Shown piece after piece: positions 1 to 64,000 of a stretch of DNA of 64,000 nt (position 1 is its first letter; every line of letters starts with the position of its first letter). The stretch is from a virus. A model generated the notes under the pieces. It ran no database searches. It was not told the DNA's origin and saw only the letters and a list, made by a program, of their open reading frames with translations. Location of the stretch: IMG/VR virus record IMGVR_UViG_3300028840_006907, positions 224,001 to 288,000 of that record. One strand, written 5' to 3'. The position numbers and the translations under genes were made by a program.

Positions 1-1
1 A

Positions 2-595
2 GCTGTTGTAATTTCCAGTGATATTACCTCAGAGCGTATCGATAAATTAGTGGAATCAGAAAAGATCTCTAAAAAAGTTGCTAGTGCATTAAAAGAAATT
101 ATAAAAACTTACCCATTAAAAGTTGAAGCTTATAAAGAAGACAAATCTGAAAAACAGATTGGTGTTCCAGGTCATTTCCATTCTTTAAATAATTTGAGAC
201 AGGATTCACATTTATCGGAATATCATCAGGCTTCAGTAGAATCTCTTCGTAAAGGTAAAAGCCATGAAGATGTTAAGGAAGAACTTCTTAAAAAGTTGTC
301 AAATGACGAAGCTGATAAAGTCCTTTTGGATGCTGTAAAGGCATTTAATGAATCTCCCGCTGGAACCAAAGCGAATGCTCCAGTGATTCCTGAAAAGAAA
401 AAATTGGTTGCCGATATTGAACCTCCAAAAGTATTACCAGACAAAGAAACGATCATTCCACAGACTCAGGAGTTTATGGATTTTTATAAAGGTTCAAATG
501 AGCTTATAGTCGATATCGATGGTAAATCTGCCAACTCAAATTTATTGGAGATAGAGAATCTGGATAGTAAGTCCGGTATTGATAATGCATTCTAG
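2..595 (+). CDS. hypothetical protein, 5' end probably outside the window
   Basis: The frame is open from nt 2 with no in-frame stop, so the GTG at 50 in the ORF track may be internal. Ends at TAG 593-595. The next gene follows 10 nt later behind AGGAG. No motif recognised. Confidence 0.5.
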   Translation, partial: AVVISSDITSERIDKLVESEKISKKVASALKEIIKTYPLKVEAYKEDKSEKQIGVPGHFHSLNNLRQDSHLSEYHQASVESLRKGKSHEDVKEELLKKLSNDEADKVLLDAVKAFNESPAGTKANAPVIPEKKKLVADIEPPKVLPDKETIIPQTQEFMDFYKGSNELIVDIDGKSANSNLLEIENLDSKSGIDNAF

Positions 596-604
596 GAGCT
601 GTCT

Positions 605-1141
605 ATGGCTGATACTGAGAGGAAATTAGAGAATCTTGATTTGGATTCTGCAATTAAGAATCCTTCTCAACCTATTTCTGCAAATTTAGTGGAAGTAACT
701 GTTGCTCAACCTGAGGAATTAGCTGATGATGAAATTTGTCTTGCGATTAAAGAAGATGAATTGCCTGACACTGTTTTAAAAGCCGTTATTTTAGGTCTTG
801 CTGAAGAGCAGTCTTCATTAAAGACTTTACGTCAAAAGAAACAGAATGAAGGTAAGGATTCTTCTTATATCTCAATGAAACGTGGTATGTTGTTGAAATA
901 CATGTCTGAGACATTAATTCAACGGCAATCTTTAACTGGGTATACAGGAGAATTGGATTTAAGAGGTCCAAGATTCCGTGAAGTATTCAAAATGCTTTTG
1001 AATATTATTTCCGATACTTTTGATGAAATAAAAGTACCTCCAGAATATAAAGAGATGTTTTTTCATGCGTTATCACGAAATTTGGAGGGTTGGGAAGAGA
1101 GAGCTGAGAAGCTAGTAAAGAAGATGACACCTAAGGTATAA
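605..1141 (+). CDS. hypothetical protein (small-terminase position, unproven)
   Basis: 178-aa ORF with TAGGAG 8 nt upstream of the ATG. Its stop lies 3 nt before the large terminase start. The assignment is positional only; no motif recognised. Confidence 0.6.
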   Translation: MADTERKLENLDLDSAIKNPSQPISANLVEVTVAQPEELADDEICLAIKEDELPDTVLKAVILGLAEEQSSLKTLRQKKQNEGKDSSYISMKRGMLLKYMSETLIQRQSLTGYTGELDLRGPRFREVFKMLLNIISDTFDEIKVPPEYKEMFFHALSRNLEGWEERAEKLVKKMTPKV

Positions 1142-1143
1142 GA

Positions 1144-3036
1144 ATGAGTCTTTCTGAACTTTGTACAAATTATATAGGTTCTAATAGGTTAAAAGATGAG
1201 ACTGAGCGAAATATCATAGAATTTGCTGAGGCTCAATGGGGCCTAGGTATGGGTACTATGCCTGGTATCCCGCCTTTATTTCCTGTACAAAAGTTCATTT
1301 TTAAGACTTATTATAATATTCCTCTTGATAACGGTGATGACCGAATAATAATTGTTAAAGACAAGTTTAATGAGAAGGTCAGATACCGATTTAATGAGAA
1401 AGAATATTTAAATTTCTTGTTCAATGAAGGTCGTATAAATATCAAGGAGGTCACTGGAGACCCTAAAGATTCCAGAACTGACCTGGTATTAGTCATAGGA
1501 AGAAGAGGTCTAAAAACAAGTAGTATAGCGGTTTTAGTAAGTTTTGAAACTTACAAACTTCTTAAAAAAGTAAGTCCTCATGAGTATTATGGTATTATGC
1601 CTGATGATGAGATTCGGGTATCATGTGTTGCTACCAATAAAGAACAGGCTGGTGAACTCTTTCGAAGAATCAGTGGCCATCTAGAGCGTTCTGAATATTT
1701 TAAAAAATACCGTGAAAAACCCACATTGAGTTACATGAAATTAAGTACTCAACGTGATATTGAGGAGTACGGTCCTGGTAATAGATCCTCACTTCGTATT
1801 GTTGCCTCTCCCTGTACCGGTAGAGGACTTAGAAGTTATAATAATATCATAGCTGTTTTAGATGAGATGGCTCATTTCTTTGAGTCTGATACATCCACAG
1901 ATAAGTCAGATAAAGTGATTTATGATTCTGTTACTCCTTCTGTTGCAAAATTTGTCACTCCTGAAGGTGATCTTCATGGGAGAGTTATAAGTATATCATC
2001 TCCAAATGATCGATCAGGTAAATTCTATGAACTCTATGAGCGTTCCATGGAAGCTGATTGTGACAATATATTAATGATTCAGGCTCCTACCTGGGAAGTA
2101 GACTATACTCTTTCACCTAAATACCTAAGAGCGAAATATCTAGAAAATGCTGTTTCATATATGAGCGAGTTTGGTGCTGAGTTCTCTGATAGAGTGTCTG
2201 CTTGGATAGATAATGAGCAAATGTTAAGGATTAACATTATTCCAGGTTTGAAGTTAAAAAAGATAAGCTATGAGCGTACGCCTCATTTTATGGGTATTGA
2301 CGTTGGTCTTAAACAGGATGGAACTGCTATTGCAATTTGTCATATAGTAAAAGAAATGATTGGTGATATTGAAAGAAATTTGATTGAATTGGACTGCATA
2401 GATGCACGTTATGCAAAAGATGAGGATAAAGAATATTTCCATCCGGATGAAATAGCGGATTGGATAGCTACTTATAATGAGAAGTTTTACATTGTAAAAG
2501 GTATTATGGACCAATATTATGGTTTAGCTATGATACCTAAACTTCATGAAAAAGGTATAAAACAGATTAATGCAGCCCATTTCAGTCGGGATTTTAATTC
2601 AAAAGTATATCAAAATTTAATGTCGAAAATGCTCGATGTCTCATTAAGAATTCCAGAAGGTGATGAACATTTAGTTGATGGTAAAAAAACAAAGGATCTT
2701 GATTTAGTTACAGAAATGTTAAAGTTACGGGCTGTTACTCATTCAAAATATTTAATTACAGTAAAGGCTCCAGATGTAAAGAATGCTCATGATGATAGAT
2801 CTGATGCTTTTGCTCGTGCAGTCTATTTGGCTACTGAATATATGGCTTCTGGAGGTGGTATAGTAAAAAATAATCGTATTGAGAGTACTGGTAAAAACGC
2901 TTCTTATCGCCAGTATTATATGAAACAAAAAAGAAATGCGATGTATACAATGCGGCCTTCATCTGCCCTTCAAATGGAGATTTCAAGAAACAGACATTTT
3001 AATTCATTAATGAGCCAGCTCGGAACGAGGAGGTAA
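1144..3036 (+). CDS. terL: terminase large subunit
   Basis: 630 aa. Deviant Walker A VIGRRGLKTS, Walker B IIAVLDEMAHF, and an ISISSPN coupling-type motif. C-terminal RNaseH-like nuclease acidic motifs MGIDVGLKQDGTAIAICH and AHDDRSDAFARAVYL. Confidence 0.9.
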   Translation: MSLSELCTNYIGSNRLKDETERNIIEFAEAQWGLGMGTMPGIPPLFPVQKFIFKTYYNIPLDNGDDRIIIVKDKFNEKVRYRFNEKEYLNFLFNEGRINIKEVTGDPKDSRTDLVLVIGRRGLKTSSIAVLVSFETYKLLKKVSPHEYYGIMPDDEIRVSCVATNKEQAGELFRRISGHLERSEYFKKYREKPTLSYMKLSTQRDIEEYGPGNRSSLRIVASPCTGRGLRSYNNIIAVLDEMAHFFESDTSTDKSDKVIYDSVTPSVAKFVTPEGDLHGRVISISSPNDRSGKFYELYERSMEADCDNILMIQAPTWEVDYTLSPKYLRAKYLENAVSYMSEFGAEFSDRVSAWIDNEQMLRINIIPGLKLKKISYERTPHFMGIDVGLKQDGTAIAICHIVKEMIGDIERNLIELDCIDARYAKDEDKEYFHPDEIADWIATYNEKFYIVKGIMDQYYGLAMIPKLHEKGIKQINAAHFSRDFNSKVYQNLMSKMLDVSLRIPEGDEHLVDGKKTKDLDLVTEMLKLRAVTHSKYLITVKAPDVKNAHDDRSDAFARAVYLATEYMASGGGIVKNNRIESTGKNASYRQYYMKQKRNAMYTMRPSSALQMEISRNRHFNSLMSQLGTRR

Positions 3037-3039
3037 AAA

Positions 3040-6000
3040 GTGTCGGAAGTTTATCAGGGTGATTATGCCCCTAATTTATATAATGAGGAAAAGCGTTATT
3101 ACTTATTTCAAGCACAACAGTTGACAAATCTAACTGATGCTGAACTTCGTGATTTACATAATATATCGAACACGTATGTCCGTCGTACAGTGCAAGCTCA
3201 AATTGGTGATTGTGCAATACAAGATGGTTATAAAATTGCTGAGAATACTTCGGATAAGTCTAACAATTTTCTTATAACAGGAGGAAGTGGTACTCTTGAT
3301 GATCCAGGGATGTATTATCTTAAAGGATATCGATTATTCCTTTTAGGTGATATAGCCTATAAAGATCAAACAGATACAGGTACTATTACCGATGACGGTT
3401 ATACTAAAACTATATTACCTGCTCTGACAACGCCTACTGGGGTCACCTCCACTTTAAATAGCCTTTCTTTAAGTAATCCCACTCTTATCTGTTGTGGTGA
3501 TACGAGTGCTATTGCTAACTCTTCTGATTGGGGTCGAAATTGGGTTGATAGAAATGCTATGACATCCCAAAATCTAAATGGTTCTTCTTTAGGAGACGCC
3601 TCAGTCGGTTATGCAGTTGGTAATGTGGGAGCTGTTCTTCGTACAACTGATAGTGGAAATAGTTGGATAAATATCCGAACAAGTTTACCAACTCTACCAA
3701 CAAATTATCAAAATGTTAATTTCTTTGATGCTTATTTTGTGAACTCTTCTATCGGATGGATCACGGGTCAAAGTGGTGCCATATTAAAAACAATAAATGA
3801 TGGGACTAGTTGGACTGTACAGGGATCTGGTGTCACTACTTCAGATTTAAGTGGTGTTCATGGGACTGGATTAACTGATGTGTGGGCTGTCGGTAGTAGT
3901 GGTATGGTGGTAAAAACGACTGATGGTACAACCTGGTCTCAACAAGCTAGTGGAACTCTTTTTAATTTATCAAGAGTACATGCTATTAATACATTGGTCG
4001 CTTATGCTGTTGGTAATAGCGGTACTATAATAAAAACAACGAATGGTGGTACATCTTGGTCTGCACTTACTTCTGATACTACAGAAAATCTTCGTGATGT
4101 TCATTTCACGGATTTAAATAATGGTTGGGCTGTTGGTGATAATGGTACGATTACCCGAACAGATGATGCAGGTTCAACCTGGGATTCTTCTACTATTGCC
4201 AGTGTCGATTTAAGAGCTGTTACTTTTTATGATACCACAGGATTTACTGCTGGTGGAAGTGGTGAGATTTACAGAACTCTTGATAATACAAATTGGGTGA
4301 AATATCGTACTGATTATGTTTACATTGATTTCCATCTAGCTGAGGTTTCAGGTGATGCCACCTCAGGTAGTGAATACATAGATACAAGTTTAGTGGATGC
4401 GACTGTAGGTTATCCAAGTGCCAATAGATTGAGGGTGGTCTCTGATGTAAAAGTGTCTGAAGGGTGGCCAGCTCCAGCCGATTACACCAATACTGATGCT
4501 ACCCTTCAGCATTATATCGCTCCTCTTGCGTCAATAGAGCGTTCGGTGGGTACAAGTGATATAACTTCAGCTAACATCACAGATTTAAGAACTGTTGTTC
4601 GTACTATTGGTGAGATTGATGCTGCCCTTAAAGACGGAAGTATTGGTACTTCTGCAATAGCTGATGGAGCTATTACCCCTGATAAACTTGATAGTACTGG
4701 CGATTATACAATGGGATCACTCAGTATCTTGGGAGATTCTTCTATTGCTGGTGATTTAACTATAGGCGGTATATTAGTTGTTAGTGATTATAGAACTAGC
4801 ACTATCATGGATAATCTTGTGGTACGGGGATCTGCTCAATTAGGTGATTCAACAGCTCCATATGAGGATAGTGTTAATATTTATGGTAATATTACTCAAG
4901 TATTAGATTCAACTAAAATCGCTTATGATATACAAACATCTTCAACAACTGATGCTTCTCCAATAATTAAAATTGTTTCTGATAGTACAGGTAGTGTATG
5001 GCATGTAGAAAGTAAATCTCAAACGACATCGAGTCTTTTTGATGCTACTACACAGAATATGGGGTATGATTTCCATTTAAATCATTTAGGATATGAAGGT
5101 GGCTTATTTAAATTAAGGGATGATGCAAGTAACCATACCATTACTATATCTAAGACAGCTCCAGGATTTAGAGGGTCTGTTTTAGATGTTACAAGTAATA
5201 GCAATGACCCAACAATAAATATCGTAAACAGAGCTTTATCTGATTCAACAAGTTTAAGTATTGACCAGACTCATGGGACCATGATTACTTTGAATACGTT
5301 GGGTGATGCTTCTGGTATCGATATTTATTCACAAGGCTCTGGAAGAGACCTACATATAGATCATTCAGGTACTTTAGGAATAGCTGTAGATATTACTAGT
5401 TCCAGTGCACAGGTTGCAATGAATCTTGTAAATCAGATGGGACCTGCTGTAGTAATAACTCAGAATGGTGATGATGAAGCTCTGTTGGTTTTAAATAAAG
5501 ATTCTACAACCTTAGGAAGAGCTTTAGAGATTAACCATAGAGGTAGTGATGTTGGATTAGGTGTTTATAATACTGGTACTGGAATGGGTCAGCTAATTTC
5601 ACATGTAGGTGATTCTACTCATCCTGCATTAGATATTTATGTAGCAGGGAATGAAAAAGGTCCAGCTCTTCGTATAAATAAGGCAAATGATGAAACTGGT
5701 GAAGGTATAAGAGTATGGAATCAAGGTTTTAGCGAATCCTTAAGATTAATTCAGGATAGAACCGATTCCTCAGCTACAGTACTTTTAATTGAAAGCCAGA
5801 GTATTGGTTATGATGTTAGCTCTAGTAATTGGAATATAGATAGCTCAGGTAATATTTATACCGCTGGAAGTATTACTTCTGATTCTACTGCTACTGTAAC
5901 AAGTTCTAAATTTGCTTTTGATAGTACTTATTATATGACTTCTACAGGGATGTATCTTGATAACAGTGGCTATGATTCCTCTAATCCTGCTGTAGCTGGT

Positions 6001-9000
6001 AGGGCGTTTATAGAATCAGGTTTTTTAAGAGTCAGTGACGGTACTACAGCTTCTCCAATACCTTCATGGGGTGCTACTGGTGCCACAGGAAATACTGGGG
6101 CTACAGGATCCACAGGGGCTACAGGATCAGGGACTCAAGGAACAACAGGAGTTCAAGGATCTGCCGGGGCTACTGGAGCTACTGGACCGGCTGGAACTGG
6201 TTCTACAGGAGTCCAAGGTGTCCAGGGTGAAACCGGTATTCAGGGTCTCCAAGGTGATACGGGTGTTAGTTTAGGAGCAACAGGCTTGCAAGGTATCACA
6301 GGTCTCAGGGGATTCACGGGACTGCAGGGTCAAACCGGTGTTGCTGGGGAAACCGGAGTTCAGGGAGTGCAGGGACAAACCGGAGCTTTTGGTGGCCCTC
6401 CAGGAGAAACTGGCGTGCAAGGTGTCCAAGGAAACACTGGAGTACAAGGAACTACTGGAGTTCAAGGATCAACCGGAGTTCAAGGAATTCAAGGTCAGAC
6501 CGGAATTCAGGGAATCCAAGGAAATACTGGAGTACAAGGAATTCAAGGTAATACTGGAGTACAAGGTCAAACCGGAGTAAGTGGAGAAACTGGAGTACAA
6601 GGAACTACTGGAGTTCAGGGTATTCAAGGTCAAACTGGTATAGCAGGTCAGACAGGTATAGCAGGTCAAACCGGAGTTCAAGGAATCCAGGGAATTCAAG
6701 GTCAAACAGGTGCCCAGGGTTTAACAGGAGTAGCAGGTGAGACTGGAGTCCAAGGATCTCAGGGAAATACCGGAGTTCAAGGTATCCAAGGGCATACGGG
6801 AGCTGGGATACAAGGTACTACTGGTGTTCAAGGTTTACAAGGTCAGACTGGCTCTCAAGGTACTACTGGAATTCAGGGAGAAACTGGTGTAGGTATCCAA
6901 GGTCAGACGGGTGTTGCCGGTGTTGATGGCCAAACCGGAATTCAAGGAATCCAAGGAACCACAGGAGTTCAAGGTGAAACAGGAACTCAAGGAATTCAAG
7001 GAAATACCGGAATTCAAGGAACTCAAGGAAGCACAGGAGTTCAAGGAGAAACTGGAGTTGGTGCTCAAGGAACTACTGGAGTGCAAGGAATACAAGGAAA
7101 TACTGGAGTTCAGGGAACAACCGGAGTTCAGGGAATTCAAGGTCAAACCGGTGTTCAGGGAACACAAGGAGAAACAGGTTATATAGATTCTTCCAGTGTT
7201 AATCATAACGCTCTTCTTAATTTAACTGTTGGTGATGACCATACTCAGTATGCTTTTTTAGCTGGTCGTACTGGTGGGCAAACTATAAATGGTGGTGATG
7301 CTGCTTCAGACGTTTTAACTCTTCAAAGTACTACTGATACTACAAAAGGGAACATCATTCTTAATCCTATTAGTGGGGATGTCCCTGGTAAAGTTGGTAT
7401 AGGAGTAACATCTCCGATTTATCAATTACATGTTGGAGAGATTTTAGATGGCGGTACTGTAGGTATATGTATAAATAACCAGTATACTGCAAATGGATCA
7501 GTTGATGAAACTGCTAGTTTAATATATAGATTTGGTAGGCCACTCAGTCCTCAATATAGAGTAGCAGGTCAAGTATTAGTAGGTAAGGAACAGGATTGGT
7601 GGGATTATAATAGTACTGACGCTTATATGGCTTTTCATACTACTCGTGATACAATTTCACGTGAACAGATGAGAATTAATGCTCAAGGTTATGTTGGAAT
7701 AGGTACAACAAATCCCCAAGCTAAGCTTCATGTAACGACATTTGCTCAATTTGATGAAGGCTTTTCAACTAATATCGGTATAGGTGTTACCGCTCCTCAG
7801 GCACAGTTACATGTCGGAGAGAGTGTAACTGATGGAGATGTTTCAATAATTGTGAATAACTGGTCTTGGACTGGAGGGTCTGTAGATGAGACAGCTAGTT
7901 TACAATTCCGTTTTGGGCCTCCTCCAAGTAATTATTCTGCTGGTAAAATTTCTGCTCATAAAACTTTAGATTATATGAGTTTCGATAATAGAGACTCTTA
8001 TATGACTTTTAGTGTTGTAAATAATCAATCTGAAGTTGAGCGTATGAGGATTTTAAATGATGGAAAGGTAGGTATTGGTACAACTGATCCTCAAGAAAGA
8101 CTGCATGTAATTGATAGGGGTCAATTTGATATGGGGCTACAACAACCTATTGGTATAGGTGTAACGGCTCCATTAGCTGAATTACATGTTGGTAATAGTA
8201 CTAATGGTGGTGATGTAGGCATTATTATTAATAACCAATACAATACTACTGGATCAGTTGATGAAACAGCAAGTTTAATTTATAGATTCGGTACAGTAGG
8301 AAGTGCAAATTATCGAGTAGCTGCCAGAATTTGTGCTCATAAAGAATTAGACTGGCAATCTTTTGATAATGTCGATTCAGCTTTAGCTTTTAGGACTACT
8401 CGAAATCAATCTGAAAATGAAAGAATGAGAATAACTAGTGAAGGTGATGTAGGAATTGGTACTGTCACACCTTCAGAAAAATTACATGTAGAAGGTAATA
8501 TTTATACTACTAATGGTTTTCTTGCTGGTGGGAACATCCAAATTGAAGGGGACTTTTTAGGAGGGACTGATGGTAATTCTAATTTAGGCTCTACTTCAAG
8601 AAGATTTAATAACCTTTATATGGCTTCTTCGATAAATTATAATTCTGATCTAACCTTTGATTGTACGGGTACCCATGTAACCCTTACAACTGGTGGTAAC
8701 GTAGGTATAGGAACTACAAATCCCCAAGGATTATTTCATGTTTCTGATGATACCAATGGTGGTGATGTAGGTATTGTTGTTAGTAATCGCTATATTGGTG
8801 GTGGGTCAGTTGATGAAACAGCTAGTATGATTTATCGTTTTGGCCATCCGTTAGGAGTAGCTAATAAAGTTGCAGCCAGAATAAGTGCCCATAAAGAATT
8901 AGATTGGGCAAACTCTAATAATACTGATGCTGCTTTGATTTTCTGGACTACTCGTGATGCTGTTGAACGACAACAGATGAGAATTGATAGCAATGGTTAC

Positions 9001-10053
9001 TTAGGAATCGGTATAACTAATCCTCAGGAAATATTACATGTAGATGGTAATATCGTAGGATCATCTGGTTCTAATTTAGGGTCTGCTGCATTAAGATTTT
9101 CTAATCTTTATTTGGCTTCTTCTATAAACTATAATTCTGATCTTAATTTTGATTCAACAGGAACACATGTCACTTTTACAACAGGTGGTAATGTAGGTAT
9201 AGGTACTACAGATCCGCAAGCATTATTACATGTCTTTGATAGTACTAACGGTGGTGATGTTGAAGTTATAATTACTAATGACTATTATAGTGTTAGTTCG
9301 TTGGATGAAACTACCAGTATAACTTTTCAAAATAGAGGTCACGATGGTAATAGGTATACTGCAAGTAGAATTCTTTGTGGAAAAGAAGGAGATTTTAGTA
9401 TCTCTGATAGAAAAGGTTATCTAGCTTTCCATACAGTTAATCAAAGTTCATTTGAAAGAATGCGAATTACTTATGATGGTAATGTCGGTATAGATACTAC
9501 GGCACCTTTAGATAAGCTTTCTGTCGAAGGTCAAATGTCTGTGACTCTTGCAGGTGATCGAAAATTTAAAGTAGATAGTACAGGACAAATTTATTCCGAT
9601 GCAGGTACATCAATATTTACTCCTGCTGACCTTGCTGAATGGTCAAAGGTAGAGGGGTATCTGGAAGAATATGAGTTAGGTATGGTAGTACAACAATCCT
9701 GTGTAGATTTAACCGTTAAGCTAGCTGATAGCCCTTCTGAGAGAGTATATGGTGTGGTTACAAACCGTGCCACATTTTTGGGAAGTCTTACTGGTATTGA
9801 TAAGAAAATATTAAAAGAATTAACGGATAGTGAGATAGAAGATGAGTTCAATGCCAAAAAAATAGCAATGGTAGGGCATGTTCAAGTTCTGGTAAAGGGT
9901 ACCGTTAATATAGGTCAGTCATTGACTCTTTCTGATAAGAAAGGAATAGCACGGGGAGCTACAACTTTTGAAGAAAAAGCTCTGGCTCTTGGTATTGCAA
10001 GAGAAAGTTATGATTCAACCGATATAGGACTTATTGAGGCGAGATTATTATAA
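3040..10053 (+). CDS. giant virion fibre protein (BNR/Asp-box propeller + collagen-like tract + GIGT..LHV fibre repeats + C-terminal capping-type module)
   Basis: GTG start 6 nt after AGGAGG; 2,337 aa. About nt 3460-4300 carries repeated Asp-box-like motifs (TTDSGNSW, TINDGTSW, TTDGTTW, TTNGGTSW, TDDAGSTW). About nt 6070-7175 is uninterrupted G-X-Y (GVQGETGIQGLQG...). Nt 7390-9520 has ten copies of [VI]GIGxTxPxxxLHV spaced by conserved GGDVGIxxNN...GSVDETASLxYRFG...MRI units. The C-terminus reads ADLAEWSKVEG...GMVV...YGVVT...VGHVQVLVKG, resembling fibre C-terminal autoprocessing or chaperone modules. Confidence 0.85.
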   Translation: MSEVYQGDYAPNLYNEEKRYYLFQAQQLTNLTDAELRDLHNISNTYVRRTVQAQIGDCAIQDGYKIAENTSDKSNNFLITGGSGTLDDPGMYYLKGYRLFLLGDIAYKDQTDTGTITDDGYTKTILPALTTPTGVTSTLNSLSLSNPTLICCGDTSAIANSSDWGRNWVDRNAMTSQNLNGSSLGDASVGYAVGNVGAVLRTTDSGNSWINIRTSLPTLPTNYQNVNFFDAYFVNSSIGWITGQSGAILKTINDGTSWTVQGSGVTTSDLSGVHGTGLTDVWAVGSSGMVVKTTDGTTWSQQASGTLFNLSRVHAINTLVAYAVGNSGTIIKTTNGGTSWSALTSDTTENLRDVHFTDLNNGWAVGDNGTITRTDDAGSTWDSSTIASVDLRAVTFYDTTGFTAGGSGEIYRTLDNTNWVKYRTDYVYIDFHLAEVSGDATSGSEYIDTSLVDATVGYPSANRLRVVSDVKVSEGWPAPADYTNTDATLQHYIAPLASIERSVGTSDITSANITDLRTVVRTIGEIDAALKDGSIGTSAIADGAITPDKLDSTGDYTMGSLSILGDSSIAGDLTIGGILVVSDYRTSTIMDNLVVRGSAQLGDSTAPYEDSVNIYGNITQVLDSTKIAYDIQTSSTTDASPIIKIVSDSTGSVWHVESKSQTTSSLFDATTQNMGYDFHLNHLGYEGGLFKLRDDASNHTITISKTAPGFRGSVLDVTSNSNDPTINIVNRALSDSTSLSIDQTHGTMITLNTLGDASGIDIYSQGSGRDLHIDHSGTLGIAVDITSSSAQVAMNLVNQMGPAVVITQNGDDEALLVLNKDSTTLGRALEINHRGSDVGLGVYNTGTGMGQLISHVGDSTHPALDIYVAGNEKGPALRINKANDETGEGIRVWNQGFSESLRLIQDRTDSSATVLLIESQSIGYDVSSSNWNIDSSGNIYTAGSITSDSTATVTSSKFAFDSTYYMTSTGMYLDNSGYDSSNPAVAGRAFIESGFLRVSDGTTASPIPSWGATGATGNTGATGSTGATGSGTQGTTGVQGSAGATGATGPAGTGSTGVQGVQGETGIQGLQGDTGVSLGATGLQGITGLRGFTGLQGQTGVAGETGVQGVQGQTGAFGGPPGETGVQGVQGNTGVQGTTGVQGSTGVQGIQGQTGIQGIQGNTGVQGIQGNTGVQGQTGVSGETGVQGTTGVQGIQGQTGIAGQTGIAGQTGVQGIQGIQGQTGAQGLTGVAGETGVQGSQGNTGVQGIQGHTGAGIQGTTGVQGLQGQTGSQGTTGIQGETGVGIQGQTGVAGVDGQTGIQGIQGTTGVQGETGTQGIQGNTGIQGTQGSTGVQGETGVGAQGTTGVQGIQGNTGVQGTTGVQGIQGQTGVQGTQGETGYIDSSSVNHNALLNLTVGDDHTQYAFLAGRTGGQTINGGDAASDVLTLQSTTDTTKGNIILNPISGDVPGKVGIGVTSPIYQLHVGEILDGGTVGICINNQYTANGSVDETASLIYRFGRPLSPQYRVAGQVLVGKEQDWWDYNSTDAYMAFHTTRDTISREQMRINAQGYVGIGTTNPQAKLHVTTFAQFDEGFSTNIGIGVTAPQAQLHVGESVTDGDVSIIVNNWSWTGGSVDETASLQFRFGPPPSNYSAGKISAHKTLDYMSFDNRDSYMTFSVVNNQSEVERMRILNDGKVGIGTTDPQERLHVIDRGQFDMGLQQPIGIGVTAPLAELHVGNSTNGGDVGIIINNQYNTTGSVDETASLIYRFGTVGSANYRVAARICAHKELDWQSFDNVDSALAFRTTRNQSENERMRITSEGDVGIGTVTPSEKLHVEGNIYTTNGFLAGGNIQIEGDFLGGTDGNSNLGSTSRRFNNLYMASSINYNSDLTFDCTGTHVTLTTGGNVGIGTTNPQGLFHVSDDTNGGDVGIVVSNRYIGGGSVDETASMIYRFGHPLGVANKVAARISAHKELDWANSNNTDAALIFWTTRDAVERQQMRIDSNGYLGIGITNPQEILHVDGNIVGSSGSNLGSAALRFSNLYLASSINYNSDLNFDSTGTHVTFTTGGNVGIGTTDPQALLHVFDSTNGGDVEVIITNDYYSVSSLDETTSITFQNRGHDGNRYTASRILCGKEGDFSISDRKGYLAFHTVNQSSFERMRITYDGNVGIDTTAPLDKLSVEGQMSVTLAGDRKFKVDSTGQIYSDAGTSIFTPADLAEWSKVEGYLEEYELGMVVQQSCVDLTVKLADSPSERVYGVVTNRATFLGSLTGIDKKILKELTDSEIEDEFNAKKIAMVGHVQVLVKGTVNIGQSLTLSDKKGIARGATTFEEKALALGIARESYDSTDIGLIEARLL
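6070..7175 (+). repeat. collagen-like (G-X-Y)n coding repeat inside the 2,337-aa fibre gene
   Basis: 9-bp-periodic GGN-NNN-NNN coding with degenerate ggagttcaaggaa-type units. It creates many shadow ORFs on both strands. Confidence 0.9.
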
Positions 10054-10269
10054 TAACTTTTCAATCCTGTTGAGAATGGTGACCAGTTCACTTCGGCATT
10101 TTTCAATTTCATTGAATCTGCCGAAGAATTGGTTACTATGCATTAAATTAGCATCTGTTTTTACTTTTCTTAAATCAGAAGCTTGTTGACCTAATCTTCC
10201 TCTACGTTTTAACCATCTCTTTACAAGTTTTCTCAGATTTTCAACTTCAGTTTTTATCTCATCTTTCAT
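10048..10269 (-). CDS. hypothetical protein
   Basis: 73-aa basic, helical ORF and last gene of the minus-strand helicase operon. Its stop overlaps the stop of the convergent fibre gene by 6 nt. Confidence 0.55.
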   Translation of the reverse strand: MKDEIKTEVENLRKLVKRWLKRRGRLGQQASDLRKVKTDANLMHSNQFFGRFNEIEKCRSELVTILNRIEKLL

Positions 10270-10275
10270 AATATT

Positions 10276-12027
10276 TTATGCCTTGTGAAATCGAAAACTA
10301 TTATTAAATAAATAACTAGGTTTTGACTCAACTGATCTTCCCATGTATGTTCTGGTTTTTGAGTAGCTTATATTTAAACATTTCTGAGCCCTTGTGCATG
10401 CTACGTAAAATAATCTCTCTTCCTCTTTTTTATCTACAGCAAAACTATGAGGCCATACTCCTTCTTCTACACCTACAACTAGGACTGTATTAAATTCAAG
10501 ACCTTTACTGGCATGAGCCGTTAATAACTTAACCCCATGTCCGGTATCTTCTTCCAGAAATGTACTTGCTAAAACCAGGTCCTCTATGGTTCTAAATTCT
10601 CTGATGATTTCTAAAAATGAAGTCAGCATTGTACGGTCACTATCTTTTTTAATAGTAGTTCTATAATCTGTTTTATATAAGATAGTCTCAACAGCCTCTG
10701 AAGGAGTCATGCCCTTTATTTCATTTAAGATATTTATAAGTCCTCTTATACGGGGCATTTCATAAGCCATAGTTTCTAGATAAGACCAGCCTTCTCGAAG
10801 TAAAATTTCTTTTTTCTTTGCTCCGAATCCACGAGGGGGTACATTTACGATTCGGTTTAAACTTTCTAAATCATCTCTATTCGTACTGGCTTTGAGAAAA
10901 CTCATTAAATCTTTGGGAACTCTACGCTTATAATAAGGAAGGGCACCAACAACTTTATATGGTATGTGTTTACTTGCAAAAGCTCTTTCAAAGAATAAGG
11001 ATCTTGCATTTACGCGAAACAGTATTGCGGTATTTTCGTAATCGTTGGCTCTTATAAGGGCATTGGATATTTTCTCTGCCTCGTCTTCCTGACTATTAAA
11101 TCCGGTGAAAGATATTGATCCTTGGAAAGGGTTTTTAGCAACCATCTGATTACCGTATTGAATGTATTGATTGGCATGTTTTATGATCTCTGGAGAACAT
11201 CTGTAGTTGAAACTTAAGTGACATACAGTCGGTTTATGTAATTCTATAAAATGTTTTATGTTCTCAGGATGGGCACCCCTAAATTGGTAAATGGACTGAT
11301 TAAAATCAGCCACTACAAACAATGTCTTTGAATTTTTTGTGTATAGTTTATTTATAATGTCATATTGAATTAAAGATGTATCTTGAAATTCGTCTACTAA
11401 TAGATGAGGCCATTTTTTTGAGTAAAAATCAGCGCAATCTTTATGTCCTAAACAGTCATTGGCATAAATGAGTAGGTCATCGAAATCACATGCATTATTT
11501 TTTAGAAGAATCTCTTGGTAAGTTTTATATACAAGTAAAAAATTTCCTTCATTCAGTTCTGATGTAAACTGCGAAAGTCTGAATGATTTCCTGACATTAT
11601 CGGACCCCATTGATTTGATATGGCTAATAGCCAAGACATATGTTTTGGGTTCTCCGGGCAATTCCCGAGATTTAATGATTGTTTTTACAATTGATAACTG
11701 ATCACCGTCATCATATATACTAAAATTAGGTTTTATTGGTAAATGCCGTGTAAAATTTCTGATTATCCCTACACATAAACTGTGAATTGTGCTGACTTGC
11801 ATTTTTCCAATAGAGTCACAATGTAACTTTAATCGCTCTTTCATTTCATTGGCTGCTTTATTCGTAAAAGTAATAGCACATATATTATCTGGAGAAATAC
11901 CTTGTTCCATAAGCCTTAAAATCTTGGCTATAAGACATCGGGTTTTTCCTGATCCTGCCGAGGCATTAACCATTGTAGGTGATGCAGCTTCAACGGCTCT
12001 GGTTTGTTCTGTATCTAATGATATCAT
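10276..12027 (-). CDS. UvrD/PcrA/Rep-type superfamily 1 DNA helicase
   Basis: 583 aa. Walker A NASAGSGKTRCL, Walker B/motif II LLVDEFQDTS, motif V-VI LLTAHASKGLEFNTVLVVG, and LFYVACTRAQKCL. Start overlaps the upstream stop (TAATG). Confidence 0.9.
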   Translation of the reverse strand: MISLDTEQTRAVEAASPTMVNASAGSGKTRCLIAKILRLMEQGISPDNICAITFTNKAANEMKERLKLHCDSIGKMQVSTIHSLCVGIIRNFTRHLPIKPNFSIYDDGDQLSIVKTIIKSRELPGEPKTYVLAISHIKSMGSDNVRKSFRLSQFTSELNEGNFLLVYKTYQEILLKNNACDFDDLLIYANDCLGHKDCADFYSKKWPHLLVDEFQDTSLIQYDIINKLYTKNSKTLFVVADFNQSIYQFRGAHPENIKHFIELHKPTVCHLSFNYRCSPEIIKHANQYIQYGNQMVAKNPFQGSISFTGFNSQEDEAEKISNALIRANDYENTAILFRVNARSLFFERAFASKHIPYKVVGALPYYKRRVPKDLMSFLKASTNRDDLESLNRIVNVPPRGFGAKKKEILLREGWSYLETMAYEMPRIRGLINILNEIKGMTPSEAVETILYKTDYRTTIKKDSDRTMLTSFLEIIREFRTIEDLVLASTFLEEDTGHGVKLLTAHASKGLEFNTVLVVGVEEGVWPHSFAVDKKEEERLFYVACTRAQKCLNISYSKTRTYMGRSVESKPSYLFNNSFRFHKA

Positions 12028-12338
12028 TAATTATAATTCCAAAATCTTGTTTTCATACTTATAACTGAAGCACCCGCTACAATGTTAACGAGTAATCCAT
12101 AATTATAAGTATGGTTAATGTTATGTTTCTTTTTTACATCGTAAAGTTTTTTTAATGTTAATACTATTTCAGCTACTTCTAATAATAATGGAACTTCTTT
12201 TATTTCCTCTGAAGACTTGACTACTGGTTTATATAAATCGCTAAAAATCTTTTTAAAATAAACTTCTACCTCTCCTTTATCCGTCTTGAAAAAAATTCGA
12301 TACCTCCCCTTACCATTCTTTTTTAGTACCTCCATCAT
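12027..12338 (-). CDS. hypothetical protein
   Basis: 103-aa ORF translationally coupled to the helicase gene (TAATG overlap). No motif recognised. Confidence 0.55.
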   Translation of the reverse strand: MMEVLKKNGKGRYRIFFKTDKGEVEVYFKKIFSDLYKPVVKSSEEIKEVPLLLEVAEIVLTLKKLYDVKKKHNINHTYNYGLLVNIVAGASVISMKTRFWNYN

Positions 12339-12420
12339 AAGTCACTGCTAGTTTGGCTTTAATTAGCATTTTACCTAAATCTTTTCCGTCAACAAAGAAA
12401 TAAGTCATGAATTTAGTCAT
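12310..12420 (-). CDS. possible 36-aa coupling ORF (not in the ORF track)
   Basis: Its ATG overlaps the TGA of the upstream gene (ATGA at 12417-12420). Reads MTKFMTYFFVDGKDLGKMLIKAKLAVTYDGGTKKEW and its stop overlaps the next gene's start region. Supported by position only. Confidence 0.25.
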   Translation of the reverse strand: MTKFMTYFFVDGKDLGKMLIKAKLAVTYDGGTKKEW

Positions 12421-12638
12421 GTTTTATTCTTATTTTTTGAATTGCTCTTTTCATCGATTATATATTTTTTAATAGTATATACCTTTATTATTCCGAGTTT
12501 TTTAAATATATAATCTTGAAATTCTTTTTCTAATTTATCGAAATCATAACTTACTAATTCTAAAGCCCATTTTACCCTGAAATCTTTTTCAGCTAATTGA
12601 ATCAATTTTATTTGAAATTCTGTTTGTGTTAATTCCAT
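12417..12638 (-). CDS. hypothetical protein
   Basis: 73-aa ORF in the minus-strand operon. No motif recognised. Confidence 0.5.
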   Translation of the reverse strand: MELTQTEFQIKLIQLAEKDFRVKWALELVSYDFDKLEKEFQDYIFKKLGIIKVYTIKKYIIDEKSNSKNKNKT

Positions 12639-12658
12639 AAATTTTAAGAAAAGTCCTT

Positions 12659-12934
12659 CTATATTTTAGTTAATGGCTCGTCGTATTTTTCAAGAGTTTC
12701 ATCTCTTTTAACCAATTTGCAGTTTACAAATTCAGGCATTCTCGGGTCTTTATTAAATGTATCCACTAATTCCTGAGCATCATCTTTAAATAGACAACAT
12801 GCTTCGTGTGGGTCTTTCACGAAATGTGTCCATGAGTCATTCTCTGAACTGCGAATTTTTTTCATAGCATAAAAAGTACCATTCGGGTGTTGGATTAAAT
12901 AATCCTGGCTAGTATCTGTGTAAAAATCGTTCAT
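12659..12934 (-). CDS. hypothetical protein
   Basis: 91-aa ORF with AAGGCGG 7 nt upstream. First gene behind the conserved extended -10 motif at 12979-12999. Confidence 0.6.
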   Translation of the reverse strand: MNDFYTDTSQDYLIQHPNGTFYAMKKIRSSENDSWTHFVKDPHEACCLFKDDAQELVDTFNKDPRMPEFVNCKLVKRDETLEKYDEPLTKI

Positions 12935-12978
12935 AATATACCGCCTTTTGAATGAGTGTGAATAAGTTAATAGTGAGT

Positions 12979-12999
12979 CCTTTATAAATATTATACCAG
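12979..12999 (-). promoter_or_regulatory. conserved extended -10 promoter motif, family 2 (CTGGTATAATATTTATARAGG)
   Basis: The minus strand reads CTGGTATAATATTTATAAAGG (TGnTATAAT). A 20/21-identical copy lies at 21974-21994. Both sit upstream of minus-strand genes. Confidence 0.6.
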
Positions 13000-13089
13000 T
13001 CTACCCTTGAAACTCTCCCAAAAAAATTTTAATAAAAAATGTGATGGTTTGTAATTCGTTGAGAAGTATAAAATTATAAAACAAAAAAA

Positions 13090-13428
13090 TTAGTCTAAAA
13101 ACTTCTCAATATTTTCTATTGAATTAATGATTTTACCATTTTCTTGTATGAAATAAAATCTTTTTCCACATTTTATACAACTTATTACAGCCATGTTGGG
13201 AACAACTTCTTTAAAATGAAATTGATTATTGATTTGATCTATTACTGATTGCATATTTGAGAAGATGGTATTTCTTTGATATAATGTGAAGACATATTTA
13301 CAGTGAGGGCAGATAATTCGATGAGGATCAACAATTTTTTCCTTATGTTTTTTTATAAGTTCTATGATAAAACTTATAATAATGTAAATACTGAGAAAAG
13401 TCATGGGAAAAATTAATAATTCTTTCAT
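13090..13428 (-). CDS. small membrane-anchored zinc-ribbon protein
   Basis: 112 aa. N-terminal hydrophobic helix (LLIFPMTFLSIYIIISFII), then ICPHCKY...CIKCGK (two CxxC pairs). Start is 1 nt after the upstream stop. Confidence 0.55.
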   Translation of the reverse strand: MKELLIFPMTFLSIYIIISFIIELIKKHKEKIVDPHRIICPHCKYVFTLYQRNTIFSNMQSVIDQINNQFHFKEVVPNMAVISCIKCGKRFYFIQENGKIINSIENIEKFLD

Positions 13429-13429
13429 T

Positions 13430-13813
13430 CTAAAGATAATCCTCTATTCGTTTAGCCTTTTCATTCAGATATAATAGGACTTTTTCATCATCTTTGATTT
13501 TACCTTTATCATCGATATATGAAGTCATCTCAATAGATTTGATAGGTTTAACAGTCCCATGATTGATTTCAATTTTTCTATGTACTCCTTTTACTAACAA
13601 GTCAATTTCTTCTTTCTCATCTGAGTCCCAGTGGTACTCTGGGAATAAATAATTAATCTGATTCTTACCATAACCTTTAAATCGACTCAGGATGAAACTG
13701 TTATCAAATTTGTTAAATATGCCTAAAGTCGAATTTCTTGCCATTATAAGATACAGGCAATTGTGTATACATTTATTTAATGGGACATATGATTTAAATT
13801 TCTCTATGCTCAT
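13430..13813 (-). CDS. hypothetical protein
   Basis: 127-aa ORF directly downstream of the E1-like gene in the same operon. No motif recognised. Confidence 0.55.
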   Translation of the reverse strand: MSIEKFKSYVPLNKCIHNCLYLIMARNSTLGIFNKFDNSFILSRFKGYGKNQINYLFPEYHWDSDEKEEIDLLVKGVHRKIEINHGTVKPIKSIEMTSYIDDKGKIKDDEKVLLYLNEKAKRIEDYL

Positions 13814-13828
13814 TGAGTAATATATTTT

Positions 13829-14470
13829 TTATCTATCAAATTCTGAAATTTTCATATCTTTTAAAGTGATTATATAATTCTTTTTAACACCACTCTCAAT
13901 GAATTTGATTAATGACTCCGATGCTACTGCCACTGCCAGAAGTATAATATTCCTGGCCAATGGGTACTCGCATACATCAGGAGCTATCGTGTCTTTTGGG
14001 ACGGTATAAGATTCGTTCCATATTATTTCCGCGTAATCCTGAGACAGCCCGACATGTAAACAGCTCAAACCATTATCCTTACAATATTGATAAACTAATT
14101 TTCGGCTAATATTATTATCAAAAGAATCGATGATAATATTTGGTTTTTTCAAATATTTACTCACAGTAGTTTTATTAAGTTCTTTACTATTGGCATTCAA
14201 AACAGTTTTGGTTGAAGCATATGCTCTCATTTTCATAGTCGCTACTTTGTAGGTACCTTTTTCATTTTGGTTCCAGATCTGGGTACCATTATTGTGAGGT
14301 TCAATTCTGTCTTTATCGATAATTGTAATTTCTTTGAATCCCTGTCGAACTAAATTATCACAAAGATTTGACCCTATTGCTCCGACACCACAGAGTGTAA
14401 TTGGGGTTGTTGATAATTTACCAACTACTTCTTCAGATCGATACATTCTTTCATGTATTAATAAATCCAT
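13829..14470 (-). CDS. E1-like (ThiF/MoeB-family) adenylation-domain protein
   Basis: 213 aa. Rossmann motif ITLCGVGAIGSNLCDNLVRQGFKEITIIDKDRIEPHNNGTQ (GxGxxG followed by D-x-D...N...Q), then IIDSFDNNISRKL (the DN of ThiF-type folds). A Cys sits in DVCEYPLARN. The usual Arg of N-x-x-R-Q is Thr here. Confidence 0.75.
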   Translation of the reverse strand: MDLLIHERMYRSEEVVGKLSTTPITLCGVGAIGSNLCDNLVRQGFKEITIIDKDRIEPHNNGTQIWNQNEKGTYKVATMKMRAYASTKTVLNANSKELNKTTVSKYLKKPNIIIDSFDNNISRKLVYQYCKDNGLSCLHVGLSQDYAEIIWNESYTVPKDTIAPDVCEYPLARNIILLAVAVASESLIKFIESGVKKNYIITLKDMKISEFDR

Positions 14471-14474
14471 AATA

Positions 14475-14999
14475 TCATCCTATCCTAGCTATAATGCGAT
14501 CTTTTAACAAGACAAAGGGAATTTCAATACAACCTACAATCCGGTCTTTGTCTCTTTTATATAAATAAAATCTTTGTACTTCTGATTTGATTCCACATAA
14601 TAACGGTTTACCCAAAGCTTTGACCCAACCAGTCATAGTTTTATCATCTAAGGATGAAGGTTCCATTATATTACTTGGATGAGTATGATTAAAACCTACT
14701 ATTTTATTTCTGTCTCTGATTACTTTTTCCCAGTCAAAATCAACTGAACCAGGACCACCAGTGGATTCATAGATTAGTCTACCATAAATCCATTTGCAGT
14801 ATTTTTTACCATATATGATCCAACAATTTTCGTTAATTGTTTGTACTACTTCAATAGCTTCTATTGTTAATTTATTTTTATTGTAAATACCTTTATATGT
14901 TCGACCACATTCTGGGCATGGCATTCTTTGTGTTTCATTTTCTGTAATCCAGCATATATATTTTCCGCACTTACATGTAAATTCACTGCTTTCGGGCAT
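14475..14999 (-). CDS. zinc-ribbon + JAB/MPN+ (JAMM) metallopeptidase
   Basis: 174 aa. N-terminal CKCGKY...CPECGR. Exact JAMM signature GFNHTHPSNIMEPSSLD (H-x-H-x7-S-x2-D). Confidence 0.8.
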   Translation of the reverse strand: MPESSEFTCKCGKYICWITENETQRMPCPECGRTYKGIYNKNKLTIEAIEVVQTINENCWIIYGKKYCKWIYGRLIYESTGGPGSVDFDWEKVIRDRNKIVGFNHTHPSNIMEPSSLDDKTMTGWVKALGKPLLCGIKSEVQRFYLYKRDKDRIVGCIEIPFVLLKDRIIARIG

Positions 15000-15025
15000 A
15001 GGGATATATCCTTATTTTAGATTTT

Positions 15026-15925
15026 CTAATACAACGTTCTACTTATTTGATGAGTGCGTTGACCCTCTTTTATTACAGAAATTAATGCTTTTAAATCATA
15101 GTCTTTATCACCAACATGACCTGTTTCATGGTCGGTTAAACAGATGCCTGCAGTAATAACGTGGTGACTTTGATCTTTAGTAACAATAGTATTAAATTTC
15201 TCTCCATCGATTTCATATGTTACATAAATATGATCCGATTTTTCATCACTGCTCAGGTATTTACCTCCGGCAAATTCTATATCACGTTGAATCTTTGTTT
15301 TTTTCTTTTCTTCAAGTGCTCGTTCACGTTCTTCTTTGATTTTTAAATCGATTTTGTATTTTATGTTAAAAGCAATTTTCTCCTCCAATGTCAGACCAGA
15401 GAATTTTAATTTAGATGGGTCTCTGAATTCTTTCAGGGACTCATTAAGATAATCTGTAATCATCGGATCGGCTGACATATCCATTGAATCAAACCAGATA
15501 TTAGCTCCGTCAAATCGGCATAGACATTTAGAAAATGTTGTAACCATATCATCGAAAAGAAGAACTGGGTATAATTCTGATACTTTTAATCCCAGATGAT
15601 TACTCTTTATCGGGATCCCAAGATAAAAATCTTTCTTTTTATGTACTAAAACCATTCTTATCTTTGGTAAATATTTAAGATAAGATTGAATCTCATCTAT
15701 TTCCGCTAAATCTATTGCTTCAGCCCGTTTATTATCAAGTGCTTTGAATTTGTACCATCCCGGTTCTGTTTTCGGGATGTTTAAGTAATGAATAATTCCT
15801 TGAATACGGATAATGATTCGGTCATTATAATACACAGGAGAAATGATAGTCTTTTCAGTCATCATTTCTTCCTGTTTCCCTATTTTATCAATAAGGTTTA
15901 AAATATTATCTTTTCTTACGGTCAA
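15026..15925 (-). CDS. hypothetical protein with C-terminal E2/UBC-like active-site motif
   Basis: 299 aa. TTG start with GAGGAA 5 nt upstream, overlapping the upstream gene by 20 nt. The C-terminus YVTYEIDGEKFNTIVTKDQSHHVITAGICLTDHETG...LKALISVIKEG resembles the UBC motif HPN-x3-G-x-ICLD...SI-x-LL. The N-terminal ~220 aa has no recognised motif. Confidence 0.45.
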   Translation of the reverse strand: MTVRKDNILNLIDKIGKQEEMMTEKTIISPVYYNDRIIIRIQGIIHYLNIPKTEPGWYKFKALDNKRAEAIDLAEIDEIQSYLKYLPKIRMVLVHKKKDFYLGIPIKSNHLGLKVSELYPVLLFDDMVTTFSKCLCRFDGANIWFDSMDMSADPMITDYLNESLKEFRDPSKLKFSGLTLEEKIAFNIKYKIDLKIKEERERALEEKKKTKIQRDIEFAGGKYLSSDEKSDHIYVTYEIDGEKFNTIVTKDQSHHVITAGICLTDHETGHVGDKDYDLKALISVIKEGQRTHQISRTLY

Positions 15926-17462
15926 AAGATTTCCTCACGGGTAAAGGTGTATCCATGATCTCATATAGAAGATCGAGTTTTGATTTTCTGGATAGCAATG
16001 GAATTAATCCAGGCAATCCATAGTAATCGCTACCTTCAGGTTCATAGTAATCGAAAGGTATTCTAGCTTGTTTTAAATACATGCTGAATTCTTTACGACT
16101 CCATGAACTTGGAATGTAAATAATAGTAATAGTAGGAGTCACATTAAATTTTTTAACATAATTATCCCATATCTCAACGAAAAATGGATTATTATTTTCA
16201 CCTTCATCAGTGACCACTATTATCTGTTCTACATAATAGTTTTTTCTAATAAGGTAATCTAATGCTATACCTATGGAAGTCCCACCATTACTTTTTACAG
16301 GTCTGAAAGCCCTTTCCCAGGCAGACATATTCGGTTCATTAGCTGTGATCTCTCTGGCCATTGTATCAAAAGTAATAGCATAGAGAGGAGCTTCTGTAGC
16401 ACCTGAAATAAGAGCCGCAACATTTTTTCCGACTTCGATGGCTTGAGTCATAGAACCTGATTTATCGATAAAGACTGCAGTAGGTACTTTTATAACACCT
16501 TTCTTTTTAATTTGCTGATCTGCAATTTCATCGAGGATCTTTTGAGATTCCTCATTTTTGATCCGACCTGTTTTCTTTGCTTCTTTGGATTTTAAAGCTG
16601 ATACATTTTTAGCTTTTTTAGCTTTTTCCAATTTAGCCGTAATCAATGTTTTTGTATCCTCATTGTCCATGGCACCACGTTCTTCTAGGGAAGCATAGTT
16701 ATTAATAACTTCCTGTGGAGACATAGCATTGATTAGAGCAATCAGAATTGTAGGAGTGATTTGATCAACCAAACCTACAGCCACCGTATAAGGTACTTTA
16801 TGTTCTATAATCAGCTTTGCCACTTCAGTCGGATTATCAGCTTGTGCTATTTTTTCGAAAACATTTAATTTACTGTCCGTAGGACGTTCATTTCCGAAAA
16901 GAATCTTCTGAGCACGTTCACTAGGTGCTATACGAAGAGTAGCATATAATCCTTTAAGATCTTTTGGACTTTTTAGGGCAATAGCATCAAAAAGATCGTT
17001 GTTGGTTTCAATATATTGAAGAAATTTCTCAACATCCCTTTTAAAGGCAGTAGGAATATTTTTGTAAAGACCTACATTTTTTTCTTCAATTTTTACTTCA
17101 TCGATCATTTTTTTCTTCATTTTTATTTTTTTGCCCGTTTTATTTCTGATCTTTATTTTTTTACCTTTAATAAAACCGACCACACGTCTTTTAAGATATA
17201 CAGGTATTTCCCTGAAGAGGGCTAGCCCAACTTCACGGTTGTCAAGAAATTCATCAACAATAAGTGAACCGATGAATACTTCTTTATGATCCCGAATATC
17301 TCCATTCTTGTAGTACCAGCTTCCAAGGTGGGCATAAAACAGCGGATCTGCTTTTTGTAATTCAAGATGGGTATTTTTTAATTTATCTAGGTCCCGGTGA
17401 GGGCAACTCAGAAATGAGTTAAGCATGTTAACTCTGATATCATTTTCGTTAGCTTGGTTCAT
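15906..17462 (-). CDS. Ro60/TROVE-like protein with C-terminal vWA (MIDAS) domain
   Basis: 518 aa with AAGGAGG upstream. The C-terminal ~190 aa parallels the Ro60 vWA block by block: VFIDKSGSM (DxSxS), AITFDT, NGGTSIGIAL, QIIVVTDEGEN. The N-terminal ~330 aa is helical with ADPLFYAHLGSWYYKNGDIRDHKEVFIGSLIV, similar to the TROVE N-terminal signature. Contains a Lys-rich insert (GKKIKIRNKTGKKIKMKKK). Confidence 0.6.
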   Translation of the reverse strand: MNQANENDIRVNMLNSFLSCPHRDLDKLKNTHLELQKADPLFYAHLGSWYYKNGDIRDHKEVFIGSLIVDEFLDNREVGLALFREIPVYLKRRVVGFIKGKKIKIRNKTGKKIKMKKKMIDEVKIEEKNVGLYKNIPTAFKRDVEKFLQYIETNNDLFDAIALKSPKDLKGLYATLRIAPSERAQKILFGNERPTDSKLNVFEKIAQADNPTEVAKLIIEHKVPYTVAVGLVDQITPTILIALINAMSPQEVINNYASLEERGAMDNEDTKTLITAKLEKAKKAKNVSALKSKEAKKTGRIKNEESQKILDEIADQQIKKKGVIKVPTAVFIDKSGSMTQAIEVGKNVAALISGATEAPLYAITFDTMAREITANEPNMSAWERAFRPVKSNGGTSIGIALDYLIRKNYYVEQIIVVTDEGENNNPFFVEIWDNYVKKFNVTPTITIIYIPSSWSRKEFSMYLKQARIPFDYYEPEGSDYYGLPGLIPLLSRKSKLDLLYEIMDTPLPVRKSFDRKKR

Positions 17463-17483
17463 AATATCTCATCCTCCTTATGT

Positions 17484-17750
17484 TCAGGTTTCAATTTTTC
17501 CGAAAGTAGCATTTGGTCTAACTGTAATGTTACCATTTTTATGGTGTTCAACAACTAATTCAGCAAATTCTGATGCTGGTCTATCATAATGATCTACTAA
17601 AGCCAATTTAATTTGTTCACCAGTTATATTATCCGATGTGATCTCGGTTCCTGGTTCAATCCCGAGTTGTTCCCATCTGTCTTCTGGGAAAAGATCTTTG
17701 AGATTAATATCTTCAGTTTGACCATCATACATTATATGGACTTCACTCAT
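17484..17750 (-). CDS. small acidic protein, candidate ubiquitin-like (beta-grasp) modifier
   Basis: Start revised to the ATG at 17750, with GGAGG 5 nt upstream; the 109-aa version in the track lacks an RBS. 88 aa: MSEVHIMYDGQTEDINL...ITVRPNATFGKIET. First gene of the E2/JAB/E1 operon, with a Gly 4 residues from the C-terminus. Confidence 0.6.
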   Translation of the reverse strand: MSEVHIMYDGQTEDINLKDLFPEDRWEQLGIEPGTEITSDNITGEQIKLALVDHYDRPASEFAELVVEHHKNGNITVRPNATFGKIET

Positions 17751-17790
17751 ATGAGCCTCCTTGTAATAAGTTAAAAAAAGAGTCCCGTAT

Positions 17791-17807
17791 ATTATACGAC
17801 ACGAGAT
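17791..17807 (-). promoter_or_regulatory. conserved promoter motif, family 1 (CTYCRTGTCGTATAAT)
   Basis: The minus strand reads ATCTCGTGTCGTATAAT, about 40 nt upstream of the 17750 start. The same TGTCGTATAAT core recurs at 18956-18972 and 61807-61823 on the plus strand. Confidence 0.6.
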
Positions 17808-17888
17808 TAACATTTCATTAAGTAAAAAATTGGGTAGAATATAAATTCTTGTGTGTCATCATGGTAAATAACTTTTTTAAAAAAATTA

Positions 17889-17917
17889 TTGACACACTTA
17901 AAATTTATGGTTATATT
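17889..17917 (+). promoter_or_regulatory. sigma70-type promoter of the RNA operon
   Basis: TTGACA (17889-17894), a 17-nt spacer, then TATATT (17912-17917). The predicted start near 17924 coincides with the first base of the RNA1 closing helix. Confidence 0.7.
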
Positions 17918-17923
17918 ATTGAC

Positions 17924-18063
17924 AGTTCTGCACTCTAACTTTTGATGCTTACATAGAGAAAATAGCTCAGTTGGTCAGAGCGCGAGATTTAGGTTCTTGA
18001 AGTCTTCGGTTCAATTCCGAATTTTCTTACCATAAAATTAGCACCTTCAACTTGTGCAGAACT
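17924..18063 (+). ncRNA. structured RNA unit 1: shared closing module enclosing a complete tRNA
   Basis: Perfect 10-bp terminal helix AGTTCTGCAC (17924-33) / GTGCAGAACT (18054-63). Family module just inside it: 5' TCTAACTTTTGATGCTTACA and 3' GCACCTTCAACTT. The cargo is the tRNA at 17956-18032. Confidence 0.6.
17956..18032 (+). tRNA. tRNA, anticodon UAG (Leu by the standard table), class-I shape, CCA encoded
   Basis: Hand-folded cloverleaf. Acceptor GAGAAAA/TTTTCTT (G1-U72). D-arm GCTC-AGTTGGTCA-GAGC. Anticodon arm CGAGA-TTTAGGT-TCTTG (U33, anticodon TAG at 17990-92, G37). 5-nt variable loop AAGTC. T-arm TTCGG-TTCAATT-CCGAA, A73, then CCA. Confidence 0.85.
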
Positions 18064-18081
18064 ACTTAAACCAAGAAATAA

Positions 18082-18199
18082 AAGTCAGACATTCTAATTA
18101 TTAGGGCGTACATGGCGTTAAAACCATGCTTCCTGCAGAAATCAGGAAGCAATCTCTGGGCCAAGGCTCAGGGGCGCACTGATGACTTATGTCTGACTT
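18082..18199 (+). ncRNA. structured RNA unit 2: shared closing module enclosing three hairpins
   Basis: 11-bp terminal helix AAGTCAGACAT / ATGTCTGACTT. Module 5' TCTAATTATTAGGGCGTACA and 3' GCGCACTGATGACTT. Interior hairpins: CATGG-cgttaaaa-CCATG, CTTCCTG-cagaaat-CAGGAAG, and CTGGG-ccaagg-CTCAG. Confidence 0.55.
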
Positions 18200-18248
18200 A
18201 ATATAGATTGTAAAGTGTTGTAAAATAAATTTGATCTTTGAAAATTAT

Positions 18249-18430
18249 AGGATAATGCCTTCTAACCTGTTGGGCTTACAAATTTTACTGGTTCGACTCC
18301 AGGTTCCGCCTCTCGGTCCTTTTGTAAAGATTGTAAAGGATCAGGAGGCGGAACAAGCCGGGTGGTCTGGCGATTGAATGCAAATCAATTTATTTGAAAT
18401 TAACGCTCTTTTAACTTGGGCATTTATCCT
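18249..18430 (+). ncRNA. structured RNA unit 3: closing module + circularly permuted tRNA-like core (Y-RNA/YrlA-like)
   Basis: Terminal helix AGGATAATGCC / GGGCATTTATCCT (one bulge), followed by TTTTTT. Order inside: T-arm CTGG-TTCGACT-CCAG (18288-302); a 20-bp closed acceptor-like hairpin (18303-354); AA; D-arm GCC-GGGTGGTCT-GGC; and hairpin ATTGA-ATGCAAA-TCAAT. Confidence 0.6.
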
Positions 18431-18477
18431 TTTTTATAGTAATTTATAATTTTATATAAAGTGATCTTTGAAAATAT

Positions 18478-18660
18478 GAGGTAAGTGCCTCCTAACATAA
18501 CGGGCTTACAAATTAATAGGGTTCAACTCCCTGTTCCCCCGCCTAAGTCTTTGTCATATAATGATTAAGATTTGGGCGGGGGAACGAGCTGGGTGGTTCA
18601 GCAATCAACGTTTAATTGATGAAAAACATTTTTACGCTCTTTTAACTTAGGCACTTACTC
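18478..18660 (+). ncRNA. structured RNA unit 4: closing module + circularly permuted tRNA-like core
   Basis: Terminal helix GAGGTAAGTGCC / GGCACTTACTC, followed by TTTTT. T-arm AGGG-TTCAACT-CCCT. Closed acceptor-like hairpin GTTCCCCCGCC...GGCGGGGGAAC. D-arm GCTG-GGTGGTT-CAGC. Hairpin ATCAA-CGTTTAA-TTGAT. Confidence 0.6.
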
Positions 18661-18681
18661 TTTTTATTAAATTGAAATTAC

Positions 18682-18858
18682 AAGGAGCACCTTCTAACCT
18701 GTTGGGCTTACAAGTTATTCGGGGTTCAAATCCCTGTCCCGGCACTAGGTTGATTCCCTAAAAGTCAACCCAGTGCCGGGATAGCCAAATTGGTAAAGGC
18801 GACTATATTGAACATAGTAAACAAAACTATCTACGCTCTTTTAACTTGGGTGCTCTTT
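18682..18858 (+). ncRNA. structured RNA unit 5: closing module + near-perfect circularly permuted tRNA
   Basis: Terminal helix AAGGAGCACC / GGTGCTCTTT. T-arm CGGGG-TTCAAAT-CCCTG (18720-36). Acceptor 3' strand TCCCGGC + A73, a linker hairpin, then acceptor 5' strand GCCGGGA (18775-81). U8 A9, D-arm GCCA-AATTGGTAA-AGGC, and anticodon arm ACTAT-ATTGAAC-ATAGT (UGA at 18809-11). Confidence 0.6.
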
Positions 18859-18899
18859 ATATATTTCTCGCAAAAGGAATACAGGGTGAAACAGGAGTA

Positions 18900-18940
18900 T
18901 AGGGATTAAGAAGAAATTTTTGATCCCTATTTTATTTTTT
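18900..18940 (+). terminator. intrinsic terminator closing the RNA operon
   Basis: Stem TAGGGAT (18900-06) / ATCCCTA (18923-29), then TTTTATTTTTT. The loop is rather large (16 nt). Confidence 0.5.
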
Positions 18941-18955
18941 CCCGGATTTTCCCTA

Positions 18956-18972
18956 CCTTCATGTCGTATAAT
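18956..18972 (+). promoter_or_regulatory. conserved promoter motif, family 1
   Basis: CCTTCATGTCGTATAAT, 44 nt upstream of the 19016 start. 16 of 17 positions match the copy at 61807-61823. Confidence 0.6.
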
Positions 18973-19015
18973 TATTAGATAAAGATTTTCTAAACATTTT
19001 ATTAGGTAATTAATT

Positions 19016-21643
19016 ATGACATGTAAAATTTGTAAGAGTAATCTTTCTTATACTTTTGATAAATTTCCAGCTTATAAGTTCTGTCCTTGTTGTAACCTTT
19101 ATTTTCAAGAAGAATTTCCACCAAAGATATTTGAAGGTCCTGATGAGAATAACGGGCATGGTCCCGGTACAGGTCATTTAATGTCTGAGGATGAAAAGGA
19201 AATAAATAAAAATTTCGCTAATGTTCTCTATGATATGTTTATTCCTCGAACTCTTCTAGATATAGGTTGTAAATACCCCTATTTTATTAGTGTGTTAAAA
19301 GATAAAATAGATGTATTAGGAATTGATCCTATTTCAGAGATCTTGAAATATGGAGAAGAATTGGGTGTCTCTGTAATTCGTGATGATTTTGAAGATATGA
19401 ATATTACTCCTTTAAAAAATAAATTCGATTTAATAACTTTGATACATACTTTCGAACATTTTTATAGCCCAATAGAGACCATGAAAAAGATAATCGAATG
19501 TCTTACTCATAGAGGAGTGCTTTTAATAAGAATTCCAAACATAGATATTGAAGGTATAGAAAGAGATTTTACTGATCATCATGTTCAAATCCATCCCTTT
19601 ATATATTCAACACAAGCAATGTATCGAATCGCTCAAAAATTTGATTGTGAAATTTTTAGGGTCGATGATATTATTGGATATGGCCAGAGCGATTTTTATT
19701 TAAGGAAGAAAAGGGACCATCTTTCTTTATCGGTTTGTATGATTGTAAAAGATGAGGAAAAGAATGTTTCTGATTGTTTGGAGAGTATAAAAGATGTAGC
19801 TGATGAAATCATAGTTGTGGATACCGGATCTATAGATAATACCAAAGAAATAGTATCCAAATATACAACAAAGATATATGACTTTAAATGGATTGATGAC
19901 TTTTCTGCTGCTAGAAATCACTCTTTAAGTAAGGCAACGGGTGACTTTATTTTATGGCTTGATGCTGATGATATTGTAGAAAATCCAGAAAAGATTAATG
20001 AAATATTAAAAAATGATGATGCTAAGATATTTAATTTTAATATTAAATATGGAAATGATGTCTTTAGTCAGGCTAGACTATTTAGGAATTTTTATAATAT
20101 AAAATTTTCTGGTAGAGTTCATGAATATCCTGTAATCGATAATTTATATATAAAAGATACTGAAGTTAATGTAATTCATAAAACCGAAAAACATTCAACA
20201 GAAAACCGTTCTGATAGAAATCTCCGTCTCCTTAAAAAAGAATACGAAGATAATCCGAACAATTCCCGGACACTTTTTTACCTGGCAAGTGCTTATAAAG
20301 AACTTACTCGTTGGGATGAAGCTATAGATTTTTATCGAAAATATTTAACTATTTCTATCTGGAAAGATGAGAGATGGATGGCTCAAAAGAATATTGGATG
20401 TATTCTTTCCTGGAATAGAAAATATGAAGAAGCCATTGAAGAATTGAAGAAGGCTATTGAAATAGATGATCGATGGGCTGAGTCATATTATTATATAGCT
20501 GAGTGTTATTTCTATTTAAAAAACCCTCAAGAATGTATAAACTGGTCTTTAAAAGCTATTGAGAAAAAGATGCCCGAATCACCTCTTTGGAAAGAGATCC
20601 CAATTTATAATGACGCACCATACCGTTATCTCTTTGCTTCTTATGGTTCTTTAGGTGATTTTGAGAAAGCATTGCATTATTGTAAGATAGCATCAGAAAA
20701 AGTTCCTGAGGATGAATGGCTTAAGGAAAGAGTCACTTATTTTGAGAATGCTACAAAAGGAGTTCCTGTTGTAGTCGAATGTAATCGGTGGGGGGCTTTG
20801 GGTGATTGTTTAATGACAACTGCATCTTTACGTGCCATTAAGCATAAGATTCCGGGTTGTTTTATAAGATATGTCACCCATCCTAGTATGTTCCCGATCC
20901 TTGAAGGGAATAAGTTTATAGATGAACTTGTATCAGAATCTAAATCTGAGAACTCAGAAAAGGTTTATTTCTCATATCCTGACAGTAAATCTCCTATTAA
21001 AGATGAAGGTTATCCTAATAAGCCTTTGAATCGCCATTTAGTACGTATATTCGCAGAATGTGCTGGTTTAAAAGAATTTGATAATCTAAAGATGGAGTGT
21101 ACTCTTACAAAAGATGAGGAGAAATCAGGTCAGTCATTGAGATCTCGATTTAAGAAATATGTGACTCTTCATATCCATTCGGGTTGGTCTGAGTATAAGG
21201 ATTGGTATAATGATCGTTGGGAGACTGTTGTAGATGAGTTATTTAAAAGAGGTTACGTGGTTGTTCAGCTAGGCCATAAAGATGAGGGTCTCTTAGTTGG
21301 TACTGTGGATTATAGAGGCCATACTATAAAAGAAGCTATCTCTGCAATAAAATATGCTGATATTCATTTAGGAGTGGATTCATTTACAAACCATGCCTCG
21401 GCTACTGTGGGGACTCCTGCAGTTATTTTATTTGGGTCTACTTCTCCAACCGGTTCCGGGTATGATCAGAATATAAACCTTTATAAAGATTTGAAATGTC
21501 AGCCTTGTTATAAAGAATATGCATGGTCTAAGGATAATAAAGGAAAATGTCCTTATAATAAACTATGTATGGATCAGATCCTGGTTCAGGAAGTATTAGA
21601 CGGTTTTATGAGATTAGAAAAAAAATTATTTATTGATGGATAA
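19016..21643 (+). CDS. multidomain glycan-modifying enzyme (Zn-ribbon, SAM-methyltransferase-like, GT2, TPR, GT9/heptosyltransferase-like)
   Basis: 875 aa. CKICKS...CPCCN. Methyltransferase motif I-like LLDIGCKYPYF. GT2 motifs LSVCMIVKDEEKNV...IIVVDTGSIDNT and WLDADD. TPR-like LFYLASAYKELTRWDEAIDFYRKYL. GT9-like NRWGALGDCLMTTASLRAIKHKIPG and GVDSFTNHAS. Confidence 0.75.
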   Translation: MTCKICKSNLSYTFDKFPAYKFCPCCNLYFQEEFPPKIFEGPDENNGHGPGTGHLMSEDEKEINKNFANVLYDMFIPRTLLDIGCKYPYFISVLKDKIDVLGIDPISEILKYGEELGVSVIRDDFEDMNITPLKNKFDLITLIHTFEHFYSPIETMKKIIECLTHRGVLLIRIPNIDIEGIERDFTDHHVQIHPFIYSTQAMYRIAQKFDCEIFRVDDIIGYGQSDFYLRKKRDHLSLSVCMIVKDEEKNVSDCLESIKDVADEIIVVDTGSIDNTKEIVSKYTTKIYDFKWIDDFSAARNHSLSKATGDFILWLDADDIVENPEKINEILKNDDAKIFNFNIKYGNDVFSQARLFRNFYNIKFSGRVHEYPVIDNLYIKDTEVNVIHKTEKHSTENRSDRNLRLLKKEYEDNPNNSRTLFYLASAYKELTRWDEAIDFYRKYLTISIWKDERWMAQKNIGCILSWNRKYEEAIEELKKAIEIDDRWAESYYYIAECYFYLKNPQECINWSLKAIEKKMPESPLWKEIPIYNDAPYRYLFASYGSLGDFEKALHYCKIASEKVPEDEWLKERVTYFENATKGVPVVVECNRWGALGDCLMTTASLRAIKHKIPGCFIRYVTHPSMFPILEGNKFIDELVSESKSENSEKVYFSYPDSKSPIKDEGYPNKPLNRHLVRIFAECAGLKEFDNLKMECTLTKDEEKSGQSLRSRFKKYVTLHIHSGWSEYKDWYNDRWETVVDELFKRGYVVVQLGHKDEGLLVGTVDYRGHTIKEAISAIKYADIHLGVDSFTNHASATVGTPAVILFGSTSPTGSGYDQNINLYKDLKCQPCYKEYAWSKDNKGKCPYNKLCMDQILVQEVLDGFMRLEKKLFIDG

Positions 21644-21940
21644 ACGCCATGTAGCAATTATTCCTTTTGGGTTCTCTATAGATACGTTTGTAGTAAATTG
21701 AGAAAGGAGTTCAAAAGGAGTGGTACAAATTACTTCTTTAAGTTCATGCTTATCTATAAGGACTGGTCCATAAGCTACGAAAAAGCAATTAATTATCAAT
21801 TCTATTAGATCAGTTGAGTTAAATTCCTCGATCCATTCTCTCATAAAATCACACCAGGCTTGAGGTGTTGGGGTATCGTCATGTTTTTCAAAGAGTTTTG
21901 CTAATTCCGTATAATCTTGATTTGTGTAAGTGATGCTCAT
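21626..21940 (-). CDS. hypothetical protein
   Basis: 104-aa ORF with AAAGGA RBS, behind the family 2 promoter motif. Its 3' end overlaps the convergent 19016 gene by 18 nt. Confidence 0.55.
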   Translation of the reverse strand: MSITYTNQDYTELAKLFEKHDDTPTPQAWCDFMREWIEEFNSTDLIELIINCFFVAYGPVLIDKHELKEVICTTPFELLSQFTTNVSIENPKGIIATWRLSINK

Positions 21941-21973
21941 CTGGTATTCCTTTCTTTACGTCTTCAATTCTAA

Positions 21974-21994
21974 CCTCTATAAATATTATACCAG
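21974..21994 (-). promoter_or_regulatory. conserved extended -10 promoter motif, family 2
   Basis: The minus strand reads CTGGTATAATATTTATAGAGG, 34 nt upstream of the 21940 start. Confidence 0.6.
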
Positions 21995-22250
21995 GAATTG
22001 GGTGAAAAACTGCCAAAATAATTTCGGCCTTTTTGTAACCTCATAGATATCAATAGATTACCACAGATAAAAATTTATCCTATTATTTATATCTTATTAT
22101 CCATTTTAATAATGTTTTAATACTATCTAGCTCCAATAAAATCTTCTATTCTAATAAATGTTCTTAGTGGGACATATCCGAGGATCAGAATTTACTTTAA
22201 GTGCTACCTTAGGTAAGATGATCTAACCGGCAAAAAGCTAAGGAGTTACG

Positions 22251-25200
22251 ATGGCCAAGACAAAAAGGAAATGGATTGAGCTGGATTGGTACAATCCCAA
22301 TGCCTTACGTGCACAAGACATACCTTACGATCAAACCGAAAGTGTAAAAGATGCTATAGATAGAGCTGCCTCTGGAGTTCTCGGTCCGACGGGGACCACG
22401 GGTTCGACCGGTTCAACAGGTTCGACGGGTCCAACGGGTCCGACGGGAGCCACGGGTGCGACGGGAGCAGGAATCCAGGGTGAAACCGGAGTCGCTGGAG
22501 TTCAAGGAGCTACCGGAACCGGTGGTGGTGGAGATACTGGTGTCCAGGGTGAGACCGGTTTACCCGGAGCCACAGGAATCCAAGGTACAACCGGTATCCA
22601 GGGAACTACAGGAATCCAAGGTGAAACTGGAATCCAGGGACATACAGGTACAGTTGGAACAACGGGTGTTCAAGGAGAAACCGGTTCTCAGGGTACTACT
22701 GGAATCCAGGGAGAAACTGGAGTAAAAGGTGAAACTGGTATTCAAGGTCAAACCGGTATAGCTGGTGGAGCAGGATTTCCAGGAGCAACTGGAGTCCAGG
22801 GCGAAACCGGAGTCCAAGGAACTACTGGGGTTCAAGGGGAAACCGGGGTTCAAGGAACCACAGGAGTAGCCGGAGCAACCGGAGTCCAGGGAACTACTGG
22901 CGTCCAGGGAACTACTGGCATCCAAGGTGAAACGGGTGTCCAGGGAGATACTGGAGTTGGTGCCACTGGAATCCAAGGAACCACAGGTATCCAGGGTCAA
23001 ACCGGTGTTCAAGGTATCACCGGAGCTTATGGTGGTCCTCCTGGAGAAACTGGTGTCAAGGGAGAAACCGGAGTACAGGGGGCTACTGGAATCCAAGGTC
23101 TTCAAGGATTGCAGGGAACCAAAGGTGAGACCGGAACACAAGGTATTCAAGGCCAGACCGGAGTTCAGGGAGAAACTGGAGTTCAAGGGCAGACTGGTAC
23201 AGGTGCTCCAGGAGCCACTGGAGTTCAAGGGCAGACTGGTATCCAGGGAACCACTGGAATAGGTTTAGGTTCAACAGGAGTAGCGGGAGCAACTGGAATT
23301 CAAGGTACTACCGGAGTTCAAGGTAGGACTGGAGTCCAAGGATTTACCGGAGCTGCTGGTTTAGGTGAAACTGGTATCCAAGGAGCTACCGGAGTCCAGG
23401 GTGCCACAGGTATTCAAGGGACTACTGGTGCAGGAATCCAAGGAGCCACAGGTATTAGTGGTGACACGGGAGTTCAAGGAGCCACAGGAATTAGAGGTAC
23501 TACTGGTGCAGGAATCCAAGGAGCCACGGGGGTTCAGGGCATTCAAGGTCAAACTGGAGCCCAGGGCGAAACCGGAGTCCAGGGTGAAACCGGAATAGAA
23601 GGTTCTCAATTTGCAGGATTTAATTATAAAGCAAAAACAGACAATCAATCTGATACAGATCCTGGTATAGGAAATTTAAAGTGGAGTGCTGTAGCTCAAG
23701 TCACATCTAGTGAGCTTTATGTGGATGATGCTGACGTTAATTCTACGGATCTCAGTAATTTTTACCTCACTTTAAAAGCTGCCGACTCTTTACGTATTGT
23801 TCGTATGGAAGATCCTTCTCAGTATCAGATTTTTAATATAACAAACGTTACTGATAGAACCGGATGGTTCCGTTTATCTGTTACACCTGTTGTTTCAGGT
23901 GGTTCGACTTTTAGTTTAAATGATAATATCATACTGATATTTAGTATATCAGGTCCTAGAGGTCAGACCGGAGTAAAAGGTGAGACTGGAATTCAAGGAA
24001 CTACAGGTGTTGCCGGAGCCACAGGAGTCCAAGGTCAAACTGGAATTCAGGGTCAAACTGGAATCCAGGGCATACAGGGCCAGACTGGAATTCAAGGACA
24101 AACTGGTATTCAAGGTCAAACAGGAATCCAAGGTCAGACAGGTGTTGGCGCTCAGGGTGCTACTGGTGTAGCTGGTCAAACCGGGGTCCAGGGAGAAACT
24201 GGGATACAAGGTCAGACTGGTGCAGGAATCCAGGGAACTACTGGTGTTCAAGGCGTTCAAGGATTAACAGGTGTGCAAGGCCAGACAGGTGCCGGAATCC
24301 AAGGTGAAACCGGAGTCCAGGGTACTCAAGGTTTAACCGGTATACAGGGTCAGACAGGTGCTGGAATCCAAGGAGAGACTGGTGTTCAGGGAAACACTGG
24401 GGCTTTTGGTGGTCCTCCCGGAGAAACTGGTGTTCAGGGAGAAACTGGTGCACAAGGTTTAACTGGAGTCCAAGGTCAAACCGGAGCAGGTATTCAGGGA
24501 GCCACTGGTATTCAAGGAGTTACTGGAGTTCAAGGCCAAACCGGTGCTGGTATTCAAGGAGTCACTGGAATCCAAGGACAAACTGGTATACAGGGTCAGA
24601 CAGGAGTAGCAGGTCAGACCGGAGTCCAAGGAATACAAGGCCAGACAGGAGTAGCAGGTCAGACCGGAGTTCAAGGAATTCAAGGACAAACCGGAATAGC
24701 AGGTCAGACCGGAGTTCAGGGTATACAAGGTCAAACTGGAATTCAAGGGCAGACTGGTGCTGGAATCCAAGGTACAACTGGAGTAGCCGGAGCTACAGGA
24801 GTTCAGGGAATTCAAGGTCAAACAGGAGCTGGAATCCAAGGTACAACTGGAGTCCAGGGAACTACAGGAGTTCAAGGTGAAACTGGTACTGGTATTCAGG
24901 GAGAAACTGGTACGCAAGGTATTCAGGGTCAAACCGGAATTCAGGGACAGACTGGGATTCAAGGTAATACTGGTGTAAAAGGTGAAACCGGAGTTCAGGG
25001 TTTTCCAGGTCCTCAGGGTACGAAAGGTGATACTGGTGCTCAAGGTATTCAAGGTGAGACAGGAACTCAAGGAATTCAGGGCCAAACTGGAGTAGCTGGA
25101 GAAACTGGAGTTCAGGGTCAAACGGGTACTCAAGGAATTCAGGGTCAGACTGGTGTAGCTGGTGCAACTGGTGCGGGAATTCAAGGTCAAACTGGTGTTC

Positions 25201-28200
25201 AAGGAATCCAAGGTCAGACTGGAATCCAGGGGCAAACTGGAGTCCAGGGTGAAACAGGTATAGAAGGATCTTTATGGGCTGGATTTAGTTATAATGCCAA
25301 GACTGATGATCAGTCAGATACAGATCCTGGTACAGGGAATCTTAAATGGAGTACTGTTGCTCAGGTAAATGCGGGTGAACTTTATGTAGATGATACTGAT
25401 CAATATTCCATAGATTTAAGTAATTTTTATCTTACGTTAAAGGCTGGTGATTCTCTTCGAATAATTCGTCAGGAAGACCCTTCTCAATATCAAATTTATA
25501 ATATAACAAATGTTACAGATAGAACAGGTTGGTTCCGTCTTAGTGTGACCTATGTTACTTCAGGTGGATCTACTTTCAGTCTTAATGATAATATTATTCT
25601 TGTTTTTGTTAAAGCTGGAATTCAAGGTCAGACAGGTGCCCAAGGTATTCAAGGTCAAACAGGAGTCCAAGGAATTCAAGGACAGACTGGAGTTCAAGGA
25701 GCCACAGGTACCCAAGGAATTCAGGGGCCACAAGGCCAGATAGGTCTTCAAGGTACTACTGGGGTCCAAGGTGAAACCGGAGTCCAGGGCACACAAGGTC
25801 AGACGGGTATCCAGGGTACAACAGGTGCCGGGATTCAGGGTCAAACCGGAGTCCAGGGAATTCAGGGTCAAACCGGTATTCAAGGTCAAACAGGAGCAGG
25901 TATTCAGGGAGCTACTGGTATTGCTGGTATAGATGGTCAGACTGGAATCCAGGGTGAAACCGGAATTCAGGGCCAAACTGGAGCTGGTATTCAGGGAGCT
26001 ACTGGTATTGCTGGTATAGATGGTCAGACTGGAATCCAGGGTGAAACCGGAATTCAGGGCCAAACTGGAGCTGGAATCCAAGGTGAAACCGGTATCCAAG
26101 GAATTCAAGGATTAACAGGTATTCAAGGTACAACTGGTGCTGGCATTCAGGGAGAAACTGGAGTACAGGGTACACAAGGTCAAACAGGTGTTCAAGGTCA
26201 AACAGGTGCCGGAATTCAGGGTGAAACCGGAGTCCAGGGCACACAAGGTCAAACCGGTATTCAGGGTCAAACTGGCGCTGGTATCCAAGGTGTGACAGGA
26301 ATTCAAGGAATACAAGGACAAACTGGTATCCAGGGTCAAACGGGTGCCGGAATCCAAGGAGAAACCGGAGTCCAGGGAGAAACAGGAATACAAGGTCAGA
26401 CTGGTGCAGGAATCCAGGGAACTACTGGTGTTCAAGGCGTCCAAGGATTAACAGGTGTCCAGGGTCAAACTGGTGCTGGTATTCAAGGTGAAACCGGAGT
26501 CCAGGGTACTCAAGGTTTAACTGGTATACAGGGTCAGACAGGTGCTGGCATTCAGGGAGAAACCGGGGTCCAGGGAGAAACTGGAATACAAGGTCAGACT
26601 GGTGCAGGGATTCAGGGTGTGACAGGAATTCAAGGTCAAACTGGAGTTCAGGGAACTACAGGAATCCAGGGTCAAACAGGTGTTGGGATCCAGGGTGTGA
26701 CTGGAGTTCAAGGAATTCAAGGTCAAACCGGTATTCAAGGTCAAACCGGTATTCAAGGTGAAACCGGAGTGTCTGGAGCTACAGGTATTCAGGGAATTCA
26801 AGGTCAAACCGGAATCCAGGGTCAGACCGGAGTCCAAGGAGAAACAGGTGTACAAGGTTCTACAGGTGTATTAGGTGATCCTAATTGGATAGATTTTGTA
26901 CCTCAAGCATCTGCTCCTAGTCATCAGGAAGCTCGCCTTTTTTATGATTCAACAGACCATTCATTGAGTTATTACAATGAAGAATCTGATGTTACCCTGA
27001 ATTTAGGTCGTGAATTATATATCAGAGTGTATAATGCAACAGTTTCAACAATAACTAACGGTCAAGTAGTTTATGTCACAGGTGTTGCTGCAGGATACCC
27101 CACAATAGATTTAGCAGATGGTAGTGATTTAACTAAGACTAATAATATAGGAGTGGCTACTCATAATATAGAAGCCTCAACATTTGGTTATATCACATTA
27201 TTTGGATTAGTAAGAGATATTAATACTAATGCTTTCAGTGCTGGTGATGAAGTTTGGTTAAGTGAAAGTACTCCAGGTGGTTACCAGTCTTTTGCAGGTA
27301 CATATGCCGTTAAAATAGGTTATGTTGTTGTTTCAGATACATTAAATGGTTCAATAATGGTAGCTATGGGTGATACGGAAGCTACTATAGCTGGATTGAA
27401 TGATGTAAATCTTACTAGTATCTCTGATGGTCAGTATTTACAATGGGACTCGGATTCTACTAAATGGGTTAATGTTTCTGAAAGTCCTCAAGGTGATACA
27501 GGTATCCAAGGAGCAACTGGAGTTCAAGGAATTCAAGGAACTACAGGAGTTCAAGGAGCAACTGGAGTTCAAGGTATTCAAGGAACCACAGGAATTCAAG
27601 GACAGACCGGAGTTCAGGGTGAAACCGGAATTCAAGGAACTACAGGAGTCCAGGGAGAAACTGGTACTGCAGGAATAGACGGTCAGACAGGAGTTCAGGG
27701 TGAAACCGGTATTGCAGGAATAGATGGTCAGACAGGAGTTCAAGGTACTACCGGAGTTCAGGGAATTCAAGGAACTACAGGAATTCAGGGAGAAACCGGT
27801 ACTGCAGGAATAGACGGTCAGACAGGAGTTCAAGGTGAAACTGGAACTGCAGGAATAGACGGTCAGACAGGAGTTCAAGGTACTACCGGAGTTCAAGGAA
27901 CCACTGGAATTCAAGGTACTACCGGAATTCAGGGAACTACTGGAATTCAGGGAGAAACCGGTACTGCAGGAATAGACGGTCAGACAGGAGTCCAAGGTAC
28001 TACTGGGATTCAGGGGGAAACCGGAGTCCAAGGTACCACAGGGATTCAGGGAGAAACCGGAGTCCAAGGTACTACTGGAATTCAGGGAGAAACTGGTGTT
28101 TTTGGGATTGTCAATTATATCGATTATGAACCTCAAGATACAGTTCCTTCTCATTTAGAAGGTCGTACCTTTTATGACAGTACAGATCATTCTTTAAGTT

Positions 28201-31200
28201 ATTATTTAGATTCAACCGATGTGACTCTTAATATAGGGCAAGAATTTCTTATTCGAGTTGAGAATAAATCGGGTGGAGCAATAGTAGATGGTCAAGCAGT
28301 CTACGTCACTGGTTCTAATGAAGATGTCCCTGAAGTAAATCTAGCAAAAGCAGATTCTTCAAATACTTCTGAGGTTTTAGGTATTGCTACTCAGGTAATT
28401 GAAAATGATACGCAAGGTTATGTTACTTGTGCTGGAAAAATACGTAACTTAAATACTAGTGATTGGACTTCAGGAGATTTACTTTATTTATCTGATAAAA
28501 CTGCTGGTGCATTGACCAATGTTCAACCTTCAGGTAATAGTAATATATTTAGTGTTCATATAGGTCTTGTTATAAGATCACATGCTAGCGATGGTGTTAT
28601 TTTTGCTCACCGTCATATTCCTCATTACCGTCCAGAACAGTTAAGAGATACCACTGCATCTTCTTTAACTGATGGTCAGGTTTTATCTTATGAAAGTAGT
28701 ACAGATAGATGGATAAATAGCACTTTACCTTCAATTACACAATCTATAGATAGAAATGAACCTGGTGGTTTTGTCAACAGAACAGACAGTACAGTAGGTT
28801 TTACTGAATCTACTCGTACTTTGCAAGTTACAACCGCGAGTTCTTATGATATCTATCAGGCTGGTACTAAATATACAATTAATGCAACCGATTCTACTCA
28901 AATTCCTGATACAAATGGTTTGCACTATATTTATTTCGATACCACTAATATGACTGTACAAACGAATCCAGCACTTCAGAATATTCTAGATATCATATAT
29001 GAAAAATCTCTTATTGCTGCGATATATTGGAACTCTTCCGATGATAGAGCTATTATAACCAATGATGAACGTCATGGTATTGTGATGGATGGTAGGACCC
29101 ATTCTTATCTTCATACTACTAGAGGAACTCAATATACATCACCAGGCTTAACTCCTGGAGATTTTGATATTGATGGAGCTGGAAGTAATGACAGTGCCAG
29201 TCAAATGAGTATTTCTGATGGGCAAATACAAGATGAAGATATTTGGTTTGAAATTCAAGATGGTAATCCTCAAATATTAGATCCTATAGCTGAAATTCCT
29301 GTTATTTATAAAGATGGTGCAGGAGCTGAATGGAAAATAAAATATTGGACAGCTTCATGGGCATCTGCAACCTCTTATCCTACTGGTACTATAATAAGAG
29401 AGAGTAATTCTTATTTTAGATCTAGTGGAGGAACTTCAGGTGGTGCTCTTCCTGCTTTTTCTGCAAATCGTGAACCAGGTGATACTATTGTTGATAATAC
29501 AATTACGTGGACAAATGTTGGTTCTCCATTGTCTCCTGTGATTAATTTTGTGGGAGGTAATTATAGATTAGCATATAATCAGTTTACTGGTGGGGCATGG
29601 CAACAAACCGAAGTAACAAATGGTAATTATGTTCTTACTCATATATTTGCTACGACTGATATTTTTCATCCTATTATGGCTATTCAAGGTGAGAATGAGT
29701 ATGGTAATGTTGCTGCAGCTAGAGCAGGAGCTTTAACAGAACTAGATAGTATTGTATTGTCTGGATTGGATTTTCCTGAATCAATATTTCTTGCTACAGT
29801 TATTTTTCAGACTAATAATACTTATACTAATCAAGTAAAAGCTCGAACTATCTCAACTGATACAGGTGATGATTTTATAGATTGGAGATTTTCTCAAATC
29901 AATGCAGCCTCAACAGGTGATCAAGGTCCTCAAGGAGAAACTGGTGTTCAAGGGGTACAGGGTGAAACCGGAGTACAGGGTGAAACCGGAGTAGCAGGAG
30001 CAACTGGTGTTCAAGGAATACAAGGCCAGACTGGAATCCAGGGAGAAACTGGAATTCAAGGAGCCACAGGTGTTGCCGGAGCAACTGGTGTTCAAGGGAT
30101 CCAAGGTCAGACTGGAATCCAAGGAGAAACTGGAATTCAAGGAACTACGGGAGTAGCAGGAGCAACTGGTGTCCAAGGAATCCAAGGAGAAACCGGAATT
30201 CAAGGAGAAACCGGAATTCAAGGAGCAACTGGTGTTCAAGGTATTCAAGGAACAACCGGAGTTCAAGGAATTCAGGGAACCACAGGAGTTCAGGGTGAAA
30301 CCGGAGTCCAAGGAATTCAAGGAACCACAGGAATTCAAGGAATTCAAGGAACCACAGGAGTTCAGGGTGAAACCGGAGTCCAAGGAATTCAAGGAACCAC
30401 AGGAATTCAGGGTGAAACCGGAATTCAAGGAATTCAAGGAACCACAGGAGTTCAGGGAACCACAGGAGTTCAAGGAATACAAGGAACCACAGGAGTTCAG
30501 GGTGAAACCGGAGTCCAAGGAATTCAAGGAACCACAGGAGTTCAGGGAGAAACTGGAGTTCAGGGGATCCAGGGTCAGACTGGAATTCAGGGAGAAACTG
30601 GAGTAGCCGGAGCAACTGGAGTACAGGGCCAAACAGGAGTTCAAGGAATCCAAGGTCAAACTGGTATACAGGGAGAAACCGGAGTAGCCGGAGCAACCGG
30701 AGTACAGGGTCAAACAGGAGTTCAAGGAATCCAAGGACAAACTGGTGTTCAAGGAGCAACCGGAGTAGCCGGAGCTACTGGAGTTCAGGGAGAAACAGGA
30801 ATTCAAGGAATCCAAGGACAAACTGGTATACAGGGAGAAACCGGGGTAGCCGGAGCAACCGGAGTACAGGGCCAAACAGGAGTTCAAGGAATTCAAGGAA
30901 ATACTGGTGTTCAAGGAGCAACCGGAGTTCAAGGAACTCAAGGAGATACTGGAGTTCAAGGAACAACTGGTGTTCAAGGTGAAACCGGTTTAGAAGCAGC
31001 TTATCATTTCTTTGCGGATCAGTTGGATAGTCCTAATAATGCTGATTGGGCTGTTAATGCTCTTGCTCCAGCTTCTGCTGATACTACAAATAATGCTCTT
31101 GTTGTACGTCGGTTTGATGATACGGATGAAGAAGGTGTAGGATTTATGGTAAATATTCCAACAGGAAGGACAAATATAGTATTTGGATTTAAGAGTAGGG

Positions 31201-31487
31201 CTGAAACAGCTCCTGGATCGGCGCATAATGTAAAACCAAAGGTATATGTCAGGGAAATACCTGATAATACTACTGTGGAAAGTTGGTCTTCTGGTTATGA
31301 TTTAAATGCTTTAAGTATGCCAACAAATACCTATTTTCAATATGATTCTCAATCTGTAGCTTTTACCGCTCTTGATATTACAGGTGGGAGATTGGCTCAA
31401 TTTGAAGTAACAAGAGATCATACGGGTGTAACTCCTGATTTAACTGGTGACTGGGACTTGCTAGAGCTTAATGTTTCATTTACCTAG
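22251..31487 (+). CDS. giant modular collagen-like virion fibre/fibril protein
   Basis: AAGGAG RBS; 3,078 aa. Five G-X-Y tracts (about nt 22383-23600, 23950-25260, 25616-26870, 27486-28100, 29916-30990). They are separated by two copies of a ~118-aa module (FAGFNYKAKTD...DRTGWFRLSVT), two copies of a second module (DPNWIDFVPQASAPSHQEARLFYDSTDHSLSYY / IVNYIDYEPQDTVPSHLEGRTFYDSTDHSLSYY), one ~400-aa unique globular region and a ~165-aa C-terminal domain. Confidence 0.9.
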   Translation: MAKTKRKWIELDWYNPNALRAQDIPYDQTESVKDAIDRAASGVLGPTGTTGSTGSTGSTGPTGPTGATGATGAGIQGETGVAGVQGATGTGGGGDTGVQGETGLPGATGIQGTTGIQGTTGIQGETGIQGHTGTVGTTGVQGETGSQGTTGIQGETGVKGETGIQGQTGIAGGAGFPGATGVQGETGVQGTTGVQGETGVQGTTGVAGATGVQGTTGVQGTTGIQGETGVQGDTGVGATGIQGTTGIQGQTGVQGITGAYGGPPGETGVKGETGVQGATGIQGLQGLQGTKGETGTQGIQGQTGVQGETGVQGQTGTGAPGATGVQGQTGIQGTTGIGLGSTGVAGATGIQGTTGVQGRTGVQGFTGAAGLGETGIQGATGVQGATGIQGTTGAGIQGATGISGDTGVQGATGIRGTTGAGIQGATGVQGIQGQTGAQGETGVQGETGIEGSQFAGFNYKAKTDNQSDTDPGIGNLKWSAVAQVTSSELYVDDADVNSTDLSNFYLTLKAADSLRIVRMEDPSQYQIFNITNVTDRTGWFRLSVTPVVSGGSTFSLNDNIILIFSISGPRGQTGVKGETGIQGTTGVAGATGVQGQTGIQGQTGIQGIQGQTGIQGQTGIQGQTGIQGQTGVGAQGATGVAGQTGVQGETGIQGQTGAGIQGTTGVQGVQGLTGVQGQTGAGIQGETGVQGTQGLTGIQGQTGAGIQGETGVQGNTGAFGGPPGETGVQGETGAQGLTGVQGQTGAGIQGATGIQGVTGVQGQTGAGIQGVTGIQGQTGIQGQTGVAGQTGVQGIQGQTGVAGQTGVQGIQGQTGIAGQTGVQGIQGQTGIQGQTGAGIQGTTGVAGATGVQGIQGQTGAGIQGTTGVQGTTGVQGETGTGIQGETGTQGIQGQTGIQGQTGIQGNTGVKGETGVQGFPGPQGTKGDTGAQGIQGETGTQGIQGQTGVAGETGVQGQTGTQGIQGQTGVAGATGAGIQGQTGVQGIQGQTGIQGQTGVQGETGIEGSLWAGFSYNAKTDDQSDTDPGTGNLKWSTVAQVNAGELYVDDTDQYSIDLSNFYLTLKAGDSLRIIRQEDPSQYQIYNITNVTDRTGWFRLSVTYVTSGGSTFSLNDNIILVFVKAGIQGQTGAQGIQGQTGVQGIQGQTGVQGATGTQGIQGPQGQIGLQGTTGVQGETGVQGTQGQTGIQGTTGAGIQGQTGVQGIQGQTGIQGQTGAGIQGATGIAGIDGQTGIQGETGIQGQTGAGIQGATGIAGIDGQTGIQGETGIQGQTGAGIQGETGIQGIQGLTGIQGTTGAGIQGETGVQGTQGQTGVQGQTGAGIQGETGVQGTQGQTGIQGQTGAGIQGVTGIQGIQGQTGIQGQTGAGIQGETGVQGETGIQGQTGAGIQGTTGVQGVQGLTGVQGQTGAGIQGETGVQGTQGLTGIQGQTGAGIQGETGVQGETGIQGQTGAGIQGVTGIQGQTGVQGTTGIQGQTGVGIQGVTGVQGIQGQTGIQGQTGIQGETGVSGATGIQGIQGQTGIQGQTGVQGETGVQGSTGVLGDPNWIDFVPQASAPSHQEARLFYDSTDHSLSYYNEESDVTLNLGRELYIRVYNATVSTITNGQVVYVTGVAAGYPTIDLADGSDLTKTNNIGVATHNIEASTFGYITLFGLVRDINTNAFSAGDEVWLSESTPGGYQSFAGTYAVKIGYVVVSDTLNGSIMVAMGDTEATIAGLNDVNLTSISDGQYLQWDSDSTKWVNVSESPQGDTGIQGATGVQGIQGTTGVQGATGVQGIQGTTGIQGQTGVQGETGIQGTTGVQGETGTAGIDGQTGVQGETGIAGIDGQTGVQGTTGVQGIQGTTGIQGETGTAGIDGQTGVQGETGTAGIDGQTGVQGTTGVQGTTGIQGTTGIQGTTGIQGETGTAGIDGQTGVQGTTGIQGETGVQGTTGIQGETGVQGTTGIQGETGVFGIVNYIDYEPQDTVPSHLEGRTFYDSTDHSLSYYLDSTDVTLNIGQEFLIRVENKSGGAIVDGQAVYVTGSNEDVPEVNLAKADSSNTSEVLGIATQVIENDTQGYVTCAGKIRNLNTSDWTSGDLLYLSDKTAGALTNVQPSGNSNIFSVHIGLVIRSHASDGVIFAHRHIPHYRPEQLRDTTASSLTDGQVLSYESSTDRWINSTLPSITQSIDRNEPGGFVNRTDSTVGFTESTRTLQVTTASSYDIYQAGTKYTINATDSTQIPDTNGLHYIYFDTTNMTVQTNPALQNILDIIYEKSLIAAIYWNSSDDRAIITNDERHGIVMDGRTHSYLHTTRGTQYTSPGLTPGDFDIDGAGSNDSASQMSISDGQIQDEDIWFEIQDGNPQILDPIAEIPVIYKDGAGAEWKIKYWTASWASATSYPTGTIIRESNSYFRSSGGTSGGALPAFSANREPGDTIVDNTITWTNVGSPLSPVINFVGGNYRLAYNQFTGGAWQQTEVTNGNYVLTHIFATTDIFHPIMAIQGENEYGNVAAARAGALTELDSIVLSGLDFPESIFLATVIFQTNNTYTNQVKARTISTDTGDDFIDWRFSQINAASTGDQGPQGETGVQGVQGETGVQGETGVAGATGVQGIQGQTGIQGETGIQGATGVAGATGVQGIQGQTGIQGETGIQGTTGVAGATGVQGIQGETGIQGETGIQGATGVQGIQGTTGVQGIQGTTGVQGETGVQGIQGTTGIQGIQGTTGVQGETGVQGIQGTTGIQGETGIQGIQGTTGVQGTTGVQGIQGTTGVQGETGVQGIQGTTGVQGETGVQGIQGQTGIQGETGVAGATGVQGQTGVQGIQGQTGIQGETGVAGATGVQGQTGVQGIQGQTGVQGATGVAGATGVQGETGIQGIQGQTGIQGETGVAGATGVQGQTGVQGIQGNTGVQGATGVQGTQGDTGVQGTTGVQGETGLEAAYHFFADQLDSPNNADWAVNALAPASADTTNNALVVRRFDDTDEEGVGFMVNIPTGRTNIVFGFKSRAETAPGSAHNVKPKVYVREIPDNTTVESWSSGYDLNALSMPTNTYFQYDSQSVAFTALDITGGRLAQFEVTRDHTGVTPDLTGDWDLLELNVSFT
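25899..26072 (+). repeat. exact 87-bp tandem duplication inside the collagen-like gene
   Basis: 25899-25985 and 25986-26072 are identical base for base (ggtattcagggagctactggtattgctggtatagatggtcag...ggccaaactggagct). Each copy encodes GIQGATGIAGIDGQTGIQGETGIQGQTGA. Confidence 0.9.
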
Positions 31488-31498
31488 AAGGAGTATTA

Positions 31499-32656
31499 AT
31501 GCCCGAATGGGGAATAGATACCGCAGGTACTACAACAACGACGCCGAATTGGTGTCGTGCTATGGGTGGAACCTCTCCCAATATAGACAATATGCTTTTA
31601 AAAAGTGTGTCTATATATGTAGGTTCTACTCATACTCAACAAATCCGATTAGCAGTTTATTCTGGTGGTAATTTAACGACAGGTCCTGATGGTGCAACTC
31701 TCGTTTATGATGCTGGGGTGACTTCTGGCACGGCTTTAAACACATGGTTAACTATAAATATTCCTACTGAAGTAATTCTTCCTAAAAATGCTGTGACATG
31801 GGTAGCATTTAGAAATAATGGTGGTTATATAATCCATTATTATGGTACCAGTCCAGCCGGAAATGATTTTCAAACTGCTCGTGGTAGATATAGCTCTACT
31901 GTTCTTGATGGAGATGAAACTTCAGCTTTTCCTTCTACATGGCCTTCTGATGGTGGAGCTTTTGCTGCTTTTTGGTATTCTACATATATTATTTATCAAA
32001 TAAGATATTATGGAGGATTATTTTTCGAATCATCGAGTAGTATGTATTTATCTTCCGTATCATCATTTACTCCTCCTGCAAATTGTTCTGTCTCTTTTTG
32101 GCTCTTTCATAGTAATGATGGTGGCACTCCTAGAATAGTTAGCCATAGTGATAATTGGGAAATATGGATAAATGCAAGTAATCAAATATCTAATGATATG
32201 AATTGGGGTACTTCTTTGGTATCTAGTGCTACTATTAATACTAATACACGATATTATATAGTATGTACAAGAGCTTCTGACAATACTTTACAAATATATG
32301 TAAATGGCCAATTTGATAATTCTAGTAGTGGTGGAACAGGTTCACCAGGATCGGCCACGTTTTATGTAGGTGTTAAACAAACATTATTACAATATTTTGA
32401 TGGTTATATAGAAGATTTAAGAATTTATAATAGAGTCCTTTCAGCAAATGAAATAGCCACTATTTATGGCTGTAAAGGAACAGATTCCATTACTTATGGC
32501 TTAATTCATAAATGGCCTATGCAAGAAAAGGCAATAGATGTGGTTGCTAGTGGAACCGGGTCTATAATAGATTTAGGTCCAAGTAGACTAGATTTGACTC
32601 CTAATAATAATCCTACTTATTCTGGAACACAATTGAAATTTAAAAGGTTTGGATAA
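31499..32656 (+). CDS. virion-associated protein with shared LamG-like (concanavalin-type) C-terminal domain, paralogue 1
   Basis: 385 aa with AAGGAG RBS. C-terminus: FTPPANCSVSFWL...WEIWI...YYIVCT...IYVNG...FDGYIEDLRIYNRVLSANEIATIYGCKGTDSITYGLIHKWPMQE. This stretch aligns with the last ~200 aa of the next three paralogues. Confidence 0.7.
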   Translation: MPEWGIDTAGTTTTTPNWCRAMGGTSPNIDNMLLKSVSIYVGSTHTQQIRLAVYSGGNLTTGPDGATLVYDAGVTSGTALNTWLTINIPTEVILPKNAVTWVAFRNNGGYIIHYYGTSPAGNDFQTARGRYSSTVLDGDETSAFPSTWPSDGGAFAAFWYSTYIIYQIRYYGGLFFESSSSMYLSSVSSFTPPANCSVSFWLFHSNDGGTPRIVSHSDNWEIWINASNQISNDMNWGTSLVSSATINTNTRYYIVCTRASDNTLQIYVNGQFDNSSSGGTGSPGSATFYVGVKQTLLQYFDGYIEDLRIYNRVLSANEIATIYGCKGTDSITYGLIHKWPMQEKAIDVVASGTGSIIDLGPSRLDLTPNNNPTYSGTQLKFKRFG

Positions 32657-34878
32657 TGGGTAAACAAATTTTTAGTTCAGAGGGTTCCGATACTTTCACT
32701 GTACCAAAAGGAGTGACTTCCATTACTGTCAAGGCATGGGGTGCAGGAGCTGGTGGTGGAGGGGGTGGAACGGCTAGTGTTGGTGGAGCCGGAGGTGGTG
32801 GAGGTTATGTTCAGGGTGATATATCTGTAACACCTGAAGAAACCCTTAATATTCATGTAGGTGGAAATGGAGGTTTAGGAACTTTTACAGGTACCGCAGC
32901 TTCTGGTGGTGGGGGAGGAGGTAAATCTTCAGTTTACAGAAGTACAACTCCTTTATTTGTAGCTGGCTCTGGAGGAGGCGGAGGTGGTGGTGATAATTCA
33001 TCAGGGACTCCGGCGGGAGCCGGAGGTGCTGGTGGAGGAAGTACTGGTGGGTCTGGTGGTTCTTCCGGAGGAGCTAGTGGCGGTAGTGGTGGCACTCAGT
33101 CAATTGGTGGAACACAGGGTTCTGGAGGTCAAAATGCAGGAGTTTTTGGAAAAGCTCGTGCAGAAACCACTTTAAATAATGCCTTAAATTTTGATGGTGA
33201 TCCTGAATATGTTACAATAGGAACAGATTCTGTTTTTAATTTTACTAATTCTTTTACCCTTGAATGTTGGATTAAACCCGATAATGTAACAGGATCTAAA
33301 AGGGTAATAAGTTCAAGATCATCTGATACCAATAATGGAGTTGGATTTGGTATTAACGGTAACAATCCTGCTTTTACAACATATGGTAAACAAGATTTTA
33401 CTTCTACTGGAACCGTTTCAGCAGGAGTTTGGGCTCATATAGCAGTAGTCTTTACTTCAGGTAATAATGCAAGATTTTATATAAATGGAGAGTTTATAAA
33501 TCAGGTAGACGGTACCCAAGCAGCTACAACTTCTGGTATATATATGGTTCTTGGTATGCTTGGTTTTTATGATGATGAACAATATTGGGTAGGTGAACTT
33601 GATGAAATAAGAATGTGGAATGATGAGCGTACTGATAAAGAGATATCTGATTATTATGCTCAAACTCTTACAGGTAGTGAAGCAAACTTAGTCGCTTACT
33701 ATAAATGTAATGAATCATCAGGTACAAATCTTCCCGACGAAACCACAAATAGTAATGATGGCACACTCCAAAATATGGAAGATGCTGATTGGGTTACATC
33801 AAGTTGGTCTCCATTGACAGACGCTGCTGATGCTGGGGCTGGTGGTGACGGTGGAATGGGTACTGGCACTGGGGGTGGTGGCTCTGGTGGCACAACATAT
33901 GGCGGTGATGGTGGAATTGGTGATAGTGGTGGCACCCCTGGATTTTCTGGCGGTGGCGGAGGCGGTGCAGGCTATGGTGGAGGTGGCGGGGGATCATGTT
34001 CGGTTTCTGGCGGAGACGCTGGTGGTGGTGGGGGCGCTGGCTCTAGCTATATTATAGGTACCGCTACGTCAACTACCAATACGCAAGCATCAGGCCAGAA
34101 TCCACCTAATACGGGCGACCCAGACTATACTGGTTCTGTAGGAGTTGGAGGAAATGGGGGTAGTACAAGTACAAATGGGAATAATGGTAATGATGGTTTA
34201 ATAGTTATCAGTTGGGTTGACCCTCCAGCATATATAGGTATGAAATTTGAATCAGATAGTTCACAATTTTTGTCTTCTGTAGCAAATTTTACCGCTCCTT
34301 CTAGTACAACTGTTACATTTTGGTTATCTTCTACTAATCTCACAGGATTAAAAAGAATTATTGGTTGGTCCGATTTTTGGGAAATAAAGACGATTGATAA
34401 TGATATATCTAATGATTTAAATGGAGAGTTAACCACTTATTCTACAACTCCATTAGATCTTAATACTCTTTATCATGTTGCTTGTACATATAATTCCTCT
34501 GATGATGCTGCGAAAGTATATATAGATGGGTCTCTTGATGGTACGGGTTCAAATACTGAAACTCCTTCTGGAACAACACTACAAATAGGTTTTAGACCTG
34601 GTGCACCTGACGGTTATTTTGACGGTTATTTAGGTGATATAAGAATTTATGATAGGGTTTTATCTGATTTTGAAATAGCCACAATTCATGCATGTCGAGG
34701 AACTGATGGAATAGTCCATGGTTTACGTAATAGGTATTTATTAAATGAAAGAGCAATGAATGTTGCTGCTGATGGGACAGGTTCGGTTAAAGATATGGCT
34801 CAGGATCAATTAAACATGACTCCAAATAATAGTCCTGTTTATGAAGGAACAACATTAAAATATAGAAGGATGGGTTGA
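32656..34878 (+). CDS. glycine-rich (polyglycine-type) + LamG + shared LamG-like C-terminal domain protein, paralogue 2
   Basis: 740 aa. N-terminal FTVPKGVTSITVKAWGAGAGGGGGG...GGGGYVQGDISVTPEETLNIHVGGNGG matches the Gly_rich family pattern. Central LamG motifs FTLECWIKPD, WAHIAVVF, FYINGEF, GELDEIRMWN. A second Gly-rich block, then C-terminal FDGYLGDIRIYDRVLSDFEIATIHACRGTDG. Confidence 0.75.
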   Translation: MGKQIFSSEGSDTFTVPKGVTSITVKAWGAGAGGGGGGTASVGGAGGGGGYVQGDISVTPEETLNIHVGGNGGLGTFTGTAASGGGGGGKSSVYRSTTPLFVAGSGGGGGGGDNSSGTPAGAGGAGGGSTGGSGGSSGGASGGSGGTQSIGGTQGSGGQNAGVFGKARAETTLNNALNFDGDPEYVTIGTDSVFNFTNSFTLECWIKPDNVTGSKRVISSRSSDTNNGVGFGINGNNPAFTTYGKQDFTSTGTVSAGVWAHIAVVFTSGNNARFYINGEFINQVDGTQAATTSGIYMVLGMLGFYDDEQYWVGELDEIRMWNDERTDKEISDYYAQTLTGSEANLVAYYKCNESSGTNLPDETTNSNDGTLQNMEDADWVTSSWSPLTDAADAGAGGDGGMGTGTGGGGSGGTTYGGDGGIGDSGGTPGFSGGGGGGAGYGGGGGGSCSVSGGDAGGGGGAGSSYIIGTATSTTNTQASGQNPPNTGDPDYTGSVGVGGNGGSTSTNGNNGNDGLIVISWVDPPAYIGMKFESDSSQFLSSVANFTAPSSTTVTFWLSSTNLTGLKRIIGWSDFWEIKTIDNDISNDLNGELTTYSTTPLDLNTLYHVACTYNSSDDAAKVYIDGSLDGTGSNTETPSGTTLQIGFRPGAPDGYFDGYLGDIRIYDRVLSDFEIATIHACRGTDGIVHGLRNRYLLNERAMNVAADGTGSVKDMAQDQLNMTPNNSPVYEGTTLKYRRMG

Positions 34879-34881
34879 TAA

Positions 34882-37173
34882 ATGGGACAGCAATCTTTCA
34901 GTACAGCCGGTTTAACTTCATTTCAAGTTCCTGTTGATATTACATCTATAACGGTAAAGTGTTGGGCTGGTGGAGCTGGTGGAGGAGCCGGGGGGACTTC
35001 TGGTGTTGGAGGAGTGGGTGGCGGTGGTGGCTATGTTCAGGGAGATATAACCGTCACTCCTTCGGAAATACTTAGTATTCATCTTGGGGGTGCTGGGAAT
35101 TCAGGAAGTTTTGGAGGAACTTCTGGTTCTGGAGGTGGTGGTGCTGGTCTATCTAGTGTCTCGCGTGGCTCAACACCTTTATTTGTAGCCGGAGCAGGTG
35201 GGGGAGGCGGTGGTGGAGACAATAGTAATCCGGCTGCTGGTGGAGCTGGTGGGGCAGGAGGTTCCTCTACCGGAGGAACTGGAGGCAGTTCTCTAAATGC
35301 CAATGGAGGAACTGGTGGAAGTCAAGTATCTGGTGGTACTGGTGGTACTGGTGGTATAGTTTCAGGTGCTGCTGGAGGTGCCCCTATTTCTGCAGCAGCT
35401 AATTTTGGTAATTGCCTTGACTTTGATGGAACAGATGAATGGGTCTCTTCAGCTAATTCTTATTCTAATCCTCAGACTTTTACAACTGAGTTATGGTTTA
35501 AAACTACCACTACTTCAGGAGGATTATTAATTGGTTTCGGAAACAGTCAAACAGGAACTTCTACCAGTTATGACAGAAGGATCTGGTTAAGTAATTCCGG
35601 AAATGTCTATTGTGGAGTTTATGCTGGATTAATTTTAGGAGTTCAGACGGTAAATTCTTCTGGTACATATAATGATGGAGAATGGCATCATGTTGCAATG
35701 GTCCATGACTCTGGAGGGTTTGAATTATTTGTTGATGGTATATCACAAGGAACAAATGCAAATCCTTCACAAGATACTTTTACAGGTTACTGGCGACTCG
35801 CAGGAACTACGGTTTGGTCGGGATGGTCTCCTGCTCCTACTAATAATTATTATGTAGGTCAAATTGATGAAGTCAGATTTTGGCAAGAAGCTCGAACAAC
35901 TTGTCAATTAATAAATAATGCAAATAAATATTTAGCTGGAACTGAGACTAATTTAGCTTTTTATTGGAAATTAAATGAATCTTCCGGTTCTACCGCAAAT
36001 GATGAAACTACCAATAATAATGATGGCACACTCCAAAATATGGAAGATGCAGACTGGGTTACTTCTAGTTGGAGTGGTAAGTGGATAGGTATTGGTACTG
36101 GAGGTGATGGTGGAGACGGTAATGATGGAGGGACTACTAGAGGATCAGAGGCTAATGGAGGTATCACTTGTGCTGGATCAGGTGGTACAGCCGATGTCGG
36201 TGCTGCTGGTTATGGTGGCGGTGGTGGCGGTGGCGCTGGTTACGGTGGAGGTGGAGGAGGCTCGGCTTCTCAAGCTTCAAATGCTGGTGGAGGTGGTGGA
36301 GGAGGTGGCTCCAGTTATATAATTGGTTCTGCTACGTCAACTACCAATACGCAAGCTTCGGGACAGAATCCTCCCAACACAAGCGACCCGGACTATACTG
36401 GTTCTGCAGGAGTTGGTGGAAATGGGGGTGCTACAAGTACTGCAGGATCAAATGGTAATAATGGTTTGATTGTTATTAGTTGGACAGAACCTCCGACATA
36501 TGTTGGGATAACATTTGTAGCGAGTAGTTCTCAAAGATTGGCATCAGTAGCAAATTTTACTCCTCCTCAAAATTGCTCCGTATCATGGTGGTTAAAACTA
36601 TCTTCGTTGAATCAGTTTGGGAGGACAGCAAGTCTAAGTGTTAATTGGGAAATAGGTCTATCTGATAATGCAGGTACTCCTACTGCTAATGGTATTATTA
36701 ATGCTATGAATAGTGGTGCTCTTTTGTATTCTTCAACAAGTCTTCAAGCTGATCTTCGTTATCATGTTGTATGTACAGCAACTTCTAGTGCCCGTCAAAT
36801 ATTTTTAAATGGTGTTCTTGATAATAGTGCTGCTTCTGGAGGGACTGCTCCTGCAGCAGGGACTCTTTATGTTGGATGTCAATATGGTGGAACTCTATAT
36901 TTTCTTGATGGGGCTATAGAGGATTTAAGGGTATATAATCGGATAATTACTGCAGAAGAAGTGGCTACAATTTATGCTTGTGAAGGAAGAGACGGTATAA
37001 CATATGGCTTAATACATCGATGGCCTATGAATGAAGGTGCAGCAGGTGTTGTAGCGAGTGGTACTGGTTCTGTAAAAGATGAGGCTACAAATCAATTGAA
37101 TTTAACTGCAACTAATAGTCCAGTTTATTCTGGATCACAATTGAATTATAGACGAAAATATAGGACTCATTAA
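34882..37173 (+). CDS. glycine-rich + LamG + shared LamG-like C-terminal domain protein, paralogue 3
   Basis: 763 aa with the same architecture as 32656-34878: FQVPVDITSITVKCWAGGAGGGAGG...GGGGYVQGDITVTPSEILSIHLGG; FTTELWFKTT, WHHVAMVH, LFVDG, GQIDEVRFWQ; LDGAIEDLRVYNRIITAEEVATIYACEGRDG. Long stretches are identical with paralogue 2 (DGTLQNMEDADWVTSSW; TSTTNTQASGQNPPNT). Confidence 0.75.
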   Translation: MGQQSFSTAGLTSFQVPVDITSITVKCWAGGAGGGAGGTSGVGGVGGGGGYVQGDITVTPSEILSIHLGGAGNSGSFGGTSGSGGGGAGLSSVSRGSTPLFVAGAGGGGGGGDNSNPAAGGAGGAGGSSTGGTGGSSLNANGGTGGSQVSGGTGGTGGIVSGAAGGAPISAAANFGNCLDFDGTDEWVSSANSYSNPQTFTTELWFKTTTTSGGLLIGFGNSQTGTSTSYDRRIWLSNSGNVYCGVYAGLILGVQTVNSSGTYNDGEWHHVAMVHDSGGFELFVDGISQGTNANPSQDTFTGYWRLAGTTVWSGWSPAPTNNYYVGQIDEVRFWQEARTTCQLINNANKYLAGTETNLAFYWKLNESSGSTANDETTNNNDGTLQNMEDADWVTSSWSGKWIGIGTGGDGGDGNDGGTTRGSEANGGITCAGSGGTADVGAAGYGGGGGGGAGYGGGGGGSASQASNAGGGGGGGGSSYIIGSATSTTNTQASGQNPPNTSDPDYTGSAGVGGNGGATSTAGSNGNNGLIVISWTEPPTYVGITFVASSSQRLASVANFTPPQNCSVSWWLKLSSLNQFGRTASLSVNWEIGLSDNAGTPTANGIINAMNSGALLYSSTSLQADLRYHVVCTATSSARQIFLNGVLDNSAASGGTAPAAGTLYVGCQYGGTLYFLDGAIEDLRVYNRIITAEEVATIYACEGRDGITYGLIHRWPMNEGAAGVVASGTGSVKDEATNQLNLTATNSPVYSGSQLNYRRKYRTH

Positions 37174-37220
37174 TTATAAAATTTACATATAAGATCTATA
37201 TAACATATAAGGAGGTTCAA

Positions 37221-37736
37221 ATGTATAAAACAGCATTAGTATGTGGAGTCTGGGACAAATTGCATGAAGGGCATAAAAATATAATTAAATATTCTATAGA
37301 AAATTCTGAATTACTGAAAATTTTTGTATTAGAAATTAATATACATGATAGACATGAAGAGCCTTTTATACCTTATGAAGAAAGAAAAAAAACAGTCGAA
37401 AATTATGTCCTTTCTTTAGGGGCAAGAGATAAGGTACAAATAATAGGAAAAAAAGATGCTACGGAAGTTATGGTATTGGATGAATTGAGAACTGTAGATT
37501 GCGCCTTTGCTTGTGCTAAAGATAAAAATCAGCAAATTTTAGAAATGATAAAAATAACTCAAGATAGAGTTGCTAAATTAGAAGGCCCTGATGGACGTAA
37601 GCCATTTGTTATGGAATGGGTAGATCCTGTGAAAAATGATGAAGGAAAAATAATCTCTTCAAGTAAATACAGGAAAAAAAGCCGTTTAGAAAAAGAAAAG
37701 AGAGTAAATTCTTCAGGTGGATATGGTCGATTTTAA
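37221..37736 (+). CDS. cytidylyltransferase-family nucleotidyltransferase
   Basis: 171 aa with AAGGAGG RBS. N-terminal ALVCGVWDKLHEGHKNIIKYS carries the (H/T)xGH signature of the cytidylyltransferase / PPAT / TagD fold. Confidence 0.6.
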   Translation: MYKTALVCGVWDKLHEGHKNIIKYSIENSELLKIFVLEINIHDRHEEPFIPYEERKKTVENYVLSLGARDKVQIIGKKDATEVMVLDELRTVDCAFACAKDKNQQILEMIKITQDRVAKLEGPDGRKPFVMEWVDPVKNDEGKIISSSKYRKKSRLEKEKRVNSSGGYGRF

Positions 37737-38959
37737 TGGCACAATATAAAGTTCGTACATCTAATGCTAACCAAGGCCAGTATATGAAAAATGCTGGCTC
37801 TCGAACTACTACTGGTCCATTACAATTTGGGAGATCTGGTAAAGGAACAGCAAATGATGTTCGAATAGCTTTAAGATGGCAACCAAATATAGATATGACT
37901 GGTAAATATATGATAGTTACTTCTGCCTATATTCGTGTTACAAGAGAGACTGAAGATACTGGCGCATTTACAGCTACAGTTAGAGTGCATAATGGTTCTG
38001 CTCCTGATTTATCTACAACTGATTTAGCTTGGGGTTATTCTGATATAGGTTATTCTCAATCATGGTCGATAGCAGATTCATGGAGTGCTGATACTGAATT
38101 TACTTCACCTGATATGAAAAGCGCAGTACAAGCTTGGTTTAATAGGAGTGCTCATTCAAGTACGGATTGGATTGGTTTCATTATTGATGATGGTGATTCT
38201 GCTGATGATGAATATAAAGGAGTCTATGATGCTGATCATTCTACTTCAAGTTATCGTCCTGAATTAGAAATAAATTATAAAATATATTCAGGAGGAGATA
38301 ATGGTGGATTATCTTTTACAGCATCGAGTTCTCAGTATTTGGAATCAGTTAGTAATATTACACCTCCTGCAACATCTTCAGTATCTTTTTGGATTTATTT
38401 AACTGAATTGAATCAATTTGGTCGAACTATTAGTCGATTTGCTTATGAAATTGGTCTATCAGATAATGCCGGATCTCCTCCTAATGGGATAGTTAATGCT
38501 ATGACTAGTGGAACTATACTTGTATCAAGTTCTCTTACAGTGAATACCCTTTATCATTGTGTTTGTACGGCCTCATCTACTGCTCGACAGATATATCTTA
38601 ATGGAGTATTGAATACTTCAGGAGGTGGTGGTACGGTATCAACAGCAGGGACTATGTGGATCGGGTCACAAGATGGTGTTGATTTTTTCCTATCTGGTCA
38701 TTTAGAAGATATACGAATTTATAATCGTATCCTTACATTAGCTGAAGTTCAAACTATTTATGCTTGCCAAGGCTCAGATAGTATTACTTATGGATTAATT
38801 CATAGATGGCTTATGAATGAGGGTCCGATAAGTTCGGTAGCAAGTGGTACTGGACTAGTAAAAGATTATGGGATAAATCAAGTAAATATGACTCCATTTA
38901 ATAGTCCAGTTTTTTTAGGAACTCAAATGAAAAATAGGAATAAGTATAGGACCCATTAG
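37736..38959 (+). CDS. virion-associated protein with shared LamG-like C-terminal domain, paralogue 4
   Basis: 407 aa; start overlaps the upstream stop (TAATG). Distinct N-terminal beta-rich domain ending SSYRPELEINYKI. C-terminus LSGHLEDIRIYNRILTLAEVQTIYACQGSDSITYGLIHRWLMNE. Confidence 0.7.
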   Translation: MAQYKVRTSNANQGQYMKNAGSRTTTGPLQFGRSGKGTANDVRIALRWQPNIDMTGKYMIVTSAYIRVTRETEDTGAFTATVRVHNGSAPDLSTTDLAWGYSDIGYSQSWSIADSWSADTEFTSPDMKSAVQAWFNRSAHSSTDWIGFIIDDGDSADDEYKGVYDADHSTSSYRPELEINYKIYSGGDNGGLSFTASSSQYLESVSNITPPATSSVSFWIYLTELNQFGRTISRFAYEIGLSDNAGSPPNGIVNAMTSGTILVSSSLTVNTLYHCVCTASSTARQIYLNGVLNTSGGGGTVSTAGTMWIGSQDGVDFFLSGHLEDIRIYNRILTLAEVQTIYACQGSDSITYGLIHRWLMNEGPISSVASGTGLVKDYGINQVNMTPFNSPVFLGTQMKNRNKYRTH

Positions 38960-39048
38960 GTTGTAATAATGTATAAATATTTCATTAATAATATTACAGG
39001 AATATGTCGATTTTAAAAAGATTTGGATAAAAATAAGGAGATTTTAAA

Positions 39049-40779
39049 ATGGCAGATGTATTAAATAGAACAACGAAAGAACAGAGGTTCAGTGTTCATA
39101 CTCCCGATTATTCAGTAGTAGACTGGATAATAAATCCAGATCTATCCGGAGTGATTGGAGTCCCAGTAAAATATTGGAAAATAGATGGTGATGTTGTTTC
39201 AGAGATGAATCAATCTGAAAAAGATGCGGTTGATAGTGCTCTATTGCCTGGTATAAAAACAGCTAAAAAAGCTTCTTTAAGAACAGAGGGTGACCAATTA
39301 ATAGAAAATCAAGGCTATTCAGCAGGTAAACAAAGATCATTAATTTCTCAGCATTCTAAAAGTACTAAAATGAAACCCAAAAGAGAAAAGTATGTTAGAG
39401 ATTTTATGGATTGGATTGAGCAAGTAGATGAAGAAGTCGTATTAAAACAAGATTTGGTAGATGATCAGACTTCAGAAGCAGGAGTAAATTCTGTTATTTT
39501 AGATTCTGCAGGTCTTATTGCTGCTGATCCTGGTGTTACCATTTCAGGTACTCTTGATACTACAGATAGTTCTAGCTTAGATAATTATCTTGATACAAAT
39601 GCTGAAGTGACTGATCCATTAACCGGTATTGTAGGTCCGTGGGATCAAATGCAGATATTAAATCATCGACGTGAAATATATAATGACTCATCAAATCCAA
39701 TTTATTGGCCTGATAATACTGCCATTTTAGGTTCGGGAGGTTATTTAGAAGATCATGCCAATCGGATTAATAATCTTGAAGTGATTCATGGAAAGTTAGG
39801 TTGGCATAATCAATTAATAACTCAAGCGACTTATACTCGACCTAAAGATCTGCTCATTTATTATGGGTGGTTAAACTCTTATAATTCAGGAATTCTTTCT
39901 TGGAACAATGAGAGCGTGGCTCAGCATATGGCGAGATATAGTCTTCTTGTTTTTGGAGACGGTATTCAGGATCCTGGCCATGGAGATTATGCCAATACTC
40001 AAGTTATTGTTCCACGTGTAAAGGCTTTAAGTTGTTATTCTGAAATTTATGGCTATGTAACTGTTGATCAAACTTTTAGTGATTTTACTTCAAAAGTTGA
40101 TCAATGGGATACCTTACAAGTAGATGGAATATTTTTAGATGAAGCGGGTTATGATCATGGTCGGACTCGGGATGAATTTAATCAGAGAGTAGATTATGTC
40201 CATGGCAAAACTTATGCTAATAAATGTTTTGCTAATGCTTGGAATACAGATCATATTTTAGGAATAACCAATGATCCTAGTTATCCTGATTCTACATATA
40301 ATGACTCTTGTGCTGAATCTAATTTAACTTTAAACGATTGGATTCTTCTTGAAAGTTTTCCTGTCAATACTACAGCATATGCAGCAAATGATGGGTATGA
40401 ATCTATCAGTGATTGGGCCACAAGAGGAGTAAAAGCGAAAGATTTAAGAGCTACATATGGTGTAAATTTTGCCAGTGTTAGTATGATTTCCAATGACCAT
40501 ACAGATAATACTGCTTTATCTAACTTTGCCTTTACTTCTTCGATGATGTTTTCATTAGAAGGTCATGGAACCTCAGATACCAATTATGCTGCTAGTTCTG
40601 CTAGGGTTAATTATTTTCCTCGTCCAGATATCACACAAATGGGAGTTGTTTATAGCTTAAATTGTTCTGTCCAAATTGATGCGAATGATTCGTCAGTCTA
40701 TCATAGATATACACCGAATGCTAAAATGTCGTTAGATTTTTCTGATGGTGCTCATACAAGTACTATAGCAAAATTTTAA
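39049..40779 (+). CDS. putative polysaccharide-active (beta/alpha)8-barrel-like protein with N-terminal extension, paralogue A
   Basis: 576 aa with AAGGAG RBS. The C-terminal ~310 aa is collinear with 41276-42208: RPKDLLIYYGWLNSYNS, LLVFGDGIQDPGHGDYANTQ, YGYVTVDQ, VDGIFLDEAGYDHG, NAWNTDHILG, WILLESFPVN. The DGIF[LM]DE block resembles GH114 / spherulin-4-type hydrolases. This comparison is from memory only. Confidence 0.5.
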   Translation: MADVLNRTTKEQRFSVHTPDYSVVDWIINPDLSGVIGVPVKYWKIDGDVVSEMNQSEKDAVDSALLPGIKTAKKASLRTEGDQLIENQGYSAGKQRSLISQHSKSTKMKPKREKYVRDFMDWIEQVDEEVVLKQDLVDDQTSEAGVNSVILDSAGLIAADPGVTISGTLDTTDSSSLDNYLDTNAEVTDPLTGIVGPWDQMQILNHRREIYNDSSNPIYWPDNTAILGSGGYLEDHANRINNLEVIHGKLGWHNQLITQATYTRPKDLLIYYGWLNSYNSGILSWNNESVAQHMARYSLLVFGDGIQDPGHGDYANTQVIVPRVKALSCYSEIYGYVTVDQTFSDFTSKVDQWDTLQVDGIFLDEAGYDHGRTRDEFNQRVDYVHGKTYANKCFANAWNTDHILGITNDPSYPDSTYNDSCAESNLTLNDWILLESFPVNTTAYAANDGYESISDWATRGVKAKDLRATYGVNFASVSMISNDHTDNTALSNFAFTSSMMFSLEGHGTSDTNYAASSARVNYFPRPDITQMGVVYSLNCSVQIDANDSSVYHRYTPNAKMSLDFSDGAHTSTIAKF

Positions 40780-40788
40780 GAGGATTTT

Positions 40789-41262
40789 ATGGATGTTTTA
40801 TTTGATGTTTATGATTCTGTTGGGGGTGTAGATGTTGATAGTGCTGTAACAGTATTATTTGATACTTCGAGATATATATGTAATAATGTGTCTTTATTAT
40901 CAGGAGAAATTAATATCTTACCTAATTCTCATAGTATAATTCCTCCAGACAATGATATCTTATTACTTATGGCAAAAGTTACAATAGATGCTGTTAGTGG
41001 GAATAATCAAACTCAAGCAAAGATATGGCTCGAAGTTGACACAGGTTCAGGTTATGTAGTGGTACCTGGAACTGATAGTTATTCTTATAGTATTTCAAAT
41101 AGTGTGGGTCATGGTACTGCTATTATAAATACCACATATCAAATTAGTAAATTAAATAAGATTATTTGTAAATTTAGAGTTAGAGCAGAAAAATCAGTGG
41201 GGAATAATTCTTTAAGTACACTAGCTCAAGCTAGTAATTTCATAGGTTTAATTAACGAATGA
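40789..41262 (+). CDS. hypothetical protein
   Basis: 157-aa ORF with AGAGGA RBS, lying between the two barrel-like paralogues. No motif recognised. Confidence 0.6.
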   Translation: MDVLFDVYDSVGGVDVDSAVTVLFDTSRYICNNVSLLSGEINILPNSHSIIPPDNDILLLMAKVTIDAVSGNNQTQAKIWLEVDTGSGYVVVPGTDSYSYSISNSVGHGTAIINTTYQISKLNKIICKFRVRAEKSVGNNSLSTLAQASNFIGLINE

Positions 41263-41275
41263 GGGAGGATTATTT

Positions 41276-42208
41276 ATGAGACCAAAGAACCTGTTAATTT
41301 ATTATGGGTGGCTTAACGCTTATAATAGCGCAGAAAATCAATGGCAAAATGAGAACGTGGCGATTGACCTTTGTAAATATAATGTACTCGTTTTTGGAGA
41401 TGGGATTCAGGATCCAAGTCACGGGGATTTTGCAAATACTCAAGCAATACTCGCTCGAATCAGGGAATTAAACCCAGCTTCATTGATTTTCGGTTATGTG
41501 ACTGTAAACCAATCTATAACAGATTTTACTACAAAAGTAGTATTATGGAATGATCTTGAAGTTGACGGCATCTTTATGGATGAAGCAGGCTATGATTATG
41601 GGAAAAATCGTGCTGAGTTAAATAGTCGTATTGATGTTGTCCATAGTCAAGAGACAGCAAATACATGCTTTTTAAATGCTTGGAATATTGATCATATTCT
41701 TGGTATAGAAGAAGATTCAAATTTTCCTAATGCCACTTTTAATCCAGGTTTAGTAGATTCTAATGCTTATGAAGATGATTGGTATTTATTAGAAAGTTTT
41801 GCCGTTAATACTTCAGCTTATGGTACAAATGATGGGTATGCTAATGGAAGTGAATGGGTTGTTCGTGGAAATAAAGCTATAGAAAAACGAAAAGAATATG
41901 GTATAAAGTTAGCCTCAACTGGAATTATTAATGATGATAATCCTGAAGGTCAGAGTTTATTTGATTTTTGTTATAGGTCTGCATTGGCTTTTAGTTTAAA
42001 TGCCAATGGTACTTCGGATGCTTTTTATGGAGCTAGTTCTGCAGCTACTAAATATTGGGATCGTCCTAAACCTTATCATTTCACCAAAGAGGAAGAATTT
42101 TCTGTAGTGGAAGATCAGAAGACAGCTAATGCTTATATTAGATTTTTTCCATTCATGAAAGTAACTCTTAATTTCGGAACCAATAGTTCATCTATATTAA
42201 GATGGTAA
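41276..42208 (+). CDS. putative polysaccharide-active (beta/alpha)8-barrel-like protein, paralogue B
   Basis: 310 aa with GGGAGG RBS: RPKNLLIYYGWLNAYNS, VLVFGDGIQDPSHGDFANTQ, VDGIFMDEAGYDYG, NAWNIDHILG, WYLLESFAVN. Confidence 0.5.
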   Translation: MRPKNLLIYYGWLNAYNSAENQWQNENVAIDLCKYNVLVFGDGIQDPSHGDFANTQAILARIRELNPASLIFGYVTVNQSITDFTTKVVLWNDLEVDGIFMDEAGYDYGKNRAELNSRIDVVHSQETANTCFLNAWNIDHILGIEEDSNFPNATFNPGLVDSNAYEDDWYLLESFAVNTSAYGTNDGYANGSEWVVRGNKAIEKRKEYGIKLASTGIINDDNPEGQSLFDFCYRSALAFSLNANGTSDAFYGASSAATKYWDRPKPYHFTKEEEFSVVEDQKTANAYIRFFPFMKVTLNFGTNSSSILRW

Positions 42209-42209
42209 G

Positions 42210-42226
42210 TTAATAATCTTTTGATA
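42210..42226 (+). promoter_or_regulatory. conserved intergenic motif, family 3 (TTAATAATCTTYTRATA)
   Basis: TTAATAATCTTTTGATA immediately after the stop at 42208. An 18-nt spacer then TATATA follows. Three further copies lie in the head-module intergenic regions. Confidence 0.45.
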
Positions 42227-42284
42227 CGAAAGCTATATATAGATAGTAATAAAATCCAAATAACAAATACAGATAGGAGATAGT

Positions 42285-42464
42285 ATGAATCAGGTTGATA
42301 TTGAAAGAGAACGTCTTGCTTTTGATGAAAAAGTAGCACTTGCTGAATTAGAGGAAGCGAAAGCAAATCAGAGAGTGAAAGAAATTAAATATCAAAAAGC
42401 TCGTTTTTGTTTAGAAATTTTCGTAGCGAATGCTCGGGAAGAAACTCAAAAAACACAAGGATAG
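42285..42464 (+). CDS. small coiled-coil-like protein (59 aa, below the ORF-track cutoff)
   Basis: AGGAGA 4 nt upstream of the ATG. Reads MNQVDIERERLAFDEKVALAELEEAKANQRVKEIKYQKARFCLEIFVANAREETQKTQG. Fills a gap otherwise covered only by an antisense ORF. Confidence 0.5.
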   Translation: MNQVDIERERLAFDEKVALAELEEAKANQRVKEIKYQKARFCLEIFVANAREETQKTQG

Positions 42465-42470
42465 AATTTT

Positions 42471-42782
42471 ATGCCAGGAGAATTAAAAGATCCTGAACAA
42501 TCTATACCTTTTCACTATGACCCTAAATATGATCAAGTCCCTGGTGCTAATCAGCCAGGGGCTAGAAATACTGATGGGTATATAGAATCTATTATTATGG
42601 AGAATTTAGGGATAAGAGTCAGTCCTGAGAAGATGGAAATGATCATAGAAAAATTGGACGACAAAGGATTCTTTCATAGAAATCCGGGTAGTCAGGAGTT
42701 CAGGGATGAAGTGGTCAAACTAACTAAACGCTTTGTAATGGCGGGAAGGGTCGCTAGAAAATGCCTGATTTTAATAAATTGA
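42471..42782 (+). CDS. hypothetical protein
   Basis: 103-aa ORF with AAGGA upstream. Overlaps the next gene by 22 nt. Confidence 0.6.
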   Translation: MPGELKDPEQSIPFHYDPKYDQVPGANQPGARNTDGYIESIIMENLGIRVSPEKMEMIIEKLDDKGFFHRNPGSQEFRDEVVKLTKRFVMAGRVARKCLILIN

Positions 42783-43141
42783 TAACTGAAATTGATGATG
42801 ATAGTAAAGACATAAAGATAAAATTAGGAAATTTATTTGAAAAATATGAAAATCTTTATCGGGAAGGGAATAGACAGTTTAGAACAGAGAGAATAGCTTC
42901 TGCTGGGTCAATGGATGGTCTGGAAGAATTTCGTCGTTTGATGCTTATTGTAAAAAGAAATAAGGATGTAGTGGCCTCGCTAATGCGGGGTATAGCTAAT
43001 TTTAGGTCTATTTCAAATTTTAAGTTTGTAGAAGAGGAAGTAGAAATTTCAAAACCGAAACCAAAGAAAACAAAGAAAGCTACTCCTGAAAAAGTGATCA
43101 TACCTATACCAATAGTAGCGGAGGAATTTAATGGCGAATAA
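42761..43141 (+). CDS. hypothetical protein
   Basis: 126-aa ORF overlapping the portal start by 11 nt. Has a Lys-rich C-terminal segment. Confidence 0.6.
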   Translation: MPDFNKLITEIDDDSKDIKIKLGNLFEKYENLYREGNRQFRTERIASAGSMDGLEEFRRLMLIVKRNKDVVASLMRGIANFRSISNFKFVEEEVEISKPKPKKTKKATPEKVIIPIPIVAEEFNGE

Positions 43142-46100
43142 ACGAATAAGAGTTGTAACAGCGCAAGATAATGTACCGAAACGGGCAACTCGAAGAAAAG
43201 TAGTCAGCAGGGATACTAATCCTAAGGTGACAAATCTTACAGATAATGAAAAAAGAGCCAGACGGATTGCTACAACAACATCTATGGGATTCGGTCTTCG
43301 TTCTGCAAGTGATATTGTAAATAGCAGTGAAGCAAACTTTTACTCCCCCCAATTAAGTACTGATTTTCTTGAGAAGCCACAGAATCTACGTGAACGTAGA
43401 GCCTTTTATAGATTCTTTTATAATACGAATGAAATTATCGGACAATCTATTGATATTCATTCCACATTACCTCTTTCGAAATTGCGTCTCGTTCCTCCAA
43501 AAGGGAGAAATAAACATCAGAACAATTACGTTTTTAAGTTTTTCCAAAAGATGTGTGATGAAATGAAGCTCTTTAAAACACTTATTGAGATAACTCATGA
43601 ATACTTTCTTTTTGGTAATTGCTTGGCTAAGTATGCCGAGGTAAAGACTCCCTTTGGGTATAAGGAAGCGAAAGAGATAGAAGTAGGTGACTTCTTATTG
43701 ACAGATAAAGGGCGCTATAGGAAAGTCTTGAAGAAATGTGTAAGACCTTCTGAAAATGTTCTCAAAGTTAAATGTTGGAAAGATTTTAGGGAATTACCTG
43801 TTTCTGAAGAACATCCTATAGAAATATTAAAAGATGATGGCTTTGTTTTTGCCCAAGCTGAGGAATTGTCCTTAAACGACTATATCCGAGTTACTTGGCC
43901 TACTGAAATATCTGATAAAGAATATGTTCCTTTTGAATTTACAGATAAATATACAAAAGTGGAAAATGGCTATGAGTTAAAATTTGAAGTACTGCGTACC
44001 AGAAATCCTCATGCTTTCCGTGCTCGAAAAGAATTATTATCATGGCTAAGTTCTTTATCTAAACCAGTAATAAGGACAAGAAAACAGTTGTCCGAAGATT
44101 TTGATGTTCCTCTTTCCACATTGAATAATGTGATTTATAAACTTGGGAAAGAACTTGATGTAAAATTTCATGAAAGAATAGGTGCTTCAGGTTTTCAAAA
44201 AGGTTCTCAAGTAAAATGGTTTCCTATTGAGGACATAGAAGTCACGGATTCCTATAGTATTCATAAAACCCTATTTTTAGATGCTATTGATGGAATTGAT
44301 ATCAATAATGATTTTGCGTATCTTGCAGGATATTGGTTGGGAGATGGCACTTTGGCTCGTGATTCGCAAAGAGGGACATGGGGTCGTGGTTTGTGGCAAA
44401 TTTCAGTAGACCAGGAATTTGAAGGTTTAAATCGGATACGAAGTATTTTACATAATTTTTTTGGTTCTGGTAATGTGATAGAATGGAATTCGGGTAATCT
44501 ACTTTATTTAAAAGTTATCTCAAATCCTGCTTTTTTAGAATGGTGGGCTGAAAATTTTGGTGAAACTTCTTTCGGTAGAAATTATAAAAGAATTCCTGAA
44601 TGGTTTATAAAACTTCCTATGGAAAAACTTCAAAATTTTCTGGCAGGTTTGATAGATTCAGATGGTTGTATTAGTGTGAGTGGTGAAAATCAGAAATGTA
44701 TAACGAATATCTCAATGGCGTCTCGAAATATAATGGATTCTGTAAGAGACATAACTTTAAAATGTGGTGTTGTAGTGAATTACAACGAAGGAACTGAAAG
44801 AGAAGTTACTTTACCACAGGGAGACAAATGTTTCTCAAAAAAAATGTATACTGTAACAGCCTCAGATGAAGAATCCTGTAAAATTTTAACTCAATATGCC
44901 ACAAAAAGTATACCTGTAGATGCCCAATTCTCAGAAATGGGAAGATATTGGATAAGAACTGATTCAGGTTTAGCCTTCAAAATTAAGTCTATAAAAACAG
45001 AAGAATATAATGATTTAGTATACAATTTTGAAGTAGAAGAAGACCATACCTATCAAGTAGCTGGTTTTAGTACTCATAATTGCTTTATTTTTGCTGAAGA
45101 AGATGATTGGAAGGAAGGTATAACTACCGAAAACATAGGACAGAAAAAAGAAGAGGCCAAACAACGTTCCCAGCTCCTTAAAGATAAATTTGATATTAAG
45201 GATAAGAATCCTCTTTATAAAGGATGGAAAAAGCTTCTTATACTTCCTCCTGACCAGGTTAGGGTTCGTAAACTTCCTCTTACTGATGAGGTAGCAATTG
45301 AATATATGCCTGATCCGGAAACTCGAAAATTTCTGACTTCTGATATACCAATTGATCCTACAGATCCTACAAGAAGGTTAGACTATTCTATTTCTAATGA
45401 ATTGCGGGAAAAAGTACGTCAAAGTGGGGTTATACCTTTGGATACCGATCCTTATACAGGTTCACATGTTTTTCATCTGGCAAGAAAGAAATCACAATAT
45501 GAGCCTCTTGGTGTATCTATCGTTGAGCGTTGCATAAATACTCTTGTTTTAATGGATAAATTGAGACAGGCTCAGACATCGATTGCATCGCGTCACATGA
45601 CTCCTATGCGTGTTGTATGGGCTGAGGACTTAAATTCGGATGATGTCGATAATTTACGTGAGCAGGTTGATCTTGCTTTAGTAGATCCTGATTTCAGTAT
45701 TATTGCCAATTATGAAATTCACTGGGAAGAAATGGGATCGAATGGCCGTTTATTAGATGTAGAAGCGGAAATGGAAAGCTCATTAAATAGATTATTTGCC
45801 GGATTAGGTGTGACTCGGGAAATGTTAACTGGTGAAGGTACTTATACAGGGAGTAGAGTTTCATTAGAAATAATGAATACTATGTATCTTCTTTTCCGTG
45901 AAGTGCTCCAGGATTATATAGAAAATACATTGTTTAAGCCTATAGCTAAAAAGAAGGGTTTTATAGAATATGATGAATATGGTAATGAGACACTTCTTTA
46001 TCCGAAAATCAGTTTTACCCGATTGGCTATTAGAGATAATGAGCAATATTTTGACGCAGCCTTTCAGTTATATCAGAAGGGTTCAATTTCCATCGATCTT

Positions 46101-46484
46101 ATTTTGGATATTCTTAATATTGATCCTGATGCGACCAGGGAAAAGATTGAACAAGATCTGTTTACTGTTAATGATAGTCTTTTCAATGAAATGATGAGAA
46201 ACCTTTATACAAATGTGGCTGCCCCACTTGTAGAGGAAACTAATGTTACTGAGAAATTGGCTAAATATCTTCATTTAGAAAAGACTGAAAAACCTGAGGC
46301 CACAGAAGGTGAATCTCGATTTAGTTCTGTTAATGGAAAGGATTACAGGAAAAAGCTTTCAAAAGTCATGAAATACTTTATTGATAATCCTGAAAAATTA
46401 AATTCCATTTTTGCAAAGAATGGACAGTTAAAACCTAAACAAGCGAGAAATAATCAATGCGTTGTCGCTCAATCCCGGAATTAA
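43131..46484 (+). CDS. portal (head-tail connector) protein interrupted by an intein
   Basis: GGAGGA RBS; 1,117 aa, or 630 aa once residues 164-650 (the intein) are removed. Extein blocks resemble T7-gp8-type connectors from memory: LFKTLIEITHEYFLFGN|CFIFAEE versus LFEALKQLVVAGNVLLYLPE, and YEPLGVSIVERCINTLVLMDKLRQAQ versus GESYGRSYIEEYLGDLRSLENLQEA. It heads the capsid gene block. Confidence 0.75.
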   Translation: MANKRIRVVTAQDNVPKRATRRKVVSRDTNPKVTNLTDNEKRARRIATTTSMGFGLRSASDIVNSSEANFYSPQLSTDFLEKPQNLRERRAFYRFFYNTNEIIGQSIDIHSTLPLSKLRLVPPKGRNKHQNNYVFKFFQKMCDEMKLFKTLIEITHEYFLFGNCLAKYAEVKTPFGYKEAKEIEVGDFLLTDKGRYRKVLKKCVRPSENVLKVKCWKDFRELPVSEEHPIEILKDDGFVFAQAEELSLNDYIRVTWPTEISDKEYVPFEFTDKYTKVENGYELKFEVLRTRNPHAFRARKELLSWLSSLSKPVIRTRKQLSEDFDVPLSTLNNVIYKLGKELDVKFHERIGASGFQKGSQVKWFPIEDIEVTDSYSIHKTLFLDAIDGIDINNDFAYLAGYWLGDGTLARDSQRGTWGRGLWQISVDQEFEGLNRIRSILHNFFGSGNVIEWNSGNLLYLKVISNPAFLEWWAENFGETSFGRNYKRIPEWFIKLPMEKLQNFLAGLIDSDGCISVSGENQKCITNISMASRNIMDSVRDITLKCGVVVNYNEGTEREVTLPQGDKCFSKKMYTVTASDEESCKILTQYATKSIPVDAQFSEMGRYWIRTDSGLAFKIKSIKTEEYNDLVYNFEVEEDHTYQVAGFSTHNCFIFAEEDDWKEGITTENIGQKKEEAKQRSQLLKDKFDIKDKNPLYKGWKKLLILPPDQVRVRKLPLTDEVAIEYMPDPETRKFLTSDIPIDPTDPTRRLDYSISNELREKVRQSGVIPLDTDPYTGSHVFHLARKKSQYEPLGVSIVERCINTLVLMDKLRQAQTSIASRHMTPMRVVWAEDLNSDDVDNLREQVDLALVDPDFSIIANYEIHWEEMGSNGRLLDVEAEMESSLNRLFAGLGVTREMLTGEGTYTGSRVSLEIMNTMYLLFREVLQDYIENTLFKPIAKKKGFIEYDEYGNETLLYPKISFTRLAIRDNEQYFDAAFQLYQKGSISIDLILDILNIDPDATREKIEQDLFTVNDSLFNEMMRNLYTNVAAPLVEETNVTEKLAKYLHLEKTEKPEATEGESRFSSVNGKDYRKKLSKVMKYFIDNPEKLNSIFAKNGQLKPKQARNNQCVVAQSRN
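43620..45080 (+). mobile_element. intein with LAGLIDADG homing-endonuclease domain (487 aa) in the portal gene
   Basis: Begins with Cys (CLAKYAEVKT...VGDFLL). Block B is SEEHPIEI. Two LAGLIDADG motifs: LAGYWLGDGTLA and LAGLIDSDGCIS. Ends VYNFEVEEDHTYQVAGFSTHN, followed by the +1 Cys (CFIF). In frame, 1,461 nt. Confidence 0.9.
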
Positions 46485-46816
46485 TCCGTTTAATTGCTAA
46501 AGAGATGGATAATGAGGGTGAGGTTGTTAAGAAGTTTAAGGCCAAACCAAAAAATAAACCTCCTCGTCGAAAGCCTTCTATTCAGAATGAAAGTAGTAAA
46601 TCTGATTATATGAAGAATTATATGGAAGAGTATCGGGGAGATGGTAAGGATTATCAAAAGAAGCCTGAATTGATAAAAGAACTTCGAAAGAAGCAAAGAG
46701 AACGTTTAAAGGGTAAAAAATTGCTAAAAGCTTCTGGTAATGTTGGCATAGGATCTAATACTCCTGTACGTGAATTATATATAACAGAGTCTTCTGATAT
46801 TCTATTTATAGATTAA
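46457..46816 (+). CDS. basic small protein carrying one fibre-type GNVGIGSNTPVRELYI motif
   Basis: 119-aa ORF overlapping the portal 3' end by 28 nt; the start is uncertain (an alternative ATG lies 16 codons in). The C-terminal GNVGIGSNTPVRELYI matches the repeat of the 3040-10053 fibre. Confidence 0.55.
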   Translation: MRCRSIPELIRLIAKEMDNEGEVVKKFKAKPKNKPPRRKPSIQNESSKSDYMKNYMEEYRGDGKDYQKKPELIKELRKKQRERLKGKKLLKASGNVGIGSNTPVRELYITESSDILFID

Positions 46817-46829
46817 TAATCTTTTGATA
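46813..46829 (+). promoter_or_regulatory. conserved intergenic motif, family 3
   Basis: TTAATAATCTTTTGATA overlapping the stop codon at 46814-46816. Confidence 0.45.
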
Positions 46830-46870
46830 TTTATTTGATTCTTCCAAGTTTAGAGAGAAGGAATAAAGGT

Positions 46871-47257
46871 ATGTCGAAGAAAAAAGGTTTAGGACAACAT
46901 GTTGAGAAATCTCTTACTGTGATGGATGATCTAGCAAAGGGTTTAAAAGATTTTGCTCATATGCCTTTGAAAAAAGGTTTAGTTTCAAACGATACCTATG
47001 ACGATGATATAGGGAAATTAATTAATAGTGCTAAGGAAGAGGCTTTTGCCCTTATTAATAAAATCGATGATTTAAAGCATAAAGTAAAGGGTATGAAGAA
47101 AAAGCACAATAGCCGTTTTGCTAGAAATGTTGTAGCTCGTTTTCTTGAGTCTAAGACTGAGATGGAAGAGTGGGTAAAAACGGTTAAAGAAGAAAAAGTT
47201 AGTGAAGATCCTGAAAAATGGGTAAAAACAGTCAAAGAGAAAAAGGTTCAGAAATAA
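46871..47257 (+). CDS. hypothetical protein
   Basis: Start moved to the ATG at 46871 (GAAGGAATAAAGGT upstream); the track's 46835 start is a TTG. Sequence MSKKKGLGQH..., with a duplicated C-terminal WVKTVKE(E/K)KV. Confidence 0.6.
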   Translation: MSKKKGLGQHVEKSLTVMDDLAKGLKDFAHMPLKKGLVSNDTYDDDIGKLINSAKEEAFALINKIDDLKHKVKGMKKKHNSRFARNVVARFLESKTEMEEWVKTVKEEKVSEDPEKWVKTVKEKKVQK

Positions 47258-47259
47258 GA

Positions 47260-47276
47260 TTAATAATCTTCTAATA
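47260..47276 (+). promoter_or_regulatory. conserved intergenic motif, family 3 (variant)
   Basis: TTAATAATCTTCTAATA, 3 nt after the stop at 47257. Confidence 0.4.
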
Positions 47277-47317
47277 ATGCTTTAAAAGGCAACAATAATA
47301 AATAAAGGTATTTAGCG

Positions 47318-47887
47318 ATGAATATTATTTTATTAGTCCCCAAAGTGGTACAAAATTATATAGGTCAATTTCCAGAAGTTAGACATAATGCATATAATTA
47401 TTTCAATTATGATAACAGAATCATAGATGAAAGAGTTAATCGTCATGATCAAAAGCCCCCTTATAAAGGGCCAGATGATTTTTCTAATCCGGATTATGAC
47501 GCTTTGATTACATATGCTAAAACTATAATAAATCCTATTCTAGCTAAATATAGTATGAAAGTGGCTCATGAGGATGCTCTTCATACAGCAATTCGTGATT
47601 TCAATAACGGTTTATTCGATGGTAAAGTTAATGCCTCTAAATTTGAAGTATTGTTGAAAGGGATGGCTTTACCTGCAGTGCCAATGCAACCTCCTTGTCC
47701 GTGTGGGGTTATGGCCAAGAAAGAAGATAAAAAAGAAAAACCTACTGAAATTAAACCTCATGTTTTAAAACAGTTAGGTTTAAGTCCTAAAGATATTCCA
47801 ATGAGACAAGTTGTTAAAAAAGTGGTGCAAAGAGGTAAGGCACCCCTTGTTGTTCGTGAAAAAGGTAAGCATATAATTAAGAAATAA
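47318..47887 (+). CDS. hypothetical protein
   Basis: 189-aa ORF in the head module. No motif recognised. Confidence 0.6.
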   Translation: MNIILLVPKVVQNYIGQFPEVRHNAYNYFNYDNRIIDERVNRHDQKPPYKGPDDFSNPDYDALITYAKTIINPILAKYSMKVAHEDALHTAIRDFNNGLFDGKVNASKFEVLLKGMALPAVPMQPPCPCGVMAKKEDKKEKPTEIKPHVLKQLGLSPKDIPMRQVVKKVVQRGKAPLVVREKGKHIIKK

Positions 47888-47917
47888 ATTTACAAAAAAA
47901 TACTAAGGAGGATTGTA

Positions 47918-48250
47918 ATGGCTCTTAAGAATGCGAAAGAATATACTGAAAGATTAGACAAAATCGCTGATAAAATTGAAAAGATTTCTCCAGAACTTGC
48001 TCTCTGCATAGATAAAATCTCAGATGTTATTGAGGGCAAAAAAGATGCTTCTACTCTTAAGTTTGATCCAGATGAAGCAAAATACATGGCTAATCGTTTT
48101 AACTTTGATGTACGTCAACGTGAAGCTGATGAACCTTACATGGATAATTTCAACAAGAGTGATTTCGAACAAGTAATGGATGAAAAGAAAAATCCAGAGC
48201 CAATCCGTACTGCAAGCGTTCCTTATCAAAAAGTACAAGAAGAAAAATAA
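47918..48250 (+). CDS. hypothetical protein
   Basis: 110-aa ORF with AAGGAGG RBS. Confidence 0.65.
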   Translation: MALKNAKEYTERLDKIADKIEKISPELALCIDKISDVIEGKKDASTLKFDPDEAKYMANRFNFDVRQREADEPYMDNFNKSDFEQVMDEKKNPEPIRTASVPYQKVQEEK

Positions 48251-48283
48251 TTTTTGTTCTCTTTTGATTTAAGGAGGTAATTA

Positions 48284-48820
48284 ATGCCTGCATTATATCC
48301 ATCAGCGGTGGCACCTGAGGCTTTTAAACCAGGTGAATGCGTTAGAAGGTTTGTAACGGAATGGAATGTTACTCCCTATTTGGGTGTTGTGTCACATATT
48401 GTTCCGGCAACTAGTAAAGTATGGGTTCAATGGCCTTTTGGGTCTCAACCTGAAGATCCTGAATTTCTTGTTAAAGTAAATCCTGATGTTGCAGGAATGC
48501 CTACAGCTTTTATTGATCGAGGTTATAACTCTTATGAGAAGACTTTGTCGGAAAAGGCTTATGGAGCTATTCCTAAAAGAATAATACCTAGTCGTGACTG
48601 TGTTAAACCTATAGTTGTTACTGCTCGGGATAAAATGGCCATACGTATTGCTCATACATTTGCTACTCGGACGATAGGGAGTCTTGTTGATGACATTGAA
48701 GGTTGTTTAAAAGATGGTATGACAGATGTACAGACCTATAATAAAATCTTTAATAAATATGGGACTATATGTTCTGATTATATCATAAAATCTTCAATTA
48801 AAAAGATTTATCAATCGTAA
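48284..48820 (+). CDS. hypothetical protein
   Basis: 178-aa ORF with AAGGAGG RBS. Confidence 0.65.
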   Translation: MPALYPSAVAPEAFKPGECVRRFVTEWNVTPYLGVVSHIVPATSKVWVQWPFGSQPEDPEFLVKVNPDVAGMPTAFIDRGYNSYEKTLSEKAYGAIPKRIIPSRDCVKPIVVTARDKMAIRIAHTFATRTIGSLVDDIEGCLKDGMTDVQTYNKIFNKYGTICSDYIIKSSIKKIYQS

Positions 48821-48830
48821 GGAGATATCA

Positions 48831-49127
48831 ATGATACATAAATGGACTACTAAGTTCGGGCCAGTAGTTTTAATTACTCCCGAATCAGAAGGTAGAAGGA
48901 GACCTACAGTAGGAATTTTTTCAAAAGGTTATGAGGGTTACGCTGTAGGTAATAAAGCAAATGTGCTTAAGACTCTTATAGAGACTAAAGCTCATTTTAC
49001 TCAGGAGAAAGATGAAAAACCCGATGTTTCAGATAAAGTAAAAAGCCCTATTAAAAAGTTTTCATTTGCAAATGTGATTCGTGTTTATGCGAAAAAATTA
49101 GAGGAGAAGAATAATGTTTCTTCATAA
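48831..49127 (+). CDS. hypothetical protein
   Basis: 98-aa ORF with AAGGAG RBS. Confidence 0.6.
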   Translation: MIHKWTTKFGPVVLITPESEGRRRPTVGIFSKGYEGYAVGNKANVLKTLIETKAHFTQEKDEKPDVSDKVKSPIKKFSFANVIRVYAKKLEEKNNVSS

Positions 49128-49416
49128 ATATAAGGATGAATCAGGGACTTTTTATGGTTTGACGGGTTCGAGTAATTCTAATAATGTGAAGCTATTAGCA
49201 GATTCTGTAGGAAAGAATGTTATCCCGGCTGACCGGGTTAAGAATGCTCTTGCCCTTATAGAAGCTGCCTTTAGGGAGAAGCCTGAGGAAAAGAAACCAG
49301 AACCTGAGAAAAAGAAACCCGAGAAAGAAGAGAAGTCTGAAAAAAAGGAAAAAACAGCTATTTCGGATGTAATCCGTAAATACGGGCTGACGCTAAATTC
49401 ACTAGATAAGGAATAA
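49114..49416 (+). CDS. hypothetical protein
   Basis: 100-aa ORF with GAGGAG RBS, overlapping the upstream gene by 14 nt. Contains a KPE/KEK-rich segment. Confidence 0.6.
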   Translation: MFLHKYKDESGTFYGLTGSSNSNNVKLLADSVGKNVIPADRVKNALALIEAAFREKPEEKKPEPEKKKPEKEEKSEKKEKTAISDVIRKYGLTLNSLDKE

Positions 49417-49420
49417 TTAT

Positions 49421-50989
49421 ATGGCAATGCTAAAATACGGCTCGGCTGTTATAATCGATTCTGAAGTAAGCACTGATCAGTGGTCTAAGAGTGTTTGTTG
49501 CGGTAATAAAGGTAAACATTCTTGTGGTGAAGGTAAATGCCGGGTCAAGATTGCTAAAAATGTATTTGCTAAATATACTCCTGAGAAATACTTATTGAGC
49601 CATTGTACGATTATAGCTGCAGTTGATACTGAATTAGCTAATCCTTCTGATCCTAAAAGTGATTATTATATCCATCCTAATTTTTCCAAATATGTAAATA
49701 ATAATGGTGATGCATGGTCAAAGCAGATGCTTGCTTCATGTTACCGTTCTTTTATAGGTTCCCATAATTACTTGGAACATGTACAAATACCCGAACTCAG
49801 TAAGGGGAGGGTAATTGATGCTATTCTGAGAGAAGTCCCTATAGGACGAGATAAACAGGGTAAAGAGTTAACAACCTATTATGTTGATATTCTTGTTGCT
49901 ACTGAGAGAAAGCATAAACAGTTAATAGCTGATATTCAATCAAAGAAGCTTAATTCTCTTAGTATGGGATGTAAAATAGCTTATAGCATATGTACTAAAT
50001 GTGGTAAAAAGGCAGTAGATGAAACAGAGGCTTGTCAGCATATTCGTTTTGAAAAGAACAATATGTTTTATGATAATAATGGTGTTCAACGTAAGGTAGC
50101 TGAATTGTGTGGCCATTATTCTGAGCCTGAGAGTGTTACTTTCATCGATGCTTCATGGGTAAAAAATCCTGCATTTACTGGTGCTGTAATTCGAAATATC
50201 GTTAATCCACCAGAAAACATCTTGGCTAAAATTGAGGAAGCTAGTAAAAAAGAAAGTTATCTGATTCAAGAAGATGATTTTCTTAAGGCTGCTCATAAAA
50301 TAGCCCAGGATCCTCCAGCAGAAGAAGAACCTCCTGCAGAGGAAGAGACTGCTCCTGATACTGAGGCACCAGAAGCTCCTCCTGAAGAAGCTACTCCAGC
50401 CGATGAAGGTGGTGCTGTTGAAGAGCCTCCTGCCGAGTTACCTGAGGTAGATCAGAATAATGTCAAGACTTGGAAAAATGAGGTAAAGAAAAAGGTCCTT
50501 CAAGAATTGGGTGATGAATTAGTTGAAGAGATGACAAAAGAAGATGATATGGGACCTCGTGAATTAGAAACTTTGGATGATAGTTTAATTCAACCAACCG
50601 CATCTCAAGCATTAAAGCGTATGTGGGTATTAAAGGAAGGTTGGAATAAATTCCTGAAGGAAACGACAAATGGTTTAAGTAAAGATAATCATGATCGGTT
50701 AAAATTCGGTGCTTTCATAATGTTGAATAGCAATGATCCTAAAGTTTTATCTCATTATGGTTATAACCGTAGGGATTTTTTAGCAGTGATGTCTTACATA
50801 GATCAATTTTTTAAGAATCGTTTACCAGTAAGAGTGAAGAAAGCAGTAGCTAAGCTCAATGGTACGAAGGATTTATCATTAAAAGATACTGTACATTCTT
50901 TACAAAAGCTTTCGGGAAAAAGGCTTGCTGAAAAAGAAATTAAGAAGTCTTTAGTGTGGTTAAAATTAATGGATTTGTACAAAGAATAA
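49421..50989 (+). CDS. head-module protein, possible prohead protease fused to an acidic linker and C-terminal domain
   Basis: 522 aa with AAGGA RBS. The N-terminal ~250 aa has SHNYLEH and KKLNSLSMGC blocks, reminiscent of HK97-type prohead protease His and Ser blocks (weak, from memory). It also has a CxxC...C..H cluster (CTKCGKKAVDETEACQH), then a PAEEEPPAEEETAPDTEAPEAPPEE linker. Confidence 0.4.
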   Translation: MAMLKYGSAVIIDSEVSTDQWSKSVCCGNKGKHSCGEGKCRVKIAKNVFAKYTPEKYLLSHCTIIAAVDTELANPSDPKSDYYIHPNFSKYVNNNGDAWSKQMLASCYRSFIGSHNYLEHVQIPELSKGRVIDAILREVPIGRDKQGKELTTYYVDILVATERKHKQLIADIQSKKLNSLSMGCKIAYSICTKCGKKAVDETEACQHIRFEKNNMFYDNNGVQRKVAELCGHYSEPESVTFIDASWVKNPAFTGAVIRNIVNPPENILAKIEEASKKESYLIQEDDFLKAAHKIAQDPPAEEEPPAEEETAPDTEAPEAPPEEATPADEGGAVEEPPAELPEVDQNNVKTWKNEVKKKVLQELGDELVEEMTKEDDMGPRELETLDDSLIQPTASQALKRMWVLKEGWNKFLKETTNGLSKDNHDRLKFGAFIMLNSNDPKVLSHYGYNRRDFLAVMSYIDQFFKNRLPVRVKKAVAKLNGTKDLSLKDTVHSLQKLSGKRLAEKEIKKSLVWLKLMDLYKE

Positions 50990-51022
50990 GTGAAAAAAAG
51001 TTAAGTACAATAGTTTCAATTA

Positions 51023-51039
51023 TTAATAATCTTTTAATA
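51023..51039 (+). promoter_or_regulatory. conserved intergenic motif, family 3 (variant)
   Basis: TTAATAATCTTTTAATA followed by TTGGTATGAT (a TGnTATGAT-like extended -10). Lies 63 nt upstream of the scaffold gene start. Confidence 0.45.
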
Positions 51040-51101
51040 TTGGTATGATGGACAACAAAAAAGATTAAAAATAAAAGATAAATATTCATAGGAGGTTAAA
51101 C

Positions 51102-51935
51102 ATGGCGAGAGAAAGATTGAGCTGGGATAAGAAGAAGGAAGCCGAACAAAAGAAACAGGCTGATCCTTACACAATGAATCAAGATCATACTAATCCACCA
51201 GCTTCGAAATACGATATTGGTGGTCCTTCTGAATTTGCAGAAGATCCAGATATGAAAACTCCATGGAAAAATGAGGGTCGTGTTGAGACTGGTCATCCTG
51301 CTCCAGCTCGTGAAGCAGTTAAAGCTGCTCGTCAGTTGGAAGACAAAGCTCTCAAATGCATTACCATTGCTCAGAGAATACTTCCAGGAGCCTCTGATAA
51401 CATTATCGAAGATCAAGCGACTGATTTTATGCATTTACCTGACAAATGCATCCTCGCTACTCTTCAACGTCAAGCTGAATTAGCAGAAAAGCTTGCTAAA
51501 GATGATGAGAAGGACGAGGAAAAAATGGAAGAAGAAAAGGAAGCTAAAGAAGAAAAAGTAGTTGAAGAAAAGCCTGCTGAAAAAGAAGCAGCTAAAGAAA
51601 AAGAAGAACCGGAAGAAGAGGAAGAAAAGGAAGCTAAAGAAGAAAAAGTAGCTGAAGAAAAGCCTGCTGAAAAAGAAGCAGCTAAAGAAAAAGAAGAGCC
51701 GGAAGAAGAAGAGGAAGAAAAGGAAGCTAAAGAAGAGCCAAAAAAAGAAGCTACCGCAGAAATGGATATTGAATTAGGTGGTGATAATAGTGTGGATCTT
51801 CTCGATTCAGTATTTGCTGCTGAAGAAAAACAAGGTGCAAAAAAACTTAGTGGGATAGTGAAACAGGCTTCATCAGAAGGTGAATTGGGTAGTCTCTGGA
51901 CTTCTCCACCTGATGTGTCTGAAGCTTTCAAATAA
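51102..51935 (+). CDS. acidic scaffolding-type protein
   Basis: 277 aa with AGGAGG RBS. Extremely E/K-rich centre with a tandem repeat. Sits two genes upstream of the capsid gene, after the portal. Confidence 0.6.
   Translation: MARERLSWDKKKEAEQKKQADPYTMNQDHTNPPASKYDIGGPSEFAEDPDMKTPWKNEGRVETGHPAPAREAVKAARQLEDKALKCITIAQRILPGASDNIIEDQATDFMHLPDKCILATLQRQAELAEKLAKDDEKDEEKMEEEKEAKEEKVVEEKPAEKEAAKEKEEPEEEEEKEAKEEKVAEEKPAEKEAAKEKEEPEEEEEEKEAKEEPKKEATAEMDIELGGDNSVDLLDSVFAAEEKQGAKKLSGIVKQASSEGELGSLWTSPPDVSEAFK
51537..51719 (+). repeat. 90/93-bp tandem repeat in the scaffold gene
   Basis: aaggaagctaaagaagaaaaagta[gt/gc]tgaagaaaagcctgctgaaaaagaagcagctaaagaaaaagaaga... occurs twice (starts at 51537 and 51627), and a third partial copy starts near 51720. 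Encodes KEAKEEKV(V/A)EEKPAEKEAAKEKEEPEEEEE. Confidence 0.85.
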
Positions 51936-51985
51936 AGAAGATATTCGCAATTAACAGAATTTACTAACTTAGGAGGTTAAGATTT

Positions 51986-52549
51986 ATGGCTAGTTCAAAT
52001 CTCCCGCTCCCTAATGCGCATTGTAATGTTCTGTATCGTCAGACTTTCAATACTTACGGTACAATCGTTGCTGCTGGATTAACTCAGAATAACCGCGTAG
52101 GGAACGCACAGAAAGCGAACAATACTCGCCTGAATGCAAATACCAATTTAGGTATTCTCGCAGGTAGTGTTGTTGCTGTAGCTGGAAGTGGTACAATTGG
52201 GCCGTGCGCCGGTGACGCTTCTGCAAATGACCTTGCAGTAGGTATTGCAGTAAATGATGCTGTCGGTAACGCCTATGAGTCAAGTTCCGCTGTAGCATCG
52301 AACAGAGTAGTTTATGCCCATGGAACCGGTACAGTCTTTAATACCGATATCTATGAGACAAAAGCAACGGACGGCACCGCTGCTGTTACCTATACTGCAG
52401 GTGACAGATTGTATTCATCCCAGAATGGGTTGCTTACAAATTCAAGTGGTATGGCCTTAGTTCCTAGTGCCTATCATACTATGATTGGCATTGTTTTAGA
52501 AGTTCCAACTGCTTCTAATCCATATATGACCGTTCAAATGAGAATATAA
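51986..52549 (+). CDS. putative capsid decoration / head-associated protein
   Basis: 187 aa with AGGAGG RBS, immediately upstream of the capsid gene. Ala/Gly/Val-rich beta-type sequence (AVGIAVNDAVGNAY...YTAGDRLYSSQNGLL...MIGIVLEV), like small head-decoration proteins. Visibly GC-richer codon usage, as in the capsid gene. Confidence 0.4.
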   Translation: MASSNLPLPNAHCNVLYRQTFNTYGTIVAAGLTQNNRVGNAQKANNTRLNANTNLGILAGSVVAVAGSGTIGPCAGDASANDLAVGIAVNDAVGNAYESSSAVASNRVVYAHGTGTVFNTDIYETKATDGTAAVTYTAGDRLYSSQNGLLTNSSGMALVPSAYHTMIGIVLEVPTASNPYMTVQMRI

Positions 52550-52564
52550 GGGAGGTGAGTCTCA

Positions 52565-53437
52565 ATGGCTGAAATTAGCAATCAAGTAAAACAAGAAATT
52601 ATTGCTGAGTATATTAAAACTGCCGGTGGACGTGCGAAACTCGCTGCGTCAATGACTCAGCCTTTACGTCTTAGGAGAGACTACACCAGTGTAGGTCGTA
52701 AGACTTTCTTGGTAGAACAGCTCCCTGACGGTGCATTACCAATTTATGACAAAGATCCTAATGTCACAGCATATGTGATTGGTGAAGAAGGTGCCAACAT
52801 TTTGGCTATCACCAAACCTCGCCGTGTCATTTTTCCTTTGTTTGAAATTGCATCCAATCCGGAAATTCCGTTAACTCAAATCAAAGAACGTCGTTTCGAT
52901 CTCATCGAACGTGCTCAAGACCTTGCTAAATCAGAAATTCAGGCTGAAGAAGACACACGTGTTTTTGAAGTTCTGGATGCTGTAGCAACAAATGGTTTTG
53001 ATAACATCGGTGCAACGAATGCAGATATCCCTGCAACTGCTCCTCTTACACCTTCAGACCTCGCTGATGCTTTTGCACTAGTAGAGCGCCATGATCTGCG
53101 TGTAGCAAGAGTATTTGCCAATGCACTGGATTACAGTGACATTCGTAAGTGGGGACGTGATGTTCTTGATATCGAGAGTCAGGCAACATTACTTAAAACT
53201 GGTCTTATGGCAACCGTTTGGGGAGCCCAGATCATAGTTTCAAGAAAAGTTCCTGTAGGATACATCTATGTATGTGCAGAACCTGAATTCTTTGGCCGGA
53301 TACCTGTCCGTACAGAGCTTACAGTTCTCTCTGCTGATGATCCACGTAACCGTACAATCGGATTTTCATGTTTTGAAAATCTTGGTATTGGTTGCCACAA
53401 TCCTCTCGGCTTGGATCGTGTCGTACTTTCTCGATAA
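52565..53437 (+). CDS. major capsid protein (HK97-fold type)
   Basis: 290 aa with GGGAGGTGA RBS. Biased, GC-richer codon usage and a strong terminator just downstream. Position after the scaffold, and size and sequence style typical of short HK97/encapsulin-like shell proteins (no delta domain). Confidence 0.7.
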   Translation: MAEISNQVKQEIIAEYIKTAGGRAKLAASMTQPLRLRRDYTSVGRKTFLVEQLPDGALPIYDKDPNVTAYVIGEEGANILAITKPRRVIFPLFEIASNPEIPLTQIKERRFDLIERAQDLAKSEIQAEEDTRVFEVLDAVATNGFDNIGATNADIPATAPLTPSDLADAFALVERHDLRVARVFANALDYSDIRKWGRDVLDIESQATLLKTGLMATVWGAQIIVSRKVPVGYIYVCAEPEFFGRIPVRTELTVLSADDPRNRTIGFSCFENLGIGCHNPLGLDRVVLSR

Positions 53438-53460
53438 GAATTGATACTTATTGATAAAAA

Positions 53461-53505
53461 GGGCTATTAGAGGGACAGTCCCCACTAATGGCCCTTTCTT
53501 TTTTT
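53461..53505 (+). terminator. rho-independent terminator after the capsid gene
   Basis: GGGCTATTAG (53461-70) pairs with CTAATGGCCC (53485-94) with one G-U pair. Followed by TTTCTTTTTTT. Confidence 0.8.
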
Positions 53506-53526
53506 ATGAATTAAAGGGAGTAAAAA

Positions 53527-53892
53527 ATGAAAAGTCTATCATCGTTTTTAAAAAAGATAGCTTATCGTATAGCTACTGAATTCCCTGATACTTCAGAATT
53601 ACGCGAGAATGAACCTGATTGGTCTGAGCTAAATAAAGAGTCTCTTCCATGGCAGGCATTTGCTAATTATAAGTCCATGGATAAAGAGAAAAAATCTACC
53701 TGGAAATATCCTCATCATTTTATAGCTGGAGGTAAAAAAGAGGATGGGATTTTTACATCAGGTACGATGTATCTTCATAAAGGTGGTTTAAACGCTGCCT
53801 GGGCTGCTGCTCAAGGTGCTCGGTCAGGAAAAAAAGCTACTCCAGAAATTATCACTCATTTAGAAAGACATCGTAAAGCTATAAAAGAATAA
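53527..53892 (+). CDS. hypothetical protein
   Basis: 121-aa ORF with AAGGGAG RBS. No motif recognised. Confidence 0.6.
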   Translation: MKSLSSFLKKIAYRIATEFPDTSELRENEPDWSELNKESLPWQAFANYKSMDKEKKSTWKYPHHFIAGGKKEDGIFTSGTMYLHKGGLNAAWAAAQGARSGKKATPEIITHLERHRKAIKE

Positions 53893-54028
53893 GCTAAAAA
53901 AATTTGTAATTATTCTTCATTTAAAACGTTTTGATTTAAAAGAAGTTATCATATTTTATGGTAACTTTTTTTCATTTGTTTAAAAAATTTTGCTGTTCGT
54001 TTCCCTTCTAAACCTTGTATTAATATGT

Positions 54029-55063
54029 ATGGGAAAGAAATGCAAAGATAAGCACTGTTTTAATGATGCTGAAATAAAAGGTTATTGTGTAAGGCATTAT
54101 TTTAGCCTACCTAGATGTGAGTATCCTGGGTGTCCGAATATTACTCTTGTTAAAAACGGCCTCTGTAAAAAACACTCTGAATTAGATCCAAAAGACATAC
54201 CTAATTATAAACCGAAAAGAAGACAGGAATCGGTTAAAAGGGAAATTAAGTTTCCTAAAAATTGGAATCATTTTTCTTTGGAACAGAAAAAAATCCTTCT
54301 TAATAAGGAAACGAAGTCTAAATTAATAATATATATCTTAAAAAAGGATCAAAGTTTTGATGTAAAGAATGCTTGTAAAAGGAGGCTTCTGGAATTAGGG
54401 TGTGAAATACCAAAAGATTTAACGTATAAATGTAAAGTCCCTGGTTGTGATAATGGTCCAAGTTCGTTAAATCATTATACTAGTGGATTTTGCCAAACTC
54501 ATTATCAGCAATATCTAAAAGGAATAATAGATAAAGACGGTAAATCAATCAGGGATTTGGTAGATGTAGGGAAACACAATGCTAATATATCTCCTGAAAG
54601 GGCTATATTATCTAAATATAATACTTTAATTAAAGGCATACACCATATCAGGAAAGAATTGCGAAATCTGAGAGATATGTCCTTTGACATGGATTATAAA
54701 TTTAATTTCTTTCCGCAATTAGGGTTTGTTGAAGACAGTTTAAAATTTATTTATAGTCCCCATTTTATTCTGAAGAATACATCGTTTTTGAAAAACACTA
54801 CATTAAAGGAGATCTTGGGAGAGAAAGAAGAACACGCACAGGTGATGTTGAAATTAGATGGCAATGAATATAAGGGGGAATTGATTCAGGGAGATGAATC
54901 AAAAATATTCATTACTGATAAAATAGATAAGAAAGGTTCAGTAGTTCTTTTTTTGAGAGGTATAGAAGATTTTACAGAATATCCTTTTGAATGCAAAGCT
55001 TATGATAAGGAAACTAACATAGTACAGAATATACGAATAGAGGAAATTCGTGAAGATAAGTAG
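54029..55063 (+). CDS. Cys/His zinc-finger repeat protein
   Basis: The ATG at 54029 is preferred over the TTG at 53990 (neither has a clear RBS). Three repeats of C-x2-5-C-x8-13-C-x2-H: KKCKDKHCFNDAEIKGYCVRHY; CEYPGCPNITLVKNGLCKKH; CKVPGCDNGPSSLNHYTSGFCQTHY. Confidence 0.6.
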   Translation: MGKKCKDKHCFNDAEIKGYCVRHYFSLPRCEYPGCPNITLVKNGLCKKHSELDPKDIPNYKPKRRQESVKREIKFPKNWNHFSLEQKKILLNKETKSKLIIYILKKDQSFDVKNACKRRLLELGCEIPKDLTYKCKVPGCDNGPSSLNHYTSGFCQTHYQQYLKGIIDKDGKSIRDLVDVGKHNANISPERAILSKYNTLIKGIHHIRKELRNLRDMSFDMDYKFNFFPQLGFVEDSLKFIYSPHFILKNTSFLKNTTLKEILGEKEEHAQVMLKLDGNEYKGELIQGDESKIFITDKIDKKGSVVLFLRGIEDFTEYPFECKAYDKETNIVQNIRIEEIREDK

Positions 55064-55068
55064 GTTTT

Positions 55069-55245
55069 ATGATTATAACGACTCTTTCTTGTGCCATTAT
55101 TTTAATCGCAATATTTTTATTGATATTGTCTTTATTATCTGATTGTGAGCCTTTTGGGATAAGTCGAGATCTAATAGTCACTCTTTTTCAGATATTAAAT
55201 GCTATTTTAGCTGGAGCTATAATCATTTATCATAATTGGGGTTAA
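55069..55245 (+). CDS. possible 58-aa two-helix membrane protein (below the ORF-track cutoff)
   Basis: MIITTLSCAIILIAIFLLILSLLSDCEPFGISRDLIVTLFQILNAILAGAIIIYHNWG. Two hydrophobic helices. Starts 6 nt after the upstream stop with a weak RBS. Confidence 0.35.
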   Translation: MIITTLSCAIILIAIFLLILSLLSDCEPFGISRDLIVTLFQILNAILAGAIIIYHNWG

Positions 55246-55249
55246 TTTA

Positions 55250-55459
55250 TTACCACTTATTGTAATTTCTGCCATATGAATTATTTCTATGGTTTTGATT
55301 GCTTCCATTCCTATCATCTTTTTCGGCTTTTCTTTTTTTCCTACAATCTGGACATCTTACTGGATCGCTGAAACCTTTTTGATTAAAGAAATCCTGTTCA
55401 CCGGCTGTGAAAGTAAAATTATTACCACAATCTCTGCAAGCTATCTGTCTGTCAGACAT
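55250..55459 (-). CDS. zinc-ribbon protein (CxxC...CxxC)
   Basis: 69 aa with AAGGAG RBS. CRDCGNNFTFTAGEQDFFNQKGFSDPVRCPDCRKKRK matches the small 'probable zinc-ribbon' family pattern C-x2-CG-x-F-x5-EQ...P-x-C-x2-CR. Confidence 0.7.
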   Translation of the reverse strand: MSDRQIACRDCGNNFTFTAGEQDFFNQKGFSDPVRCPDCRKKRKAEKDDRNGSNQNHRNNSYGRNYNKW

Positions 55460-55473
55460 ATTTTCTCCTTTGG

Positions 55474-56361
55474 TTATTCCTCTAATTTTTCTACAATCGA
55501 TTTCAATTTATTAATATGTTCTTGTTCTTCTTGTATTTTTTCTTCCCATAGATCAGAATCTTTAAGTGAGGTAATAGTCCGGTCTATAAGATTTACGAGA
55601 ACACTCGGTTCTAATGCATCCAGTTCCCAGCTTTCTTCTCCAAATTTTATAATATATGATTGATATCGGGAATCAGTAGTTTTGGCAGGATTGGGAGGAG
55701 GGCTAAATTCCTCTATTTGATTAAAGTTCAGAGCGATACGTTTTACTTCCATTCCACCCATAAATAATTCTAATCGATCAGTTATGTCCCTAGTCATATC
55801 GATCCCAGATGGATCATGATCGCCTAGATGGATGACAATAGGTATCTGTGATTTACCTTTAAATTTCATTGCATGTCTTCTGAATCTGCGACCTGCTGAC
55901 CACATTTCACTTTGAGAAGTATAACCTCTACATGAAAAATATGGCACATCATGTTGATTACATATCCTGTCTATAACTCCGACAAGAGCATCTTTTTCTA
56001 TCCAGACTTCGGGACGATATATTTGGTTTTCCCATTTATCGATTTCATATTGTTCAATACAAGTTTCGATAATTTGAGCTGGGCTGTCCCAATGAGATAA
56101 CTGTTGTAATTCTCTTGTTCTATCTTCAAGTCTATCCCAATCTACTAATCCAGCAAGTCGAGCATCATTGATAATAGATCCCAATCTTTTATACTCTGAT
56201 TGTTTATTAGCAATAAGATCTCGGGAGACAAACTGGTAGTATAATTGACGAAGAGTAAGTTTAAATCCTTGCCCTCTATATTCTTCGATGATATTATTAG
56301 CTTGATCTATTATAGTTAAGCTAGAACTTGCGAAATTTTTCTTGATATATGCTATTTTCAT
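55474..56361 (-). CDS. Spo11 / topoisomerase VI-A-like protein (catalytic-Tyr motif + TOPRIM)
   Basis: 295 aa. LTLRQLYYQFVSR matches the (T/S)-x-R-[DEQ]-[IL]-Y-Y tyrosine motif. IVIHLGDHDPSGIDM matches the TOPRIM D-x-D-P-x-G motif. Start overlaps the upstream stop (ATGA). Confidence 0.6.
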   Translation of the reverse strand: MKIAYIKKNFASSSLTIIDQANNIIEEYRGQGFKLTLRQLYYQFVSRDLIANKQSEYKRLGSIINDARLAGLVDWDRLEDRTRELQQLSHWDSPAQIIETCIEQYEIDKWENQIYRPEVWIEKDALVGVIDRICNQHDVPYFSCRGYTSQSEMWSAGRRFRRHAMKFKGKSQIPIVIHLGDHDPSGIDMTRDITDRLELFMGGMEVKRIALNFNQIEEFSPPPNPAKTTDSRYQSYIIKFGEESWELDALEPSVLVNLIDRTITSLKDSDLWEEKIQEEQEHINKLKSIVEKLEE

Positions 56362-57038
56362 TGGGAGATAATATTTATTGTAGTTGGGTATTGGTTTTTT
56401 ACTATGAATTCTGCTTCTGCTTCATTTAAAGCTTCTACTGAAACAGTTTTATTATGAATGATACTTTTTTTATTATAATAAAATTCAATATTCATTTGAA
56501 ATTTTCGTTTCTTTGGTGGGGTAAAATCCTGTTGTATATCTATAAAAAAATTTTGTGGGCCTAAAATAGAAGGACCTATAAGTTTTTCAGTAGTTTCCTT
56601 TTTTATACTAATTATTTCTTTTGGAGAAAATTGGTCTTTTATTTTTTTAATAGCGTCTTCGATATCTTCAGCAAAAATATTAATTGTTGTTGGGGTTTCG
56701 AATTCTTTTGTTTCTCCTAATATTTTATTCTGATAAAAGAGTATCATTTGAACTTCAAATCGTTGATGAGTTTTATACGGCTTATTAAAGTTTTCGATTA
56801 TTCTTTTTTCAAGTGAAGCATAATCAAATTCAAATGTATTAGGACCATAATCCATTCGGCAATGGTTAGGCCATAGAGGTTGTGATTCTGGAGAATGGTG
56901 TTCAGTATATGGATTGGAGCTTTTTGGTTCACCTTTAAGTTCTGGTCTATAAAAATCTGTCCAGTCTGTCAATTGCCCAGTTTTAATAAGAAGTTTTAAA
57001 TATGCTGGATCTATTCTTTTGTATTTATGATCTTCCAT
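56358..57038 (-). CDS. hypothetical protein
   Basis: Start moved to the ATG at 57038 (AAGGA 5 nt upstream); the track start at 57086 lacks an RBS. 226 aa; no motif recognised. Confidence 0.55.
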   Translation of the reverse strand: MEDHKYKRIDPAYLKLLIKTGQLTDWTDFYRPELKGEPKSSNPYTEHHSPESQPLWPNHCRMDYGPNTFEFDYASLEKRIIENFNKPYKTHQRFEVQMILFYQNKILGETKEFETPTTINIFAEDIEDAIKKIKDQFSPKEIISIKKETTEKLIGPSILGPQNFFIDIQQDFTPPKKRKFQMNIEFYYNKKSIIHNKTVSVEALNEAEAEFIVKNQYPTTINIISQ

Positions 57039-57373
57039 AATTTTCCTTAAAAAAGATGTTTGAATTATAACTAAAATATAATTCAAACATCAACAAATTT
57101 TATGTAGAAATAAATTGTATGGGGAGAATCCCACAATATCTAAGTATACTAAAAAGTTTAGACAAAGACAAAGAAAAAAACTAATTTGAAGAAATAAAAT
57201 ACTATATTAAGTAAGAAATATACCAAAATAGCCCAAAATATACCAAAAGTTTTTGCTTATTTCATCTAAGTCTAATTTTTTGAAGTATTTGGAATAAAAA
57301 TAATATAATTTATGATTTATTATGGTTTTTCTTATTAAGTAGATCGTGTATCTAATTTTGAAAGGAGTTGCCT

Positions 57374-58087
57374 ATGGCAGAAGAACAAAAGAGCTATAAA
57401 GATGTTTATCCTGAGATTGACCCTCTCATTAAAGCAGATCCTCTCCTTAATTGGGGAAGATTTAAAAAAGAGCATCCTGATTTATCTAATAAAATTACAA
57501 GATGGTCTTATCTTCGTCGAAGAAGCATAATTTTAGGTTACGGGGGTTATGGGAGTAAGATGAAAAATAAGAAAAAGAGTAAGAAAGGTGCCCGTAGAAT
57601 GAAAAAGAAAGAAACTCCAAAGAAAGTTAAAGTAGTAAAGACTATCCAGAATTTAAAAGGTGTTACTGATGAGCAGATTGTCAAGTATGTTAGTGATACT
57701 CTTCCAACCTCGAAAAATAAAAGGGAATATGTCAAATTGGGTAAAATATTAGTAAAAAACCCAGGTATATCATATCCAGATTTAAAGAAAAAGAAGTTTG
57801 TAACAATGAGCAATCCGACTTATTACATATTCAGAAAAAACTTTATTAATCATTTCAGTGCTAATGGTAAAGTAGAGCCGGAAGTAGTTGAGACGAAACC
57901 TAAGAAAAAGAATGGCTATAAAAGAAAAGGGACTATTTATAGATCTATACTTATCGATAAAGAAGCTAGTGATGTTGAGGTAGCTCAAGCGAAAAAAATT
58001 ATTGGAGCAATGAGAGAAGAAGAAAAAATGAATTATGAAGTAGAAGAATTAAAAACTGGTTATGAAATCAGAAAGTTTACTAAATAA
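57374..58087 (+). CDS. lysine-rich basic protein
   Basis: ATG at 57374, 6 nt after AAGGAG; the track lists a TTG two codons upstream. KNKKKSKKGARRMKKKETPKKVKV segment, possibly nucleic-acid binding. Confidence 0.6.
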   Translation: MAEEQKSYKDVYPEIDPLIKADPLLNWGRFKKEHPDLSNKITRWSYLRRRSIILGYGGYGSKMKNKKKSKKGARRMKKKETPKKVKVVKTIQNLKGVTDEQIVKYVSDTLPTSKNKREYVKLGKILVKNPGISYPDLKKKKFVTMSNPTYYIFRKNFINHFSANGKVEPEVVETKPKKKNGYKRKGTIYRSILIDKEASDVEVAQAKKIIGAMREEEKMNYEVEELKTGYEIRKFTK

Positions 58088-58103
58088 TTAAGGAGGTTAA
58101 TGT

Positions 58104-58490
58104 ATGACTAGAGGCTCACTTAAGAAAAAGTTGTCGGGAGAAAAATCTTGGCTTATTATTAATGATGGCTCAGATGGGGTGAAGGTGGTAAAGGAGTTTG
58201 GTATACAGAAACGGAAAGTAATTGAGTTTTCTTTAGTTTGTGTTTCAGAGGGTATTTATATCAAACATCCTCACTATGAGTTCCGATCTACTGTATCTCA
58301 TTATTGCTCTACTCAGAAGGACATAAGATTGAGTCTAAATAAGACATTTCTTTCGTCAATTATAAAAACCCTAAGAAAGATAGGTTTGTGGGAAGCCATT
58401 GTAAACAAGGACTTTTTACAAGTCAATCGAGATAACTCAAAATCAAATAAAGGTGTCGTGAAAAGGGAATTAAGACGATTATTGGGGTAG
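58104..58490 (+). CDS. hypothetical protein
   Basis: 128-aa ORF with AAGGAGG RBS. Confidence 0.6.
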   Translation: MTRGSLKKKLSGEKSWLIINDGSDGVKVVKEFGIQKRKVIEFSLVCVSEGIYIKHPHYEFRSTVSHYCSTQKDIRLSLNKTFLSSIIKTLRKIGLWEAIVNKDFLQVNRDNSKSNKGVVKRELRRLLG

Positions 58491-58494
58491 TTTA

Positions 58495-59253
58495 GTGAAG
58501 AGGAAAGAATCAACAAAGACTTCAGAGTTTCTAGAAAATCTTTTGAAAAAGATGGCTTCTAGGAGACTCATTCGAATTCGTACAGAAAATAATAAATCCT
58601 TGAAGATTTCCTATAAAGGGTGCAGTGATCTTTTTAGTTCAAAATGGAATATAAAAATATACAATTCAGGGACAGTTGTATGTACTGATTTAGTACCTTT
58701 AAGAAAGTATGCTGTTGGGAAATTTAAGCTTCCTGATCCGTCTTTAAAATTGATAAAATGCGACGACAGCGGCTGGGGGTTTCCCTTATGCGGAATTTTG
58801 ATAGGTCTTGAATTTAATAGAAAAATATATGTGGGTGAAATAGGTGTTGAGTATTTTAAGTCACCTTCATTTGAAAAGAAAGAGTATTTGAAAAAATATT
58901 CTGATGAGGGTATTAAAATACTTAATAAAAAAATAGGTGCTAATCCTAAAACCCATAGAATTGAAATATGTACTGGATATGTAAATGGAACTCTTCGAGA
59001 TGATTTAAGAGAATTAGGATATGATGTACGAACAGTCGAAATAACGGGTCTACTCCAGAATAAGCTAGAGATATATTATAAAATGTACATAAAGAAGAAG
59101 ACTGGAGTAGATCTCGCCTATGACCCTAAAGAAGTAACAAAAAAACAGCTAGTTTTTGAATACCACAAGGCCCTGGAATGGGGTCAGAAGTATGCACCTC
59201 ATTTATTGAAATCTGGATGGCAGTCCATGAAAGATAAAGGTATTACTGGATAA
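58495..59253 (+). CDS. hypothetical protein
   Basis: 252-aa ORF with a GTG start 4 nt after the upstream stop. The start is uncertain. Confidence 0.5.
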   Translation: MKRKESTKTSEFLENLLKKMASRRLIRIRTENNKSLKISYKGCSDLFSSKWNIKIYNSGTVVCTDLVPLRKYAVGKFKLPDPSLKLIKCDDSGWGFPLCGILIGLEFNRKIYVGEIGVEYFKSPSFEKKEYLKKYSDEGIKILNKKIGANPKTHRIEICTGYVNGTLRDDLRELGYDVRTVEITGLLQNKLEIYYKMYIKKKTGVDLAYDPKEVTKKQLVFEYHKALEWGQKYAPHLLKSGWQSMKDKGITG

Positions 59254-59332
59254 TACCACCCACCTAAAATATTTCCAAAAATTAATAATTTATTGATATT
59301 TTCTTTTCTGGAAAAAGCAGAAAGGAAAATAT

Positions 59333-59764
59333 ATGCGTGTATTAATATCTGATGTAATTCGAAAGACTGCTATAGATTTTAGTGTGTTACGAAAAATTCC
59401 CGGTTTTCTTAAAAATCCTATAGAAGCTGCTAAAAAATATATTGTAGATCTTATTTTAGAAGATCCTGAAAAGAATTTAATGCCTGTTTTAAATTTTAAA
59501 CCTGGTGCAAGTGCCAAAACTGCTCTTGTACCTTATCCAAAAGGAACACCCAGACCTAAAAAGAAAAAGAAGATTATGGATACAAAGACAATCCTAGGTC
59601 TTACTGCAGTAGTAGCTTTGACGTTTTTGCTTCAAATATTTGGTCCAGGATTTGTAAAGGATATTGAAAAAGATGTCCAATCTAAAATAAATGATAAAAA
59701 AATTATCCAAACTATAAAGACTAATTATGCTGAGACACAAAAAGCAATAGAAGGAGAATTCTAA
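59333..59764 (+). CDS. hypothetical protein with one predicted transmembrane helix
   Basis: 143 aa with AAAGGA RBS. Hydrophobic ILGLTAVVALTFLLQIFGPGF segment after a KKKKK stretch. Confidence 0.55.
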   Translation: MRVLISDVIRKTAIDFSVLRKIPGFLKNPIEAAKKYIVDLILEDPEKNLMPVLNFKPGASAKTALVPYPKGTPRPKKKKKIMDTKTILGLTAVVALTFLLQIFGPGFVKDIEKDVQSKINDKKIIQTIKTNYAETQKAIEGEF

Positions 59765-59808
59765 TTCCCGCCTTTCTTATGGTTAAGTGTTTTCTAGTAA
59801 GGGAGTGA

Positions 59809-60537
59809 GTGTATGCACTCCCTTCGAAATGGATCTCAAAAATTATGAAAATTACGATAGCTTCCTGTATAAGAAAAACTGCACTGCAATCAAAAGCTGA
59901 TCACTGGGCTTCTAAGATCAGAGACAATTATGATATGACCTGTGAGTTTGGTCCAAAAGTCTATGATGGTCATTTAATCCTTAGAGAAGTATACAATATA
60001 TTAAAACCGGTTCCACCAGCCCTTATAAAAGATTGTGGTATTAAGAAGCTCCTGATTCGGGGAGACATGGGTCCGAATAAACCGTATTATCCGAATCACG
60101 GATATTTTGTAGGTGATCAAGTAGCATTAAATGCTGATATTTTCCACCATCCTGATTTACCCGATGATTTTTTTGATCATCGTGGGTATTTTCTAACTCG
60201 TCCTCAACAGACACTTTTACATGAAGTTTCTCATGCATTCGATTTTCATAACGGTGAATTATCTAGAAAAGAAAATTGGTTAAAATTGTCTGGATGGAGT
60301 GATAGTTTTAGACCCGGTCTTAAACGTCTCATTATTAGTGAGCCTGGTACTCCTCAAATAGTTGGAGATATGTATTATGATCCTAAAGCTGAAGGATTTA
60401 CAAGATTTTATGCTCGTAGAAATAGTGAAGAAGATTGGGCTGATTCTAGTGCCTTTTATATAGGTGGGCTTAAGAATAAAGTGCCTATAAAAAAACATAC
60501 CTATTTTGATAATATTTATAAAAAATATTATCCCTAA
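59809..60537 (+). CDS. putative zinc metallopeptidase (HExxH)
   Basis: 242 aa with a GTG start after GGGAG. TLLHEVSHAFDF contains HExxH. No other motif recognised. Confidence 0.5.
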   Translation: MYALPSKWISKIMKITIASCIRKTALQSKADHWASKIRDNYDMTCEFGPKVYDGHLILREVYNILKPVPPALIKDCGIKKLLIRGDMGPNKPYYPNHGYFVGDQVALNADIFHHPDLPDDFFDHRGYFLTRPQQTLLHEVSHAFDFHNGELSRKENWLKLSGWSDSFRPGLKRLIISEPGTPQIVGDMYYDPKAEGFTRFYARRNSEEDWADSSAFYIGGLKNKVPIKKHTYFDNIYKKYYP

Positions 60538-60607
60538 CTTTTTAAACTATTATTTTAAATCAGAGATTATAGTATATTTCTAAGATTATACCATAAGATA
60601 TTAAGTA

Positions 60608-61783
60608 ATGATTCCAGAAAATAATTCTCTATTAGATTTGACAGGTGAAAAATTTGGAGACTGGAAAGTTATTTCTCGTGCTTCAAATATTAAAGGCCAT
60701 ACCAGATGGCTTTGTGTCTGTAATTGTGGTAAAAAAGTTCCTGTTTATACCTCAAGTTTAAGGTCAGGAAAATCAACTAGTTGTGGGCATAAGAAAAGAA
60801 ATTTCATAGATTTATCAGGTAAAAGATTTGGTAAGTTATATGTAATTGGTGAGACAACAAAAAACCCTTATACCTATGCCTTAAGATATCGTTCCAAAAA
60901 TAAAGGAAAATGTTGGGAATGTTTATGTGATTGTGGAAATAAATGTATTGTAACTTCTAGGAATTTGTTATCGGGTAATACTAAAAGTTGTGGTTGTTTA
61001 GGGATTTTTTCTGATCCCACTAAAGGTTCTAAAAAGGCTCTTTTTAGAAAATATAAAAGAAGTGCAAAAATAAGAGACCATTCTTTTAATATATCTTTTG
61101 ATCAATTTTTAGTTATGATAGATCAAGAGTGCTTTTATTGTGGAAAAAGTCCTTCTCAAACTTTTAAAGGTAATAGAGAAGATTTTCTTTATAATGGTAT
61201 TGATAGATTAGAGAGTAATAGAGGTTATGAAATAGGTAACATAGTTACTTGTTGTAAAGAATGTAATTATTTAAAATGGACAAAAAGTATTAACGATTTT
61301 TTAATATGGCTAAAAATGTGTTATAATCATTTAAATCTTGAGTTCACTGACTCCCTTTTAACTATCCAAATAAATTCAAATGAAGTGGATATTCAAAATA
61401 ATGAAAAATATAATCTAAGAAAAGATGATCCTTGTTATTACTCTAAGAATACGTTTTATAATGTTTATAAAAATGTTTGTGGTAAGAAAAGAGGGTTAAT
61501 TTTTGAATTGAGTTTTGAGGAATTCTTTTCTATTAGTCAAAGGAAATGTTTTTATTGTGGTATAGAACCTAATAAGCTCTTTAAAAAGGGTTCAAGTAAA
61601 GGATTCTTTTATAATGGTCTTGATAGGATAAATAATGACATGGGTTATATCAAAGATAATATTGTTACTTGTTGTTCAATTTGCAATGAATCTAAGATGA
61701 ATTTAGATCAAAAAATTTTTATTAATAGAATCAAAAAATGCTATGGATATTTAAAGAAATATTATTTAAAAAAATTTTTTTGA
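60608..61783 (+). CDS. HNH-type endonuclease-like protein with duplicated modules
   Basis: 391 aa. Two N-terminal Cys-rich repeats (WLCVCNCGKK...STSCGH; WECLCDCGNK...TKSCGC). Two HNH-like modules (CFYCG...YNGIDRLESNRGYEIGNIVTCCKECNYLK; CFYCG...YNGLDRINNDMGYIKDNIVTCCSICNESK). Confidence 0.65.
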   Translation: MIPENNSLLDLTGEKFGDWKVISRASNIKGHTRWLCVCNCGKKVPVYTSSLRSGKSTSCGHKKRNFIDLSGKRFGKLYVIGETTKNPYTYALRYRSKNKGKCWECLCDCGNKCIVTSRNLLSGNTKSCGCLGIFSDPTKGSKKALFRKYKRSAKIRDHSFNISFDQFLVMIDQECFYCGKSPSQTFKGNREDFLYNGIDRLESNRGYEIGNIVTCCKECNYLKWTKSINDFLIWLKMCYNHLNLEFTDSLLTIQINSNEVDIQNNEKYNLRKDDPCYYSKNTFYNVYKNVCGKKRGLIFELSFEEFFSISQRKCFYCGIEPNKLFKKGSSKGFFYNGLDRINNDMGYIKDNIVTCCSICNESKMNLDQKIFINRIKKCYGYLKKYYLKKFF

Positions 61784-61806
61784 ATTTTTTGCTTAATACT
61801 TACCCT

Positions 61807-61823
61807 CCTTCGTGTCGTATAAT
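61807..61823 (+). promoter_or_regulatory. conserved promoter motif, family 1
   Basis: CCTTCGTGTCGTATAAT, 43 nt upstream of the 61866 start. Confidence 0.6.
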
Positions 61824-61865
61824 AGATAGGGTTGATCCAATTTCAACATTTAGTTTAGGAATTTT

Positions 61866-63947
61866 ATGAAACCAACAATTTCTCTTGTAATGGTAGTCTA
61901 TAATGTCAGTAAGACACTTGATAGATGTCTTAAAGGTTTTAGTCAGTGTTCGGATGAAATAGTAGTTGTTATAGATAATAAAACAACGGATAATAGTGAA
62001 GAAATTGCTCGAAAATATACCGATAAAATTTATCATTTCGATTGGATAGATGACTTTTCTGCCGCGAGAAATTTCTCTTTTGATAAGTGCACATGTGATT
62101 TTATCCACTGGTGCGATGGTGATGATTACATTCTTCCTGAAGATATAAAAATGATAAATGATCTAGATCTTACTGATTGGGATATGGTTGTTATGGATTA
62201 TGTCTATGCTCAGGATGAGTTTGGAAATGATAAATCGGTTGTCCCCAGAGAGAGAATTATAAGAAGATCTCTGGGATTGAAATGGGAGGGTGAAATACAT
62301 GAGTGTATTTTACTTCAAGGAAGAGTAAAACATACCCATATCCGAACTTATCATGATAAACAGCATGGGACTTCTGAACGTAATCTTGCCATATTAGAAA
62401 GAATTACTGAGAAAAATCCTAGTTCAAGAAATCTCTATTATCTCGGTAAAGAATATTATGATATGGGTAGAATTGATGAGGCAATTAATTATCTTTTGAA
62501 ATTTCTTGATTGTCCTGATGCCTTTTGGGAAAATGCTTATCAGGCTCATTGTAAATTGGCTATGGCTTATTTACAGAAAAAAGATGAGACTAGATTTAAA
62601 AAGCATATTTTTGAATCGATTAAGATGGAAGACCGTCAGGCAGAACCTATATATTTTCTCGCTTTATATTATATGAATAAAGGTCAATGGGATAGAGCTA
62701 TTCAGTGGTTTGAAGTATGTGCTCATATGGAGCATCCTGCAGATCTTCTAGGTGCTCATTTACCAGAATATTATACATGGTTACCTAATTTAAATCTTTG
62801 TGTTTGTTATAATGCTATTGGTGAAATTGAGAAAGCATACGAATGTAATGAAAAAGTTTTGAAATACCGTTCAAAAGATCCTCGTGCTGTCAGTAATAGA
62901 GAAATTCTTAAAAATGCTTTAAACTCAAAAAAGAAGAAAGAAGATGGTCAAGGTAAAAAACTGAATCTCGGTTGTGGTGGTAAACCTGTAGAGGGTTTTG
63001 TCAGTGTTGATATATTTAAAAGTCCCAAAATTGATGAAGTTTTTGATATGGGTGATATTCCGTATAAAGATAATACTATAGGAGCTATTTATAGTGAGCA
63101 TGCTTTAGAACATGTTTCTTTTGAACGAGTAGAAGAAGTTCTTAAAGAATGGTTTCGAGTTTTACAACCAGGGGGAGAACTTTTCCTTTATATGCCTGAT
63201 TTTGAAAATTGTTGTAAAAGTTATATAAATGCTCCGATTGACCATCCTCATTTTATGAATACTAAAGCTTGGTTTAAATATACTGTCTATGGAATTCAAA
63301 AGAGTCAGGGCGGGGAACCAGATGAAGCCCAGTTCCATCTTAGTGGCTTTTCAAAAGAGGAGATAAAAATAGTATTAGAACGGAATGGTTTTGTTATTGA
63401 TAAAGTAGAAAATTATGGTGGGGAAGGTCAGAAGCCTGATTATGGAACTCCTTCTATGGAAATCCATGCCCGAAAGCCTGAAGTAAAAAAGGAAATAATA
63501 CCTGTCAAGAAAGAGTCTGTGAAAGTGGTAGAGAAACCGAAACCTGTGAAAAAGGATTCGGGTATAAAGGTAGCCTGGATCGGGACTGAGAATTGGGTAG
63601 CTGCTCAGACAAGAATCAGAATATTAAATGTGCATCAATGGTTAAATGACCATGGTATAGAATCGGTGGTAACAAATAACTGCAAGGATGTAATCACGCA
63701 AGATTTTGATGTAGCCATTGTCGGAAAGAGATTTGATGAAGAAATTTATAATGGTGTCAAGGAATTGAAGAAGTCCAATAAAATAGTCTATTGCGATTTA
63801 TGTGAGGATGTTGTTAATTGGGCCTGGGTAAATGAGATAATGGTTGAATGTGATAAAGTTATCTGTTGTTCTAATACTCTTGCTGAGAGGGTGAAGCCAG
63901 TGAATCCTAATGTTGTAGTTATTGAAGATGCCTACGAGATGGTATAA
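61866..63947 (+). CDS. multidomain glycan-modifying enzyme (GT2, TPR, SAM-methyltransferase, C-terminal GT-like domain)
   Basis: 693 aa. GT2 motifs ISLVMVVYNVSKTLDRCL...IVVVIDNKTTDNS and WCDGDD. TPR-like LYYLGKEYYDMGRIDEAINYLLKFL. Methyltransferase motifs KLNLGCGGKPVEGFVSVD and LQPGGELFLYMPD. The GT2-TPR part is collinear with 19016-21643. Confidence 0.75.
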   Translation: MKPTISLVMVVYNVSKTLDRCLKGFSQCSDEIVVVIDNKTTDNSEEIARKYTDKIYHFDWIDDFSAARNFSFDKCTCDFIHWCDGDDYILPEDIKMINDLDLTDWDMVVMDYVYAQDEFGNDKSVVPRERIIRRSLGLKWEGEIHECILLQGRVKHTHIRTYHDKQHGTSERNLAILERITEKNPSSRNLYYLGKEYYDMGRIDEAINYLLKFLDCPDAFWENAYQAHCKLAMAYLQKKDETRFKKHIFESIKMEDRQAEPIYFLALYYMNKGQWDRAIQWFEVCAHMEHPADLLGAHLPEYYTWLPNLNLCVCYNAIGEIEKAYECNEKVLKYRSKDPRAVSNREILKNALNSKKKKEDGQGKKLNLGCGGKPVEGFVSVDIFKSPKIDEVFDMGDIPYKDNTIGAIYSEHALEHVSFERVEEVLKEWFRVLQPGGELFLYMPDFENCCKSYINAPIDHPHFMNTKAWFKYTVYGIQKSQGGEPDEAQFHLSGFSKEEIKIVLERNGFVIDKVENYGGEGQKPDYGTPSMEIHARKPEVKKEIIPVKKESVKVVEKPKPVKKDSGIKVAWIGTENWVAAQTRIRILNVHQWLNDHGIESVVTNNCKDVITQDFDVAIVGKRFDEEIYNGVKELKKSNKIVYCDLCEDVVNWAWVNEIMVECDKVICCSNTLAERVKPVNPNVVVIEDAYEMV

Positions 63948-63956
63948 GGAGTACAA

Positions 63957-64000
63957 ATGGAAGTTAGGAAATTTGAAAATGTCCGAGAACTAATAGATAG
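63957..64000 (+). CDS. start of a further CDS running off the window
   Basis: ATG 6 nt after AAGGAG. The frame stays open to the window end (MEVRKFENVRELID...). Confidence 0.5.
   Translation, partial: MEVRKFENVRELID

Follow-up and report, generated by a model that had tools for sequence, protein, structure and literature searches.

The open reading frame at 55474..56361 on the minus strand of the window, i.e. of the whole stretch of 64,000 nt that was analysed, encodes a stand-alone protein of 295 aa which is almost certainly a member of Topo Mini-A. The name "Mini-A" was given by Takahashi, Da Cunha, Krupovic, Mayer, Forterre and Gadelle (NAR Genom Bioinform 2019/2020) to stand-alone A-subunit homologues of about 300 aa in phages and proviruses (PMC7671362). 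These proteins are defined by a truncated 5Y-CAP domain with the motif RxxY/F-Y, a Toprim domain with a glutamate and DxDxxG, and the absence of a B subunit, and their C-terminal T2BI box, xWELDAL, is stated to be sufficient to tell them from Topo VI and Topo VIII (PMC7671362). What we demonstrate here concerns the family membership, the fold and the invariance of every catalytic residue, and the best explanation as a whole, which we hold with somewhat better than even confidence, is that Mini-A would form a gated dimer that cleaves DNA covalently in the replication or recombination of the phage.

The gene starts at an ATG and comprises 295 codons plus a stop codon. As the initial annotation had claimed, it carries the motif LTLRQLYYQ (residues 35-43, window 56233-56259) and an acidic cluster, IVIHLGDHDPSGIDM (residues 175-189, window 55795-55839), and this ORF with its family-level similarity is far beyond chance. 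The features of sequence, architecture and setting by which Mini-A was defined are all found: the length of about 300 residues with two domains, 5Y-CAP and Toprim, in the model; RxxY/F-Y as R38-Q-L-Y41-Y42; the glutamate and DxDxxG as E122 and D181-H-D183-P-S-G186; xWELDAL as S244-W-E-L-D-A-L250; a viral carrier, evident from the terminase, portal, protease and major head protein genes of the window; and no adjacent B subunit among the genes examined around the locus and in the 64-kb window. In PHROGs the protein matches phrog_6247, "DNA topoisomerase", with E 9.5e-111 over residues 1-292, and it is 30-54% identical to proteins annotated as members of this family. At the protein level no difference from Topo Mini-A was seen; the setting alone differs, since here the gene lies in a phage of 389-470 kb, in an inverted three-gene cassette beside head genes, together with two lineage-specific small neighbours.

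The family is already published and very widespread, and the copy in the window is a typical one. At least 8000 significant matches were obtained in a database of 5.8 billion proteins, the best 120 of them at 59-100% identity, and Mini-A proteins form at least 8000 clusters at 90% identity. By tblastn the protein was found in 82 isolated phages, whose hosts include Pseudomonas, Salmonella, Xylella, Xanthomonas, Stenotrophomonas, Brevundimonas, Roseobacter, Flavobacterium, Microbacterium, Pseudanabaena and others, and at least 577 confirmed stretches with Mini-A were counted in IMG/VR. It also occurs in Streptomyces plasmids and in archaeal elements, where a gene annotated "Topo Mini-A" by its depositors is 30-32% identical to the window protein (E 2e-27, 99% of the length aligned). 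The novelty that the initial annotation had implied thus falls away, since Topo Mini-A has been described (PMC7671362) and both PHROGs and several GenBank phage records already say "DNA topoisomerase" or "DNA topoisomerase VI". Searches of Pfam, NCBIfam and PDB sequences with the single protein gave no match; neither Pfam nor NCBIfam includes the family, which is why most metagenomic copies are still called "hypothetical", and we suggest the label Topo Mini-A (type IIB topoisomerase A-like) for this gene. Coming from an uncultured phage and being typical in sequence, the window copy adds little on function, and equally good copies exist in cultured phages of Pseudomonas, Salmonella, Xylella and Pseudanabaena.

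The structure predicted by AlphaFold2 is confident (pLDDT 85.3, pTM 0.77) and consists of an N-terminal winged-helix domain, a Toprim-type alpha/beta domain and a C-terminal helical hairpin. With bounds read from the secondary structure of the model, the winged-helix domain, which is the truncated 5Y-CAP, takes up residues ~1-105 (56047..56361, minus strand) and has helices at 12-30, 37-46 and 54-69 and a short wing, with R38 and Y42 on the helix 37-46. The Toprim domain follows at residues ~113-251 (55609..56025, minus strand). When the model was compared with PDB by Foldseek, chain C of 9o0g, the Top6A of M. mazei, was the sole match at E <= 0.001, and chain A of the same entry took the second rank with E 1.0e-3. 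Both chains have a Foldseek probability of 0.99 over 293-308 alignment columns with a low global TM-score of 0.31-0.34, which we read as the two domains of the model being oriented differently relative to each other. The arrangement of 5Y-CAP (truncated) and Toprim that the initial annotation had proposed to look for is therefore found, with Top6A on top, and its reading of a stand-alone Top6A/Spo11-like protein in a phage is borne out. The viral structure library BFVD gave no informative full-length match.

By sequence, the way to Top6A is much longer. The Pfam families of Top6A and Spo11 did not match at E <= 1, no direct similarity to Spo11 was detectable, and HMMER profiles built from 54 close and 9 divergent homologues met among PDB sequences only spurious sulfatase and aminotransferase matches at E >= 0.02. 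Since the profiles do not reach Top6A, the link to it rests on the fold, the equivalence of the motifs and the published analysis, and that this bridging fails is in keeping with Mini-A having been described as a distant subfamily (PMC7671362).

The residues on which catalysis would depend are conserved throughout, as the initial annotation had expected if its reading were right. In the alignment of 54 sequences, R38, Y42, E122, K123, D181, D183, G186 and W245-L250 are invariant, and R38, Y42, E122, K123, G180, D181, D183, P184, G186 and E246 are still so in nine phage homologues with identities as low as 20%, the full form of the WELDAL box being lost only in the most distant branch of the nine, that of Cellulophaga. 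This set is likewise retained in the archaeal copies and in those of Streptomyces. On the minus strand of the window, the clasp arginine R38 is encoded at 56248-56250, Y41 at 56239-56241 and Y42, the catalytic tyrosine predicted from the RxxYY motif as in Mini-A and Topo VI (PMC7671362), at 56236-56238, while in the Toprim domain E122-K123 lie at 55993-55998, G180-D181-H-D183-P-S-G186 at 55804-55824 and the T2BI box W245-E-L-D-A-L250 at 55612-55629. Such invariance bears on whether the protein could be a catalytically silent DNA-binding protein, for which one may point to its winged-helix domain and to some SEA-PHAGES records, e.g. that of a Microbacterium phage homologue, which say "DNA binding protein"; we regard this as very improbable, since a tyrosine, a metal triad and a clasp pair kept down to 20% identity are hard to explain in the absence of catalysis.

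Two other parts of the protein deserve a remark. A family-specific stretch, PPPNPAKTTDSR (PPPNPAKxTDSR), is encoded at 55666-55701 on the minus strand (residues 221-232), where P221, P222, P223, N224, K227, D230 and R232 are invariant in the 54 sequences; throughout Mini-A proteins the stretch is kept unchanged or almost unchanged. It is absent from the main text of the family-defining paper and may contact DNA. The C-terminal hairpin (residues 252-295; 55477..55608, minus strand) is modelled as helices 252-266 and 269-294 with pLDDT 89-97, has only P252 and W272 invariant among the 54 sequences, and is a possible dimerisation or regulatory element. A close relative in another contig (L087:1763-3010, protein P0003) has 415 aa, 120 residues more than is typical, and 'YGNESWELD' occurs in it both at residue 238 and at residue 361; this is either an artefact of assembly or an internal duplication of ~123 residues in the C-terminal Toprim region.

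Compared with the known type IIB enzymes and their relatives, the window protein agrees with Topo Mini-A in every feature of sequence and architecture that was tested, and it departs from Top6A and Spo11 proper, from Topo VIII and from JetD/MksG. With Top6A of archaeal and plant Topo VI (PDB 1d3y, 2zbk, 2q2e, 9o0g), its best structural match, it shares the two domains, a tyrosine four residues after an arginine, the E/DxD triad of Toprim and the T2BI glutamate that clasps the arginine; however, it is ~100 residues shorter and lacks the N-terminal part of 5Y-CAP that binds Top6B, so that 41 residues precede the catalytic tyrosine here, versus ~100 in Top6A (Y103 in M. jannaschii, Y106 in M. mazei). 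Moreover, the T2BI box of Top6A and Spo11, R/KxExxA/S, appears as S-W-E-L-D-A, with Glu and Ala kept and serine in place of the basic residue, and no paired B or B-like gene was found among the genes within +-10 kb and the listed matches of the window. Spo11 differs further in being eukaryotic and larger, in keeping the interface for a B-like partner and in needing many accessory proteins in vivo. Topo VIII, the plasmid-borne type IIB enzyme, is likewise encoded by mobile elements, but it joins a B-like half (Bergerat ATPase and transducer) and an A-like half in one polypeptide or as two subunits and has a RVELNAM box, whereas the window protein of 295 aa has no ATPase region and the box SWELDAL.

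The likeness to Wadjet and JetD-type nucleases, to which the initial annotation had drawn attention, does not amount to membership. MksG of the Wadjet/MksBEFG systems is without a catalytic tyrosine in the domain equivalent to 5Y-CAP and acts with an SMC-like complex (PMC10123090), whereas Y42 is present and invariant here; the JetD/MksG profiles of PADLOC did not match, and neither jetABC/mksBEF-like nor other SMC-type partner genes were seen among the genes within +-10 kb and the listed Pfam matches of the window ORFs. The one PADLOC candidate, AbiEi (E 0.027, residues 52-109), was dismissed as a non-significant winged-helix similarity. These results also weigh on the idea that Mini-A is an offensive or defensive nuclease which cuts the DNA of the host, of plasmids or of competing phages by JetD/MksG-like or Spo11-like breaks. 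In addition, an enzyme that becomes covalently bound and turns over once is ill-suited to degrading DNA, and the invariant Y42 together with the clasp of R38 and E246 argues for a controlled, reversible transesterification and not for hydrolytic degradation, so that we consider the nuclease reading unlikely.

How such a reaction might proceed is suggested by studies on the relatives of Mini-A; the literature searched contained no biochemistry or genetics of any family member. In Top6A of M. mazei, the catalytic set is Y106 and the Toprim triad E202/D254/D256, and a salt bridge of R102 and E342, the "electrostatic clasp", keeps the tyrosine off the metal site, and the mutant E342Q hyper-cleaves (PMC13040014); in that of M. 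jannaschii, the T2BI residue E340 is in contact, over the dimer interface, with R99 and Y103 (PMC7671362). In Mini-A these residues are matched exactly by R38 and Y42, again four positions apart, by E122 and D181/D183, and by E246 of the T2BI box. Even without its B-like partner, SPO11 of the mouse was reported to cut DNA upon dimerisation, to remain bound to the 5' ends and to reseal nicks (PMC11922746). By analogy with these enzymes, two copies of Mini-A would associate into a Top6A-like homodimer whose active sites are hybrid: Y42 from one subunit would work with the Mg2+ site E122/D181/D183 of the other and attack the DNA backbone by transesterification, leaving a covalent 5'-phosphotyrosyl link. 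The product would be a nick or a staggered double-strand break, resealable in principle, and the reaction would depend on Mg2+ and, as there is no B subunit, not on ATP. The invariant pair R38-E246 would correspond to the clasp R102-E342 and restrain Y42 in the same way, so that cleavage is probably not constitutive but gated. On these grounds we consider tyrosine-mediated covalent cleavage of DNA likely, and the work on SPO11 and Top6A yields the prediction that Y42F should be inactive and E246Q hyper-cleaving.

Alternatively, Mini-A might be a genuine type IIB topoisomerase whose ATPase partner, a 'Mini-B', has gone unrecognised and comes either from the host or from elsewhere in the phage genome. 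Top6A ordinarily requires Top6B, Takahashi et al. left open a pairing with a protein of the virus or the host (PMC7671362), and the search for an ATPase spanned 64 kb of a genome of 389-470 kb. Within that span, GHKL/Top6B-type families were recorded for none of the 29 genes called within +-10 kb of Mini-A and for none of the 25 listed of the 43 Pfam families matched by the 47 window ORFs, as the initial annotation had already stated for the neighbourhood. What is more, when the four genes on either side of Mini-A were clustered by BLASTP at 72 loci, no family recurred in more than four loci, and with Pfam (135 immediate neighbours) and PHROGs (143 larger neighbours) none was found in more than four proteins, so that the published conclusion, the absence of a "Mini-B", is reproduced. 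With the adjacent 226-aa protein not being an ATPase either, we regard a hidden partner of this kind as quite improbable.

As to what covalent cleavage would be used for, the genomic context in other phages points to the phage's own DNA transactions, where Mini-A would start or process intermediates of replication and recombination. The annotated neighbours of Mini-A are those of DNA metabolism (ParB-like, HNH, helicase, primase, polymerase, RusA, methyltransferase and ligase), and in isolated phages the gene lies among those for ligase, RecA-like and RecB-like proteins, helicase, primase/helicase, thymidylate synthase and nucleotide modification. We propose this replication or recombination role tentatively; a role on the phage's own DNA is most likely, rather than the destruction of host DNA. 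The roles proposed for Mini-A are hypotheses in the literature as well (PMC11894792), and a review of December 2024 called its role unexplored.

The only published proposal of a role is that of a rolling-circle initiator in the skuldviruses of Asgard archaea, in which Mini-A would nick a specific origin and prime rolling-circle or sigma replication. All skuldviruses encode Mini-A and have no other candidate replication protein (10.1101/2021.07.29.453957), there are archaeal elements of 8.8 kb with Mini-A among very few recognisable genes, and a tyrosine transesterase that is linked covalently to the 5' end resembles the HUH initiators chemically. The authors themselves offered the proposal as explicit speculation (10.1101/2021.07.29.453957), however, and tailed phages with Mini-A usually encode a primase, a helicase and a polymerase too, while the 72 loci have no conserved neighbouring DNA element or partner in common; beside the window gene, the look at origin-like repeats covered the one hairpin at 57055-57091. 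For the family, an initiator is improbable in our judgement. A bolder idea, which we give a slim chance, is that Mini-A is not a topoisomerase at all but the 'Spo11' of viruses and plasmids, i.e. a gated end-maker that stays covalently bound to 5' ends, starts recombination-dependent replication or makes and protects the ends of linear replicons, and whose dimerisation or cleavage is controlled in the present phage lineage by two co-expressed small proteins. Were it true, the DpnD/PcfM-like and zinc-finger proteins of the cassette would be a viral counterpart of the Spo11 accessory factors. The part of the idea that concerns linear replicons comes from a hint, the bias of Mini-A-like genes to the ends of Streptomyces plasmid records.

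In PLSDB, Mini-A-like genes were found on 37 Streptomyces and 2 Kitasatospora plasmids at 21-28% identity, with the catalytic set intact and the T2BI box in the form WEVEAL. Two examples are NZ_CP029542.1, where the gene is at 531-1394 of a record of 45,805, and NZ_CP101652.1, where it is 1.6 kb from the end of a record of 33,509. Relative to the length of the record, the median distance of the gene from the nearer end is 0.129, where 0.25 would be expected, a statistic that ignores relatedness and topology, and 18/38 genes fall in the outer 12.5% of the record (binomial p 0.002, KS p 6e-4, both again ignoring relatedness and topology). Some plasmid records have two copies, which possibly sit in terminal inverted repeats.

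A side observation concerns nucleotide and DNA modification, genes for which lie within a few kb of Mini-A in five of the five annotated isolated phages inspected: aGPT-Pplase2 with radical-SAM and PLP enzymes in Pam3, a kinase and MazG in Sano, thyX in PaMx25 (Queuovirinae), PAPS reductase and nucleoside deoxyribosyltransferase in SPN19, and GTP cyclohydrolase I and QueF in Cellulophaga phi38:2. At 61 IMG/VR loci such a neighbour was not recurrent. This proximity may be a tie to phages with hypermodified DNA, or merely reflect a common DNA-metabolism module.

In the window, Mini-A is the middle gene of an inverted cassette on the strand opposite to nearly all surrounding genes. The cassette begins with the 226-aa gene (56358..57038, minus strand, from its ATG; 242 aa if counted from an upstream TTG), and its third gene, of 69 aa, encodes a treble-clef zinc finger of the zf_Tbcl type (55250..55459, minus strand; PF13451, E 5.7e-18). 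The overlap that the initial annotation had described is real: in the ATGA at 56358-56361, the TGA stop of the 226-aa ORF overlaps the ATG of Mini-A. Mini-A lacks a Shine-Dalgarno sequence, whereas the zinc-finger gene has a ribosome-binding site, AAAGGAG, and from this and the overlap the translation of Mini-A probably depends on the upstream 226-aa gene. A perfect inverted repeat of 15 bp with a 7-nt loop, followed by TTTTTT (57055-57091, minus strand), immediately precedes the AAGGA ribosome-binding site of that 226-aa gene; the repeat overlaps a promoter-like TTGATG-18-TATAAT and is a possible operator or attenuator of the cassette. The GC3 of the cassette genes is the same as in the rest of the phage, so a recent foreign insertion is ruled out. 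The ORF of 124 aa at 55289-55663 (plus strand), which overlaps the 3' end of Mini-A and runs antisense to a conserved coding region, is most plausibly a shadow ORF.

In two stretches, the 226-aa protein shows similarity to Pfam DpnD/PcfM (PF14207, E 1.7e-6), and two small beta-beta-alpha-beta modules of DpnD/PcfM type are predicted in it: the first at residues 92-147 (56598-56765, minus strand; pLDDT 60-70) and the second at residues 175-226 (56361-56516, minus strand; pLDDT ~88). Its AlphaFold2 model is poor overall (pLDDT 54.8), with a disordered N-terminus and parts outside the modules below 50, and neither the Pfam search nor the model gave an ATPase family. In this lineage of huge phages, Mini-A would be co-translated with a two-module DpnD/PcfM-like protein, the zinc-finger protein coming next.

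The weight that the initial annotation had laid on this protein as a partner of Mini-A is not upheld by its distribution. The closest relative of Mini-A with genomic context, on a contig of 4.2 kb (L088), is 79% identical and has the same gene order, with a homologue of 253 aa, a 4-nt overlap, Mini-A and the zf_Tbcl gene. The homologue is 44% identical to the 226-aa protein over 174 aa (E 9e-39), the zf_Tbcl gene in the equal position is 63% identical to the window copy, and the opposite-strand flanking genes are in common. Such likeness is shared ancestry of one phage lineage and not independent co-occurrence; upstream of the L088 cassette there are AT-rich hairpins unrelated to the repeat at 57055-57091. 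A homologue was absent from 84 other Mini-A loci when tblastn and a two-sequence HMM were run on 14,115 six-frame ORFs, a word-index protein search found the protein itself only, and an exhaustive phmmer search of 1.84 billion representatives found five proteins, namely four relatives and itself, three of which share only a module of ~55 aa. The candidacy of the 226-aa protein as a conserved partner or 'Mini-B' was therefore rejected, as among the Mini-A loci searched only L088 has a homologue and the protein is not an ATPase, and the 226-aa and zinc-finger genes are at most lineage-specific accessories. As a whole, the initial annotation was right in the identification of Mini-A, and what did not stand was the implied novelty, the analogy with JetD if taken as membership, and the emphasis on the 226-aa partner.

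The window itself is phage DNA. It contains the genes of the large terminase (1144-3036), the prohead protease (49421-50989), the major head protein (52565-53437; phrog_2522, E 3.5e-53) and the portal, whose gene of 1117 aa (43131-46484, plus strand) is interrupted by an intein with a LAGLIDADG homing-endonuclease domain, and further virion structural proteins and a helicase are encoded as well. The Mini-A cassette adjoins the head genes. The carrier, from JGI metagenome 3300017963, is a huge phage, because the contigs on which the identical Mini-A protein is recorded span 389-470 kb (388,651 and up to 469,617 bp).

Several other genes of the window may be recorded. The cassette is flanked by two HNH-type proteins, one of 391 aa (60608-61783, plus strand) with two HNH/endonuclease VII-like regions (phrog_374, E 6.9e-29; phrog_1035, E 1.7e-28) and a cysteine-rich one of 357 aa (53990-55063, plus strand) with a weak HNH match. 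Two giant ORFs encode 2337 and 3078 aa (3040-10053, 22251-31487 and 31499-38959, all on the plus strand, are listed), the collagen triple-helix repeat was matched by two window proteins (best E 6e-225) and Laminin_G_3 by four; in all likelihood they serve the huge phage as fibre or decoration proteins. Large fusion proteins of glycosyltransferase, methyltransferase and TPR regions (61866-63947 and 19016-21643, both plus strand, and one further ORF) are encoded together with ThiF-family and cytidylyltransferase-like proteins, which suggests from the gene content that the phage encodes some glycan or nucleotide-sugar chemistry. A single tRNA-Leu gene with the anticodon TAG lies at 17956-18032 (plus strand).
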